A stretch of 64,000 nucleotides of DNA from positions 62,001 through 126,000 of the forward strand of contig JALMLS010000450.1 of NCBI GenBank assembly GCA_038496445.1. Reading direction: 5' to 3'. Origin of the DNA: Trichosphaerium sp. ATCC 40318 (Eukaryota > Protista > Tubulinea). The position numbers were made by a program, and so were the translations under genes. Position 1 is the first letter of the stretch; each line of letters begins with the position of its first letter. The notes under the pieces are model-generated. The model had not been told where the DNA came from. It saw only the letters and a list, made by a program, of their open reading frames with translations, and searched no databases. This document shows, piece after piece, positions 1-64,000 of the stretch.

Positions 1-524
1 CTATTAATCCCTTAGGGCTCTACTAGTACCCTGCCAGTGGTAGGTGTAGAATTGTAAGAGACGGTTTATTGTACGAATAAATTGATGAGTCACCGTTAAG
101 TTTTTTGGAAACTCAAACAACACTACAGGCAACCGAGCTCCAACCATGGATGACCAAATAAGAGAAATGTTAAGGACAAACCAGTGGCCTAATCTGCGTT
201 TAGACATAGGTAACGCGAGTGGTCCTACGTTGATGGTTATAGAAGGCCCTTGGAGTTTAGATGGTGCGTTAAAGGGCGTTTTATAATAACTAACAGAAAG
301 AGCTGGTAGGTTCATGCAAAGAGTTAATAGACCTTACAACTGAATCGGAAGGCTTTACTTTCAATTACACAGCGATTGTCATGAAAGATGACTACACCAT
401 CACTTTACAAGGACAAGCTGGGCTAGGTTGTGGATTTTATCATCAAGGCACTTGGGAAAGTGATAAACCTATACAAGAGCTTGAAGGATTCATTAAAGGT
501 GGATACCAAGCTACCTTGAAATAG
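1..524 (+). CDS. 3' part of an intron-containing gene, unknown product (partial)
   Basis: Spliced reading ...MDDQIREMLRTNQWPNLRLDIGNASGPTLMVIEGPWSLDG / SCKELIDLTTESEGFTFNY...GGYQATLK* with a GT..AG intron near 263-309; TAG at 522-524. Confidence 0.55.
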
Positions 525-1046
525 AAAAAAAAGTGTAAATGTCGTTTTCTCTTTTTTTGCTTGTATTCTGAAAAAAAAGTCTTGCCAATGGCACTGGTTA
601 TGCTATGTACAGTATGCTTGAATAAAGTATTGGCCCATTTTAACATTGCTATCTTGTTCATAAGGGTGATACGCTTCCAACACAATATAGAATTCAAAAT
701 GCAATTCCCTAGATAAAAAACAACTTAGACAACCACTTTGTTAAAAACGCACGTGATAATGTCAATAGCAAATGTTTGTTGAAGCTTAAGATACACCTCA
801 AATATTTTAGTATGTAACGAGGTAACAGAGCATGTTAATAGCCAACACCGAAGGCCTCTGCCAAATTGATACGAAAACTGTACGCAAAGACTAACAAAGG
901 CTATCTACTTTAGAACGCAAGCACAATATTACAAGACTACGAAACAGTCAACGATAAGAACCATCACACAATTTCTTATGTATCAAGAGCACGCATCAAC
1001 TTTTCTTAATATTTTATTGTTACAAGAGTCCTCTTGGTATCTACAA

Positions 1047-3180
1047 CTAAGTGAAGCACTGTTGTAACCTGCTTGCTAGCATTCTAAAAACGTTTGAGTA
1101 CAATAAATGTATACACAAAGAAACGAACCTCTGTTTTGAGTACTTTGCTATATGCTTGAACTGATGCCAGTTCCAATCAAAGTTCGGCTCAATAGATGTT
1201 AATATATGAGGCCAATAATGAGCAAGTCCGTATGAACCATACGTTGCTATTTGATCACAAGAAACACGATACCTTTTCACAAGAAAAAAAAAGTTAGCAT
1301 AATATTACCCAAAGAAGTCTTGTACACGGTCCTACCACCATGCCAGTGTCGTTTCTGTTAATACAATAATGGCGTGGTAGGTTACTGATATAATACGGAT
1401 GCGTACCATTGCTCTGTGTGTGATACGCCAAGTTTTATTTTAAGGCTATTCAAAAACAATCTATGAACTTCTTTACGCTGCCAGAAAGGTTGTGAGAACC
1501 TCTCTAATGACCAATGAAAGTTTTTATATATTACAGTAATTGCTTTATTGAATGATCCGTATCTGGTTGTTAGTTAGAGTACGTTAGAAGAACCAAGTGA
1601 AATAAGTGTAAAAAAAATATTAATAGTTACCTCTTTGAAATAATGTTAGCGGTGGGAGAGTCTTTGATGTCTTGAACCTTATCATACCAATCATCTAATG
1701 TCTTTATACCTCTCCTCTCAGCTATGCTGTTTAGATAATTACGTTGATTCAACTCATCATCCCAATGATGACGTGCACTACAAGCTAACATTTAGATAGT
1801 CACCAACTACAAAATATAGCAAGGTGCCTTAACTCCAAAAAACAGGACGTACGGGAATCTCCATTGCTGCCAGTTGTGTCTTGGATATAATCTACCCAAA
1901 CAATTGATCAATGAATCTTTATAGTACAGTCTAATAGTCTTAGCCTGGGTAACATTCAAAGTAGAAAAAAAATGTCAAGAAATAAATGAGATTGCTGCAC
2001 AAATTGTTTGGTTTCAGAGTTTTTTGTTAACATACGTTAATATATCGCTTGCCCCATGCTTAATTACATTTACTTTATTTACATTATACCAGTCATCCAA
2101 ATGTTTCACATTTAGAGTCTGACCAATTTCATTAAAAAGACGTCTCTGACCTTTTAATTTATGATCTTTGAAAGGCCTAAACAAATATCAGAAAGTAATA
2201 TTCTCTGGATATAATAACACGTGGAAACAATTGTTGGTCGTACATATAAGCTTTAGGTGACCAATTAAATCCAGGATACAAGCTCGATAAACACTCTTTC
2301 AAGTCATGATTGTAAATCTCGCTTCGATAAAGGTCAATTGTTTTTTCAGATTTTTTTTTTCCAAGCAACAAAAAGAACACGTACAGTATTCGTCCAGCAC
2401 CTTGTTGTCTAATATCAGCACGATCTATTGATAGCCACTGTTCTAGACTTTTAATACCTAGATTATACCCGACTTGTTCGAATTTCTGGCGTTGATTCTT
2501 TATGCTGTTCAAGTAATTGATTTGGCTCCTTTGAAAAAAATATTACTCCTTTTTTTTTTGACACGTGGTGTCACATAACAAAATTCGTCTTTCACGTGAC
2601 AGCAACAAAATCAAGTCAACATGCGTACCTAAATGATTTTGATTCCCAGTCAAAATTTGGGTAAACTGAGGCAAGACAAGAGCTCAGGAAGCCATCGTAC
2701 TTTGACCTGTTATAAAAAAATCGGTTAAAAGAAACGAAAAGCTGAATACCGCTTTGAGTGCGTTATAAACGAAAATAATGTATACCTAAGCAATCCACCA
2801 GCACCTAGATGCTGTGCATCCGTTTTAACAACGTTTTGCCATTCTCCAAGATGTTTGACCTCAAGTTCTTTCGCAATAGCCTCAATACACTTACGTTGAT
2901 TGCGAACACTCTATACCAGGCGTCAGAGCTATTTACATAACTAATTTAGCTAATTTCGTACCCAAATCTCGTGGTGTACTTCTCTACGCGTATATTTACA
3001 TCGTAGCGATAAGCTCTGGCGCATAATGTTACTAACACAAAATAATCGCTATACAACACTTTCAAGTCAGGGTAACTATCATCTCGGCGTAGTGTTTGGT
3101 ACTGTAATCAACGGACCATTTTGACAAAGTGACGCTGGCAATAAGTCAGTGAACAGATGTGGCCGGACTCCTTGAGTCAT
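1047..3180 (-). CDS. Uncharacterised multi-exon protein with repeated W-rich units (NQR.F...IG..L.IK.LEDWY...YP...W)
   Basis: At least four degenerate repeats across exons (e.g. NQRQKFEQVGYNLGIKSLEQWL..LYPGFNW; WDDELNQRNYLNSIAERRGIKTLDDWY); candidate ATG at 3180. Confidence 0.65.
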
Positions 3181-3457
3181 TAGATTGCAAAAAAATCCTT
3201 CAATTTGGCATTTTGTTTGCTGTACCTGTGTAACGTTATTCGTAACCCTATTTAAGAATAAACAGTGTAAAAAAACTTGTTAGAAATAGATCAATTGTAT
3301 ACTTTTTGTGACATGTGGTCACGGAGGAAAAAACAAACTCTTTGTGTTCGAATTCATTTTATTGTTCAACACATAACCCACGAACCTTACCACGTAATCA
3401 AGCTACCCAATATTGATAGTATTAACCAAGCTCAGGAAGTAAGTGTAGCTCACTGAG

Positions 3458-4091
3458 TTAATACTCTTCATCACAACAATACAAGCATATATATCCTCTG
3501 ATTTCTCTGAAATATCTGAAGTGCGTCTCTTTGCACTCATCGTTGCAAAAAAAGTGGTGAAAGCATTGAGTACACTTTGTAACACATGATTTACAACATT
3601 CCTTACCACACCCAAAACACTCCTTAACGTGATTACCATGTGAGTCACAAAAAAACGCATCACAAACTTGGCAATGTGTTTCAGTGCAAATACTGCATAA
3701 AATGAAATCACACATTTTGCACTTGTAGTTAGGAACACAGCTGGTACAACGAGTGTTTCTACAACCACGACAAGAACCAGGATGCTTATATAATGTAGCA
3801 CAGTCTGAGCAAGTTTGCAGTTTTTGTCTGCCTTGTGCGTTCCTAAGAAGAAAATCGTTTGCTTGTTTTTTTTGCTCTTTGTAAAACATTTGCATTTCTA
3901 ATTGTTGTCTTTGTGCTAGCGCTCGTTGTTGTTGTTTATGAGCTGCTTGTATGTTTGAAAGTTCTCTTTTACACTTAGCATTCATCTCATTAGCTGTGGT
4001 AGGTATTGTAGGGTCTATGAACGGACTTCGCTTTGTTTAAGCAATTAGAGCAATTCTCAACATAAACGACACATACGTATTCATTTGACAT
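3458..4091 (-). CDS. Coiled-coil plus Cys/His-rich (CxxC, B-box-like) zinc-binding protein
   Basis: Short exon MSNEY then a GTATGT..AG intron joins in frame to ORF 3458-3985; more than 10 CxxC/CxxH pairs. Confidence 0.7.
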
Positions 4092-4586
4092 TCTAGATAA
4101 TGAGTTGAGCGAGTTGCGCGGGTAAATAAGATATGAACAGGCAGAATAAGCCACTTCAATTCAAGTTTTTTGGCGCGTTTTTTTTTCATAGAATTAGAGA
4201 CAGATGCATAAAAAAAGAGGCACCGCTGAGCCTTATTTTGACACGACCACCAAAAATATCGTAGAACATCAGCCCATGAAAATAGCAAAAAATGTAATAG
4301 AAACAAAAGCACCACGAAATAAACACATGTTGTTAGAAGGTGAAAAGTAATCAACAACAAAACAAAACCCAAAACCACCAGACGTCTGCAAAACGTGTTA
4401 CTTGCTTACTTACACCAAAACGCTACGGGTTTTTTTTATTTTCCATAAAACTCCCACCATCCATACCGTGATCACCAAAAACCAACACAAAGTGCGAGTA
4501 GTACAAAAGAAAGAAAGCCGTTGATTGGGCTTTTTTTTGTTTTATTGAGAAGTTTTTTTTTTGAAACAAATTTTTTATTATTTTTC

Positions 4587-6880
4587 TTACTTGAAATCGT
4601 ACTTGTCGTACGCATCACTATCGAGGTAATTTGCAGAAAGCATTTTACCAGAGAACCACCTATTATATCACATAAGAAACTACAAGTACATAAAGCCTTT
4701 AAAAAGACCTCAACAAGAAAAAAACAAGCACAAAAAAAAAACTAAAATAAGCTTGAAGCTTTTATATCTTCTCACGCACCTTCCGTTTAGCTGGTTCACT
4801 GCAACCACAGCAGCCTCTTCTACTGCAAATTTTATATATACAAATCCCTTACTGTATTTGTCAACGAAACAATGTACGATAGGTCCGTAATTAGAGCACT
4901 CTTCCTCAACGTCTTCTTTAATATCCTTATCAAAATTTGGATCATCTTCTAGCTCAGGATCAAACATATTCGTAACTACAATACAACGTGTAGGGTTACT
5001 AGACGTAGGAACAAGGGGTTTGGCAGCTTCTAAAGAGAAAAAAAATAAGCTAACGATCCAACACAACGAAAACAAAATCAACGAAAAAAAACAGTCAAAA
5101 CGTACCTCCACCGCTTGCAAGTTTCTGCATGAGAGCCTGTCGTGTAACGCCAGACTCCCCACCCAAGTTATCGTCATCGATATCACCAATAACCGTGCCT
5201 GAGTTCTCATTCACGAGGTTTACCTTTAGAGCGCGTCCAGCAAGTTCTAGACCATTCACCTCAGCCAAAGCTCTTTTTGCTGAGTTGGGGTTTCGAAATT
5301 GAACGTAAGCGTGTCCTTTTGGTACACCACTATCGTCACGAGGCATATTGACAATCTCAATTTCTCCAAAGTGGCAAAAGATATGCTGTACATCTTCTTC
5401 CTTAAGATCCCTGTGAAGGTTACCAACAAAGACACGAGAAGGACCAGCAGTGGTCGTACTAAAAAAAAGACATTAGAGATAAGAAAAAAAACAAAGCAAA
5501 AAAAAAAGTTCGTTTGCTACAAACAACTCGTCACGTGATTGTAAAATAGAAAAAATTACAATAAATAATTGTAGAAAGCTAGTGTCGAAAGAAAGGAAAA
5601 AACAGTGACATGTGCACGTACTTTGAAGAAGCTCTGTTCTTCTCTGCTTGAGAAGCTTGTACCATAACAGTCTTACCCAAAAATTGAGTACCAGAGAGTC
5701 CTAAGGCTTTTTTTACAGAGTCACGATCCTTAAATTCAATATATCCGAAGCTTTGCACAAAAAAAGGTTAGTCCTTAATTCTCTAATGGGATATTAGGTT
5801 CGAAAAAAAAAAAGAGTTTTTGGGCCAGTGTGTTGTGTTATTTGGTTTTTTTTCTTGGAGTTTTTTGTTTTTGTTTTGTTATTTCTTATTTTTTTCGGCC
5901 GTGGATGTTACCTCTGAGCCACAAGTTTCGGTAATTCATTAGCGTTGGATGATCATCTAGTGAAACAAAACTTATATACTGAACGTAAAATTTTTTTTGA
6001 AGCGAACAGTCGCCTTCAAAGAAACTGGCAAAAAAAACAAAAAAAAATAACACTTCAAAAAAACAATTCCTTGATTCTCCGTTTTGAAAACAATAAATCA
6101 AACAGAATAGGCTCTAATTGTAATATATAGTATACTTACCCCTTAGATTTGCCAGTATTACGATCCTTGATAAGCTTCACATCGCGTACACCACCAGCTT
6201 TTTCAAAAAATTCTTTAACGTCTCTATCTCTCGCTTTAAGCGGTAGGTTATATGAGAATACTGTACGGGAATCGCGCTCGCCTTCTCCAATTTTCTCTGC
6301 AAAAAAGCGGTTAGACTTTTTTTTTTGAACACTTCTTCTGTGCTTACCTGTGTCTTTCTTCTCGCCTCTTGATGAACGATCACGGCCTTTATCGCGTTCA
6401 CGGCGGTCATCTCGTCGACGTCTGCGCCTGTCACCTTTGGACCTAGAACGAGATCGGCGTCTTCTTCTGTGCCTATCGCGTGAGCGTGATCTCTTTGAAC
6501 GAGAGCGTGAACGGCGCCTGCGTCGTCGTTTGTCTCTGGAGCGCGATCTTGACCGCGAACGCCGGCGTCGCTTTCTATCGCGATCCGTAGACCTTGAACG
6601 AGAGCTAAACATGAATTTAGTTTACAGATCTAAGCAAAGCGCGTTTTTTAGGTAAAAAAGAGTTGTTAAAGAGGTATTGGGTATAATATAGTAGATTTGG
6701 AGTTTATTGAGGCTATTTGAGTTTTTTCGGTAAAATGAATAAAAATACGTACTCTCTACGCGATCTCTTGCTATCTTTGCTCTCCTTTTTATCTACATCC
6801 ATTGGTTCTGGTTTAGGTTCAGCTTCTGCTTTACGCAGCCCAGCGTCAAGCAACTCATCTACGAGCTGTTCGTCTGTCAT
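4587..6880 (-). CDS. RBM39: RBM39/CAPER-family splicing factor (RS domain, RRM1, RRM2, UHM)
   Basis: RS domain; ERDSRTVFSYNL; SKGFGYIEF; KGHAYVQF; RQALMQKLA; TRCIVVTNMFDP..DIKEDVEEECSNYG..NGRWFSGKML. Confidence 0.93.
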
Positions 6881-7065
6881 TGCAAGTTGGAATGGGAAAG
6901 GATAAATCAATGCGGAATTTTTTAAGCAGCGCAGCTTAAACAGAGAAATCTCTTTTGTTTTGCTGTGAAAACGCGTTGCTACTTAGTACATGAGACGTTG
7001 AGAGGTCTGCTACTGGATAGTGTAAAAAAGGCGACTACAGTTTAACAGCAACTTGTGCGACGGTT

Positions 7066-9315
7066 ATGAAGGTCGCTGTGGTACTTTTGACGTACCTCTG
7101 TATGGTATATTGTGATACGGGGCTGCAAGTACATGGTCTTAATGATTGGAAAGTAGAGCACTTTGTATCAAAGGATAGCATGGAGTTTGGGCGTTCAATG
7201 GTTATTGTACGTGTCATCAAAGATTGTGAACAGTGTTTACATTTCAGTTCCCTTAAATTGCGCTCATTGTAAGCTGTTAGAACCGTGAAACTGGTACTGT
7301 GTATGTTGGCAGTTTTGACTTTCAGGGGTTGTCCCATGCGTCGGGAAATCGTGTGGTATACGCTATCATAGGTGCGATACGTGTATTATCACTGTGACTA
7401 AATTGAGCACTAGACGAGAATAAAGACGCCGTAATAGACAGAGTAATACCCGTTACGCCTACTCTTAGCGTTCCCAATGGTACGCGTAATGAATACCTAA
7501 CCTAGAACGAAACGCCATTTCCCTTACACCACGAGATCATTTTGACACTTTGCAAGGCGTGGCATACTTTAACGGCACACTATACGTTGCTCAAATAGAT
7601 AAAATACTTCGTTATGATGGCATAGACGACTGGGTTGCTCAACCTGCACCGCACAGTTTCTTAACGTACTCACTAAACTCGAAATAGCCGCCCAGGGCTA
7701 AATGTACTGACTTACGCAATAGCCTACTGTTGTACTTAACAATACGTTTATGCCGAGCCTTCAGCAGTACGTATGCAACGTCACTGTAACCTACTTTATC
7801 CAATCAACGTACTCACAAACGTATACTGTAGTCACGGATGGCGTTATATAAGAATAAGTCCGCCTCCTGAAAATAGGCTTTATCTTGCCATTGGCGCAAC
7901 ATGTAGTACGTTAGAGTATTGCTAAAGGTAGTGTATTAATGTCAACGCTATAGATGTTCCTGGTTCAGTTGACCCAGATGATACATGTATTGATTCACCC
8001 AAAGCTCGTATGTGGAGCTTTGACCTAAATGATTTTGGATCTGTATGAGTTTGCTTAGCATCTTTTTTTTTTTTGTTCTTTTTTTTGAGGTCTTACTGTT
8101 TGTTCTTAGCGCAAAGAAGTTGCTCGTGGGATTAGAAATAGTGTAGGGTTCGATTGGCACCCAGAAACAAAGGTACAGCCTATAGAATCAGAGTTGAAGT
8201 ACTGTATTTGCTGACAACAATTTGATAAAAAGCAACTGTATTTTACTGACAACGGACGCGATTATTGGAGATCTAATCCATCTGGAGACTACGTAACTAG
8301 CCCTATTTAATACACTCATTATGTTGTATTAATATTGTTATCCTATGATAGAATACTAGACCTCCTGATGAACTAAATCGAGGTACAACATTTCTTCTTC
8401 AAAAAAAATTTGAAACACCAACTTAATTTTTTTTGTCTTTAGTTCCACTTGATTCGTCAACGACACCATATGATTTTGGATTTCCAAAGTGTTATGGAAA
8501 GGGAATGCCTGATTTGTCATTTAATCCTTCAGGACAATGTGATTTCGCTCAAGATGCAGTACAAGGTACTGTAAAGCATACTCTACGTCCTTTTTACTGA
8601 CTAGCAAAAATAGAGCTTGAACCGCATGTAGCAGCACTTGGCATGAGATTTTACACTGGAGATATGTTCCCAGAGCTAAAGGGAGATATCTTAATAGCAG
8701 AACATGGTTCTTGGAACAGGTAGCATTCGTAATAAACCTCACCTGCAGAAACTAATTTTTTTCTTCAGAAATCCACCTGGTGGTTATCGTGTAACACGTG
8801 TGCGCACCTTTGCAAACGGTTCAACAACCTACGAACCATTTGTAACTGGTTGGTTGAACCTTTCAGTATCTATAAGAGCTTGGGGTAGACCTGCAGATGT
8901 AGAGATATACCATGATGGATCTATACTTGTCAGCGATGAATGGAATGGTATTTATCGTATATACAGAGACAAGCAGGCAACACCAACCCAAGAACCTACA
9001 GGCACTCCAACTCAAGAACCTACAGATGCTCCTACTGAAGAGCCTACAGACACTCCGACACAAGTACCTACAGAAGCACCTACGCAACAGTTTACAACTG
9101 ACCCTCCGCTGACACCAACGGAGGAAACTTCCAAGCCTACGACCAGTACACCGACGATGGAACCTTCGGTTCAACCAACAACTAGTAGTGATGATATAGG
9201 TGATACTACTAGTGTAGGACAAGAAGATACTACTCCTATTTTAGTTGTTGGTATACTGTCATTGGGGCTTACTTTGTTTGTGCTCCTTGCTATACCTGTT
9301 ATACGTTCACTGTGA
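7066..9315 (+). CDS. Secreted/anchored glucose-sorbosone (PQQ-type) dehydrogenase-family beta-propeller with Pro/Thr stalk and C-terminal hydrophobic anchor
   Basis: Signal peptide; spliced motifs PNGVAYFNGTLYVA, HGWRYI, GIRNSVGFDWHP, LYFTDNGRD, PPDELN, PHVAALGMRFYTG, AEHGSWNR, GRPADV; PTQEPT repeats; hydrophobic C-terminus. Confidence 0.88.
8980..9090 (+). repeat. Coding tandem repeat (about 24 bp, PTQEPTxT) forming a mucin-like stalk
   Basis: TPTQEPTG TPTQEPTD APTEEPTD TPTQVPTE APTQ in ORF 8704-9315. Confidence 0.8.
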
Positions 9316-9532
9316 ATAAACCTATGGCTTGAGTACTCAAGTTAACTTACTACCAACATAACGCCTTCTGTAGCACGTGTCACTTGAGCGAACGTTGTGG
9401 TTTAACGAAGGTGTATGCAAGCACATTACCTGCTATACAGTGTAATCAATCATCTTAAAAAAGAAATTCATGCACGTGCTTGTGACTAATCTGGAAAGGT
9501 AAGCTTAACCAAAAAATCAAACTGCCAACAAA

Positions 9533-12186
9533 ATGATCACAGTTGCTGCAAACAAGCAAGAATTAGGATTAGAGGCCGCCAAGTATGTTGCGAATAGAAT
9601 CAGGGCGATTATAAGAGATAAAGGTTAAAAACAAGTATGGATGTCGATAATAAACCTTCTTTCAGGTTCGGCACGCATTATAGTGGCTACGGGAGCGTCA
9701 CAGTTCGAGTTTTTGGACGAATTAGTCAAATTAGACGTCCCTTGGGATAAAGGTTCGTGTTTTCGTCTAGAACATTACTTATAACGTTCAGTCGATGCTT
9801 TTCATCTAGATGAGTACATTGGGATGTCAGATAGTCACAAAGGCACGTTTATTTCCTAAATGACATTCTACTGTATTCAAAAATTAACGACGAGATAGCA
9901 AGTTTTGTAAAATATCTAAAAGAACGCTTATTCTCAAAAGTTAAAGTTCAGTTCAAGTCAGGTTTGTTTATGTACCTTTTTTCCTTTTCTTATATTTTTC
10001 CTGTTTATTGTACCATAAGTAACATTTGTATGTACCTGTTTGATGCAAGTGAAAGTTTTTTCTAGCACGTGCATTGGTTTATAGGCCTAAAAATGCTTTT
10101 TTTGAAGACAAAATCGATTACAACTTATGAGGTCTTTTTGTAGTGAATTACTTGAATGGTATGGCATCTGATCCTGAAAAAGAAACAGTGAGGTACTCAA
10201 AGTTACTTGCTGTTGCTCCTATAGATATTGCATGTATCGGTATTGGCGAGAATGGGCATATTGCTTTCAATGTAAATACCTATTGATTTTTCTTTTTTTT
10301 TGCTCACATCTTTCTCTTTCTTACCTGTGTAGGATCCAGGTATAGCTGACTTTGAAGATAAAAAATTAGTAAATGTAATGAAACTCGATGAAGCTTGTAG
10401 GAAACAACAAGTGGGTACAAATAATCGATAAAAAAAACCTACCTTAAACACTTTCTTCGTCTTTTTAACTTTTTTTCGTTGTAGGCGAAGGATGGTTTCC
10501 TGATCTTGCCTCAGTACCTACACACGCCTTTTCACTCAGCGTACATGCTATAATGAGCGCAAAAGAAATAAGTTGCGTTGTGCCTGATGCCAGAAAAGCG
10601 ACAGCAGTACGAGACGCATTGCTTGGACCGATTTCGAATCTTTGCCCAGCTTCAATATTGAGAAGTCATAACAACTGTCATATTCGATTAGACAAAAACT
10701 CTGCCAAGCTATACAATCAAGGTATAGTTGACAAATCGTCTTGATATTAAAATAAGCCTTACCAATACTACAGCATTAAATAAACAAGTATTAATACCTC
10801 CTGGATTTGTTGACTTGCAAATAAATGGATTTCTTGGTGTTGACTTCTCAAGTCCTACTTTGACACGTGATGATATCATAAAAGCTTGTAAAGGAATTGT
10901 AGATTCAGGTACAAGAACAATTTAACCACACAAAATATCCCAAAGCCTGGTCAGTACTTCTTTTATTTAATTTTTTTTTTTCAGGCACAATCGCTTTTTT
11001 ACCTACCATGATAACTTGCAGCGCTGAAACTTATCGTCGCAACTTGCCTCTATTACAAGAAGTAGCGAGGTATTTACTCCTTTCTTCCTTCAAAAACTAG
11101 CGTTATTCCGTAACACGTGCTAACAGTGTTAGCACTACTGAATGTGGAAAACATATCCTGGGAATTCATTGTGAAGGACCTTTTATATCACCCCTACAAG
11201 GGGCTGTTGGTTGTCATGACCCTAAGTTAACACGCATTGCAGATATTGAGCTTCTAAAAAATATGATTAAATGGTCTAAAGGCTTCATCAAAGGTATTCT
11301 TTTTACGAAAAAACTTCCTCACAAAATAATATACTGCGTAGTTCTTACTGTAGCGGCTGATATCAATGGTGTTGATGAGATCATAAGTCACGCTACAAAC
11401 GAGGGTATTGCTGTAGCATTAGGGCACCATTTAGCTAATTATGACCAGCTAAATAATGCTGTAAAAGCAGGTTAGCCGAAGGGAGTAAAGGAATTAAATT
11501 GTCGCAACTTTTTTTTAGGTGCTAAGTTTATAACACATCTCGGTAATGGTATGCCTGTTCAATACCATAGGCACTACAATCCATTACTTGTTGCTATGGG
11601 TACAGATAATATTTCAGCATCAATAATTGCTGATGGTCATCATTTACCTAAACACGTGATAAAAGCTATACTAAAAAGTATGTGGAATCTTTTTTGTTGA
11701 GCGTTTATTTGATATATAACTCCTTTAGGCATTGATAAACCTTTTCTTGTGAGCGACACAACATCATTAGCAGGTATGTTAATAACTTGGTTTATTTTTT
11801 TGTAGTTTCAAGCCACCACGAAGCTTTGCTTAACATACAAAAAAATAGGTCTGCAACCTGGAGATTATGATCTTTTTGGAACACCTGTGACTCTAACAGG
11901 AGATGGTGCAGTAAGGATGAGAGGAAAAGACACATTTGCAGGTATACTTTGTTGATTTACAATTGAGATTTGTGGGCTTACTTTGAGTACTCTAGGATCA
12001 GCATCAACGCTATTGTCTTGTGCGAATCACATGTTAACTGGTTGTAATGCTTCCTTGGAGGTTGTTATTGATATGGCATTTTACAGACCTTGCGAAATGA
12101 TAAATGTTGATTTTAATACAGTATTGGGTCTCAAAACTGAAACGCCTTTAGCTTGGAGTGAAGACAAAGGCTTTCACCAACAATAA
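9533..12186 (+). CDS. nagB-nagA: Bifunctional glucosamine-6-phosphate deaminase / N-acetylglucosamine-6-phosphate deacetylase (NagB-NagA fusion)
   Basis: NagB: [49 protein letters not shown]. Intron 10722-10773 joins it in frame to NagA: [50 protein letters not shown]. Confidence 0.9.
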
Positions 12187-12391
12187 AATTATCAAGAATA
12201 TATGTCCTACTGGGTGTTATTCTTAATTCCTTTCTTACTTATTTGGCGTGAACTATCTACTATTATGAAGTAATGTATAAAGAGGATGGTTTAACGCAGG
12301 TTTTGTTCATTCTAAAAACACGTGCTAGAAACAGCCTATGACATAATTTATTCAAAGCGACTCGCTAGGATTTTGTTCGACTTTCGTAACT

Positions 12392-12793
12392 TCATGGATT
12401 GAAATTCCTCACGATTGCGCCATGTTCCATGGTATAATGCAACAGCAGGTCACCGCTAATTTTGCACCACTCCTTGTACTCTCCATGATAGTTACCATTT
12501 AAACAGTGATATTGCAAATACATAATGTCATTATAGAGAAGACGCTTTTGCTTTCTTGAAAGTTGACCATGGGTGAAGAAACACTCTATTTCTGTCGCAC
12601 CATCACAATTCCTATCTATAAATACAGTATCCCATCTAATCCACATACCATGCTTTCTAAACTTAGAATCAAACCTTGACGTCGTCGCTGCACGTTTTGA
12701 TAGGAGAGGCCACTTTTTGTATAATTTTTTGTCAAAATCTAAAATATATCTGTGTAGCTCTACGGGGAGGTGTAACAAACCGGATTCCTTCAT
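12392..12793 (-). CDS. Intronless F-box-like protein with short MORN-variant region
   Basis: LLHLPVELHRYIL; LSKRAA..FD...KHGMWIRW shared with 43637-44665; NGNYHGEYKEW. Confidence 0.7.
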   Translation of the reverse strand: MKESGLLHLPVELHRYILDFDKKLYKKWPLLSKRAATTSRFDSKFRKHGMWIRWDTVFIDRNCDGATEIECFFTHGQLSRKQKRLLYNDIMYLQYHCLNGNYHGEYKEWCKISGDLLLHYTMEHGAIVRNFNP

Positions 12794-13860
12794 CTATATT
12801 TATTTAACACATTGTTATTATTTTAGTCACGATACCTCTTTGTTATTTTTGACTTCGTGTCTCGGAGTTAGCGATTTAAGAAACTTTAACATAATTTGAT
12901 GTATTGACGGTTTTGTTTTAGTTGGTTAATTTGTTAATCACGTGTTAGAGAAAAATGACTTAAAGTGATAAGATATGTATTCGAAAATGCTTGTGTACTA
13001 TTTCACGTTTTAATGTTTGGAATCTTATCAACAAGATATTTGTGTATGATTGATTCCTTCTCAAGTACAGCACTACTATGTGCTAGTACTAAAGAGCATC
13101 GAACAACTTTGTTAAAGTTAGATAAAATACAACGAACATGTGCAAATGTCATTGTAGCTATTTAAAAGGACAACCTTTCATTTGACAACCTAACTATGGT
13201 ACGACCATGATAACTATTGTAAACTACTCCACAATCTATGTAAAATCAAGAACATAGATTTGATTAGTGAGGAGCTTAAAAAAACTGAGCTAGTGCTTTT
13301 TTACAAGTATATTTTAGATCAAAATAAATGCCATACACAAATGGTATACTGTATTGATTCTTTACAAGTGCTTAAACAAGGAGAGTATAGCACGTTAAAA
13401 TTATCTAATTTCTTATGCTAAGAAAGTGATAGTTCAATATCTGCATTCACAAAAACAAAAATGGCGAGGGCATTGAGATATCAACATTGCTTCAATTTTT
13501 TTAAGCTTTGAAGTATAGGTTCTAACCAACACAACCGTACAGCCATATATAAAGTACCAACTAATCAAACCTTGCTAAAAGGCTTCAGATAACAATGGCT
13601 AAACACGTGAAATGAAACGTTGCAGTTTTCACATGTGAGTTTATTTCCACTCAGCTGGTTTTTTCATATTATGTACTGTTAGAATGAGAGAACATGTTTT
13701 GATGTTGGCTATTTTTTGGCTTCGGCTAAGCCATCTCAAGATATTAACAGAATATTCTTAAAACGTTGGATTGTTCGGTTCTTTGTCAGCAACAAACGCT
13801 CCTTGTTTACACTAGTTATTGGTAATGAACAATCCAATGATCAACTTTGAAACGTGTACT

Positions 13861-13890
13861 TTGGTGTCAGTCTTTAAAGTTGACACGCGC
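13861..13890 (+). promoter_or_regulatory. Conserved upstream motif of the secreted family, GGT(G/A)nnAGTCTTTA..TGACACGCGC
   Basis: Same motif about 100 bp upstream of the ATG in C (28367-28393) and D (32322-32350), and partially in B (23949-23970). Confidence 0.65.
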
Positions 13891-13997
13891 CTTTTTATAA
13901 GAATACCTTCAAGCTTAAAACACTTGAGTTTTCAGTATAAAGTCTCACATTCCACATACAAAACAGATCAAACAACTGTTCAACACATCTACAACCT

Positions 13998-16713
13998 ATG
14001 AGTTTTATAGTCCTAGCAATGTTTATGATTACTATTGGAGCAGTACAGGCCCAACTCTCGTTGAACTCAAATCGCTTTTCTGATTTTCAAGAGGACATAG
14101 TTGTTACAGGTAATGCTACTGTGCGTTACAGTGGAAGATTTTATGTGAACACTTCATTGGCAACTTATGGCGAGATCCGGTCGGTGAGTGCTGGTTTTGG
14201 ACAAGAATATTTGCCGGGATCTATAAGCTGTTCCGTTAGCTCGAACACATTCATCATGAACGCATACGGCGCAGATAAATCAGAATGCAATGTTAAGTTC
14301 TTCGCAAACATATCTGACGATGAGACAATTTCAGCTGTTACTGAAGGTGCTGATGTTGGTACGCGTATTATTTCTTGTAAATCACGTGCGATTGTAATTT
14401 TATCAAGGTTATGTACTCTTAAAAACTATCAACGAGGATCAAAACCTTATTGTCGGTGTTGGAGTACAGGGAGCAGGAATTGGAGCCTTGAAGATTTTTT
14501 CGTTCGACAATGACACAATTGATTCATCGAGATTCAGTCGTCTACCATATACAGAGTCGCAATTACCAGCCCTATCAGATGTCAGACATATACAGTTTTA
14601 TACTAAAACGTTCTCGCTCTCTGCTGGTATTACAATCGAAGATATTTGTTTCGTTCCTGTAATCATTTGCGAGCACAGGTTCAGCAATACCACTGCTAAT
14701 ATAGGTACTACTGCACTTGTTTCGTAGTTTTTTCTAATCTTTATAAAGGCGATATTGTGCACGTGAATCTAGAATGTTTGAACTATGTAAATGATCCAAA
14801 TGACGAAGATGTTATTGTAACTATTGACTTTGGTATTCCCAAAACCCTTGGTGCCGTAATTGAATTTTCTCGGAACTGCACTATTGTAAGACAATTTGTT
14901 TCTGGGCAGAGTTGAGCTAATTTGTTTTCAGGATGCTTTTTGCCTTGATAATTGTGAAACGAACAATATGTGCCAAACTGGAATTTGTAATTCTCTTGGT
15001 AAGGACATAACAATTTGTTAACGAACTACTAACTCATTTGGCTTCATTAGGTACGTGTGAATACAATGATACTTCGCACTTGTGTACAGACAATAGTACT
15101 TGTGCAAACACAAATTGTGATCCTGACTATGGTGTACGTCCTTGTTTCCTTTCTATCAGTATCATCAGCTGACTCACAGCATAGTGCGTTACTACACCTG
15201 TTGAGTGTACATCTCCTGATCCATGTGTCGAATCAGAGTGTGTTGAAGATCAAGGATGTGTCTCGGTAAATGTGACTTCATCAACGTGTAGAGATAGAGC
15301 ACCAGAATCAACAAGAAATGAGTGCTGGGATCACTTCTGTGATGGTGGATGCAAACGAACAAGAAAAGATTGCTCTGGAACAAACAAATGTAACATCTAC
15401 ACATGCGACCCTGAATAGGATGTGTCTCTGAACCTCGCAATTGTGATAAAGGTGACCCATGTACAGTATATTCATGTGATCGTACGTTATTACCAGTATT
15501 ATCAATCTTATCTTTGTAAGCTCTGTTGGGTTGTATGGGACATCCAAAGAACTGTGATGATGGTTTGGTCTGTACCGAAGACACATGCAATGCCTCAGAC
15601 GGTGTGTGTGTATTTACACCCAGAAATTGTACAGCTTGCACGAGCACTATTATTGTTAATCGTGAAATTAATTGTGACGTCCTTTTCATTCCTGAGATGG
15701 AGGTACATTCAACAATCAAGATAAAGTAGTCCTTTAGTTTAACTCGTTCTGACAAGGCGAATAAGTGTCTATCTACATTCTGTAATGTCTCAGGAACAAG
15801 CAATATTCCTACAAACAACTGTGTACTGGATACAAGTCTACCCATTGAATGTAACTCGTACGATCTTTGTCAACCACAACAAACTTATCTAATCACCCTT
15901 GCTTTAGAAACAACAAGTGTATTCTCGATACTTGCAACATACTCACAGGTGACTGTGAACATACTCCTGTTGTTTGTGATAGCAACAACAACAACAGTTG
16001 TATAGTTGACACATGTGATCCTTTGATTGGATGTCAAACAGAGAACCTTATTTGTGAGAAAAGAAGTGAATGTGAAACTGCAACATGTGATCCGTAAGTA
16101 CCTAACTATCAACAATACATAGAGCTAAAGATATATTTAGAGCATCAGGATGCGTATTTGAAGAAATAAGCTGTGACGGAAATGATAAATGTCTTTTGTA
16201 TTCTTGTGATGACTCTTTTGGATGTCAAAACAGAACAAAGTGTATTCCTCCAAATGATTGTTTTGAAGCTGTTTGCGATCCACTCATTGGTGACTGCGTA
16301 TTCATAGACATTTGCCATAATACGTATGAATGAGTAAACTAATACTCAATCCTGACATCTTTATAGGACTCAAGGAGTTCTGTTGAACAACATCACAATG
16401 CCAAGCAATTCATCGTTTACTTGTGACTTTTCATTTGTTGTACAAAGTATGAACATCTTTCGTCTTCCTACTGTAGCTATTAACAACCATCACTTCAGAT
16501 TATGGTGTTTATCATCTCTCAGCAACAACCATTGACGAAAGTAACGGACTTAGGAGCAGATCTGGAAACGCTCCAATCCTTGAGTAAGTGTAGAATACAA
16601 ACTCATGCGCTGGTTCTAATAGTTGAAACTATAGAGACAAATGTATCATTCCCCAGAAGACTGAATTTATAGTGAACCATCCTCAAGAACATACGGAACG
16701 AAAAGCAACCTAA
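13998..16713 (+). pseudogene. Paralog A of the secreted modular family with Dicty_CTDC-like Cys-rich repeats; 1-bp frameshift
   Basis: Signal peptide, RFSDF, CEHRFS, repeats such as CDDGLVCTEDTC and CIVDTCDPLIGC. Relative to paralog D it lacks one T (CCTGAATAG vs CCTGTAATAG), giving TAG at 15416-15418; this could be a sequencing error. Confidence 0.7.
15117..16325. repeat. Inverted repeat with about 29885-31083 (CTDC array, introns included), interrupted by a divergent segment at about 15598-15756
   Basis: Reverse-complement near identity, also visible as near-identical ORFs 15867+/30114- and 15885-/30096+. Confidence 0.9.
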
Positions 16714-16846
16714 ATGTTGTAAAAATGTAAGCATTCTAAACGAAGTAAATAACATTATAAAGTAATATCTAATTTCCTTCGGCGGACTGGAACTGTGCAG
16801 TGTAGTTTAATTTTTGTTTATTGGGTATGTCAACGGAAATCTACCA

Positions 16847-18531
16847 CTATAGATCATACCAGTATGTAGGATTTGTACATGAGGAACTTGAAAAACTGTT
16901 TTTGTTTGATAAGCTTGAACTGCTAGATGTTTGTGAGGAACTTGCTGAAGAGCTCAAAGAAGAACTTGCAGAACTTGAAGAGCTTGATAAAGAACTTGCA
17001 GAAGAACCAGAAGAACTTGAAGGGCAAGATGATAAAAACATTGAGCTTGAGCTTGATGAACTTGCTGAAGAGTTTGAAGAGCTGGAAGAAGATAATGAGT
17101 GGAGTGCATAGCTGAGATTATGGTATGGTAAAAACTTTGTCTGTCTATATTTGCTATCCATCAGTTGACCTTTATACAATCTCTGTGGCTTGCAATTACG
17201 CTTTGGAAACTGTTGAATAAAGTCTTTATGTGTATCCAAGAAGTTAACAGCGTCAAAAACGAAGGGAATCTATACAGTTACAAGCTAAGTTAGCATTTGG
17301 ATAAAACAAAAAAAATTTCAGGTACTTTTCCTAGGTTAACCTCACATCGATCAAAGGCTACATGAAGCTCTATTGTTGGTATGTATATTTTATGATTATT
17401 GATTACAATGTTGCCAAGTTCAAGTAGTTTTCCATTGATTGTCCATATTGATACACCATTCCAAAATACTCCACAGCCTAAAATATTGTTAGTTTTTTAG
17501 TTGGTATTGTGTTAGCTACCAATAACATCCTTGTGCTTTAACTTCTTTACAAATGTCTGAAATGAACTTATTCGGGACGGTTTTTTACAACCAACAAGAC
17601 AATTCTCCATTTGTTTACCATTGTGTTTGTGAAAGCCGATCGAAACACTACTGCTGTAATTTCTTTAAAAAACAAGAAGCTAAAGGGAAATAACATACCT
17701 TTTAATTAGAGCATGCTCAAAGTACTTGACTTCAAAGTATCCAAGCATACACTGCATATCCTTCAATTGGTATGACATCCACGACTTCTTGAGTTGAACG
17801 CTCTACAAACAAAGATAAGAATTTTTTAAGAAACAAATTGAAGCAGCAAGTTTGCAGTACTACCTTGTACGATTTATCTGCGGTATGTGTGAGCTCTGTG
17901 TATGAAGGAAATGACTTAATATGCAAGTTCTTACTCCTCTTTGATCGATTCCATCCTCCACCATTGCGCTTTTTTGAAGATTCAAATTTGGTCACAGAAT
18001 CTTGTACTGAATTAGTTCAATGAATAAATAAAAAATGAAAATCTTTTTGTTAAGAGGTAGTTTTGGCATTAGGAATATTGTTTGAGATGATTCACGTTGG
18101 TACATACTAAGCATTCTGTTAATGGATCTCCAATCTGCTTTTCTACTGTTGGTAACTTTGTATAATGGTAGTATGTACTTGAACTCTCTAAAACAGCGCA
18201 TGCGATCTTTAAAAGATGTACTCAGCTCCTAAATTTGATTTTATTAGTGTAAATGCGCCTAAACTAACGAGCGCACTTGGTAGTAGTACCGGCATGTTTC
18301 CATAAGAGATAAAAAGCCAATTGAATCTAAATTCAAAGCTATTTTCTCTAAGAGCTCCTAAATCGCCATCATTAATTACTGTTTACCCATTAATATATTT
18401 AAACAACGATTTGATGAACTGAAACGTTAACGTGCGTTTGGAATTGAAAGAAACTCGCAATCGTAATCATAATCGTGCTCATCTTTAACTTGTATGGTTT
18501 TATTCTTCAAAAGCTTTAGCAACGGTTTCAT
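16847..18531 (-). CDS. Multi-exon unknown protein with poly-Ser C-terminal tract; possible N-terminal F-box
   Basis: Open exons bounded by GT..AG (e.g. GCGVFWNGVSIWTING..., IPFVFDAVNFLDTHK...SSSS). A GC donor at 18435 would give FLSIPNELLEKIALNLD; 5' splicing is ambiguous. Confidence 0.55.
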
Positions 18532-18796
18532 GTGGGTTTTTTGTTTGAAATAGTTCCTGTACTTTAACTGAACTCAACTTTTTCGGGTCTCGTTTAGAGC
18601 AAATTGCACGTCATAGTGGCATTTAAGCTTTTAGCTGCCTTCAATCTGTTAAACACGTGCGCAAAGTCTAGGGCAGCACACTCTGAGTTCCTTCTGACAA
18701 AACTTATATTTTTTTGGCAAACAAGTCTTTATTATGTTGTAATGTGTAGCCTGAACTAAAACTCATTTTGTATAATGGAAGATGTTTGAGTGTATT

Positions 18797-20431
18797 CTAC
18801 TTTGGCCTAGTAATATTATTAACGCCTGAACATGATTTTATAACTACTGTTTCGTACTCTCTAAAGTCACGTGTTTGAACTGGTTTGTTATCGAGAATTT
18901 TCTCAATTTTATCAATAACGCTTGTTGTAAGCTTATCTATAACTTCCAAAGACTTCATATTCTCAGCTACTTGAGATGCTCTGCTTGCTCCAGTCAAAAC
19001 AGAAGTCACTCTTGGGTTCTTAGCGCACTTGAAATAAAATCAGTTAAAAGAACAAGTTACACTTATATTAAGTGCTGTGAGTGTCTTACCCATGCTATGG
19101 CTAATTGCGCTTGAGTGCACTCAAGCTCTGATGCAATTGAAGCAAGTTTGCGAGATTTCTCTTGAATTTTTTCAAAAGATTTTTCCTCAAGACCATTCAT
19201 CCCTTGACCTCCTTTTAATTCCTTCAAAAGCCATGCTTTATTAGAAAACTTCAATCGACAATCATCAGGTATACCATCATTATATTTACCGGTCAATAAA
19301 CCACTATGTAAAACAAGCTTAGTACGAAGGTTGTAGCAGAAAAAAAAAACCAATGATGCAAGGTAAAACTGTAGATTTGCAAAGTTATGTCTTTTGTTTT
19401 TAACAGGAGTAGTACCTTGCCAAAGGCGACCAAATTGTAAGACCCAAACCTGGGTCGTTATACAATGGGTTGTATTCTTTCTCAACACGTGTACGTGTTA
19501 GCATATTATACTAAAATAAAGTTATTAATCACGTGACATTTGTCTAACCAAAACACTTTTTAAAAAGAAGCAATTATTCGTTATTGAGTGCGCTATGCAT
19601 ACCTGAGGTTGTTCAACGATAGGTGGTATCAAACCAAGGCTTTTTGATACTGTCACAGCTTCTTGAATTTGCTGAGCGCTCCATTCAGATGTACCCCAGT
19701 AAAAAGTTTGTCCTTTATGAATAAGGTGGTTCATGGCTCTTACTGTTTCTTCTACAACAGTATTTAGACTAACAAATGGTGTGTAACTAATTAAATACCT
19801 ATTGGAGTCCTTACATCCGGTCTATGGCAAAATACAATGTCGACATAAGGCATCTACGTTTGGTTAAAAACGAGTTTAAATAGTTTTGCTTTGTCGCTGA
19901 TTTTTTCTCCTTAAACAGTACCTGAAGACGCTTTAATGATTTCTCCATTCCCTCTATAATGTGTTTTCGTGATAGACCCTTATCATTAGGTCCTTGGCCT
20001 CCCCAAAAGATCTAAAATCCAAAAAAGTTACAAACTTTAGTACAAAAAAACCGTTTCTACCTTTGTTGTCACAACAAGGTCTGAGCGGCGCCAACCGGCT
20101 TGCTTTATTACTTTACCCATGATTTCTTCGCCTTTGCCCGCCTAGGATAGGTTATAATGGATTTTAGAGTTCAAGGAAGTATCTTTTTAACAGTTTGGAT
20201 ACCACATACCCCATACGATTCAGAGTTATCCCAACAGTTAACTCCAGCGTCGTAAGCTGTCTTCATGCATTCTAGAGCGACATTTTCGCCAACTTGCTCT
20301 GAGTACGTTACCCAAGCGCCCAATCCAAGTACGGATAACCGTAAACCACTTAAAGATACATAAACATCAAACAAAACATATAATATGTCAAAATTTTGTG
20401 TGTACGTTTTACCCATGTATCTGTATTCCAT
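18797..20431 (-). CDS. KCNAB: Voltage-gated K+ channel beta-subunit-like aldo-keto reductase (AKR6)
   Basis: [79 protein letters not shown]. Confidence 0.92.
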
Positions 20432-20698
20432 TCTAGCTAGATACTGTATTTGTTGTGGCGAAGTGTCAACGAATTCGTTTTTTGACCTTGCTTAATCACA
20501 ATACTACAACTTAACTGCCTTATAAATACGCCGGATCTCTGCTGTAGGACAACCTTTGAGAATATTTCTTATTACTTTGGTTGAGCAATAAGAAAACTCG
20601 AGCATGTTGGGAAAATAAGCACATGACTTTGTTAGCATTACCATAACGAATAAATGTGCAATGAGTTGTACAAATTCGAACCATTGTTTATTGCTATT

Positions 20699-21145
20699 CT
20701 ACCAGTACTCATTCTGCTGATTTGCTCTATTACATTTACCTTTTGCACACGCTTCACAACGTTCAGAATCGTGGGGAGGAGTATGTTTTTGGTCCCTGTG
20801 CTCTTGGGCGAAAGGTCCTTCTTCAATTCTTGTTATTATCCTTTCAGCAACACGAACTAACTCATCATCATTTATCCACTTTGGAGACTCATACTTTCCA
20901 TTACAACGTCTACATTTTTGTCCAAACACAGTCACATGGAAAATGATATTTCTTGTACTCTTTCGCCATTGAATCTGAGCTTTAGCTAGCGCAGACGTCC
21001 AGCGTCTTCGACATCTTTTACAGGTAAATCGGGCCTTGAAACTAGTTATGTATTCATCTGAGAATCCGGTCTCTTTCACTGTATATTGGAAATTGTATTC
21101 ACTTTCAGTAGCAATAATTTCATCCTTCAACTTAGGTGCTGCCAT
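20699..21145 (-). CDS. zf-3CxxC zinc-binding domain protein (RTP/ZAR1-type domain), intronless
   Basis: RFTCKRCRRRWTS, FGQKCRRC, PPHDSERCEACAKGKC. Confidence 0.88.
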   Translation of the reverse strand: MAAPKLKDEIIATESEYNFQYTVKETGFSDEYITSFKARFTCKRCRRRWTSALAKAQIQWRKSTRNIIFHVTVFGQKCRRCNGKYESPKWINDDELVRVAERIITRIEEGPFAQEHRDQKHTPPHDSERCEACAKGKCNRANQQNEYW

Positions 21146-21499
21146 CCTCTAAGAGACTTTTCTTAACATCTTTACGTTAAGTTAAGTAGCAGTCTTGTTG
21201 GACGAGCAAAGGTAATCATTACGCCTGCTGTGTGATGCTAAACTCTTTGAATGTAGTGAATGCTTCACTGTACAATTTTCTTCCGTTATGCTCTTTGTTA
21301 TCTGGGGTAGATTATCATAAAGAGATCTACCTCTAGGAATGAGGCCTATAGCAAATCATCCTGTATTCTTAAAAGTAACCCGTTCCACTAAATAACAGCA
21401 TTGCGAAAATTGTTGCGCACAAGTGCTCTTGTAAGCAGATGCACTAATACAATTTGGTAAGCTAATTAAATTCTGTGATTAAGGTTAGGGTGCAATATA

Positions 21500-22245
21500 C
21501 TTTATTACAAGATAGGTATTACAAGTCGGAAATACAGTCACCAATGCGTGCTTTAAAGTCATTCTGATATCCTTCTTTGATAAATGGTGTTGGAAATCTA
21601 CCACTACAATACACGTAAGTAAGTTGTTAATAAATAAATAAGGTAACCATACATGACAGAATATGAACCATCGTTCTCAAGCTTTACTCTGAGTGTATTA
21701 CTTCCTGAATCTCTCAACACATGTATTGCTCCCTATCCGAAAAAAATAAGAAATGAGAAATGTTTCTGATTGTCAATAAGTACCCTGTAGATGGCAACAC
21801 CTGTCTGTACATCACGTAGTTTTAATTGACTATTTGATAAAGTTGTCACATCTCTTTGTTAAGCAATTAGAACTGACAAACAAAAACTATAAAAGAAAGG
21901 TCATACGTGATTGTAAGATGAAGTGAAGCGATATCTTGAACAATTCTATCTTTATGAAGTACTTCACCTCCCTTCAAAGATCCAATTATTGATACTGTCT
22001 GTTCTGTACTATCAAACATGATACTCATGTACATACACGATAGAGTGATTGGAAGCTATTTAAAATAAATAACGGTATGAGGTTCAACATCACTTACGTT
22101 TCCTCCTGTGAAACCTTCAAATCTCAAACAATAATCATCATTGAACTTATTGTTGGCAACATTCATCAGTTTGTATGTTCCTGAAGGGAATCCGTGTTGA
22201 AGACTGAAATCAAAACATCCAACACTTGGTGGATCAGTGCTATTT
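21500..22245. repeat. Direct repeat copy 1 (C-terminal module with introns); further copies at about 26180-26925 and 28975-29617
   Basis: Near-identical sequence by eye, introns included. Confidence 0.9.
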
Positions 22246-23849
22246 GAAGACGATGGATTTGGTGTTGGAGATGAGGGCATGAATGGAAATGGTGGCATAG
22301 ATGGTAGTGAATGAGATGGAGGCGAAGGTGAGAATGGGACTGGAGAGATTTGAGGTGGTGGTTGTGTTGTTACAGGCTGTATTTGGCTTGGCTGTGTTGG
22401 AGCCAATGGTTGAGCAAACGGCGGTTTTTGAGTCGGAGGGGAAGGCATGACTGGTACTGCTGGTGTAAAAGGTGGCGTTGGTGTCGGTTGAGTCGGAGTA
22501 GAAGGTGCCTTAGTAGGCGAGATAGGAGGTTGAGTTGTAGGAACCAAAGTAGGTGGTGTTGGCGAGAAATTGTTTACAATAATTTCAGCTTGTTGAGGAA
22601 TAAGACATTCGTCTCTATTTGATAAAGTGATAAGTACGATCACATACATCTAAACAATTGTCGTACTCTAATATAGGTGCGTTTCCTGATCTACTCCTGA
22701 CACCATTGGCTGTATCAAGAACATCCGCGGATAGAAGGAATACTCCAGTATCTGAATTGAATGTGAGCACTTCTACAATTAGAAAGTTTTAGTACTTACT
22801 CTGTGCTACAAATGAAAAGTTGCAACTAAACGATGAATGCTGTGGCATGGTTATATTTAGGTTAACTCCTTGTTGAGGTGAGTTTGTTTCGCAGTTGTCA
22901 CCACATTGCAAAAACATCTCGTCCTATGAAAAGAGTCAATGTAACTTAGTTGAATGAGCTAGTACACTTACAGAGCAGCTTCGAGAAGACTCAATAACTT
23001 CTCCAAGACTTTCAGGTAGATTAAACTCGATAAGTGTGGGGTAAAAAATACTTGTGTAGGGACTATCCTTCTTACAAGTTAACGTGACGTTTACAACTTC
23101 ACCTAAACGCAAAAAACTTTAACACGTGTTAAGACATGTGGTGCTTATTCTTACCAATATGATTAACAGAGTTTGTACTGAAAGTGTGTTCACAAATAAT
23201 AGAAGGGACGTAACAAATATCTTCTATGGATATTCTTGCATCAGGTGATAAAGTATCAATTGAAAACGATAGTCGCCTAACATTTTCAAGTTCAGCTCTA
23301 TCTTGAGATTGTAGATATAACCAACTTGTTCTTGAAGTAAAAGACCCCGAGAAAAAACCACTCCGTGTAAGTCCATTTACGCCAACATTAATGATAGTAC
23401 TACCTTCTCCTTGTCTTGTTTTTAAGAGTATATAGCCTATTCGCACAATGAATACAATGCTTGATATATGACTATGGCACTTAGTACTTACTTGCACCTG
23501 ATGTTGGTCCTACAAAAGCCACAGGAGGCGCCACATCTTGACCATTTACACCAGTGTATTCGACAACACAGGATCCGTTTGCACCGCCTCTTTGATGTAA
23601 TGTGAATGACATAGAACCAACCGAACAAATAAGCTCGTTTCCGGAATAGTACAATGCTGTAACATTATGTTCGTCGCCGAAGGAATATCCTGAAGAAATA
23701 TCTCCTATGGCTGAAAAAACAGGTTCTGATTCGGTAGCTACGTAGCTAAAAGTACCCCAAAAATCAGAAAAGCGAGTCGTAGGTAACGTAGTTTGGGCTT
23801 GGACACTGATCATGATGACTCCAAGGAATACTAGGAGTATGAAACGCAT
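21519..23849 (-). CDS. Paralog B of the secreted modular family (no CTDC array; long Pro/Thr linker; shared C-terminal domain)
   Basis: MRFILL signal peptide, RFSDF, IEDICYVPSIICEHTFS, GNAPILE, Pro-rich linker, YKLMNVANNKFNDDYCLRFEG...GYQNDFKARIGDCISDL*. Confidence 0.8.
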
Positions 23850-24948
23850 ATTTTGTGAGATACGTTGCATGTTATTAGAGATGCTTTGGATTGTGTTAAG
23901 CGTTGAAAACTGTGAGTTTTTTGCCAGTCAACAGTTCTAGTAAAACGGCAAGTTAAAGACTGATACCAAACATTAATTTCAAAAAACAGCCATTAACATT
24001 GCTTATTAAATTTCAACGCGAACAGAGTGATAAGCTTCTTTTCGTGTAAAAAAGAAGTAGTACTTTTTTTATACTGTTCCGCGAATTGGTTCACGTGATA
24101 AGTAATTTTATTGAAACGAACTGTGCGGCACAAAATATGTACAAGCTTGGAGTTGAGCATGAACTTTATCTTTCTTTGTCCCTTTAGGACGTGGCATTGT
24201 CAAAATACCTGAAAATTATCGATCTCAGAACTGAATCCGCGAACAAAGCAAAAAGTCACATAATACTATGTTCGACCATAGAATTATTATCAATTGTTAT
24301 CAAATAATGACATTTACAAGGGAGAAATCAACTTGCGATAAAGGTAAATCTGTTTTTATGTATTTGATTTATTACAAGAGTTTCGGTCCATTTACACTGC
24401 TACAACTTTACAAAATAAAATTTACAATTGAGATGTCTTATTGCAAGGCCCCTTGCCTATTCTTTTGTTGGTAGTCATCGCCTGTTGTTGAAGGTGGATG
24501 TATTGTAATGTTCTGTCTTCTCATCCTTTCGTTCGTCGAACAAAATTTGTCAATTCGATTGTTGCTTTGTTAACTTGCTACATTCCTTTCAAAGTGTGTG
24601 GAGATTTGGAAATGTGTGGATTCAAAATTACTATAAACGATTAGGCTTGCTAGTCTTTCTAGGATATCAAGTGGCTTCCATTGTTATCGTTTTCGAGCAC
24701 GTTGTAATTTTGAAAGTAGAATTCGTTTTAGTGGATTGCAGGGAACTTTCTTCAACAGATTTTATTGTCCGCTTCAGTCAAGTAAGTCAACCCGTTATTT
24801 TGCCAGTTATTTTTCGCTCTGGAAGCACTTTATTTGTTGTAGTATCCATTGGAGCACTTTTTGCGAGAAAAATAAATGACGAAATAACTAGTTGACTGAA
24901 ACGGACAATAACAAAATTGACTCGTTTTTCCTTACTTTTATAAACAAT

Positions 24949-26061
24949 ATGAGTGAAGGCAACTGTTGTCCTACTGACATAAAACCAATCACTTCATCAA
25001 AATACAAACCATCTGGTCACTTTATTGATGTTGAAGGCTTAAAAGTCTATGAAACCGGTAAACAATGTAATAAAGCAATAATAATAGGATACGATATATT
25101 CGGGTACACAACAAGGAGACTAGCGCTTTGTGCGGATATTGTGAACAACTTTATCATATCACGTGGTTTTTGGGTTTAACACGTTTTCACCACGTGGTAG
25201 CTGCTACGAGTGAAACTTGATGAAAAACTTTTCGCAAGAAAATGTTTAAACTAACCTACATCGCAGGATGCACCCTAATACACAACAAGTATGTGATATA
25301 CTAGCAGCTGGAGGTTATTATGTTGTTATGCCAGACTTTTTTAAAGGAAATCCATGGCCTCTAGATGGATTTCCTCCAAAGGAATGGTCAGTACTTATGA
25401 AATGGCTGGAAGAGTCTGGAACTTGGGAAGTTATACAACCAGACTTTAAAAAGGTAAAACAAATTCACGTTTCGTTGTGATGATAATTGCGAGACCTTAG
25501 GTTGTTTCTTTCTTGAAAGAAAAAGGCGTAACTCAAATGGCTTTTTATGGTTTCTGTTGGGGTGTACTCATGGCACTACACGCTTCCGCTACTGGTTTGT
25601 TTAAGGTAGTTTAATTTTGTTTTGAGTCAGATATTATTGTGCACACAGTGATGTTAGCTCCATAATATTAGCACTAAGTTATTAACCTTCTTCGCTTTGA
25701 TTAGTAAGATTTTAAACACTTTTTTAGGTATGCGGTGGTGCTCACCCAGCTATCTTATGTACTGCAGAACTCATGTCGAAAGTTAAATCGCCGATTGTTT
25801 TTTTGCCTTCAAAGGACGAACAACAGTTTGAAGAGCTCCAGAAAGCAATGAAGGAATCTGCTTATGGTCCCAAGTGCCATTATCAGCGCTTTGATGACAT
25901 GCACCATGGATGGTGCTCTGCACGTGCCGACTTTACAAACGAGTTGAATGTAAAGAGGTACCAATGTGATACCTCCGTTTAATTTTGCTTTTTCTTATTG
26001 TTGTAGGACACATGAAGCCTTGGGGATTCTCCTTTACCACTGTAGGAAGAATATGGTTTAA
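24949..26061 (+). CDS. Dienelactone hydrolase-family alpha/beta hydrolase
   Basis: CCP, YDIFG, VVMPDFF, GFCWG nucleophile motif, AHP, HHGWCSARAD. Confidence 0.9.
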
Positions 26062-26199
26062 ACCACTTAATTATGTCGCTATTGATTTAATCCATTTTAT
26101 TCATCCTGTCGCGTTCAAAAATAATAAAGCATCAAAAGGTTTATTACAATATTGAGCTAGTATAGGTTGGTAATATACTACTTTATTACAAGATAGGTA

Positions 26200-28268
26200 T
26201 TACAAGTCGGTAATACAGTCACCGATACGTGCTTTAAAGTCATTCTGATATCCCTCTTTGATAAATGGTGTTGGAAATCTACCACTACAATACACGTAAG
26301 TAAGCTGTTAATAAATAAATAAGTATTTCGTACATGACAGAATATGAACCATCGTTCTCAAGCTTTACTCTGAGTGTATTACTTCCTGAATCTCTCAACA
26401 CATGTATCGCACCCTATCCGAAAAAAATAAGAAATGAGAAATGTTTCTGATTGCACCCTGTAGATAGCAACACCTGTCTGTACATCACGTAGTTTTAATT
26501 GACTATTTGATAAAGTTGTCACATCTCTTTGTTAAGCAATTAGAACTGACAAACAAAAACTATAAAAGAAAGGTCATACGTGATTGTAAGATGAAGTGAA
26601 GCGATATCTTGAACAAGTCTATCTTTATGAAGTACTTCACCTCCCTTCAAAGATCCAATTATTGATACTGTCTGTTCTGTACTATCAAACATGATACTCA
26701 TGTACATACACGATAGAGTGATTGGAAGCTATTTAAAATAAATAACGGTATGAGGTTCTGTATCAACATCACTTACGTTTCCTCCTGTGAAACCTTCAAA
26801 TCTCAAACAAAAATCATCATTGAACTTATTGTTGGCAACATTCATCAGTTTGTATGTTCCTGAAGGGAATCCGCCTTGAAGACTGAACTCAAAACATCCA
26901 ACACTTGGTGGATCAGTTCTATTTGAAGGAGAAGGTTGAGATGTAGTCGGAGGATCAGTAGTATTCACAAACGGTAAGACAAGGATTGTTGCTTCCTCTG
27001 GAATGATATATATCTCTAAAGCATAAGTGAGTATCATACCCATTAATAAAAGGCGTGTGAACATACTCAAGTATTGGAGAATTTCCTGATCTACTTCTAC
27101 TGCCCAAAATGCCATCTCTGATAGTCGCTGAGAGTGAATAAGAGCCAGTATCTAAAACGTTGTAAATATAAACGTACATCGGAGAAGAAACATGTACGTT
27201 GAGCAACAAACGAAAAACTACAAGTAAATGATGAGTTGCTTGGCATTGTTACATTTTGAAATACGCCTTCTTGAGGTGACCTAAATTTAGAAAAAAGTGA
27301 GAAATGTGTTGTCTTCAGCTTTCCTCACATGTTATCATTACAAGTATCATTCAAAGAACAGCCACCAATGACTTGAGTGTCAGTACACATGCGAGATGAC
27401 TCGATGACTTGACCGAGACTTTGAGGTATTTCAAAATCAACAGCTACATAAACATCTTCAGCATTTGGTTCATTTACATAGTTTAAACATTCCAAAGTCA
27501 CGTGTACGATATCACCTTGTAAAAGTATAAGTTCGTACTGATCAGGAAGCATGACGTCAATAGAAAGGTTCTAACAGCTTACCTTGAACAACAGTAGTGT
27601 TGCTGAATCTATGTTCACAAACGATTGTAAACACCAAACAGATATCTTCAATTATGATACTCGCATCGTCCGAACGAACATACACTGAAAAAATTAACTC
27701 TTGTATTCTTGAGAGAACACTGTCCACTATCAGTATCCTACTAAATCTTGATGTATCAATAGTATCATTGTAAATCTCAATGCCCCAAGAATAATACTCA
27801 TCATTGGTTCGTATGCCAGCACGTAAACCAACTCTTCCTTCTTCACCACTAGTTTTAAATACCAAATAAGCTGATTCAAATTTATATTAGCATGTGATTA
27901 ATTTTATAAGTATACTTACGAACAGCTCCTCCAGGTGAAACGGCATCAGTAATATTAAAGAACGTGTATTGAACATTGCAATATCCTGGTACATCAGAAT
28001 GAACTAGCCTGAATGTGCCAGAGCTAACGGAACAACTAATAAACCCACCAGTAGGTAGAAGCGGAAATGAATATGACGCCCTAATTGTACGTCTATCTCC
28101 GAAAGATCCAGAAGGAGTTGTTGTTAGCTCAGTAGCAAACATCAACGAATCATTTGCAACAACAACTGCATCCTCTGAGAAATCAGAAAAGCGATTTGTG
28201 TTCAACGTCAGTTGGGCTTGTACTTTAACAATAATAAGAGTTATAATAGCCAGGAATATAAAACGCAT
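26200..28268 (-). CDS. Paralog C of the secreted modular family (no CTDC array; short linker; C-terminal domain)
   Basis: MRFIFL, RFSDF, IEDICLVFTIVCEHRFS, GDIVHVTLECLNYVNEP, GNSPILE, C-terminal domain ending ARIGDCITDL*. Confidence 0.8.
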
Positions 28269-28958
28269 TAATTTTACAAGATGTGTTGTTTGTTGTGTAG
28301 TTAGTTTTTGATTTGTAATCAGATTTCTGACTCCCTGTTGTTAAGCTTGTTACTTATGTGAACATGGCGCGTGTCAAGTAAAGACTACCACCTAAACCGA
28401 ACCAGTTCTCTTTATCAGCCATACGTAGATCATGATTATAAGAGAATAATGCGTAAACGAATCTCCTTACATGTCCACATTTTATTTCAGCGAGTACACG
28501 TGATTTAACACATTTTTTTTGAAACAAAACTGTGTAGCACAAGGCATGATACGAGAGACGCTTTAAAGTACAACACGTACCCCGTAGAAATAATCAAAGA
28601 CAGAACCGAATCTAAAACAACTTTTTACACCCACCTTTTCATTGTGTTAGCGAAATACGGAGACATGGAAATTCTGTGGAACACAATTACAAATAAAGTT
28701 TTGTCATCTATTTGTTCCTCAATAAATTCTTAGTATAAATAGCCAGTACATGTTGCACCTGCAATTCTTAACACAACACGTGACAAGAATAAAGAACAAA
28801 ACACTCAAGTTTAAGCTTACTTCACAGTCAGTCTGTGTAGCAACTTGCACTCATAGCAAGCACGTTTTGAAATATCGATCAACAGTTACTTTTGCAACAA
28901 AACATAACGGAGAACAGTTTATTTCGCTCCAAACAAAGTTTATTGAATATTTAAGTGG

Positions 28959-31900
28959 CTAGTACACAGCAGATATACAGTCACCAATGCGCGCTTTAAA
29001 GTCATTCTGATATCCTTCTTTGTTGAATGGTGTTGGAAATCTACCACTACAATACACGTAAGTAAGCTGTTAATAAATAAATAAGTATTTCGTACATGAC
29101 AGAATATGAACCATCGTTCTCAAGCTTTATTCTGAGTGTATTACTTCCTGAATCTCTCAACACATGTATTGCACCCTATCCGAAAAAAATAAGAAATGAG
29201 AAATGTTACTGATTGTCAATAAGTACCCTGTAGATAGCGACACCTGTCTGTAAATCACGTAATTTTAATTGACTATTTGATAAAGTTGTCACATCTCTTT
29301 GTTAAGCGATTAGAATCGGTAAAACAAAATAATAAGAAGGGTCATACGTGATTGTAAGATGAAGTGAAGCGATATCTTGAACAAGTCTATCTTTATGAAG
29401 TACTTCGCCTCCCTTCAAAGATCCAATTATTGATATTGTCTGTTCTGTACTATCAAACATGATACTCATGTACATACACGATAGAGTGATTGGAAGCTAT
29501 TTAAAATAAATAACGGTATGAGCTTCAACATCACTTACGTTTCCTCCTGTGAAACCTTCAAATCTCAAACAATAATCATCATTGAACTTATTGTTGGCAA
29601 CATTCATCAGTTTGTATGAACATACTCAAGTATTGGAGAATTTCCTGATCTACTCCAACTGCCATCATTTCCATCTCTGATAGTCGCTGAGAGTGAATAA
29701 GAGCCAGTATCTAGAAAAATTGTTATTAATAGTTGTAAAATACGATAAGGATTGTGTACTTTGAGCAACAAACGAAAAACTACAAGTAAATGATGAATTG
29801 CTTGGCATTGTTACATTTTGAAATACGCCTTCTTGAGGTGACCTAAATATAGAAGTTCATAGAGAGCTCACTCGCTATTTTATGTACGTATTATCACAAA
29901 TGTCTTTGAATACGCAGTCACCAATGAGTGGATCGCAAACAGCTTCAAAACAATCATTTGGAGGAATACACTTTGTTCTGTTTTGACATCCAAAAGAGTC
30001 ATCACAAGAATACAAAAGACATTTATCATTTCCATCACAGCTTATTTCTTCAAATACGCATCCTGATTCTCTAAATATATCTTTAGCTCTATGTATTGTT
30101 GATAGTTAGGTACTTACGGATCACATGTTGCAGTTTCACATTCACTTCTTTTCTCACAAATAAGGTTCTCTGTTTGGCATCCAATCAAAGGATCACATGT
30201 ACCCACTATACAACTGTTGTTGTTGTTATCACAAACAACAGGAGTATGTTCACAGTCACCTGTGAGTATGTTGCAAGTATCGAGAATACACTTGTTGTTT
30301 CTAAAGCAAGGGTGATTAGATAAGTTTGTGGTTGACAAAGATCGTACGAGTTACATTCAATGGGTAGACTTGTATCCAGTACACAGTTGTTTGTAGGAAT
30401 ATTGCTTGTTCCTGATACATTACAGAATGTAGATAGACACTTATTCGCGTTCTATAGGAAATGTTAATTGGTAAGTACTATGTACTTGTACTTACAATCT
30501 CAGCAGCATATACGTTGTCACAGTTTACTTCAGCACCAGTTCCGACAATCTGACAAAAAATACAAGGAGTATTTACGTTCTCACAAATTCCAGTCATGGC
30601 GTTACAAGTGTCTTCAGTACAAGCTAAACCATCATCACAGTTCTTTGGATGCTCCATACAACCCAATAGAGCTGATAAAACATAAGTATTGAAATATAAT
30701 CCATAAGAAATAACGTACGATCGCATGAATATATTGTACATGGGTCACCTTTATCACAATTGCGAGGTTCAGAGACACATCCTATTACAGGGTCGCATGT
30801 GTAGATGTTACATTTGTTTGTTCCAGAGCAATCTTTTCTTGTTCGTTTGCATCCACCATCACAGAAGTGATCCCAGCACTCATTTCTTGTTGATTCTGGT
30901 GCTCTATCTCTACACGTTGATGAAGTCACATTTACCGAGACACATCCTTGATCTTCAACACACTCTGATTCGACACATGGATCAGGAGATGTACACTCAA
31001 CAGGTGAGGTAACGCACTATGTGGTAAATTAGCTGATGATAGTAATACAAGGAAACAAGGACGTACACCATAGTCAGGATCACAAAAAGCGTTTGTACAA
31101 GTACTATTGTTTGAACACAAGTGCGAAATATCCTTGTATTCACATTGACCTCCATTACAAAAGTTAGACAATGTCTTTCTTTGATCGCTTACCAAGAGAA
31201 TTACAAGTTCCAGTTTGACACTTGTTGCTTGTTTCACAGTTGTTAAAGCATCCAATAAGTGACTGAGTCTGTAACAATAAACATTAACACGTGTTTATAA
31301 GGCAAAGAATACTTACAGTGCACATGCGAGATGAGTCGATGACTTGTCCGAGACTTTGAGGTATTTCAAAATCAACAGCTACATAAACATCTTCAGCATT
31401 TGGTTCATTTACATAGTTCAAACATTCCAAAGTCACGTGCACAATATCACCTTGTAGTAAAGTAAGTTCGAAATACGAAAGAACAGGTAGCGTTAAAAAC
31501 AAGAACAGAAAGGTCAGCGCATCTTACCTTGAACAACAGAATTGCTACTGAATTTGTGTTCACAAACAACTGTAAACACAAAACAAATATCTTGTATAAT
31601 AATCCTTGCATCATCCGTAATACCTTGCACTGTAAACGATAGCTCTTGGATTTTCGTAAGACTATTTGATACAGGTATCCTAAGAATTCTTGAACCAGCT
31701 ATGGGGGGATTTTCTAGTTCGACACTCTTTGTGAAATCATCATCCTCTGTTTGTACTCTAACACTGACTTGAACTTCGCCTTCTTCGTCTTTAGTCTTCA
31801 AGACCAAATAACCTATACAAGAGATTTTATCAGAACACGTGATAGTTGGCCAAGTAAGAGGTGTACCAACAGATGTTCCATGCGTTCCAGCTGAGATGTC

Positions 31901-32224
31901 TTCAATAGCGGAAACATTTGAAAATAGGAAGTCAACTGAACACGATCCTTGTGTTCCATACGATCGATATCTCATGAACCCCGGGCTAATAGAACATGTA
32001 AGTTGGCTGTCAGAATCACCAATTTGATAAGAAGCTTGGAGTCTGCGTATATCGCCAAATGTTGCTGGAGAAGTGGTTGTTTCATCAGTAACAACTATTC
32101 TTGAAGAATTGGCTACTACAATTGTTTCTTCTTGAAAATCAGAAAACCGATTTGTATTCAACGTGAGCTGTGCTTGTACTGCTCCAATTATTATAGCAAG
32201 GATAAATAATACTAAAAACCGCAT
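28959..32224 (-). CDS. Paralog D of the secreted modular family (CTDC array; linker deleted, C-terminal domain probably out of frame)
   Basis: MRFLVL, RFSDF, CEHKFS, CTDC repeats nearly identical to paralog A; the junction near 29620 reads PILEYVHTN*; C-terminal exons are still present down to 28959. Confidence 0.75.
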
Positions 32225-33979
32225 TATCTATGAGATGTGGTGTACTTGGTGATCAGTTTTTGATTGTTCTATGGTATTGAAAACTCACTTTTTTCTAGCT
32301 TGTAATGCTTCTCTGAAAAGAGCGCGTGTCAGTGTAAAGACTACCACCAAAATCAAGACCTGTTGTTGTACCAGTAGGTCGTTGACCGTGAGTACAAGCG
32401 AATAGTACATAACTATTCATAAAAGAAGTTCTGGCGTGTCCACATTTTATCTAAGCGAGTAATACCTTCAGATTTAAAGCGGCATTTACTATGAATAAGA
32501 ACGAATGCTTATGGCACTTCGATTCTAAAAGAAGTTCGTATGGATGCACGCTTTGACTATTCATGTGATTTAACACATTTATTGAATCAAAACTGTGCTG
32601 CACAAGGGTGGAATAAGAACGACCTTTTTTTTATCTCACTGGTTCTAGTACCGTTGTAACGTATTACCTAATGTCGTTGAATTCCGGCTGGACTTGTAGT
32701 TCGGTAAATAAAATTTCAATGTTGGCTGTACAGCCAAAGTCTAGAGGCGTAACAACGGCTAGAGGCAATTACGCAATGACCACAATGTACTCGGAAAAGT
32801 TTTAGGTTTTTCGGTTGTTTTATTCTGTCTTTATAAAACAAAGGTCTCAGGCTTTGTGGCCAAGCCGTCAAGCCAAGAGATAGGTTCTACTCCTATCTGT
32901 GTTGTTTTTTGTAGGACCCCTTTGGAGTATAGGGACCTAACTTAAAAGACAATGGACGAGATACAATGTGCTTCTATGACCGTATCATGTGCTAGCCACA
33001 AATAACAGTGTGCATACCTTGTGAGGAATTGTTTTCGCCACCTTTTGGTGTAACTGTAAGCTAGACGTTATTAACCACGCAAGTCTTAGAGCTCAAGCGA
33101 AAACAGTTGTGAATCCCATCGCAAACCACGTGGCTAAAAAATCACAACTCTTTATTATTTATCAGTATTGATGGCTTGGTGGCGTTTACAAAGCCTACGG
33201 CAGTGTACATTGTTTTATACGAGATTTTCAGTTACAACCCGTTGGCGCTGTGAGAGCGCTATTGGTAAGCGTAGTTAGGCGCACTGAGCATTTGCGCGTA
33301 CCGTCGGTTTTTACGTTGTAAAAGACAGAGAACATGTTTGATTCTATTCGCGTTACGTTTATCTAGCGTAATACGTTGCGCTTAACCATTGTACCGTTTA
33401 TCATTTGCTTTTAGCTACCGGATGACTTTTTGTCAAGCTTGAACGTACACTTCTGTGGTTTGATTGTACCGTGTACTGTGTCCGTAGGTACACTGCCTAT
33501 CGTACTGCCTATATAATGGTTTGAGAGGTGAGCTGACATATGTGTTAGCGCTGGGTATTGTTGATTGTCAGTCAAATCATAGTCGTTAGATAAAATTCAG
33601 TTTATCTCTCATCATTGTAGCGCTCCAGAAGATGTTACAACGTGCGTATTAAACAAGAATTGTTGTTAGATAAACAATTTTTCTACAAAATAAGGTTCCA
33701 AAATCCAGTCGAGCGGATTCTAATACCTAATCACATATCACAATAACCATGCCCACAAATGGACGATATTTTGTAAGCGAAGGTTGGGTTCTTGTCCCAA
33801 GCGAAGCGACGGGTTCAACCCAAAGCGAACACCGCTCTGTATTAGCTTGCATTAGCTGTTCCATGCTCAAATTGTGCTGAACAAAACTGGGAAGAAAGAA
33901 TCTACTCGAGTGGATTTGCTCCATTTTGTGGAAATGTCATCCGAATAATTGTTAACTGACCTTACCATTAGGGTCTATT

Positions 33980-35588
33980 ATGGTTAGTGGACACCCGAGG
34001 ATATACAAGAGATTTATAAAGCCCAAAGTGGCGGCACGACAACTACGACACAAACATCCAATAAGAGAGACTAAAGTACTTCCGTTTTACGGTTCATTAC
34101 AGTGTGCATACGTCCATAACTCAAGAACGATGATGATATGCTCTCCTACGCGATTTTACTCGACTGACTACGCCGCGGGTAGTTTTACATCAGATATCAA
34201 AGAGGTTAGACCTCGGTTTTATACGTTTTTGCCCTTTGATTGTATTTCGAAGAAATCACGTGTTCTGCACTTTTTGTCCACCTTTTCTGTAAAAACAGCC
34301 AGACTCTGCTACTATTTTCACCTAAATTGGGAATATGTCACGTGTTTTTACTAAACGAATTTTTTTGTTTTAGGAGGTTTACAAAAACACCACAAAAGTT
34401 TACAAACGGCAGTACTTGAGCGGAAAGAATAAAGGTTTACTCGAAAAGTTTTTTGAAAATGGTCAAGTCGGACTCCAATGCTACGTTGATGATCAAAATA
34501 GAATACAAGGGGAACACAAGAGGTGGCGTGAAAACGGCGATCTTCATAGAAAAGGTTATTGTATTGACAACAAGAGAGAAGGTGTTGAATTTTGGTATGA
34601 GAGCGGCAAACTACATCAGCAAATTTCTTTCAAAAATGATAAAAAAGAAGGTGAATACAAGTCATGGCATAAGAATGGCACTTTGAGTCATCTCGGCTTT
34701 CACAAGAATGATGTGAAAGAAGGTGAATGGAACGAGTGGTATGATAATGGTGAGCCTTATCAACAATTATCTTATGTAAATGGCAAGAAAGAAGGAGAAT
34801 TCAAGCAGTGGTACATAAGTGGACAACTAAACATACAGTGTTATTTCAAGGATGACGCAAAACATGGTGTACAAAAAGAATGGAATGAAAAAGGTCAATT
34901 AAGTCACCAAAGCGCTTTCAAAAACGGCGAAGCATGTGAAGCAAAGTGGTATGAAAATGGACAATTGAGCTCCCACTTTTTATACAACAATGGGGTTAAG
35001 GTACAAGGTAAAACGTGGTATGCAAACGGAAATTTAAAACAGCTCCAAAGTTATAAGAATGATAAGCTTGAAGGCGAAGTAAAAGAATTCTATGATAATG
35101 GTAAACCTCATCACCATTGTTTTTTTAAAAATGATAAGAAAGAAGGTGAATACAAGCAATGGTATGCAAATGGACACTTAAACACACATTGCTATTTCAA
35201 AAATGATAAAAAACATGGTGTTTCCAACCAAATGCATGACAATGGTCAAGTAAGCGTACAATTCCATTTCAAAGACGGCATAAAAGAAGGAGAGTTCAAA
35301 CAATGGTACAAAGGTGGCCAACTATTGGGACAATGTAATTACAAAAATGACAAACAAGAGGGTGAAGCAAAAGAGTGGCATGAAAATGGCCAGTTGAGAT
35401 TACTAAGTTATTTCAAAGATGGCAAGCAACAAGGTGAATACAAAGAGTGGTATGATAATGGCCAGATAAAACTATATTTTGACAAGCAAGAAGGTGATAG
35501 AATAGTAAAACAAAGACGACAAAATAGCCATAAAAGGGGTCATATATACAAACAAGCAATAGTAGTTAGGCAAAGTACTAAAAAATAA
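33980..35588 (+). CDS. MORN-variant (YwqK-like) repeat protein with putative mitochondrial presequence
   Basis: Exon 33980-34204 is spliced by a phase-0 intron (34205-34373, GTTAGA..TAG) in frame to about 14 repeats of KNDKKEGEYKQWYxNGQL. Confidence 0.8.
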
Positions 35589-36051
35589 AAGTAAATTTTT
35601 ACAAGTGCACTTGGCCAAAGAATCCTATTGTCTATTGCATTATGTTGTTCGTCGCTACCAAGGCTTCAGTCAACATTACACAGAGTTGGAAACTACAAAG
35701 CTAGTAATGTTAGTATAATCTAGGAATAACAAACAAGTCAGAATTACTTTATAAATACTTGTTTATTTTTTTTAAACTTTAACCAACAAATAAGATTTTG
35801 TGGTTTAATACAACTCATGCGCAATTTTATTCAATGTTTTGCAAATAAATAACCCAAAGAATACCCAAAAAAAAAGATTGTTTCCATTTTCATCCACACG
35901 AGAGCAGAAAAGACAAAAAAGTTCTTTCAAACTCAACTTTGCTTTCCTTTTCTTTGAAAAAAAAAAACGTGATCATCCAGCTATAAAGCCCAACCAACAT
36001 GTTGTCCTTCTCATCACCGGTGATTCATGTTCCAGTTCGGTTTTTTTACTC

Positions 36052-37492
36052 CTATAAGCTAAGATAGAAGCCAAACCGAGTTGTGTGAGGCATCAATGTT
36101 GTTGAAAGTCCGACTGCAATATTTCCGACTCCCACACAACCAAGTAACGTCATACCTTCATCTGTCTTGTATCTTACTATTCCTTGATAAGGTACACCTT
36201 CTCTTTCACCTTTGTATTGTAATCCAATAGCATGTTCGCTGTCTTTATGTAATTTCCAAGCAACTCTAAGCCCAGGCATGTACTTAAGCAAATGGACTGT
36301 TGTGGATAATTCTATGGCTTGACGTGTTTCTGTATGCATTTGCAAAGTTGATTCAGTTTGGAAATCTCCATTATCAAACACGTGACGCAAACCAAAGACG
36401 TCTAAGGCGATATTAGAAAAAGTCAGAATATTATGAGAAAAAAAAAGTTTAAGCTTTTCTTTTTAGTGCTTACGGTTTTCTTCAAAAATAAATGTAAGGT
36501 TGAACGTACAACTATATTCACCATTCCGCTCTTGAGTAGTTTTCTGTTGATTAATGGCTCCTCCAATATGAAAGGCGCCCATTTCTGGATGTGAAAAAAG
36601 ATTGTAAAGCATTTCTAAAGATAGCTTGCGTGAAGCAGACATAAGAGACACTTGTACATTCATTTTCTCTGTATCAAATTGAAAAGAGCAGTTCAAGTTT
36701 GGTGGCTAGAAAAAAGAATAAATAACAAAGCAACCAACCTCGAAAAACAACGATTTTCAAAAAAACAAGAAAAAAGGGTAAAAAAAAAAACAAAACCAGA
36801 AAAACCGCCTTGTGTCCAACACGTACGCCGTCATCTTCTAATTTTTTATGTGTTGTATGCTGACCACCAGATACATTACATGTTACATGCCTATGTAATC
36901 TTATATTTACAAACCCTTGAGTTGGTACGCTATAACTTGGTTTAACCATCGCGTAGTACAAAAATCTTCTTGATAACGTTGTGTTTGGGTAGTTTGGTAC
37001 ATCGACATATTGTTTTCCTTTGTATGGGAACGCGTATAAATGAGCTTCCTCTGTAATGAGTGTTAATGGACTTTACAAGCGTACAAGCGATGTTATAGTT
37101 AATTTGTGCAGCGTTAGCCATTTTAGGTACCTTTCAAGCGCGTTTGACGAGTTGCGTTACGAATATTCATTAATGCGTCTTTATCGAACCGTGCAGCGTC
37201 TGGTAGCTCCCTTGGAGTATAATTGCTAAATTGTAGTGTCGCCATCGACTCTAGGTATTCAGGAAGGAGTAAATCAGCGTGGCCAGTAACATTTTGACCG
37301 TTAGCGTATTCGAAAACATTTGGGGACGTCAAGTTAATGCCAACATAAGAATCCTCTTGGTTTATAGATAATAACTCTACAGTAGCGTTAATACACGCTA
37401 AAAAGTAACAAACTAGAGCGTTTACCAACGGCATATTTATCTAGGTAGCGAAAGCTACCAGGATTGTTCACAAAGTAACTGTGCGCGTCCAT
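36052..37492 (-). CDS. Mitochondrial outer-membrane beta-barrel, Mdm10-like (porin/Tom40 superfamily); start uncertain
   Basis: Amphipathic beta-strand pattern; C-terminal beta-signal-like RFGFYLSL; GINLTSPNVF and FLYYAMVKPS resemble Mdm10 blocks. Confidence 0.55.
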
Positions 37493-37779
37493 CGTAGTGT
37501 CAACAATCCATACAGCGTCTATTAAGAACAAATCAATAGTCAAACACCGTCCCTTCTGTATTTTTCTTTCCCACCAATTGCCGCAGAGTAACCTCCTTGG
37601 ACGTTAATGATTCTTGCTAAGATTTCTTTCCCAACACACACACATGTAAGGTTACGTTGACAATAAAGTTAAGGCAAATTTAAGTGGTTATAACACAGAT
37701 TTTCGGGGTTTTTTTTGATTGTACAAAAGGGGAGTTACAGGCTTTTAAAAGAGTCAATTACCATCAAACACATTGCTAT

Positions 37780-40495
37780 CTACAATTGATTGTTCATTTG
37801 ATCGTTACCAATAAGTAATGCTCGGAAATTCTCATAAACTTGTTCATTACGTTGCTAGACAAGTACGTTAGTAGGACGCAAAAAACATGACTTAAGCAAA
37901 CTTTTTTTTGATTTCAAATATTCAAAAAAAAAGCGAAAACGTGCGGAGTGCTTACCTCTTGTTGACCATTATTATTATACCGTTGTTCTAATAATGATGA
38001 ATATCCTTGGTAGTTACTGGATAGACCTCCTTGATCACTTGAGCCTAATGAATGCGTATTGTGTAGTGGATTATGTTGGTTTCGGTTTATATGTTGCTGG
38101 GATTGACTACCAGCTGATTGATGAAGTAAATTTGATACAGAGTTATGCAAAGGGTTATGATGCAAGTTTTGGCGCTGTTGAGTTTGAGGCTGATAAGCCA
38201 TCAAACCATTCGAAGAAGACCTATTTTGACTATGATCTAATCCTCCTTCACTTTGTTCTCTCAGAGAGCTAGATGTATTATTACCACCCAGCTGGTCAGA
38301 TAAACCTTTATCCAAATCACGCATACTATTATGCATTAAACCAGGTACATTGAAGTTATCAAAATTATCCATCAAAGAACCAGACCCAGAATTTGTCAAA
38401 TTATTAAAATAAGAAGAACCGCCTCCTAATTGTTGCATTGGTTGATATGAGGATAATCCTGGTTGTAAGGAAGGATGTTGGAAACCAGGAGGAGCTCCTT
38501 GAATACCTCCTCCTAAGCTAACCCCATTTTGAGATAATTTTTGAGGGAATCCTCCAACTGCTTGTTGTTTTGATATTTCTCTATCAATAGAAAGTCCTAT
38601 TTTTTCACTTTGCTTCTGGCTTGCAGTTATAGCGTTCATTTCTGATCTAAACTTAACCATTTCCGTGTATAGCTTGATGTGTTCCTATAAAACGTATAAA
38701 TAAGCAATGTAACGTTATAAGACGCTCTGGAACTCAACAGAAAAAACACAAAAAATTTCAAAAAAATCGTACTTGACCAAGCTGATTTTGAAGTTTCGCT
38801 CGTTGGAACAATTCTGACCTCAAGTGGTTATTTTGTTCTGCCAATTGCTTGACTTGATTCTCCAATACAGTTACACGTTGTAGAATACATTCCATATTTA
38901 ATACAAGTACCTAAGCAAACCATTTGTAAGCGGGAAAACGAAAACGAAAAAAACCCAAAAAAAGTGTAATTTTTTTGACACATTGCATTTTATCGTGATA
39001 ACGTACATGTTGTGGTATGGTAGGCTGATTCTGAGAGAACCCGTTATCCTGAGTGTTAATATCAGGCTGAGAAGAGTTATCAACCTCACTATTATTGGCG
39101 ACTTGATGCTGTTGCTGTTGCTGTCCGTAATCGCTAACAGAATCGCTAGCACTCTCGCTAACTTCAGACTCAACTTCAATATGCTGTTGAGGTTTTTCTA
39201 CCTCTCCAACATTTCCTCTCTGTTGATGAGGAGAAGGAGGCCTCTGGAACTGCCCTTGGTCGGGAACTTGGTTCGCTATTTCGCGTTGAACTTGATGCTC
39301 TTCTTCTCTTATTTGCCTTTGCATCTTTGGCAATGCCGTACCATTGTTATTTTGAGGTTGTTGCGCCTTGTGCGGTTTGTGATTTCGCACTTGCGGTGAT
39401 GGCGCACTCCGCGTGAGTTTTTTGTTATATACATTATGATGAGACTGTTTTACATCCTCCATAAGTTGACCACCAGGAATATGATTTGAATCATATTTTC
39501 TAGTCGCTTGAACACTTGATGATTGTTGCTGTTGCTGTTGGTGGTGGTTCACTGACGAGTGTTTCTGTTGTACAAATTGTCGGCCGGCCCTTGGTCCAAC
39601 TGGTTGGTTAGGTACCGAGGGTTCATCCGATCCGCGTGAAGAGGTGATTGTGTAATGATTTTTGTGGGTAGTTTTGTTGTGAAGGCTGTTTGGCATACTC
39701 ACTTGTGCAGCAAAGCTGTTTTGGCTATTATAACCATGGCCAGAAGATTCTTGTTGACTTCTAGCAGAAGTCGGTTTTGTTGAACGTGGTTTTTGCTGAA
39801 AGCCTGTTTTGCTTGGTAAACCCCTTGTGGATTCTGAAAGAGATGGAAACTCACCTAATATAATATAAGAAAACCTGTTCTTGAACATCAGTTGCAACTG
39901 CGTTCAAAATAGAACGAAATAAGCGAAAAAAACGAAAAATCATTGGAAGCATTGTATCCAATTTTTTTTTTTTCTGTTTGATGATTCATCAAGGTTTCCT
40001 CAGTTGTACGTACCTCCTGTAAAGGATACTGGTTTTTTTTGTTTTGGAGGTGCTTTACTATACCTATCCACATCACCGCCATGTGAATAGCTTGTACTAG
40101 AAGGAAAGCTTAGGAATATTGCGTTTTTTTTTTGTTTTTCGGTTTTTTTTGTTGATGGAAGTCTACAAAGTAACTACGTACTGAGTTCTTATTGGCGGTG
40201 GAGTAGCAACGCTTGTAGGCGCGCCTTGGGACCAAGCATTGTCGTGTGAAGATAAGCTTGATTCTATCGGAGTAGCCAGCGATATAGTAGTTCGGGTGTT
40301 AGTCTTCTTTTTCTTAGCCCTGGTACGGCGTTTTTGTTTTTTGGAGCCATTTTGATTCTTTTGAGGCGTCAATGTTGTTTAGACGTATTTTAAATAATTT
40401 GGTATAAAATTATACGCTACAAAGGCGTAACAGGCGTCACGTACCATTTCATCATGATCCTGCGTAAAAAGGGCGCTAAACTGATTGGACATCAT
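37780..40495 (-). CDS. Low-complexity Q/N/S/H-rich protein with central coiled coil
   Basis: Long exons 38911-39897 and 37914-38660 joined through a coiled-coil exon (VTVLENQVKQLAEQNNHL); GEFPSL motif. Confidence 0.7.
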
Positions 40496-41086
40496 CTCTT
40501 TGAATCTGAAATGTAGTTAGCAAGGCGATGAAGGTAAAAAAAGGCGGTTTACATCGCTTTCACACCATCGAAGAAAAATCATTAAACAAGGGCGAGATTA
40601 CTCTCGCAGCTACAAGCAAAAACGCTTGGAATTGCAAGAAATATAATAATCGGATAATACGTACAATATTGCCTGAAAAAAGGTTGGAGGTATAGTGTGG
40701 GAGCGCTGGCGCTGTAAAAAGGTTGGTATATTTGTGTTGGAATAAGCCGCCAGAAATTCCTAGCTTAAGCGACGTTTAACCTACGCATTGTAGGTTCTTT
40801 TTTTGCAGGCACAAAGGTATAACTTTTGATGATTTCAAGCGGGATTCTGAAAATGTTATCTGTAAACTATATAATTGTGGCTTTTACATGTCAATTTAAC
40901 TCTATCACGTATACTCAGATTCATGAAGGCATGTTTAGACATATTACATTACAGTCACAGAGAATCAACATGACTGCTAATGCAACATTACAGTGTTAAC
41001 GTGCACGCCTAAAGTCATAACGTCGACGCACACAGGCACCAAAAAACCAAATTCCCCAAAAAACTGCCGTAAAGCGACACAATAAT

Positions 41087-43185
41087 ATGTATACGCGTAC
41101 AATTGCAGAAAACAAGATAAAGGTAAGCATTAGCAAAAAAAAAGGCCTTTTTTGAATAAACTTGCTTGTGAAAAACCAACCTAGAATGCTCCTAACACGA
41201 TTGTCTGTTATAGCATGGTGCAATAGCCATAATAGCAAGCTGTTTGGTACTTTATTTTACCATGTATCTTCGTGCGACCGTTTTTCCTCAACGTTTGTTC
41301 CGTTATACTCAAATACAGACCGGCGAAGCATCTTTAGCGCCATCGAGGTTTGTCCCATTCAAGGTGCGCAGCTCGAACTCGGAAAACATGAATAATTGTT
41401 TACCCGGCATTCTTTTATCAACAGGCAGACACTAAATCGCTCTTTAATAATGTATTCTCTCGTTATCAAACATGGCATGCATCACAAATGACTACAGAGT
41501 ACGAAAATGAGAAAACCAAAAAAAAAAAAAGAAAAAAAAAGACGGAGTTCTCATTTTGTTTGTTCTCCGTCTTGTGTTTTAATTGTTTGTTTGTAGTGGT
41601 TGTGAAACACGTGAATTTATTGTATGGAATCAAATAGCTGGGTTGGGTAATAGGTATTACTCGTTGTATGCTGCAATGGACTTGGCAATTACACTTGGTC
41701 GTGTTCTTGTTATTGAATGGCCTGAGTTTGAAGATGTCATTGATTTTCCTTTTAAAGAGTTTTATTGGCGTGATAGTAAGTAATAGGAGTATTCTTTAGA
41801 AGCAGTACTACTTAGCTCTTTTGTCTTTGTTTTAAATTACAAATTGTTCCAAATTTTTTGTTTTTACGTTTTACAGTCATTTCCTTTACAATCGATTACT
41901 TGCTTATCCATCACGTGGATTTTTGTTAAGTTATTTTCATAGTTTTGGAGAAAGGATATATCTGTCATAATGATGTGGTGGGCGTATCTGGGTTACAATT
42001 TAAAAACTCCAAGTAGGATTATTGAACAACTTTTTTTTTTGTTTTCTAATTCAACAAAGGGCAGATCCGTGGAGTGACTATCCTATTCACTACAATGGAG
42101 TATCATACATACAAGATGGGTATTACATAATTTGCATATTGCCATCTGATGAAGAAATACTAATGTTTTGATGGTAGAGTGAGAGAAACGCTTAAATCTC
42201 GTGATACAGGTGGAAGAAGTACTCTTCCAAAAGTAATTGTGGTATGTTGATGGTTTGGGTTTCAGTGCATCTTATCATAGAGCCTAGTTGCTAGATTATA
42301 TTAGTCTCACATTACCAAAAGAATTATCTCCAATACAACAAATACTTGGTGGTGCAAAGGCCATGTTTGGAGAGTATGAACACCACAGCTCTTAGTTTTA
42401 GGCTAATGTACTAATCTTTGTAACAGGTTTTACACAGAACTGTTAATACCTTCAGAGCGTGTACAAAAGGAGATGGTAGGACCTGTTTTGGAAAAGTTCA
42501 AAGACCACTTTGTTGTCGGTATGCATATTAGGACAGGGTGGGAGAATAGCTTGTGTGCGTTTTTGTTATATTTTACAAAGTGTTTTCTACTTGTTTTTGA
42601 CATTTGAGGTCCGAGCTGTGTTTGGACGTTATTTACTCATAAAGGTTAATTAATTGAGTTTTGTTATAGTGCCATGGAAGATCCTGTATTATAAGCGTGA
42701 GCTTGGTAAAGAAGATATAAATAGATTCGAAAAATGCTATTTACACTTTGATAAAACAAATGAAAAAACTGTGTTGTTCATTACATCAGACGCTCAACAT
42801 ATTGTTGATGAATATAAAAAGAAATATGGAGATAAGGCAATTATTGTAGACTCTAAAATAGCTCATGTTGGTATGTTTCGCTTATCTGACAAAAATCAGT
42901 TGAGAAAACTTTTTTGTTCCTTTTTTTTTCTTACTTTTCGTGTTTGTTTTTGGTTTCTGATCTCTCTTAGATACTGCATCTAGTTGGCATGCTAAAGCTA
43001 AAATATTCTCTGATAACTACCTACTAAGGCAATCAGATGTATTGATACTTTCAAGACAATCAAGTTACTCCGTGGTAGCTTCTTATGGTAAAAAACATTA
43101 TTTTATTAGCGATTCAAAATGCGGACAGCCTTTGCATTTTAAATGCTTTGGAGCACAAACTGAGAATGAACCTGATTTTTGTTAA
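41087..43185 (+). CDS. Type II membrane fucosyltransferase-like glycosyltransferase (GT37/GT23/GT11-like fold)
   Basis: N-terminal TM; AGLGNRYYSL; VVGMHIRTG; LFITSD; DNYLLRQSDVLILSRQSSYS. Confidence 0.8.
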
Positions 43186-43636
43186 CAAACAAAAACAAAA
43201 TTGGCATATCTTACTTGAATTTTTACCGCCTCCAAACCAAAAAAACAAAGACTGAAAAAAAAAACTATGTACCAAAAAATAAATTGCCAAAAATGGTAAA
43301 CTACCTCTACTAATGACCACCTTCTTTACGTATCAGTGTGAGTTTGCACTTGTCCTTTAATATTGTGTTCAAATCCGTTGTACAAAGGATATCTAAGTGA
43401 TTAGCTCATAAATTGTTTTTATTTCAACCAATTCAACTATTCTGCATAAAGTGTCCCATCACTACAACTAGTACAAATTATACCCACTTGCCAGTGGGTT
43501 CTACCTCTAAACGAGACAATAACAGCAAACGAGCTTAAAAAATGTACAACAAAGTTAAGAATTTGGTTGTCAACTGGTTTATTCTTTTCATGCTTCATGT
43601 CCTTTTTTCATACCTAACAACGGTCACTACCATAGC

Positions 43637-44665
43637 TCAACGCTGAAGCAATTCTCCGTTTTCATTCCAGACTGATATCCCACCATTTACTATTCCATCA
43701 AGTAAAACATAGCTTTCCTTCAAGAGCCCATTTTTGTGCCATTCCGTTTTTTCACCATTTTGTATACCATCAATCCACATACTAGTGGACTTTAGTTGTC
43801 CATTGTCATACCACTCTTTCCCTTTCCCAGTTTGTTTACCATCAATCCATGTACCGGAGGATTTGAGCTGTCCATTCATATACCAAAATCTGCATGCCCC
43901 ATTTTTCTTATCAGCAAGCCATATGCTACAGTACTCAACTTGTCCATTCTCATACCATCCCTTCGCTTCACCGGTTTGCTTGTCATTAAGCCATATACTT
44001 TCAGACTTAAGTTGTCCATTCTCATACCAATCTTTTGTTGCACCATTTTGAAGACCATCAGCCCACATTGTCTCTGCCTCAACCTTACCATTCTCGAACC
44101 ATTCTGTATGTTTACCTATTGGCTTTCCATCAACCCAATTACAATGTACCTTGAGTGAACCATTTTCATTCCACCTGTGGTATTCACCATTTTGTTTACC
44201 ATTAAGAAACATGCAATGGACTTTAAGCTGTCCATTTGAGTGCCAATATTTGTATTCTCCATTTCGTATACCATCAGACATAGTTGTTAGTTTTATAAGT
44301 TGTCCATTCTCTCCCCAAACTTTGAATAAACCATTTTTTTTATTATCCGCCCACATGCCATGGCAGTAAAGTTTTCCACACTTACGCCATGTTTTAGAAT
44401 CACCATTTAGTTTCCCACCTCTTGAATAGTGGAAATGAGCCTTTACCTCTCCGGTTTTGTACCATTGAATCCATGGTCCTTTCTTGTTTAATGCTTCATC
44501 AAAATGTGTATCGAGTGCTGCTCTTTTTGACAATGTATGGAGCTTTGTAAACGCTTCAATGTGGGATGCAGATATCCGCGTTAGAATTTCACATGGGAGA
44601 TCCAGCAAGGTCACAGACGGCATGTTCTGTTTTTTTAATTGGAGTTTTTTACTAGCCGAAGACAT
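43637..44665 (-). CDS. Intronless F-box-like protein with MORN-variant repeats
   Basis: LLDLPCEILTRI followed by about 11 repeats of W.DGKQNG..KEWYENGQLK. Confidence 0.85.
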   Translation of the reverse strand: MSSASKKLQLKKQNMPSVTLLDLPCEILTRISASHIEAFTKLHTLSKRAALDTHFDEALNKKGPWIQWYKTGEVKAHFHYSRGGKLNGDSKTWRKCGKLYCHGMWADNKKNGLFKVWGENGQLIKLTTMSDGIRNGEYKYWHSNGQLKVHCMFLNGKQNGEYHRWNENGSLKVHCNWVDGKPIGKHTEWFENGKVEAETMWADGLQNGATKDWYENGQLKSESIWLNDKQTGEAKGWYENGQVEYCSIWLADKKNGACRFWYMNGQLKSSGTWIDGKQTGKGKEWYDNGQLKSTSMWIDGIQNGEKTEWHKNGLLKESYVLLDGIVNGGISVWNENGELLQR

Positions 44666-44929
44666 CTTCTAGGAAAAACCAATAAATGACTAGCGAAACA
44701 AGCGCGAGGTGAAAACTTGACTTATCCAGCTCTAAAAATTGTCTAATGAGGTGTTTTCTGGCGTACTGCTTACTGTAAACCTAGAGGATGCCTCTGATGC
44801 TTTCAATACCAAGGAAAGTAATCTACAGACTCTTTTAGAATAGAGTGAGACGCGCTACTTGTCTGTACCGCAATTCTCAGTATACGAGTGTCTTGCTTAA
44901 CTGAAAGTAGGATAAGTCAAGGCATGTTT

Positions 44930-45115
44930 AATTTAGCGGTCAACGTTAGTGTGAGGTAGAGCTTGTGAAATCGTTTTGAGAATTCTCGGGTTAGTTTCAA
45001 TGCTGTCAGGAGATACAACGTGACCTAACAACTTCACCTCATCCTTGAATAGCACAGTCTTTAAGCATAACATTATACTCCTCCAAGGAGGTCAAACATG
45101 AGTCTAAGATACAAT
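44930..45115 (-). mobile_element. Degenerate Ty3/gypsy-type reverse transcriptase fragment
   Basis: Frameshifted LRLMFDLL/EEYNVMLK/TVLFKDEVKLLGHVVSPDSIETNP resembles the post-YxDD block L..VF..L...NL.L...KC.F...EV.FLGHVVS..GI..DP. Confidence 0.7.
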
Positions 45116-45437
45116 GTGTAAATTATTTATTAAAAGTATAAGTCCAAGGATGCTGAGGTGTAAGCTTTCCATCTCTTACTGTGAAGTGAACATCGTTGAT
45201 GCTAATGTCAATGAAAGCAAGGCCATTTTTTCCGCTTGGAACAGGCAACTTTTGACTTAATGGTGTACACGCCGTCACGTGGACTACTGACAAACCCAAC
45301 ATAGTACGCTAGATTACAGGTAAACGCTTTTTCCTCAAATAATCCTACATAACTTACCCAAAAGTCAATAAGAATGTATTTTATTTTTTTTTGATACAAT
45401 AATGGGCTGCTAGTTTACAAATAAACTCAAAACAAAC

Positions 45438-47806
45438 CTAAGTTGACGAATTGTTTTCTAAAGCTTGTACAGCCTTATCAATGGATCTTTGTGAGTAGTA
45501 TTTCCTTAAAAAAAGTAAGAATAATCTAAGAAAGCCTTTGAACATACTTTGCGAGAAACCCGACCACTGCCAATATAACGACTAATAACAGTACGCATAC
45601 TACTACTACAGGAATGAGCCATATTTGTGTATCATTTCCTTCATCACAGATACTTTCTCTACTAATTAAAACATCCATAGCTCCTTGTCTTCTTACATTT
45701 TTTGTTGTGTACTGTACACATTCATCGTCCTATTACAACGTTTAGAATAATTGCTGTTTCATAAAAATACTTACATTGTTTTCAATATGTATGGATACAG
45801 AGTCTTCCCCGCTCTAGAACAGAAAAATCATAAGTCACGTGAAAAGGGAACCAAAAAAAGAAAAAAAAGGTTGAAACAAAAATTGTACAATGATGCAATC
45901 TCCTTCAAGGAGCGGATATAGAGTACTATCGCCGAAAGTGGCGTTAAGAGTTATATGAATTGTTCCTGTTATATTTATGCATCCAGCCACATTAATAGTA
46001 GTTCCAGCACGTAAAGTTAAATTACCTAAACTCCAGTCATAAAAAAAAGGAACTAAGGCAAAGTTCGGACCGTTTTCTGAAATAAGCAAGTCTCCAAGTA
46101 TGTCAATATCGTATTGTGTTATCGTAACTATTTCAACAACAACATCTCCTGGTAACACAACTTTACCATCTTCACAATTAAATTTAGCACAATCTAGGAA
46201 TGGTCAGTGGCTCCCAAACTCAAAAAAAAAAACAGCTACAAGTTGTACCTATTTCTGAAAGAATGGATGGAGAGTAGTCAACATCTAATTGAATCGTCTT
46301 ATTGATAGGTAATATACTAGAAGAGGATCGAGGGTTAGAGTTGACTCTTCTACTAGTGTTATTAACGTACTCAAAGTTAAGAGAGGAAAGCGCTCGTTGA
46401 GTTCCTAGAGCAATTTTCGGAACAGTAAAACAGAAACCAACTAGACGTTGTTTTAGCAGAATCACATAAAAGTGTTGGCGTATGTACCTTTGTTTCCTAT
46501 GCCACCTATCAATACTCTTGGCGCTCCTACTCTTACATTCCGAATGAATATAGAGGATGCACTTACGTTGTAATTTCCAGAAACACTTGTGGTACACAAA
46601 ACACATGATCTACTGAACGCTGACAAAGAAAACAAGCCATTTTGTGATAGGAAACCTTAACAAAAAGAGTAAGGGTCTAGAAGTTAGATTGCTCCATAAC
46701 GATGGGTCTAATATGTACCTTCATCGTGATACAAAGCACAAGAGAAGTTTGGAACGGATGGCGGTGTTGGTGCGATAGTTTGATTGGCAGCTCTGTAGGT
46801 AATATTCAACGTCGGCTTGACACTATCTCCGTTGGCATAGTCGCAGCTTAACAAATATGATTAAAGACATGTCCAGTACTTGAGTAATAAAAAACCTGGT
46901 AACGCTACACACGCATGCTTATAGTGCTCTTTAATAGAGTTATAATGTACAAAGACAATTACACTTGCGTTTAAGTCAATGTAACAAAGAAAGTACAGTT
47001 GTTTTTTTTTGAATCACTTTTTAGTGCTTGCCAAAAAACGTACCTGTACGCTTTTACTAAATCTGTAGCTCCCTCTGCTTGAACGAATATCCATCCATGA
47101 TTTTGTTTTGTACTTTTTTGTGAACTCCAGTACTGCACAGATGACAATACATTAATTGTTATCATCCCAACAGTATCATTATTTACAGTATTAGCAGTTC
47201 TAGGTGCCACCAAATTTTCGATGCTGTCAGCCCAGTTATCAAACGTTGCTGTGCTGTTCCATGGTTTTAAAAGAACGTGTGATGTGCCGGGTAATTGATA
47301 TTGAACAGCTACCAAATGAAGCGTGGCGTTTACTATCGTAGCATTATCCGGAACAAGGCCACCTAAACTCAAAAAAAATTAATAACGTCAGAAACAATCA
47401 CGTTTTAAAACAGTCACGTGCTTGTTTTTTTTTCATCTCGCTAATATATTTTGTAAGAAACAAGCACGTGATTGTTTACAACGTGATTGTTTTTCAACAA
47501 TTAAAAAAGTCAGTTCAGACTCACCTTCGCTCTCAAATATCTTGAACTTAATTAGCACATACCGTAACCTCCCATTTTCTACACTCCAGTACAAAAAATC
47601 ATCGTTGTTGTGTTGTACATCTGCTTGTTCGTTATCTACGAAGGTGTCTTCGCAATAAGTAAAATCTAGACCAACTATGGTGTCCGCTAATCAATTTAGT
47701 TTTACTCGGCCAAATTTTTCCGCATATTACCGTCAGTTGAGGCGCAGTATATCGCGAGCGTAGCTAGTAAAATATGTACGTGATGACTACGACACTTGAA
47801 AAGCAT
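45438..47806 (-). CDS. Type I membrane protein with N-terminal DNRLRE/CBM96-like domain
   Basis: Signal peptide; EDTFVD; VPDNATIVNATLHL; KPWNSTATFDNW; INVLSSVQYW..NHGWIF; KPTLNITY; TM IWLIPVVVVCVLLLVVILAVV. Confidence 0.7.
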
Positions 47807-48317
47807 TTGTTTTCTTTCTAAATAAGTGGCCAACAAAATGTTATGAACTGAAAAGAAAAGTAGGTCGAAAAAGGAAGCTTGTTGACTAATTGGTCAAAAC
47901 ACACGTGTGCTACATAACAAGCCCACGATATACCTTTATGAAATAAATGCGTTTACCGTTATTTTTCATAAAACACTTTTTTGTTTGCTGCACCTTCTCT
48001 TCTGTGCACAGTCAGACAAGGGTTAACTGTATTCTAATAATGATTCTCACTATCAACACATTAGTTTATTTGCTTCCTGACCTCCATATCTTCACTCTAT
48101 AAAATCCTTCACATCACCGTGATCCATGTTATAAATAGGTTTTTTAACTAGCGGCTTATTTATTTTTCCGTTAATGTTAACCTACTGAGTGCTAGAGGAT
48201 ACTCATCACCGGTAGACTGCACAGGCTACGAGCCTTGAGAAAGGAAGTGTCCCTTGTAGGGAAGTAACGATAAAAGTGAACAAATTGGAGACCGGTGTAC
48301 TGGTGAATGTTTGTGCG

Positions 48318-50297
48318 TTATAAACTATTTCAGAGCACAAAATAACACGCGCCTGTTTGATAAGTGCAAATTGTATTTTTTTTTCCTTGTTTTACATACA
48401 ATACCCTACTTTCTGAGTACGGTACTATCAACCTTACTGTAGTCGGATTGACGGTAGTGATCCCAGTTTGCGACAGTAGAATTATGGATGGTGAGGATTG
48501 TGAAACCATAATCGTCGCTGTAGTGAAAAGCGGACCTAATGACACGTGTTAGTTTGGAGTTAAAAGAGTTAAGATAATTGAACGTACAAGTCAGAAAGAT
48601 AAGGCCAGTCTTTGCATAAACCTTCACGGTTACCTGCATTACCATTTGTAACATACATTGGTCCTTTGTTATCGAGTTTGTTATTGTAAACCTATATCCA
48701 AAAGAAAGCCAGTAAGAAAAAGAAACCGACTGAATGATTTTTTTACTGTACCTTGTGGAAGCGCTCGTACGCGTGTGTGTGACCGGATACACAAATATCA
48801 GCTTTTTCATATATCGTGCTTTCCATTGCTTCTCTCATTTTTTCGCCCTCAAGCTAAGAAGGCGTTAAAACGAATGTTGTTTGTCTTTTTAAAAAGCCTT
48901 CTTTTTAATACGTACATGGTGGCATGAGTTGGAGTTATACCATGGTCTGTGCCATCCCATGATAGACCAAGGAGCTGTGATCTTTTGAATTTCAGATTTA
49001 AGCCATGTGAACTGAGCAGAGCCTTGTAAAAAAAGTTAGCTAAAAAGGAATAAAAAACAAAGAATCAAAAGTCTCACTTTGATCGTATGGTTGACATCCA
49101 GTCTCTGAACTTAGAACAGTGAAATGAGCTAAAGGTCCAAAACTAAAACTGTAGAAGCAATTATCTGGTGCGCCACTTTCTCTCCAAGGGTTCAAAAATC
49201 GGTCCTTGTAACTAAACGAAGATATTAAACTTTTTAAACAAAAAGATCCAAAATAACGCTTAAAAATCCTCAAAAAGCGCTTTAACAACGAAAACGTACG
49301 GTGTGAAGTTATCATGATCTTCATGGTTACCAACACCGACAATGTATGGGATTGTAGCAGCTGACAAAAGACATAAAGTTAGTAAAGGAGATGCAAAATA
49401 AATAAAAAAATCCAAGGTACGCACTAAGTGGTTGACTGAGTGCAGCCCATGAGTTCCATCTCTCGTAGTCACCCTAAAGGATTTACAGTTAATATCATTA
49501 GGGTATTTTTTTCGCCTTACATCAGCGTAGGAAATGTCGCCATAGTGTACTATCTAAAATAATAGTGTAAGTTTAAAATTAATCCACAATATTCAACATA
49601 CCAAATCAGGCTTGAATTTAATCAAACCGTCTACTACCGACTTTGAATATTTAGTTTGTCCAAGATCGGCGATAATGCCGACTCTAAGTGTCCTTGGAAC
49701 GCTTGGTGGTGTTTTGAAAGACCACTCTGGACTCCAAGCCTTAACTAACGTGTTAGCTTGTAGATTTTGAGAAAAACTAAAAAGATGCAATATCACGTGC
49801 GCTTTTGCACTTTTAACGCCTAGCGTACCCCACCGCTTCCTGTACGGTAGTAATATACAGTATCAGGGGTCAAATTTGTCAAAAGTGCCTCATAGAGGTA
49901 GTGGGAGTCGTAACCCTCTGTACAAGTAGAAGAAATTAGTGTGTTTAAAAAAAAGCTTTGGAATTTTCTGCTAGAAAAATGGACGTACCAACTTCAAAGC
50001 GTTTTTCACTTCCTGCAGCTGTACGATTGTAATTTCCCTTTTGGAGGCCCCACTCTACAACTATAGGAGAGCCGATTAGAATGTGTACAACCTTTTTGTG
50101 GTAGAAAACGCACTATTTTGGTTTGTAGTTGTTGTTGTCCAACCAACGCGCATCTCAGTAGAGTCGCCCTTTAGTAGGTCAGTTTAATGGTTTTCTTAGT
50201 GGTTTCGCTTTCGTACTGTAGGAGTGATATGAACTTCAATCGGAGCGCTGTACGCGTACGCAATCAAGCATAGTGAAATAAAACAGAGAAGCTGCAT
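48318..50297 (-). CDS. Secreted purple acid phosphatase
   Basis: Signal peptide; FN3-like LTPDTVYYYR; metal-ligand motifs ADLG, GDISYAD, GNHE, WHRPWY, GHTHAYER. Confidence 0.92.
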
Positions 50298-50396
50298 GGT
50301 GACACTTCAACACTTGGAGACTGTGCTTAAAAAAAGGAAAAAAGCTGACTTAAATGTCACCATTTGTTGTAGCATACACTCGCTAAAAAGGGGAAA

Positions 50397-51391
50397 ATGC
50401 CTGGTGTCAAGGTCATCATTCAAGCTGTGGATAGTGCTAGTCTATTAATTGTGCGTAGAACGCTGTGCAAATTCGATAATAATGCTAATGTTCATAACTG
50501 TCGCTAGGATAATAAAGAGAAGTATGTGTCAATTGGTAAAGGTAATTAAAGCCCGTGCAGTGTTTGTTTTTTATGTACTTATAGGAATTGTCGTATTTGT
50601 TTGCTTTATGAAGACTGCTACGCCTGCAGATGTTGAAAAAGCAAGTACGTAGCCTGAAACTTATTTTGCGTTGAATTGAATTAACAATAACGTTACACTC
50701 CTCAAATTCGCTCTTAAACGAGATGGTTACACGATTAACACCTTTGCTTGTATTTAATATGACACACGCCTAGCTAACATAGTACCCAACCTAAAACTCA
50801 TGTGGGACACTGAAAAGAGCCAAAAGAGCACTGTGGCACTGCTAAAAGTATGACATATGAACTGACATTTCAGTACAAAAGGTCAACTAACAAGTCAAAA
50901 AAAGGGTGAAATTTTGGTTGTTCCACAAGCGTCTATTGGTGCCAAAACAAAAGGAAAATCTCTTCAGTACGTTAACATCATTTTATTGAATATTAATTAA
51001 ACACGCTCACTCTTTTATAGGTACCACAATTTGATCAAAAAAGATGAAGGCTCGAAGTAAGTTTTTCTACCATCAAACTCAATTTGTAAATGCATAGAAA
51101 AAACCAAACCACGTCACGTGACATCCAAAATAGCAAATTTTCTTTTATATTTGAACGTTGTTCATGTACAAGTTTTGTTGTGTTTGGTACTTACTTACAT
51201 ACTTTAGGATGTTTGACAACTTTGTTAAAATATTGACTGAGAAAGTTGAAGGTTCTTGTAAAGTAACATCAGGCGTATATGGGCACGTAAAACAAACTCA
51301 TTGAACCAATACTAACTTACGTACTTAAAGAAACCGCCAAGCTATGAAAATAGATTCTTCTGGGCCAAATACACACAACTTAGAGTTCTGA
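50397..51391 (+). CDS. DTD2: D-aminoacyl-tRNA deacylase 2 (DTD2/ATD-type)
   Basis: KVIIQAVDSASL, IGKGIVVFVCF, ILVVPQASIGAK, LQYH, GVYGNRQ, SSGPNTH. Confidence 0.85.
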
Positions 51392-51601
51392 AAACGTTGT
51401 CCTTGGACACATCATTTCAAAGTGTAAAGTAGAATAATAATGCTTACAAATCATTGTAAAAGCGTCTCCAATATCCTATGAGCGTATACTAGTGATGTTT
51501 AACGTCCTAGTGTACATGTAGTTCAACGAATCTCTTTGACTCTTTAAGTGCCTTATTCTTACCAAAAACAGTTAAATGTACTACCATTACGCTTGAAACA
51601 A

Positions 51602-53014
51602 ATGGAAAAGCGATTAGAGTGGAAGCCTATTGATATTTCACCATTTCTTAACCCTTCGGACAAACCTGAACGTCAAGCGGTCATTAACGAAGTCCGTGAA
51701 GCTTGTGAAAACCACGGATTCTTTCTTATCACTGGTAAGGCGGTATATGACTCTATAATCCTTCTAACACATCGCATAGGATACGGAATAACAGCATCAA
51801 CATTTGACGATGTGTACAAGAATGCGTGTCGTTTTATGGCTTTACCTTTAGAACAAAAAATGAAGTATCATGATCCCAAGCGTTCAAGTAGGGGTTACGG
51901 TCCTTTAGCTTCGTATAGTAGCAATAAATTTAATGGATCTAATAAAGTATGTAGCTGCGTAGCTGTTTTTGGACACGTGATTAAACTCCGTAAACCAAAG
52001 ATCTTTTTTGTTCTTACTATTTTAAGGCCATTGAAAGGGATAGTTTTGAAGCGTTTATATGTGGTCCAGCGTCCCATGATAAAGCAACAGATCAAGTAAG
52101 GGATAAGTACGGGTATTGTATCGAAGAAAATATATGGCCAAATGAGCAAACTAAGCAGGTTTGGAGGTAGGTACTTTTGGTTAACTTGTCAAAACATTGA
52201 ACGTTCCCAAACTAATTATTGTTTAGTGAGTGTTTCTCTAAGATGGAAAAACTTTCAGCTACGCTTATGAGCATTTTTGCTCTATGCCTTGGTTTGGAAG
52301 AATCATATTTTGATAAGTTTATTGACAGACACAAGTCAAATTTTAAAGTACAACTTTGGTAGTCTACTTTTAAATAATCTCACGTAGGCAAACAATTACC
52401 CATTAGGGAAGAATTTTAGCAATGTACTACTTTGGTTGGTACTAATTTACTCATCCATTGCACTTTAGATACGTACACATCGCCACACCGATTGGGGAAC
52501 TCTAACAATTCTATGGAGAAACGAGTTTGATACACAACAAGGTTGGACAAAAAAAATAAACGTTTATTAATACCTGAGTAGGTGGACTTCAAATTCTTTA
52601 TGCTGGTGCTTGGCATTATGTACCTTGTAAAAAAGATACACTTTTGATTAATGTAGCAGATATAATGTCGTTCTGGACCAACAACAAGTGGAAGTCTTCA
52701 TGGCACAGGGTTGTGGAGTACGACTAATTTTGTTCAAACACCAACTAACAATCTGTGTAGGACACCTGAATTACAGGAACCACGTGTATCCCTTGCGTTT
52801 TTTCACAACCCTAACCACACAGCAGAAATTATACCACTCTACGGAGACAAAAATATCAAAGAACCTAAATGGTTTAAAGACTGGAGAAAGAGAACAAACT
52901 ACAAAGCAAGAATTTTTCTTTTCTATGTCAATTCTTTGTTAACATTTTTTCTTCAAGGGACCAGTTACCTGTGGCGCATGGCATGATGCGAAAGCATCAA
53001 TTGGAAATAACTAA
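51602..53014 (+). CDS. 2-oxoglutarate/Fe(II) dioxygenase, isopenicillin-N-synthase-like
   Basis: PIDISPF, ACENHGFF, HTDWGTLTIL, GGLQ, LINVADIMSFWTN, HRV, RVSLAFF. Confidence 0.9.
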
Positions 53015-53491
53015 GCTAAAGTGTTATACACCCATGTCCAAAATACACAATGGTTCGAGCTTAACAGTATAAATTGATTGCGTTGTGACTTGTGCTCATA
53101 ATCACCAGCATCTTACTTACTCCAGTATGTGATGACTCTCTTTATTCTTTTAACATGAACTCCTTCCATAATATATCCCTCAACATACAACTCCTGTTTA
53201 TAACAATAAAAGTAGGGAAAAAAAGATTATCTCCCTCAAAGTTTATACACGTGCAATAAATTTATTTATTTCTAACTTAAGAGTTTACAAGATGACTTAT
53301 TTGTCTTCTGGTTAACATATTTAAACTTCGAGGTGTTTGCGGCGGTAAGCCTTCAAGTCAAGGACAACATGCATGTTTGTGTTTTTCCGCAAAGTCAGAA
53401 TATACGTGTATAGTTTATTTATTTCTAACAAAAAAGTGTATGTATGGTTGTTACCACAATCAAGGTGTGTTCGATCAAATATTTCATAGGA

Positions 53492-55766
53492 TTATTTATC
53501 TTTAGAAAGAAACTCAACAGCTTTTTCAACCTCCCTGATACTCGAGTTAGAAATCACGTGTTTAAAAAATGTAAACACAATGACATACCTCTTATTACCA
53601 ATATAAAGAGGTACACGTTGGTGAACCGTTTTAGGTACAAACTTGAGAATATCTTCATTACCAGTACTTGCCTTAAAAGAAGATGTTAACTTAAACCAAA
53701 AACTCTTTAGTTGTACCTTTCCTCCAGCATTTTCAGCAATAAAAGCTAAAGGTGCAGCTTCATACAATAGCCTTAATTTACCAAAAGGCGTTTTCGCGGA
53801 CTTCGTATCTAAAAAAAAGTCAGAAAAGCCACAAAACACTTAAATGAAAAAGTTGAAAAGGTGCCAAAAAAAACGAAACAAAACTCACCAGCTGGGTACA
53901 TAAAAACACCTCCGTATAACAAGTTTCTGTGAAAGTCTGAGACTAAACTACCAACATACCTAGCAGTATAAGGTCTACCTAAAGATAAAAACATTAGTAG
54001 CTAACCAAAGGAACAACAAGATTCAAACTCTTTAAAAAACCAAGATCTTTTTTTTCATTGCAACTTAGTCCGCTGAAGTACGCTTGCGTAACAACAAAAT
54101 CGAGCACAAAGGCGTTGGATAAAACAAATTCATATGTTGAGAACGGGGGAAGAGCTTTTGGTTGACCACAACTTCGTACCCATTTCCTTATCTTCATCAC
54201 GACACCAATTTACAAAGTTTTTGACACCATCTGTCCAGTAGTTCCAGTAAGACTCGTTAGCAGAATAACACTTTGGTTTTGCTGGGAATTTCATATCCTT
54301 GTGGGTTAGAATAAATTCACCGATAGAAGGATCAAGAGTGAAACCATGAACACCTGAAGAACAAAAAATCAACAAAAAATCTAGAAAACAGAACAAAAAC
54401 GAAGAACAAAGGAATCTCGCTCTCAATCAGTTTCTAGTAACATACCTTGTCCAGTAGTATAGACTAGCATAGAACTAGGTCCATACAAGACGTAACCAGC
54501 GCAAACCTAATGGCTAGTTAAGGAAACACAATGCAAAAAAAAAAAAGTTTGAACTGGTGATCTTCGTACGAGATTGCTGCCTGGTTGAAGTGCATCAGTC
54601 ATATCTGGCTTTTGAGAACTATCTGTTACACGTGCCCAAATACCGAAAATAGTACCAATAGGTACATTACACGCTAGGAAATTTAGTGGTAATCACAAAG
54701 ATACAAAACTGTTTGAACTAAAGTAAAAAAACGGTTTTTTGGTTCTAACAGCACACGTGACGGTACCAATATTACTAGAACCATCTAGAGGATCCATAGC
54801 TACAACGTATTTTGAACTTAAATACTCGTCCTAAAAAATCAGTAAGAGAGATACATAGAGAAGTAGATGAGAGTAGTTTCTTTGTTTTTGGAAAAGACTC
54901 AAAAACAAAAAGGAAAAATTATGAAAAAAATTTCTCCTTGTACCTTTGGATACACAGGTTCATCGTTTTCTTCTGATAGAAGCATGCAAACAAGTCCACT
55001 ATTGAGTAGGCGTCTAATAAGAATATCATTTGCTAGTTCATCCAAGATTTTGACTGTTTCTCCCTACAACTCTGTTTAGAGAGGCTTAAAAACGAAAGCA
55101 AACGGTGGCGACGTTACATATAATAAGGCTAAGCGATTTGGGGAATAATTGGGCGTTGTAGAGAAGGTTTCAAAGGCGTTGACGTCAAAAACAAAATAAT
55201 TTTGGGGCAAAAAACGTTATGACACGACATAGTTTAAACGCTCGTATCGCATTGCAGCGGTGCTGGTATAATTTTTGAAGGTATTTGACAAGTACCTGAA
55301 CGTTTGTAGTTCCTTTTTCTCCAATAACTTCTGCGATACCCGCTAGGTTAACCTAGAAGGGATTAAATCCTTCGTTGGGGATATGACGATCAATGCTGTG
55401 ATGTAACGTCTTGCGACGTTAAAAAATCTTTAAAACGCTCTTACCTTGCTGTTAACTACTTTAGAAGCTACAATAATCTCGTAGAGAAGCTGAGTGAAGT
55501 CTCCAGTTGCCTCCTCATTTTTAGAAACGGAATTGACGATATTTCACGATACCTTTGCGTGAGCATGTTCCTCAAGGGCTACGTGCTGATTTACAGTGAT
55601 TCCCAACAAGTCTCTGTTCTCTGGAATTGCAGGTCAGAAAGTACGCCATTAAACAGCTGTAGAGGCTCAATACTGGCTTTGTTTTGATGACAATACCTGT
55701 ATCCTCGGTTTTCTGACGCTTACCTTGTCCTCCTTTCAATTCTTCAGTCGCACTACGCTTTGACAT
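53492..55766 (-). CDS. FBP1: Fructose-1,6-bisphosphatase class I
   Basis: [67 protein letters not shown]. Confidence 0.96.
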
Positions 55767-55955
55767 GATTACTATTTTTTGCGTTTTCACGACTTAAAAG
55801 CTGTCACTTAAGTGGTCTTTCTTAGCACTACAAATAAACTCCACGAACTCAGAGTATCTTCAAAATGTTTAATACGTTTATCACACTCGTTAGATAGCAA
55901 GACTTTGTAAAGTTTTTCTTCAAGAGTGAAAAGACATTTGCAGACTTAGCTATTT

Positions 55956-57725
55956 TTATTGAATCTTGTACGCCTTGAAGTTACCACTTACATGTAACAT
56001 ACCAAGAAAATACAACATTCCGTCATAGTATCTGTATTGACCTGAGGGTATAGGTTGTTCCCATAGGGCCTCAACAAATTGCCACGTGTTGTTTGTAGTA
56101 GCCTGTGAAAACAATGAGAGATTGGAGGTTTGTAAAAAAAAGCATACTGATAGTCCTGCAACAGCGTTCATAGCTACCAACCCAGGCGAATGATCACCAG
56201 ATATCTAATAAGATATGTAAGTCTTCATTTAGCATCGTAATACGTACTTGGTTGCCATCAAGAGAAAACTGGTTTCCATAAGTTTTAATACCTATTCGCT
56301 TTTTAAATTACATTCTGAATGCTACAACTACCTTTTGATATAAAGAAATCTAAAAGCTTGTTACTGAGATCTATTTGTTGTTTGTCGTTGGCAAACCACG
56401 CATAATCCATTGCCCTTTTGTCATATTAATAATTGACTCTCCACGACTGTAAAGTACCAGTTCATTGCACATCTCCAAGCGTCAAAAGAGAAGTGAGTAC
56501 CGCCATGTGATTGTCCGGTAAACTCAGCGTAATCAGGCATTAGACCTTACGATCATGTCGTTATTATAAAACAATGTGAGTAGCATTAGTACCAGTGTTA
56601 GCGTTTGCAGCTTCATGGAAGAATGTCCTCGCTGCACCAACAGTTTCGCTCCAAAAAGACTGATTTTGAGCTGCATACTTGGACCATACGTAGTAAAATG
56701 ATGGTAAATGATAACTGGGATCCGTGTACGTCGCTATTTCAAAGAATATGTTTCACACATGTGAAAGAAATGCTGCACTTTAAAAAAATACATACCAGCT
56801 CCTGCATACGGTGTAAAGACTACCTGATGATTTTCCGAATTAAACATATTTGTAACACTCTGAACAGGACCATTGATTTCCTTTAAAGTCAATTATAAAT
56901 ATGGTGATAAGGGCGTTCATTATTACCTTGTCTAACATTGTAGCCAATAAATCATTTGCTTCTTTATAATAGTCAAAGTTGCTGCTATTACCCCAACGAG
57001 CAGCAGCGAATAATAAAGCTGTTGCAAAGTATGTCTCTCCATCAGATGCTAGAAACCATAAGCAACAACTAGGGAAATAAAACGAACCAGAGTTTTGATC
57101 TATCACGTCACCATTAGTTTTGCAGTGCCAAGAAAAGTAACCATATCTAAAATTAACAGATCAACTATTACTTCTCGTCTGCTTCACCGGTACCTGGGAT
57201 CAGAAGCTTCATTATGGCGCATATAAGTAATAGCCCATTTATAAAGACTATCAAACTCCTTCTGTTTATCCAATTGAACACAAATCATCATACCATAAGA
57301 CATTCCTTAAAAAACAAGTATGGATAAAAAAGCAGGTCACGTGACATTTCTAACGAAAAGTTTTAGGCGTTTACCTTCTGTCCTAACGTCATTATCTGCA
57401 ACATCCCAAATATAAGCCATATCATTACCTACAGGGTAATATAGAGCGTTGTTTTTTGAATCGCCATAAAAGATCGTTTGGAAAATAGTCTGTATTTTGG
57501 CTTGTATTGCGTCATTGCTGTACCCCATCTCTTCAAATAAGTTTCTGTACTTGTTGGTAAAGAAAGCGCCTATTTTACGTATGTTTTAGTGCTTTCTTTA
57601 ATAGCAAACCGATTTGGTATACTTCTAAAACAGTAACTACCTTGAGACGGCGGTTGCGGTGGATTCAAGCCATTGGTTAATGAAATGATCAGTAATAGAG
57701 GTAGAATAAATGCTAAAATAGCCAT
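55956..57725 (-). CDS. Secreted GH8 glycoside hydrolase, xylanase/Rex-like
   Basis: Signal peptide; YRNLF; DVRTEGMSYGMM; GYFSW; ASDGETYFATALLFAAARWG; TDPSYHLP; GLMPDYAEF; DAWR; YRYYDGMLY. Confidence 0.92.
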
Positions 57726-58021
57726 ACTAGGTGTTATTACACGATTCGTTGTATGTGAACGCTCACAGTCGCTTAAACGTAAAGTGTGAATAGGTTAACA
57801 AAACAACACCTAGAAGGTGCTGTACGGACGAGTATACTCTCAAACAAGCGTCACCTTGTATTATGGCGTTTGACAGACCTAAATTAGCGATTGGTCAAAA
57901 AAAAAGGCGTTTTCCTTGGTCAATTTAGCAGTCAACCATCACAAGCACATAAGAAGGCGCTACCACGCACAGATATTCACAAATTGCATCTGCTAGACAG
58001 GTTTGCTGTACCGTAACAAAA

Positions 58022-60605
58022 ATGCGTTTGGTGACGCACTTTGGTTATTTAATTGCTATGATGGCATTTTATGCAACTTTGGTACAATGTATAGAAGTTC
58101 CTGGCTTTACTGGGATGGAACCATTCCAATTCATCGATACTCCATTTCCTTTAATGTCTTACTCTAAAAACGACTCGTTGGGGCAATTGTCGTGTACTTT
58201 GAGTACGTATTCCCAAATTGACCTAAAGTAGCGCGTTTTATACATCTTATAAGCGTCCAATACCTACACAAGGCCATCTAAACTACTTTTTACGTTAAAT
58301 TACAAAATAAGCCACTAACGTACCAAAGAATTTGCGAACATTCAAACGTCCCTCACATCGCCAACGGAGGAAAAGCCAGAAGGGAATACGTACAATTTCG
58401 AAAACTATAGTTGGACGACAACGCAACAGACGTTCCAAGCGTATTCAAATATCAACTTTACAGCTACAGTTGAAGGCGCAAGCGTTGTTTTTTCGTTTCT
58501 GTTCATACGAGCACCTATCAATGTACGGAAATACTCTCTTATCGCTTAAAACCTTTGTTCTACGCGTACTAACCACAAGTCAATTAGTATACTGTACCAA
58601 CAACAGATTTTTCTTATTTACTTGAATCAAATACGCTTAAAATGAGCATGTACGTCGATAATTGGCAAGTTCCTAATACTACATGGATAACAATAAGATG
58701 TACGGATGATTTTTTTTGTTTTGGAAGTTTGTAACATAAAACTCAGGTGAACAGAAATGTGACTCAGCAATAACAGTCGTTGAACCTCCCTTTACTACGA
58801 GCGAATGTGTTAGCGAAGATGTACGTCTATAACAATAAGTTAAACCTCATAAAACGCAAGAAAAAGCAAAACTATCTAAATTCCAAAAAAAAAACCTTTC
58901 TGACAAGTGACACTTCAATTTACTTCTATGCATGCCTTTTTGTTTTCATGGTATATTCTCACATACCTTACATCTATTAACAAGCGCTCAAAAACTAATT
59001 TTGTTATTTTATAAAGGCGATAGAGTTCACGACAATCAAAACCTATTACACAGGTGTAAAACAAAGAAATGGAAACAGTAGCAGTATAGTTAGTCGGTAC
59101 TTGCATAACTCAAGAAATGATGGCTCATGGACTTGTAATGGTATACAACTAGTCCATCCTCTTCAAGATCCATCTAACTTGCGACGTACGTCTAGAAGAA
59201 AAAAACCCCAAAAACGTGATATTTTTTTGCTTAATTTTCTCATCACATGTTCTTGTTGTGCTCTTTAATTAATTGTGTATATGTAGGCCCAGATATTCTA
59301 AATACGTGGATAAACTCAAACTTTACAGAAATCCCAGTAGAGATCGGATTTCGTGCAAGTAACTCTATAGCATATGATCCTGATCTTCGATTCTTATTCG
59401 ACATTGCGCCAGAGAACTTAATCAGTAATATTCCTAATACAGCTGACGATGAACCATCGCCACCTTCCTCTGGAGCTACACTAAGAATAATAGTAGTAGC
59501 AATAACAGCAGCTGCTATAGTTCTTACAATAATCATAGTAATAGTTCTTTGTATTGTCTTAAGACATCGAAGAAACCTACGAAGACAACAAGCACAGAGT
59601 AACGTATTAGATACAGCAGCACCAATGAAAATACGTGGTACTGGTGGTAGTAAGAACAAGAATAACCAAAAACAAGGTGGTATAGTAGAAGCAAGATCAA
59701 AGACATCAAGAAACGAAACATTCTCTCTTAGTACTGGTATCATTGGTAATAATGAAAAAGAAAATGGTATTCCAAAAAGACATCATCATGGTATGATGGA
59801 GAGAAGAGGAACTGTAGCATCTCAACAACCAGTAGGAGAGATGATACATCCTACACCCTCTCTATGCTCAGATGACAGTAGTACACGTGATATGGCAATG
59901 ACATGTGTATTAGATGCTGTTGCTGATGCTAATGCAGAGAGGATTGATACTATAATAGCTAGAGGTAACTCTCCGAATTTTGAGTTATCTCCTAGGCTTA
60001 ATATTCCTCAACGTGTTAACTTATCTCCTCTAATATCTCCAAGTATTGGAGGTGGAGGTAGTATGTCACCAAAACTGCCTCCAAGGAGAGGTAACATTTC
60101 TCCTATAGTATCTCCAAGACAAAACCAACACACAGGAAGTATAACACCTACAGAACGACGACCTCAACCACAACCACAACAGAAATACACTATTCAAATG
60201 CCCCGACAAAGTGTTAAACCAGAGCTACCTCCTCGTGTGCCACTTCAAGTAGGAGGAAAGACTCTGGATCAACTAGCTCGTGCTGCTGTGCCTAGAGGGT
60301 CTCTTCCTTCTCTTCCTTCAAGTGCAGCGAATACAAGAGCAACAACGACAACAGTAACATCGTCTCAACCTACAACAGTTCATGAACAACCAGAAAGAAC
60401 ACAGAGGTTCCCTAGCAATGCGCCAAGAGCAAATACACAAGCACCACCACGAGGCACTGTATATCAACCAGCTACAACACCAAATCATGTACAACAACAA
60501 AATTATACTACAAATGTTGGAGGAACACAACCATCAAACTCTTTACCTTTTGATAACAATGCTGATGAAAGCAACAAGAAGTTCTTTATTCCAAAACATT
60601 TGTAA
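58022..60605 (+). CDS. Type I membrane protein with long Pro/Gln/Thr-rich cytoplasmic tail
   Basis: Signal peptide, multi-exon ectodomain, TM IIVVAITAAAIVLTIIIVIVLCIVL followed by RHRR, PKLPPR and PELPPR motifs. Confidence 0.75.
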
Positions 60606-60889
60606 TTTGACGCTGTTGAACGACGGGAGAAGAAGAAGAAAAAAAAAAGAATAAATAAAGAAAACCCATTGTATTTTAAGAAAACACAGAGGCATAAAAA
60701 AGTTGAGCCATAGTATCCCATAAGGTTTTTAGGCGCAGTAAAAAAAAATATCACTTGCGGGCTCATATTGAAAAAATGTCATCCACTGGCATTGTCAACA
60801 TATTTCTTTGTTTACTACAGTACTGCATTGCTGCATATTTTTGTTGACAACAAAGCTACAGCCTCCGCCAAGCCAAGTATTACAACAAA

Positions 60890-61753
60890 ATGAAAAGCGC
60901 TTATCATATCCGCAAATACATACGTCATTTATTCAATCTGGTAAACACAGAAAATACAAATCAAGGCGTATTTGACCTTATTTCACTTCCAGTTGAATTA
61001 ATAGTTCATATTCTGAAGCAAGGGACATATACACTCCCTTCAGCGCAAACTTGCCACTTTCTCCGCGATATTATTCACAACCACGTTGGATACAATGAAA
61101 TCATTGTTAATTGCAACCACGGAGTTTCGCTGCTTTCCGGTAGCCCGTTACTGCAAAATACACCAATTTCTTTTGGACGATTTAGGCCAACCGACAGCGA
61201 CTTGCGTTTATTTGCAGGAGTACACACTATTAACCTCGGTATTAGCTATGACATAACAGATGAGGGTATCAAAGCATTAGCTGGAGTACATAAAATAAAT
61301 TTGGAAAATAAAAAAGTTACTGATGACGGTTTGAAGTCATTGGCAGGAGTACACACTATTAACCTCAGGTTTTGCTGTGAAATAACAGATGAGGGTATCA
61401 AAGCATTAGCTGGAGTACATGAAATAAATTTGCGAGAAACAGATGTTACAGATGAGGGTGTCAAAGCATTAGTTGGAGTACATGAAATTAATTTGCGAGA
61501 TACAATTGTTACAGATGAGGGTGTCAAAGCATTAGCTGGAGTACATAAAATAAATTTGCGAAATACAAATGTTACAGATGAATGTTTGAAGGTATTTGCA
61601 GGAGTACACACTATCAACCTCAGGTTTTGCCGTGAAATAACAGATGAGGGCGTCAAAGCATTAGCTGGAGTGTACAAAATAGATTTGCGAGATACAAATA
61701 TTACAGATGAAGGTTTGAAGGCGCTAGCAGGAGTACACACTATCACCATCTAA
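60890..61753 (+). CDS. Intronless F-box-like protein with leucine-rich repeats
   Basis: LISLPVELIVHIL then about 8 repeats of ITDEG.KALAGVH.INL, with unit-level DNA similarity. Confidence 0.88.
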   Translation: MKSAYHIRKYIRHLFNLVNTENTNQGVFDLISLPVELIVHILKQGTYTLPSAQTCHFLRDIIHNHVGYNEIIVNCNHGVSLLSGSPLLQNTPISFGRFRPTDSDLRLFAGVHTINLGISYDITDEGIKALAGVHKINLENKKVTDDGLKSLAGVHTINLRFCCEITDEGIKALAGVHEINLRETDVTDEGVKALVGVHEINLRDTIVTDEGVKALAGVHKINLRNTNVTDECLKVFAGVHTINLRFCREITDEGVKALAGVYKIDLRDTNITDEGLKALAGVHTITI

Positions 61754-62655
61754 ATTGATAAAGTAAAAACTCCATTAGAAAAACTCCATACAGCCAGTAT
61801 TTGATTCTCCATGCTCACTCCCATTCGTTCTTGGTGAGCAAACTTGACACAAAAAATTGTGCAAAGTTGCAGTTAGAATAAAGTTGATAAGCTGCCATTT
61901 GAGACAATAAAAAGTTGTTAAGCCGTTATTCAAACAATCACTAATAGGTACTTTGAAAGTCATGGAATCTGTTAGAAGGCATAAGTGGATTTGGTCTAGC
62001 GTATCAAAGCAATACTCCATTTCGTGCCAGTTTTAATATAAACTGGTTGAATCTTACTTTCGAGCATACCTGTGGCTTGGTTGAGTAAACGTGTTCAATT
62101 TTGTACAAGGGAAGTCAAGTCAAAAACCAATCACTTTGCCACTTCTGTCGGTTTATGGGGTCCTTTGAATTCTCGGTTTACTTTGTTCTTGTTAGCAGGC
62201 TCGATGTAACAGACAACATACAGAACAAGGGCACAGTTAACTTGCATTCTCTATAGGGAATGAAATTTGGATATTGTTCGTACACTTTCTGTGTACTTCG
62301 GTTGATCAATGCGGAGCAGAAAAATGATTTGGTTCAGCTCTTCAGGACTCAAAATCAAGTGGATAATACACAGCAAACGATAACTCAAAGACAATACAGT
62401 CACTATTGTTGTAAACACTGCAGAAAGAGAATTTCGACATTTGGCATTGTTTGGGTTTTTGTTTTAAATCACGTGACGTAATTTCGCCTTGAATTTTTTT
62501 TATAATTCTTCAATACTGGGTGGTTGGATTGAAAAATTGCGTAAATTACTATGTGGGTATCATTGCCCGTTTTTGTTGGGTATTTTTTGGGTAAAGGGAA
62601 AATACTGTAGAACTCAATTACTTACCCCGTTCTACCATTTCATACTTTTCCATTT

Positions 62656-62842
62656 CTTTAGAACGGAAAATGGGTTTTTATCCAGAGCATCTACAATGTG
62701 TACTGTAGCTTGTTACCAAATTTTCGCGTTGAGTTTCATAAACGTTTCTTTAGAATGGAAAGTGGGTTTTATCCAGAGCGTCTACAATGTGTACTGTAAT
62801 GCGTTGCCAAAATTTCTGTGATTTCACGTGTTTCATAAATGC
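62656..62842. repeat. Imperfect tandem duplication, two units of about 92 bp, non-coding
   Basis: TTTAGAA.GGAAA.TGGGTTTT(T)ATCCAGAGC.TCTACAATGTGTACTGTA...TTTCATAAA occurs twice. Confidence 0.8.
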
Positions 62843-63020
62843 TGGAACGCCAAATGTCCTCATTTATATCTTGTGTGATCCATTTGTTGGTGCCCTTTAT
62901 CCGCTATCATGAAGTGTTTGATAATCCAGAAACCTCCAGAATCTGTGGTTAACGGTTTTTGTGATACTTTGGTTAAATTCACACAAAAGATACGTTTATT
63001 ACAAATTGCTCTCTTCTGCG

Positions 63021-64000
63021 ATGCACCTCATCTACGCTTTCTTTGTTATTTGTATTGTGTCTGCAGCTACAATGAGCTTCTCTGGTCAAGTTGCTGATGT
63101 CTCTTGCGGGTGAGAATCTTTTTTCTATGGTTATCAAATTATTTCTTTAGAAACAATGCTGGTACATGCTCAACACCGCCTCAGTTGTCTCCATTCTATG
63201 GGTTTAACGAACAACACTCAGCCACCTGTGTCAAGTACGATCTCTTTCAATAACACTACAACAAGCCTTACAGAACCTTAGAGGTGATACTGAAGCGAAC
63301 TACGTTACAAAAGACCTCACTGTGTCAACTGGAGGTTTCTATTTCATTTATGGTAAGACGGTGATTTGAAAAAAAACTGTCTTAGTTTTTTCTTTTTTAC
63401 TTTCTGCTATTTAAAAAACGCCATAGTATCTTTATCAACTCGCTTTTGTTTCTTGTTTACTAGATGTTCAGCATCTCTTGGTTCACGTACACGGTTTAAC
63501 TCTTTTTTTTTTAGTTCAAAGTTCTATTCAAATTGAGGCAAATATACACGTGATAATCTACGAAAATGGAAATTGGGATTGTAATTCTCCATGTGATAAT
63601 ATTGTATGGGCTATCACAGGCAATCCCTTAGGCCGTATGAATACCATCAAAAACATGTTCCCCGACTAATATTTGTCTTCTTTAGCCAAAACTACGGTGG
63701 GTACAATATGGATACCAGCCGGAACTCACAAAGTGTTAATAACATACGATACTGATCCTGATGAACCTTATACAGACTACAACGTAAATACTGGAGATGT
63801 AGGATTTCAAGGTATTTTTGTTGTTGAGATGACTCTTTCAGCACAAATGGACGCATTGATAAGCTACAACGCAACCAGCCCAATGAGAGAGTTTGATAAG
63901 GTTTGCAATGGTACAAATGGTACTCCGACTGCTCAATTCAAATGGACTGCTCCAAAGACTTCAGAGTATTCCATTGAGTTTGCAGGTGTAGTAGGAAATT
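63021..64000 (+). CDS. 5' part of a multi-exon secreted protein (runs off the window)
   Basis: MHLIYAFFVICIVSA signal peptide; GTGAG intron; long open exon from about 63685 (KTTVGTIWIPAG...FKWTAPKTSEYSIEFAG). Confidence 0.65.

Follow-up and report, generated by a model that had tools for sequence, protein, structure and literature searches.

Gene model and fused mRNA

The gene described here lies at 9533–12186 on the forward strand of the window (the whole 64,000-nt stretch of DNA that was analyzed), where a model built directly from the sequence gave 15 exons, a CDS of 1737 nt and a product of 578 aa. Residues 1–246 make up a complete NagB, and in the NagA that follows (residues 247–578) only the catalytic barrel is present. 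The 14 introns are 39–182 nt long, 13 of them with GT-AG borders and one (intron 3) with GC-AG, and 12 of the 14 are in phase 1. The model was compared with RNA data in the form of assembled contigs from small libraries of four public runs (X1–X4), and all 14 splice joints were seen at the predicted places when the four runs were taken together. The exons given below (all on the forward strand) thus come from the model and from RNA, and those with named active-site residues from residue alignments as well.

The mRNA starts with a 5′ UTR of 9 nt (9524–9532, from the starts of X2 and X3 contigs). In X2, the template-switch oligo GGTATCAACGCAGAGTACGGGG stands as loose letters directly before 9524, and two RNA contigs in all carry such a remnant directly 5′ of this position, so the mRNA begins 9 nt ahead of the ATG (9533). 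The NagB part is spread over exon 1 (9533–9623, with the start codon; joint 9621→9664, cut shifted by +2 to GT..AG, in X1, X2 and X3), exon 2 (9666–9752, with the ATGASQ loop and followed by a 39-nt intron confirmed in three runs), exon 3 (9792–9842, FHLDEY with the Asp72 equivalent), exon 4 (9899–9961), exon 5 (10144–10271), exon 6 (10333–10414) and exon 7 (10485–10721), the last NagB exon, for which the representative search returned 1092 relatives. In X2 and X3, intron 3 (9843–9898) appears as a 56-nt skip whose placement is ambiguous by 2 letters; the frame is maintained by the +2 cut alone, which yields GC..AG borders. The NagA part follows in exon 8 (10774–10908, Q-x-N site), exon 9 (10985–11069), exon 10 (11133–11293, HCEGPF with the Glu131 and GCHDP with the His143 equivalent), exon 11 (11342–11470, LGHH, His195 equivalent), exon 12 (11519–11677, THLGNG, RH and ADGHH with the His216/Asn219, Arg227 and His251 equivalents), exon 13 (11729–11773, LVSD, Asp273 equivalent), exon 14 (11849–11941) and exon 15 (11996–12186), which holds the NagA C-terminus and the stop codon TAA (12184–12186). 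The 3′ UTR of the long mRNA spans 12187–12241, with contigs ending at 12241 (X2) and 12238 (X4).

Exon 7 has no stop codon and ends in ...KLYNQ, and NagA continues its frame once intron 7 (10722–10773, 52 nt, GT..AG, phase 1) is spliced out. This join, which the first-pass annotation had read from the letters, was seen in RNA: a 1597-nt contig from X2 runs from NagB exon 4 through all NagA exons into the 3′ UTR up to 12241, and crosses the junction (10719→10772) with flanks of 236 and 132 letters, intron 7 being removed and the frame kept. NagB and NagA are therefore encoded by one mRNA as one polypeptide, as had been proposed. The proposal that the NagA half has neither an ATG of its own nor the usual N-terminal strands also held, as the first ATG in its frame is the internal M300 and about 50 N-terminal residues of E. 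coli NagA are left unmatched. Two separate transcripts had been named as the finding that would speak against a fusion; one half of that picture exists, namely a NagB-only RNA that keeps intron 7, but the contigs of the four runs contained no NagA-only transcript, and the fusion mRNA is present. The only internal 5′ end, with a template-switch remnant at 11908 (X4), was rejected as a NagA-only mRNA and looks like a truncated cDNA.

Retention of the junction intron

Contigs of X1, X3 and X4 still contain intron 7, X2 showed the spliced form only, and no other intron was retained in any of the four runs. If the intron is kept, translation continues past ...KLYNQ as ...NQGIVDKSS to an in-frame TGA at 10742–10744. 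An ATTAAA at 10746–10751, which may serve the short form as poly(A) signal, comes next, 30–35 nt upstream of the contig ends, which fall at 10781 in X3 and at 10786 in X1 and X4 and mark a candidate proximal cleavage site (10781–10786, with CA at 10785–10786). An 812-nt contig from X3 covers the short form from its cap-proximal start, with introns 1–6 spliced, to 10781. Depth in X3 was 9.9 for the short form vs. 0–4 over the NagA exons (zero from 10855 to 11727), and in X1 it was zero on every NagA exon. Retention of the junction intron alone and the short contigs ending at 10781–10786 are new findings of this study. As these contigs stop just after the in-frame stop and the ATTAAA, a NagB-only product of 253 aa is likely to be made from the intron-retaining RNA. 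Poly(A) letters were seen neither at the proximal nor at the distal end in the RNA contigs, so we only infer polyadenylation at 10786.

With some hesitation, we propose that intron 7, which sits exactly on the former cistron boundary, could serve as a switch: its splicing would give the 578-aa bifunctional deaminase-deacetylase, while its retention, with the stop codon read and cleavage near 10786 after the ATTAAA, would give the 253-aa deaminase alone. It is a similarly tentative thought that RNA processing in the amoeba may have rebuilt the two products of the operon, in an adjustable ratio, from one transferred locus. If this were true, alternative RNA processing would replace polycistronic expression for a transferred pathway.

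It is also conceivable, though we doubt it, that the fusion protein is the sole real product and that the contigs with intron 7 stem from incompletely spliced precursors or from internal priming on the A-rich AAATAAACAA (10778–10787). The short contigs do end on this stretch, where oligo-dT could anneal, they lack recovered poly(A) letters, and one run (X2) has the spliced form only. Internal priming, however, would truncate spliced molecules too, yet the intron was kept in 3/3 short contigs; moreover, precursors or priming would have to account for retention being limited to this one intron in all runs, for the excess of the short form in X3, for the empty NagA exons in X1, and for a stop codon and ATTAAA at the expected places. 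The lack of A letters at the proximal end is uninformative, since the distal end is equally without them. The notion that intron 7 is an intronised intercistronic spacer was judged unlikely, as the junction is uninterrupted in related eukaryote-like fusions.

Relatives of the two halves and origin of the fusion

The spliced window protein was checked locally for residues, while family, PDB and fold tests were run on its relatives, chiefly on P0017 (52% identical). In the representative library the best identity to the window protein was 63%, and the window protein itself was not found there. Its NagB half is 59–61% identical to standalone bacterial NagB (named matches: Maribellus, Mariniphaga and Draconibacterium) and 26% to E. 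coli NagB, and its NagA half is 41–47% identical to bacterial short NagA (324–350 aa) and 29% to E. coli NagA. In separate trees, the window NagA lies in the starred short-NagA clade (100/98) and the window NagB in a starred bacterial NagB clade. Both halves are thus of bacterial type, as first suggested, and stand apart from eukaryotic GNPDA and AMDHD2. GNPDA1/2 and AMDHD2 (human 1NE7 and 7NUT) and the fungal NAG1/DAC1 carry out the same two reactions as products of separate genes; GNPDA belongs to the hexameric, E. coli-like type, and AMDHD2 is no closer than bacterial NagAs are. The best solved match of the P0017 NagB half was B. subtilis NagB (E 1.6e−28), vs. 4e−13 for human GNPDA1. Ordinary eukaryotic GNPDA/AMDHD2 orthologues were ruled out by identities, structure matches and trees. 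The gene sits among bacterial sequences in the trees, well away from the eukaryotic orthologues of vertical descent, and is built into the host genome.

The fusion is not special to this amoeba: 92 NagB→NagA fusions were present among the proteins fetched, and bacteria as well as a few other eukaryotes already have it, although it is unstudied there. Our literature search found nothing on a NagB-NagA fusion or on a barrel-only NagA. At least three independent fusion events are visible in the bacterial parts of the trees. The Cyclobacteriaceae fusions (Aquiflexum balticum, Cyclobacterium marinum, Cecembia lonarensis; ~625 aa) share the domain order, the ...SQ loop and AFNDP with the window protein and are 37–40% identical to it over both halves, but their NagA is full-length, with beta-sandwich strands at both the N- and the C-terminus, and they have a spacer of 40–53 residues and no introns; since they form a separate clade, they represent an independent fusion event. 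P0153, 45% identical to the window protein over its full length, and P0154 were also fused independently and are sister to a Phycisphaerales pair (100/99).

Unfused neighbors are frequent as well. In 28 of the best 80 bacterial species loci, nagA lies directly downstream of nagB, and several pairs are separated by a single in-frame stop only. Of 29 bacterial pairs, 20 were in the same frame, in a locus ranking that favours long single-frame matches. Pairs of nagB and short nagA, with the same NagB subfamily and a barrel-only NagA, occur in Natronogracilivirga saccharolytica (where the short nagA follows nagB 35 bp on) and in MAGs of Pirellulales, Phycisphaerales, Rikenellaceae, Victivallaceae and Anaerolineales, mostly as two cistrons with a stop between them and a gap of 0–45 nt. 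In the concatenated tree, these pairs and P0153/P0154 are the bacterial group nearest to the window protein, within a starred 23-row clade.

The same short-linker fusion is carried by several eukaryote-like contigs, i.e., P0017 (GCA_022702875.1), the P0014 group (GCA_029980185.1), EukProt g535.t1, P0005 and P0156, which have the architecture and linker length of the window protein, are 43–52% identical to it and group with it at 82/92. P0017 has no introns, the P0014 gene has three, one of them common to the window gene, and the window gene has 14; the domain junction, interrupted by an intron in the window gene, is intron-free in all of these relatives. After exon 13, the window gene has an intron whose codon and phase agree with those of an intron in the relative found on locus L005. 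P0005 has a third domain, an NAD-dependent epimerase/SDR.

On these grounds, we think it probable that this gene, nuclear and expressed in an amoeba that is very likely Trichosphaerium sp., is of bacterial origin, encodes a bifunctional NagB-short NagA, gained its introns later and has two outputs through intron 7. The ancestor would have been a tightly linked bacterial pair of nagB and short nagA, or its already fused version, with introns added afterwards. The first-pass annotation had proposed that an acquired bacterial pair was fused and intronised: the bacterial type stands, and so do the introns, all 14 of which are spliceosomal and removed in RNA, but a fusion after the transfer is not required, as the transfer of an already fused gene fits too. 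A fusion made independently in the amoeba lineage, after it had gained its own separate bacterial nagB-nagA pair, appears unlikely to us. Adjacent bacterial pairs one stop codon away from a fusion are common, fusion has arisen repeatedly, and in the single-domain trees the window protein does not fall with the P0017 group. Against this, the eukaryote-like short-linker fusions all fall together in the concatenated tree, AU tests did not reject one clade (p 0.116 and 0.296), the linker length is alike across the group, and the intron shared with the L005 relative agrees in position and phase.

Read in this way, the case traces the path from a bacterial operon pair to a eukaryotic gene, i.e., a linked pair, a fused form and then 14 introns in the amoeba, in a setting where a group of eukaryotes carries the fused form and bacteria have repeatedly fused the pair. 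A search of viral contigs for a giant-virus vector, made with patterns of the NagB half only and thus a weak negative, gave two NagB-only matches and no fusion.

Active sites, predicted chemistry and genomic setting

The NagA motifs named at first sight (QxN, HCEGPF, GHH, THLGNGM, VSD) are all present. Mononuclear NagA is reportedly defined, in work ascribed to Hall and colleagues from 2007, by Q59, N61, E131, H143, H195, H216, H251, D273 and R227. In the window NagA, the equivalents of the metal, catalytic and phosphate-binding sites Q59, N61, E131, H143, H195, H216, N219, R227, H251 and D273 were identical in 10 of 10 cases. E. coli NagA (PDB 2P50, 1YMY), of the mononuclear Q-x-N class, likewise has Q-x-N in place of H-x-H, but its beta-sandwich, built from the N- and C-termini, is missing in the window NagA: alignments to solved NagA chains start at about residue 52–70 of those chains, and the ~30 residues at the C-terminus of E. 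coli NagA likewise mostly lack a match in the model. Of the two-domain NagA fold, the (beta/alpha)8 barrel is hence present and the beta-sandwich absent. Decay of the NagA half after fusion was ruled out, because short NagA exists as a free-standing bacterial class of 324–350 aa. This uncharacterised barrel-only class, to which the present case draws attention, nearly always adjoins, or is fused to, one NagB subfamily, which suggests that NagB and the barrel-only NagA work as a physical unit.

For E. coli NagB, we take the catalytic residues to be Asp72, Asp141, His143, Glu148 and Lys208. The window NagB keeps D72, H143 and K208 and has D141N and E148D, as do all members of its subfamily in the alignment; in B. 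subtilis NagB, too, the Asp141 position is occupied by N. The B. subtilis enzyme (PDB 2BKV/2BKX), a monomeric, non-allosteric deaminase of similar size (~240–250 aa), is the best solved NagB relative, ~33% identical, with NEP where the subfamily of the window has NDP. The departure of ATGASQ and AFNDP from the canonical motifs, pointed out in the first-pass annotation, is real but not peculiar to this gene, being common to the whole bacterial NagB subfamily.

Since single exons are too short for Pfam, which found only two weak, sub-threshold Glucosamine_iso pieces (exon 5 alone, E 0.0073; exon 7, E 0.0011), full-length relatives were used instead. Glucosamine_iso (PF01182) was found in P0017 (63.3 bits, cut-off 27, profile positions 3–222) and P0156 (73.2 bits). 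TIGR00502 (nagB) scored 117.5–155.5 bits in P0017, P0156, P0153 and the standalone Maribellus and Natronogracilivirga NagB, below the equivalog cut-off of 236.9, though nagB-type families were the top-scoring NCBIfam families for the NagB halves of the relatives. TIGR00221 (nagA, equivalog cut-off 225.65) gave 185.8 for P0017, 128.9 for P0156, 174.9 for P0153, 172.9 for the standalone short NagA P0248 and 224.0 for a Cyclobacteriaceae fusion with a full NagA. Amidohydro_1 (PF01979) was missed in the relatives or barely passed at 26–30 bits. The NagB halves also match positions 33–273 of NF002557 (PRK02122, "glucosamine-6-phosphate deaminase-like protein", a 653-aa profile), with scores of the relatives all far below the cut-off of 384; its second domain is presumably an unrelated LmbE/PIG-L-type deacetylase.

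The AlphaFold model of P0017 had a pLDDT of 88.9, a pTM of 0.68 and a soft linker of low confidence, with TM-scores (by target) of 0.72–0.76 against solved NagA chains and 0.88 against B. subtilis NagB. No fixed interdomain arrangement was predicted for P0017; with this pTM and the soft linker, a fixed interface, and with it channelling, is unsupported. The protein would consist of a small N-terminal NagB deaminase, a 9-residue linker and a short NagA deacetylase with a metal-binding (beta/alpha)8 barrel. The NagA half would take the acetyl group off GlcNAc-6-P, probably with a single divalent metal on the Glu131/His195/His216 equivalents and the Asp273 equivalent as base, and the NagB half would convert GlcN-6-P to fructose-6-P and ammonium.

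No enzyme assay for the NagB-short NagA subfamily was found in our literature search, and the domains might act on another substrate pair, such as GalNAc-6-P/GalN-6-P or another N-acyl-amino-sugar phosphate, and not in GlcNAc catabolism, an option that we regard as distinctly improbable. The nagA and nagB scores under the equivalog cut-offs and the E148D and D141N exchanges would fit with it, and the genes nearby in bacteria commonly encode GFO/IDH/MocA oxidoreductases and sodium-solute transporters instead of being classical nag genes, so that the true substrate could be another N-acetyl-amino-sugar phosphate. An ordinary eukaryotic GNPDA is also reported in the amoeba genome (TRSP10283.t1; PMC10521059). 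On the other hand, nagA and nagB were the best NCBIfam families for both halves, above galactosamine-6-phosphate isomerase, and in NagA every residue examined for substrate or phosphate binding is conserved.

Bacterial contamination of the assembly, which the bacterial best database matches might bring to mind, can be dismissed, being refuted by the gene model and RNA splicing (14 spliceosomal introns, all removed), by a GC content of 36–39% like that of the rest of the window and by flanking genes that are eukaryotic and contain introns.

Tekle et al. 2023 (PMC10521059) list TRSP27695.t1, "glucosamine-6-phosphate deaminase", as a transfer candidate with an Alien Index of 119, 14 introns and Aquiflexum balticum as donor, next to a PQQ-dependent sugar dehydrogenase (TRSP27694.t1), and name it as a deaminase only. 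The upstream gene in the window matches this dehydrogenase, and the agreement with the paper, rather than a direct sequence match, makes it very likely that the window gene is TRSP27695.t1 and the amoeba Trichosphaerium sp. Naming after one domain is a wider habit in the annotation of these fusions ("glucosamine-6-phosphate deaminase", "6-phosphogluconolactonase"), and the Cyclobacteriaceae proteins bear one or the other of these two names. Since the short NagA is hardly recognised by Pfam, searches by domain architecture list fewer of these fusions than exist.

Structure and family assignment of the fused gene

The gene model, built from a direct reading of positions 9000–12800, comprises 15 exons on the + strand (9533–12186) joined at GT/GC..AG sites, with a CDS of 1737 nt encoding 578 aa. 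Residues 1–246 match NagB over its whole length, and the remaining residues (247–578) correspond to NagA from the PGF(V/I)D(L/V)Q(I/L)NG strand onward. Intron 7 (10722–10773, + strand, 52 nt) links the end of exon 7 (...KLYNQ) in frame to the NagA half, so that the single gene with an in-frame junction proposed in the first-pass annotation was borne out by both the gene model and the RNA contigs. The 14 introns range from 39 to 182 nt (genome mean 75 nt, genome GC content 37.69%; PMC10521059) and intron 3 is of the GC-AG type. Phase 1 and an AG|G context are shared by twelve of them (introns across 9624–11995), a pattern that fits insertion at proto-splice sites of a once intronless gene.

Relatives were retrieved by searching exon 7 against 1.84 billion representatives and comparing the matches locally with the predicted protein, while profile, solved-structure and fold tests were run on these relatives. 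The closest were P0017 (582 aa, 52% identity over 558 residues), P0156 (45%), P0153 and P0154 (45% and 43%), and P0005 (43%). Their top families in Pfam and NCBIfam were Glucosamine_iso/nagB and nagA, with nagB and nagA scores below the NCBIfam equivalog cut-offs and a bare detection of Amidohydro_1 in Pfam. The closest solved structure for the NagB half of P0017 was B. subtilis NagB, a monomeric enzyme (1.6e-28, vs. 4e-13 for human GNPDA1), and its NagA half was as far from human AMDHD2 as from the bacterial NagAs (about 1e-26 to 1e-28), with alignments beginning near residue 52–56 of the solved chains. Solved NagAs carry a beta-sandwich formed by N- and C-terminal strands, whereas in this short NagA the N-terminal ones are missing, as are most of those at the C-terminus. 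The AlphaFold model of P0017 (pLDDT 88.9, pTM 0.68) matched solved NagA and NagB chains separately, and none of its matches was a solved chain with both domains.

In the window's protein, all NagA positions considered (E. coli equivalents Q59, N61, E131, H143, H195, H216, N219, R227, H251, and D273) are conserved, as are D72, H143, and K208 of NagB. NagB D141 is replaced by N and E148 by D, both replacements being common to the whole subfamily; therefore the motifs ATGASQ and AFNDP, noted earlier as departures from the canonical ones, are indeed present but are signatures of a bacterial NagB subfamily rather than oddities. The enzymatic function and substrate of the fusion, and channelling if any, are inferred.

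Expression and the junction intron

Contigs assembled from four public RNA runs (X1–X4) were aligned to positions 9400–12300 (2901 letters), and all 14 splice joints were present at the predicted sites. A single 1597-nt contig of X2 comprises exons 4–15 up to 12241 with intron 7 spliced out; as it spans both domains, a single mRNA carries NagB together with NagA, and the removal of 10722–10773 anticipated from the sequence was thereby confirmed. Contigs of X2 and X3 have their 5' ends at 9524, preceded in X2 by a template-switch-oligo remnant, which makes the ATG at 9533 the first of the message.

Intron 7 was the sole intron retained in contigs of X1, X3, and X4, which have their 3' ends at 10781–10786. 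The X3 contig (812 nt, start at 9524, introns 1–6 spliced) had a depth of 9.9, with 0–4 over the NagA exons; in X1, labelled as a different organism (3 differences in 224 nt, 2 of them synonymous), the depth over the NagA exons was zero. When intron 7 is kept, the frame continues as ...NQGIVDKSS to a TGA at 10742–10744, which would give a 253-aa NagB-only product with a length typical of standalone bacterial NagB. An ATTAAA (10746–10751, + strand) lies 30–35 nt upstream of the short-contig ends, and a CA (10785–10786, + strand) lies at them. The main rival explanation is that these contigs reflect internal priming or an unprocessed precursor. Since contigs ending at the distal site (12238–12241) likewise carry no A letters, the missing A's are uninformative either way. 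We consider the NagB-only mRNA probably real, and the new element is the candidate switch at the junction intron (intron 7).

Bacterial relatives and origin

The NagB half shares 59–61% identity with standalone bacterial proteins of ~250 aa (Maribellus, Mariniphaga, Draconibacterium, KSB1), vs. 26% with E. coli NagB, and the NagA half shares 41–47% with standalone bacterial short NagAs of 324–350 aa, vs. 29% with E. coli NagA. In single-domain trees the protein falls inside a starred bacterial NagB clade and a starred short-NagA clade, and the bacterial origin suggested by the first-pass annotation was thus upheld for both halves. In the concatenated tree, all eukaryote-like short-linker fusions form one group (82/92), nested in a starred clade that also includes gene pairs of Planctomycetota, Bacteroidota, Victivallaceae, and Anaerolineales; a single eukaryote-like clade was not rejected by AU tests (p 0.116 and 0.296). 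The NagB-NagA gene is real, expressed, intronised, and of bacterial origin.

Fusions in the order NagB-NagA numbered 92 among the fetched proteins, and the same architecture is present in an ESM Atlas cluster of 87 members from Bacteroidota; it is widespread in databases yet unstudied. There are three separate bacterial fusion events: P0153/P0154, P0234/P0236, and the Cyclobacteriaceae fusions (about 625 aa), which, unlike the window's protein, keep a full NagA. In a scan of one genome per bacterial species (best 80 loci kept), nagA lay directly downstream of nagB in 28 loci, several with a single intervening in-frame stop, and was not found there in 49; true fusions occurred in two, both Cyclobacteriaceae. 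In Natronogracilivirga, a short nagA follows nagB by 35 bp. In five bacterial genomes (L015, L016, L018, L020, and L021), nagA shares the frame of nagB and is separated from it by precisely one stop codon, so one substitution would fuse them.

As for eukaryote-like carriers, P0017 is an unbroken ORF with ORF-free flanks, and its contig has a GC content of 37%. Of the three introns in the P0014 gene, the second matches intron 13 of the window gene in codon and phase; this common position is suggestive, but the two introns may have been gained in parallel, since the position is a conserved GCA|GG proto-splice site. Within the P0014 group, one member lies on a gene-poor 103-kb contig. P0005 (L011:6001–9069, 1022 aa in total) adds to the NagB-short NagA fusion a third domain, an NAD-dependent epimerase/3-beta-HSD, on a metagenomic contig (61% GC) with an adjoining Snf7-domain gene.

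A supplementary table had already marked the gene as a transfer: TRSP27695.t1 is entered there as 'glucosamine-6-phosphate deaminase', with 14 introns, an Alien Index of 119.3, Aquiflexum balticum as donor, and the remark 'not detected in transcriptome' (PMC10521059). That record says nothing of a fusion, a barrel-only NagA, or a short isoform, and does not report expression. Since an ordinary eukaryotic GNPDA (TRSP10283.t1) is in the same table (PMC10521059), the transferred gene is an addition and not a replacement.

Neighbouring genes and motifs

Upstream lies a multi-exon PQQ-dependent sugar dehydrogenase-like gene (about 7000–9315, + strand, last exon 8704–9315), whose GSDH exon (8601–8720, E 9.6e-4) agrees with the preceding gene of the genome paper, TRSP27694.t1, 'PQQ-dependent sugar dehydrogenase' (PMC10521059). 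As TRSP27694.t1 is also a transfer candidate, with Bacteroidota as source (PMC10521059), two adjacent genes look bacterial and from the same phylum. The C-terminal part of this neighbour is a Thr/Pro-rich, mucin-like stalk followed by a membrane anchor.

Two long, single-exon ORFs (34416–35588, + strand; 43637–44665, – strand) contain repeats such as WYENGQLK...G.K.GE and resemble MORN-variant/YwqK-antitoxin-like repeat proteins, which appear in the transfer table with bacterial best hits (PMC10521059).

CACGTG occurs 58 times in the window, and GCACGTG, which contains this palindrome, 19 times (4.05 expected; 19 reached in 0 of 100 shuffles). GCACGTG could be a regulatory element that is common in the Trichosphaerium genome. 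Around the NagB-NagA gene, two copies lie 45–150 nt upstream of the mRNA start (9373–9379 and 9472–9479), one in the unusually long intron 4 (10065–10072), one at 11114–11120, and one ~80 nt beyond the 3' end (12319–12325).

Follow-up and report, generated by a model that had tools for sequence, protein, structure and literature searches.

The FLO, ALS and EPA cell-wall adhesins of fungi consist of an N-terminal sugar-binding beta-sandwich, a glycosylated Ser/Thr/Pro-rich stalk whose length varies and a C-terminal part; recombination, both between paralogs and inside repeats, generates new forms. In dictyostelids, the Dicty_CTDC repeat is the mark of the matrix proteins ecmA, ecmB, pdiA and psiA, and some Psi-type proteins carry a lectin-like PA14 domain together with a CTDC array (PMC4931340, Table 4). 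For the tgr recognition genes of Dictyostelium, a pseudogene copy has been suggested to take part in interlocus conversion (PMC13648343). The window analyzed here, 64,000 nucleotides of a Trichosphaerium sp. contig, contains a cluster of four paralogs, A to D, that belong to a larger family of predicted secreted proteins. The cluster has likely been reshaped by repeated interlocus gene conversion together with deletions.

Four paralogs and their wider family

Gene models were curated on GT-AG sites and the paralogs were compared by self-blastn; protein searches and folding were run exon by exon on unspliced references. A, B, C and D are real, intron-rich, neighboring genes, as judged from conserved intron positions and phases, GT-AG splice sites and frames that have stayed open despite a dS of at least 1. 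Each encodes a signal peptide, an N-domain and a second domain, to which a Dicty_CTDC array, a Pro/Thr linker and a C-terminal domain are optional additions. The common features named in the preliminary description are present in all four genes: an N-terminal hydrophobic leader ending VQA/Q, an N-domain with RFSDF ... IxDIC..xxCEHxFS and a second domain with GDIVHV..LEC ... MPSNSSF.C.FSFV ... SGN.PILE. The array (~365 aa, 56 Cys) splits the second domain between its halves in A and D as described; B and C had been thought to lack it and in fact keep short remnants. The Pro/Thr linker is ~130 aa in B, ~25 aa in C and absent from A and D, again as described. The C-terminal domain is carried by B, C and D, but the D copy is without its first ~45 codons and is out of frame when the conserved splice sites are used. 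An apparent stop after ..VIYFK is intronic, and the domain extends through four further exons.

Gene A (13998-16589, forward strand) has 12 exons, their GT-AG sites checked one by one, encoding the leader, the N-domain, the first half of the second domain, the array and the second half of the second domain. It has neither linker nor C-terminal domain, and its TAA stop is reached by reading through the conserved donor that follows ..SGNAPILE. The A/D alignment places a 1-nt deletion in A at 15413-15414 (forward strand), where A reads ..CCCTG-AATAGG and D reads ..CCCTGTAATAGG; the consequence is ..CDPE-stop in a frame that is otherwise open. This deletion sits in a 271-nt stretch otherwise the same as D and could be a genuine recent lesion or an assembly error.

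Gene B (21519-23849, reverse strand; 10 exons, 626 aa) is the sole copy with an unbroken frame across every module it carries: leader, N-domain, second domain, the long linker and a ~190-aa C-terminal domain. Its array is reduced to the remnant CGDNCETN inside the second domain, and a hydrophobic GPI-type tail is absent. Gene C (26200-28268, reverse strand; 10 exons) has the layout of B with a short linker; its array remnant is TQVIGGC..SLNDTCNDN, and the intron after ..MCT has been lost. The start of C exon 6 (27003-27015, reverse strand) is 2 nt shorter than B within an (AT)n run. Splicing at the conserved sites then gives a shifted frame, ..ILEDIYHSRG..CEYY-stop; the C-terminal exons downstream are otherwise open, and the sole option for an in-frame rescue is a weak donor, GTTCAC.

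Gene D (29596-32224, reverse strand; 12 exons, ~689 aa) encodes the leader, the N-domain and a second domain interrupted by a 368-aa array with 56 Cys, and ends ..SPILEYVHTN-stop. Intron 1 (31866-31813, 54 nt) is in frame and stop-free. Five pieces of C-terminal-domain exons follow at 28962-29618 (reverse strand), 94-95% identical to B and C; their own frame is open and their splice sites are intact, yet they are out of frame with exon 12. A 198-bp deletion precedes them (C 26857-27054 is missing), and its junction is common to A and D. In-frame joining of these remnants is possible from the conserved donor to a TTTGAG acceptor 62 nt downstream. As assembled, B alone is fully intact among copies with a 1-nt frameshift (A), a 2-nt frameshift (C) and C-terminal exons out of frame (D). 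With the assembled frame disturbed in three copies out of four, some of the cluster may be in decay and no longer functional.

The family is not limited to four members, as had been proposed. Three more genes with the same layout lie on other contigs (C33, C103 and C8), at least 13 more distant N-domain exons were found in the genome, and related exons number at least 20 in all; no relatives were found outside this genome. The paralogs on C8 and C103 have two second-domain exons adjoining, without the Cys array, and the one on C8 also has the Pro/Thr linker and C-terminal domain. These distant paralogs appear to retain the ancestral layout of leader, putative CBM/MAM-like jelly-roll N-domain, second domain (~105 aa from three exons), linker and C-terminal domain (~190 aa). 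An upstream motif, AGTCTTTA-N(3-5)-GACACGCGC, occurs at 13869-13890 (forward strand), ~105-130 nt before the ATG of A, and again before C (28367-28386, reverse strand) and D (32322-32342, reverse strand); B has the first half only. Full matches in the 70-Mb genome are confined to A, C and D, with none in the control. This putative family-specific promoter motif offers a direct route to the timing of gene activation.

Domains and predicted products

The domains had been called unassigned, which holds for the second and C-terminal domains. The array is Pfam Dicty_CTDC, and the N-domain model resembles a jelly roll of the CBM/MAM type. The A repeat at 15550-15621 scores 28.2 bits against Dicty_CTDC (PF00526; curated cut-off 27), and the D array exons, scanned singly, score 22-23 bits apiece. 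In A and D the arrays account for about half of the protein and have 56 Cys per 364-368 aa in ~14 four-Cys units with a spacing of 7-6-5-6 residues; the closest non-self array within the genome is 46% identical.

The N-domain model, of medium confidence, is all-beta and resembles a CBM/MAM jelly roll (pLDDT 69 and pTM 0.60, from a 13-row alignment and with 18 intron-encoded residues included), with the leader helix spanning residues 2-20. Comparison with solved structures gave Z scores of 9-10 over 130-140 residues at 3.0-3.5 Å for CBM70, CBM61, CBM4, MAM and Eph ligand-binding domains, at 7-13% sequence identity and with no family standing out. The protein atlas lead for the N-domain, FlaA, reached only 0.84. 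A PA14 assignment was rejected: the B, C and D pieces had no Pfam family match at E ≤ 0.1, and no PA14 structure was among the fold matches. The sequence pattern of the second domain had suggested a DUF11/CARDB-type Ig-like repeat, and a genome-wide six-frame search gave no PF01345 match at the second-domain exons; the sole hint there is a weak match to N_BRCA1_IG (E 0.055).

The products are predicted to be secreted extracellular matrix, wall or surface proteins and are probably heavily glycosylated, with 7-17 N-glycosylation sequons per protein. The coat, cyst-wall or recognition role put forward in the preliminary description is plausible because of the leader, the sequons, the Cys-rich Dicty_CTDC array and the mucin-like Pro/Thr linker.

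Segment-wise divergence and the origin of the mosaic

The four genes are mosaics, and the mosaic is younger than the duplications that produced the copies. The closest partner shifts by segment, as had been noticed: C with D over the second-domain exon, A with D over tracts of the array and B with C and D over the 3' block. At sharply defined borders the divergence rises or falls 5- to 30-fold. Differing selective constraint is ruled out as the cause because the jumps reach synonymous sites and introns. The dS inside exchange tracts is 0.04-0.20 versus at least 0.8-1 elsewhere. The N-domain has a dS of 1.0-2.0 across all A-D pairs with a dN/dS of 0.3-0.6, and no exchange was seen in it.

A and D had been described as matching over the array. 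The match is confined to A 15092-15490 and 15771-16323, and the remaining array is 60-68% identical. Tract I (A 15092-15490, forward strand; D 31108-30710) is 95.7% identical and spans intron 5; over its core (15195-15465, 271 nt) A equals D save for the 1-nt indel, and its dS is 0.043 versus 0.39-1.37 in adjacent parts of the array. Tract II (A 15771-16323, forward strand; D 30434-29888) is 98.2% identical, spans introns 8 and 9, contains two in-frame 3-nt indels and has a dS of 0.058. Flanks of 55-68% identity bound the two tracts (~400 and ~550 bp). A and D are identical over up to 219 nt in a row, whereas 2000 permutations yielded no run above 41 nt.

The second-domain exchange between C (27055-27640, reverse strand) and D (29614-29854 and 31317-31585) has exons 92-98% identical, including 96% for the exon at 27382-27515 versus 31317-31450. 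The dS of the second-domain exons is 0.12-0.20 for C/D and at least 0.8 for the other pairs; in the N-domain the C/D value is 1.0. The short introns beside these exons are 52-82% identical by windows, below the exons, which indicates that purifying selection contributes to the likeness of this block. The 3' block of B (21498-22249, reverse strand), C (26179-26928) and D (28972-29618) is 94-95% identical, introns included, and runs from the end of the linker through the five C-terminal exons and their four introns to ~20 nt beyond the stop (~650-750 bp). Its divergence is 3.5-4.7% in exons and 4.3-9.8% in introns, with a dN/dS of 0.09-0.20. Intron identity is 90-100% in both A/D tracts and in the 3' block. 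In the N-domain tree, gene B stands apart from the other three, yet it matches C at 96.5% over the C-terminal exons and 95% over the entire 3' block. Discordant module trees had been expected of a mosaic; the N-domain and second-domain topologies agree (C with D), and the mosaic is visible instead in branch lengths, the C and D tips measuring 0.74 and 0.94 substitutions per site in the N-domain tree and 0.034 and 0.02 in the second-domain tree. Sharp-edged tracts of near identity that exceed chance and include introns and synonymous sites bear out the earlier proposal of recombination or gene conversion between paralogs.

We infer the following order of events. The common ancestor would have gained the Dicty_CTDC array, itself containing introns, at the intron that separates second-domain exons 1 and 2. 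The array would then have been lost from B and from C by two separate in-frame deletions, since B keeps the first array intron and the first motif and C keeps the last intron and both array ends. A 198-bp deletion in an A/D lineage would have removed the linker and the beginning of the C-terminal domain. Ectopic homologous recombination, in its simplest form interlocus gene conversion, would on repeated occasions have transferred tracts a few hundred bases long from one copy to another, the youngest being A/D in the array, followed by the B/C/D C-terminal exons and then the C/D second domain. Any direction of transfer or count of conversion events would be conjectural; a search for outgroup orthologs or alleles by which to assign donor and recipient found none. 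The exchanges seen homogenize the copies and spare their most divergent part, the N-domain, which does not support the diversifying system proposed earlier, and nothing points to dedicated machinery beyond ordinary ectopic homologous recombination.

It is unlikely that the mosaic arose mainly from partial (segmental) duplications and unequal crossing-over, with pieces of genes duplicated and fused. Such a history would fit the differences between copies in whole modules (array, linker and C-terminal domain), the arrangement of C and D as adjacent direct repeats ~700 bp apart and the end of the 3' block ~20-30 nt past the stop in B, C and D, as a duplication unit might end. However, the exchanged tracts are internal and colinear, with old, diverged sequence of the same gene on both sides, and at least three tract age classes exist within one 18-kb cluster. 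A and D lie ~14 kb apart in inverted relative orientation, and a crossover between them would invert the interval rather than leave a patch. Some blocks could still derive from partial duplication or unequal crossing-over rather than conversion.

A cassette-type locus, with B as the intact, expressed gene and with A, C and D as partly disabled copies that donate sequence in the manner of antigenic or recognition variation, is very improbable. The restriction of an unbroken frame to B, where the array is absent, the recent and repeated exchange among copies, the upstream motif that is complete in A, C and D and halved in B, and the tgr precedent of conversion with a pseudogene copy (PMC13648343) are what it would explain. 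Against it, the most variable part of the proteins is without visible exchange, the lesions are single, recent-looking and may be assembly errors, and switching machinery and an expression site are not evident. A, C and D also retain promoter motifs, splice sites and a low dN/dS, unlike silent cassettes. A working cassette, with segments copied among A, C and D and into B during vegetative growth, is hardly to be expected; if true, a free-living amoeba would have a surface or wall glycoprotein that varies clonally. An assembly artefact, with near-identical tracts produced from collapsed or cross-polished paralogs, is the least credible explanation: the assembly is in 642 contigs and two frame breaks lie within or beside highly similar sequence, but the tracts fall within a single contig between unique flanks of 55-68% identity over which reads could not cross-map, contain private substitutions and in-frame 3-nt indels, and affect three different gene pairs.

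Comparison with described systems

With interlocus gene conversion and deletion as the preferred history, this 18-kb amoeba cluster is a clean, datable case of three processes combined: insertion of an array at an intron in another domain, independent loss of modules and repeated interlocus gene conversion, inverted copies among them. The gene family that it defines, so far in this genome only, counts at least 20 members, whose predicted lectin-like, mucin-like secreted proteins are candidate components of a cyst wall, sheath or surface coat. The cluster is a clear but ordinary case of clustered gene-family evolution and leaves present understanding unchanged.

Like the FLO, ALS and EPA proteins, B combines a predicted beta-sandwich with a Pro/Thr linker and a C-terminal domain, but the repeats in A and D are disulfide-rich CTDC units and B is without the GPI-type tail; we know of no sequence relationship between these adhesins and the A-D family. 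The N-domain resembles the CBM70, CBM61, CBM4, meprin MAM and ephrin-receptor jelly rolls in predicted fold only, at the 7-13% identity given above. Like EcmA, EcmB and the PsiA/PdiA group, A and D are predicted to be secreted and have long arrays of 24-residue, 4-cysteine repeats. The body of EcmA and EcmB consists of CTDC repeats, whereas the array of A and D is inserted between two exons of another domain. An EcmA/EcmB-type matrix protein was rejected as the identity of the products, the array being about half the protein and embedded in other sequence in A and D and reduced to remnants in B and C. Interlocus (non-allelic) gene conversion and birth-and-death evolution are known from clustered gene families, among them Dictyostelium tgrB/tgrC. 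The tgrB/tgrC family shares close paralogs, sharp-edged patches of near identity within old divergence, the involvement of a damaged copy and secreted or surface products (PMC13648343), the last being predicted from sequence for A-D. Unlike tgrB and tgrC, A-D have no IPT/TIG domains, and their exchanges fall outside the most variable domain.

Gene models and segment-wise divergence

Models of the four neighbouring paralogs A to D were assembled manually, using six-frame translations, comparison among paralogs, and GT-AG sites. Dynamic-programming exon chaining, which over- and under-called introns, served as a draft only, and all junctions were set by eye against the paralogs; solely for alignment, N or X was placed across the frame breaks of A and C. 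Gene A (13998-16589, +) has 12 exons and ends right after ..SGNAPILE because the conserved donor GA/GTAAGT is read as a stop. B (23849-21519, -) has 10 exons and encodes 626 amino acids with the whole frame open, C (28268-26200, -) has 10 exons, and D (32224-29596, -) has 12 exons and ~689 amino acids. Introns measure 39 to 77 nt, with the donors GTAAGT, GTACG, and GTATG. In B, C, and D, what looks like a stop after ..VIYFK is intronic, and four more small exons carry the C-terminal domain onward; the exon following this intron is conserved in the distant paralogs on contigs C8 and C33, and the later exons are matched by the C8 paralog too. The frame change in the A N-domain is intron 1, which rules out a frameshift. 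The homologous intron in B and C, as in A, is normal and frame-breaking. In D it is 54 nt, in-frame, and stop-free (31813-31866, -), and is read through by the gene's long first open frame; its retention would insert 18 residues into an N-domain loop. At 27380-27400 (-), C has no intron after ..SRMCT: the loss, relative to A, B, and D, is precise, and the joined exons gain one extra codon.

Unrelated open frames, read by eye, sit between the family members: a Glu/Leu-rich acidic frame just past A (16821-17111, +), a putative aldo-keto-reductase-like gene (19063-20431, -), a putative Cys-rich CxxC zinc-finger-like protein (20699-21145, -), and a putative dienelactone-hydrolase-like gene (24892-25179, +). 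Self-blast also detects internally repetitive stretches at 34596-35465, 43728-44276, and 61209-61745, with copies 68 to 88% identical.

The preliminary description held that the closest partner switches along A-D, and self-blastn of the window confirms this in four related stretches. A matches D at 81% (14746-16607 versus 31453-29605). At the 3' end, B matches C at 95% (21498-22249 versus 26179-26928) and D at 95% (21529-22177 versus 28972-29618), and C matches D at 94% (26213-26856 versus 28975-29618). C and D match again at 88% (27055-27292 versus 29614-29854) and 81% (27381-27707 versus 31316-31652). The 5' ends of all four genes give weak matches of 67 to 75%.

Nei-Gojobori estimates separate the segments by age. 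All six N-domain pairs have dS of 1.0 to 2.0, amino acid identities of 35 to 46%, and dN/dS of 0.3 to 0.6. Between C and D, dS is 0.20 and 0.12 in the two second-domain halves (98% and 93% identity), and every other pair has dS of at least 0.8. The A/D alignment falls in order into blocks of 55%, 68%, 95.7% (15092-15490), 60%, 98.2% (15771-16323), and 64.5% identity. Whole introns lie inside the two high-identity blocks, where dS is 0.043 and 0.058 versus 0.39 to 1.37 between and beside them, and identical runs reach 219 nt, against at most 41 nt when the difference positions were shuffled 2000 times. The 3' block, the near-identical B/C/D segment spanning the linker end, C-terminal exons, and four introns, diverges by 3.5 to 4.7% in exons and 4.3 to 9.8% in introns; its private differences are clustered (P = 0.004), and dN/dS is 0.09 to 0.20 in all three pairs, D included. 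It occurs only at B, C, and D genome-wide and encodes exons conserved in the C8 and C33 paralogs, which rules out a UTR or repeat element. The exchanges form at least three age classes, with dS of about 0.05, 0.06 to 0.09, and 0.12 to 0.20 over a background of at least 0.8. A selection-only origin is ruled out by dS and intron identity; the mosaic is real and not a selection effect.

Trees of the N-domain and second domain were rooted with distant paralogs. The N-domain tree is (B,(A,(C,D))), with tips of 0.74 (C) and 0.94 (D) substitutions per site; the corresponding second-domain tips measure 0.034 and 0.02. B stands farthest apart in the N-domain but shares 96.5% identity with C across the C-terminal exons. 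For the module shuffling proposed earlier the trees give a divided answer: no topological incongruence was found between the N-domain and second-domain trees, which are largely congruent (the 3' block, with three copies, offers no topology), but branch lengths and dS record an abrupt age change between segments.

Predicted products and range of the family

All four proteins begin with a hydrophobic leader ending VQA/Q, residues 2-20 of which are helical in an AlphaFold model, and they carry 7 to 17 N-x-S/T sequons and 13 to 63 cysteines. In the cysteine array, 56 Cys are distributed over about 365 amino acids, with 7-6-5-6 spacing in ~14 units of 24 residues, one of which scores above the Dicty_CTDC cut-off. 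There are many other CTDC loci in the genome; the nearest to the array is 46% identical, and therefore no recent donor is evident. Dicty_CTDC repeats are present in Dictyostelia and Physarum, with none in Acanthamoeba (PMC4931340, Table 4), and their presence in this eukaryotic assembly (70 Mb, 642 contigs, ~37% G+C, short introns) is consistent with Amoebozoa.

For the N-domain, structure prediction used D's first open frame and 13 aligned rows of exon translations left unaltered. It gave a 12-stranded all-beta model (pLDDT 69, pTM 0.60) whose low-confidence part, residues 103-126, overlaps the beginning of the intron-encoded segment. Foldseek and a second aligner match the model to the CBM70, CBM61, CBM4, meprin MAM, and Eph ligand-binding jelly rolls (Z 9-10, 130-140 residues, 3.0-3.5 Å); the likeness is at the level of the fold, and no family stands out. 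A glycan- or ligand-binding module is thus suggested as a fold-level lead. The protein atlas gave FlaA as a lead only, below threshold. PA14 for the N-domain and DUF11 for the second domain were rejected for want of Pfam support. The domains had been called unassigned: this holds for the second and C-terminal domains, which have no usable Pfam match in exon-by-exon scans, but not for the array, which matches Dicty_CTDC, or for the N-domain with its fold lead. Judging from composition and fold, the products are probably secreted and glycosylated components of a matrix, wall, or surface that bear a lectin-like head, the chances of the wall or matrix detail being about evenly balanced.

A single-sequence search places the N-domain in the four genes only. 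With a profile of seven second exons, the seven source genes are recovered, and at least 13 weaker matches appear on other contigs. The weaker matches lie on C28 (L008, 36000-44500), C159, C97, C7, C33, C37, and others. The C28 locus holds two tandem genes with the same leader, N-domain, and second domain and a Pro/Thr linker of great length; the hydrophobic tail at the end of one may be a GPI signal or membrane anchor. Distant-paralog linkers at L004 4505-5788 and L006 3256-4389 run to 300-400 amino acids of near-perfect PTNAPFPPPT-type tandem repeats, far longer and more regular than the B linker. Directly downstream of the C8 paralog is an open frame rich in G-(S/D)-GDD-C/F-V repeats (L006 5230-6276, +). 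Outside relatives numbered zero in a phmmer search of 1.84 billion representatives with the unspliced D first open frame, zero in a 5.8-billion-cluster word index searched with the seven-exon profile, and zero confirmed in a pattern scan of JGI metagenome contigs. The queries were exon-sized or unspliced, so these blanks mean no close relatives, and distant or longer ones may be missed.

Frame breaks, upstream motif, and proposed module history

A lacks one base at 15413/15414, within 271 nt otherwise identical to D, and this gives a premature stop. In C, an (AT)n run at the beginning of exon 6 is short by 2 nt, and with conserved splice sites the gene therefore terminates 20 codons past ..ILE; its exons farther downstream all read open in their proper frame. 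D differs from C by a 198-bp deletion (C 26857-27054), which takes out the linker together with the intron behind ..ILE and roughly the first 45 codons of the C-terminal domain. Five exon pieces of D remain (29618-28962), with their own frame intact but not continuing that of exon 12. When all GT..AG pairs are enumerated, two possible rescues emerge, one in D from the conserved donor and a TTTGAG acceptor 62 nt downstream, and one in C that requires a poor donor. The frame problems of A, C, and D reflect either genuine lesions or errors of assembly.

Some 105-130 nt before the ATG, A (13869-13890, +), C (28367-28386, -), and D (32322-32342, -) share the motif AGTCTTTA-N(3-5)-GACACGCGC. These are its only three matches in the 70-Mb genome (control 0), and B has the first half only (GGTATCAGTCTTTAAC). 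This distribution argues for transcription of A, C, and D, at present or until recently, under common control.

Array absence was compared using the C8 (L006) and C103 (L005) genes, the C33 (L004) gene being modelled through the N-domain only. In both, second-domain exons 1 and 2 are adjacent, with one phase-0 intron between and no cysteine array, so the array would have been inserted at that intron in the A-D ancestor. B retains the first array intron and the opening motif CGDNCETN, joined straight to SPQQGV. C lacks that intron, has TQVIGGC from the array start fused to SLNDTCNDN from its end, and keeps the last intron. The breakpoints differ, and two independent deletions would thus have removed the array from B and C.

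The D deletion junction is shared with A: past the donor, A has ATACAAACTCATG, and D and C have ATACAAACTGATG of the YKLM codons. A and D are only about 65% identical around it, so the deletion appears old. The D exons downstream are 95% identical to B and C, and would have to be either recently overwritten from a B/C-type copy or kept by selection via the alternative splice to the TTTGAG acceptor.

Recombination among clustered paralogs

The recombination among paralogs claimed in the preliminary description is borne out by low dS and by whole introns inside near-identical tracts. Its dedicated diversifying system is not: no sign of one was found among the A-D exchanges, which homogenise the copies and avoid the variable N-domain. 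A cassette locus of one intact gene and three damaged donors is very improbable. Ordinary ectopic homologous recombination among clustered paralogs would be the most economical account, acting through non-reciprocal conversion tracts of about 250-750 bp, also between the inverted A and D, along with in-frame deletions between cysteine repeats and one microhomology-type deletion. Such recombination is textbook behaviour of tandem families. The process proposed for the Dictyostelium tgr family is of the same kind (PMC13648343).
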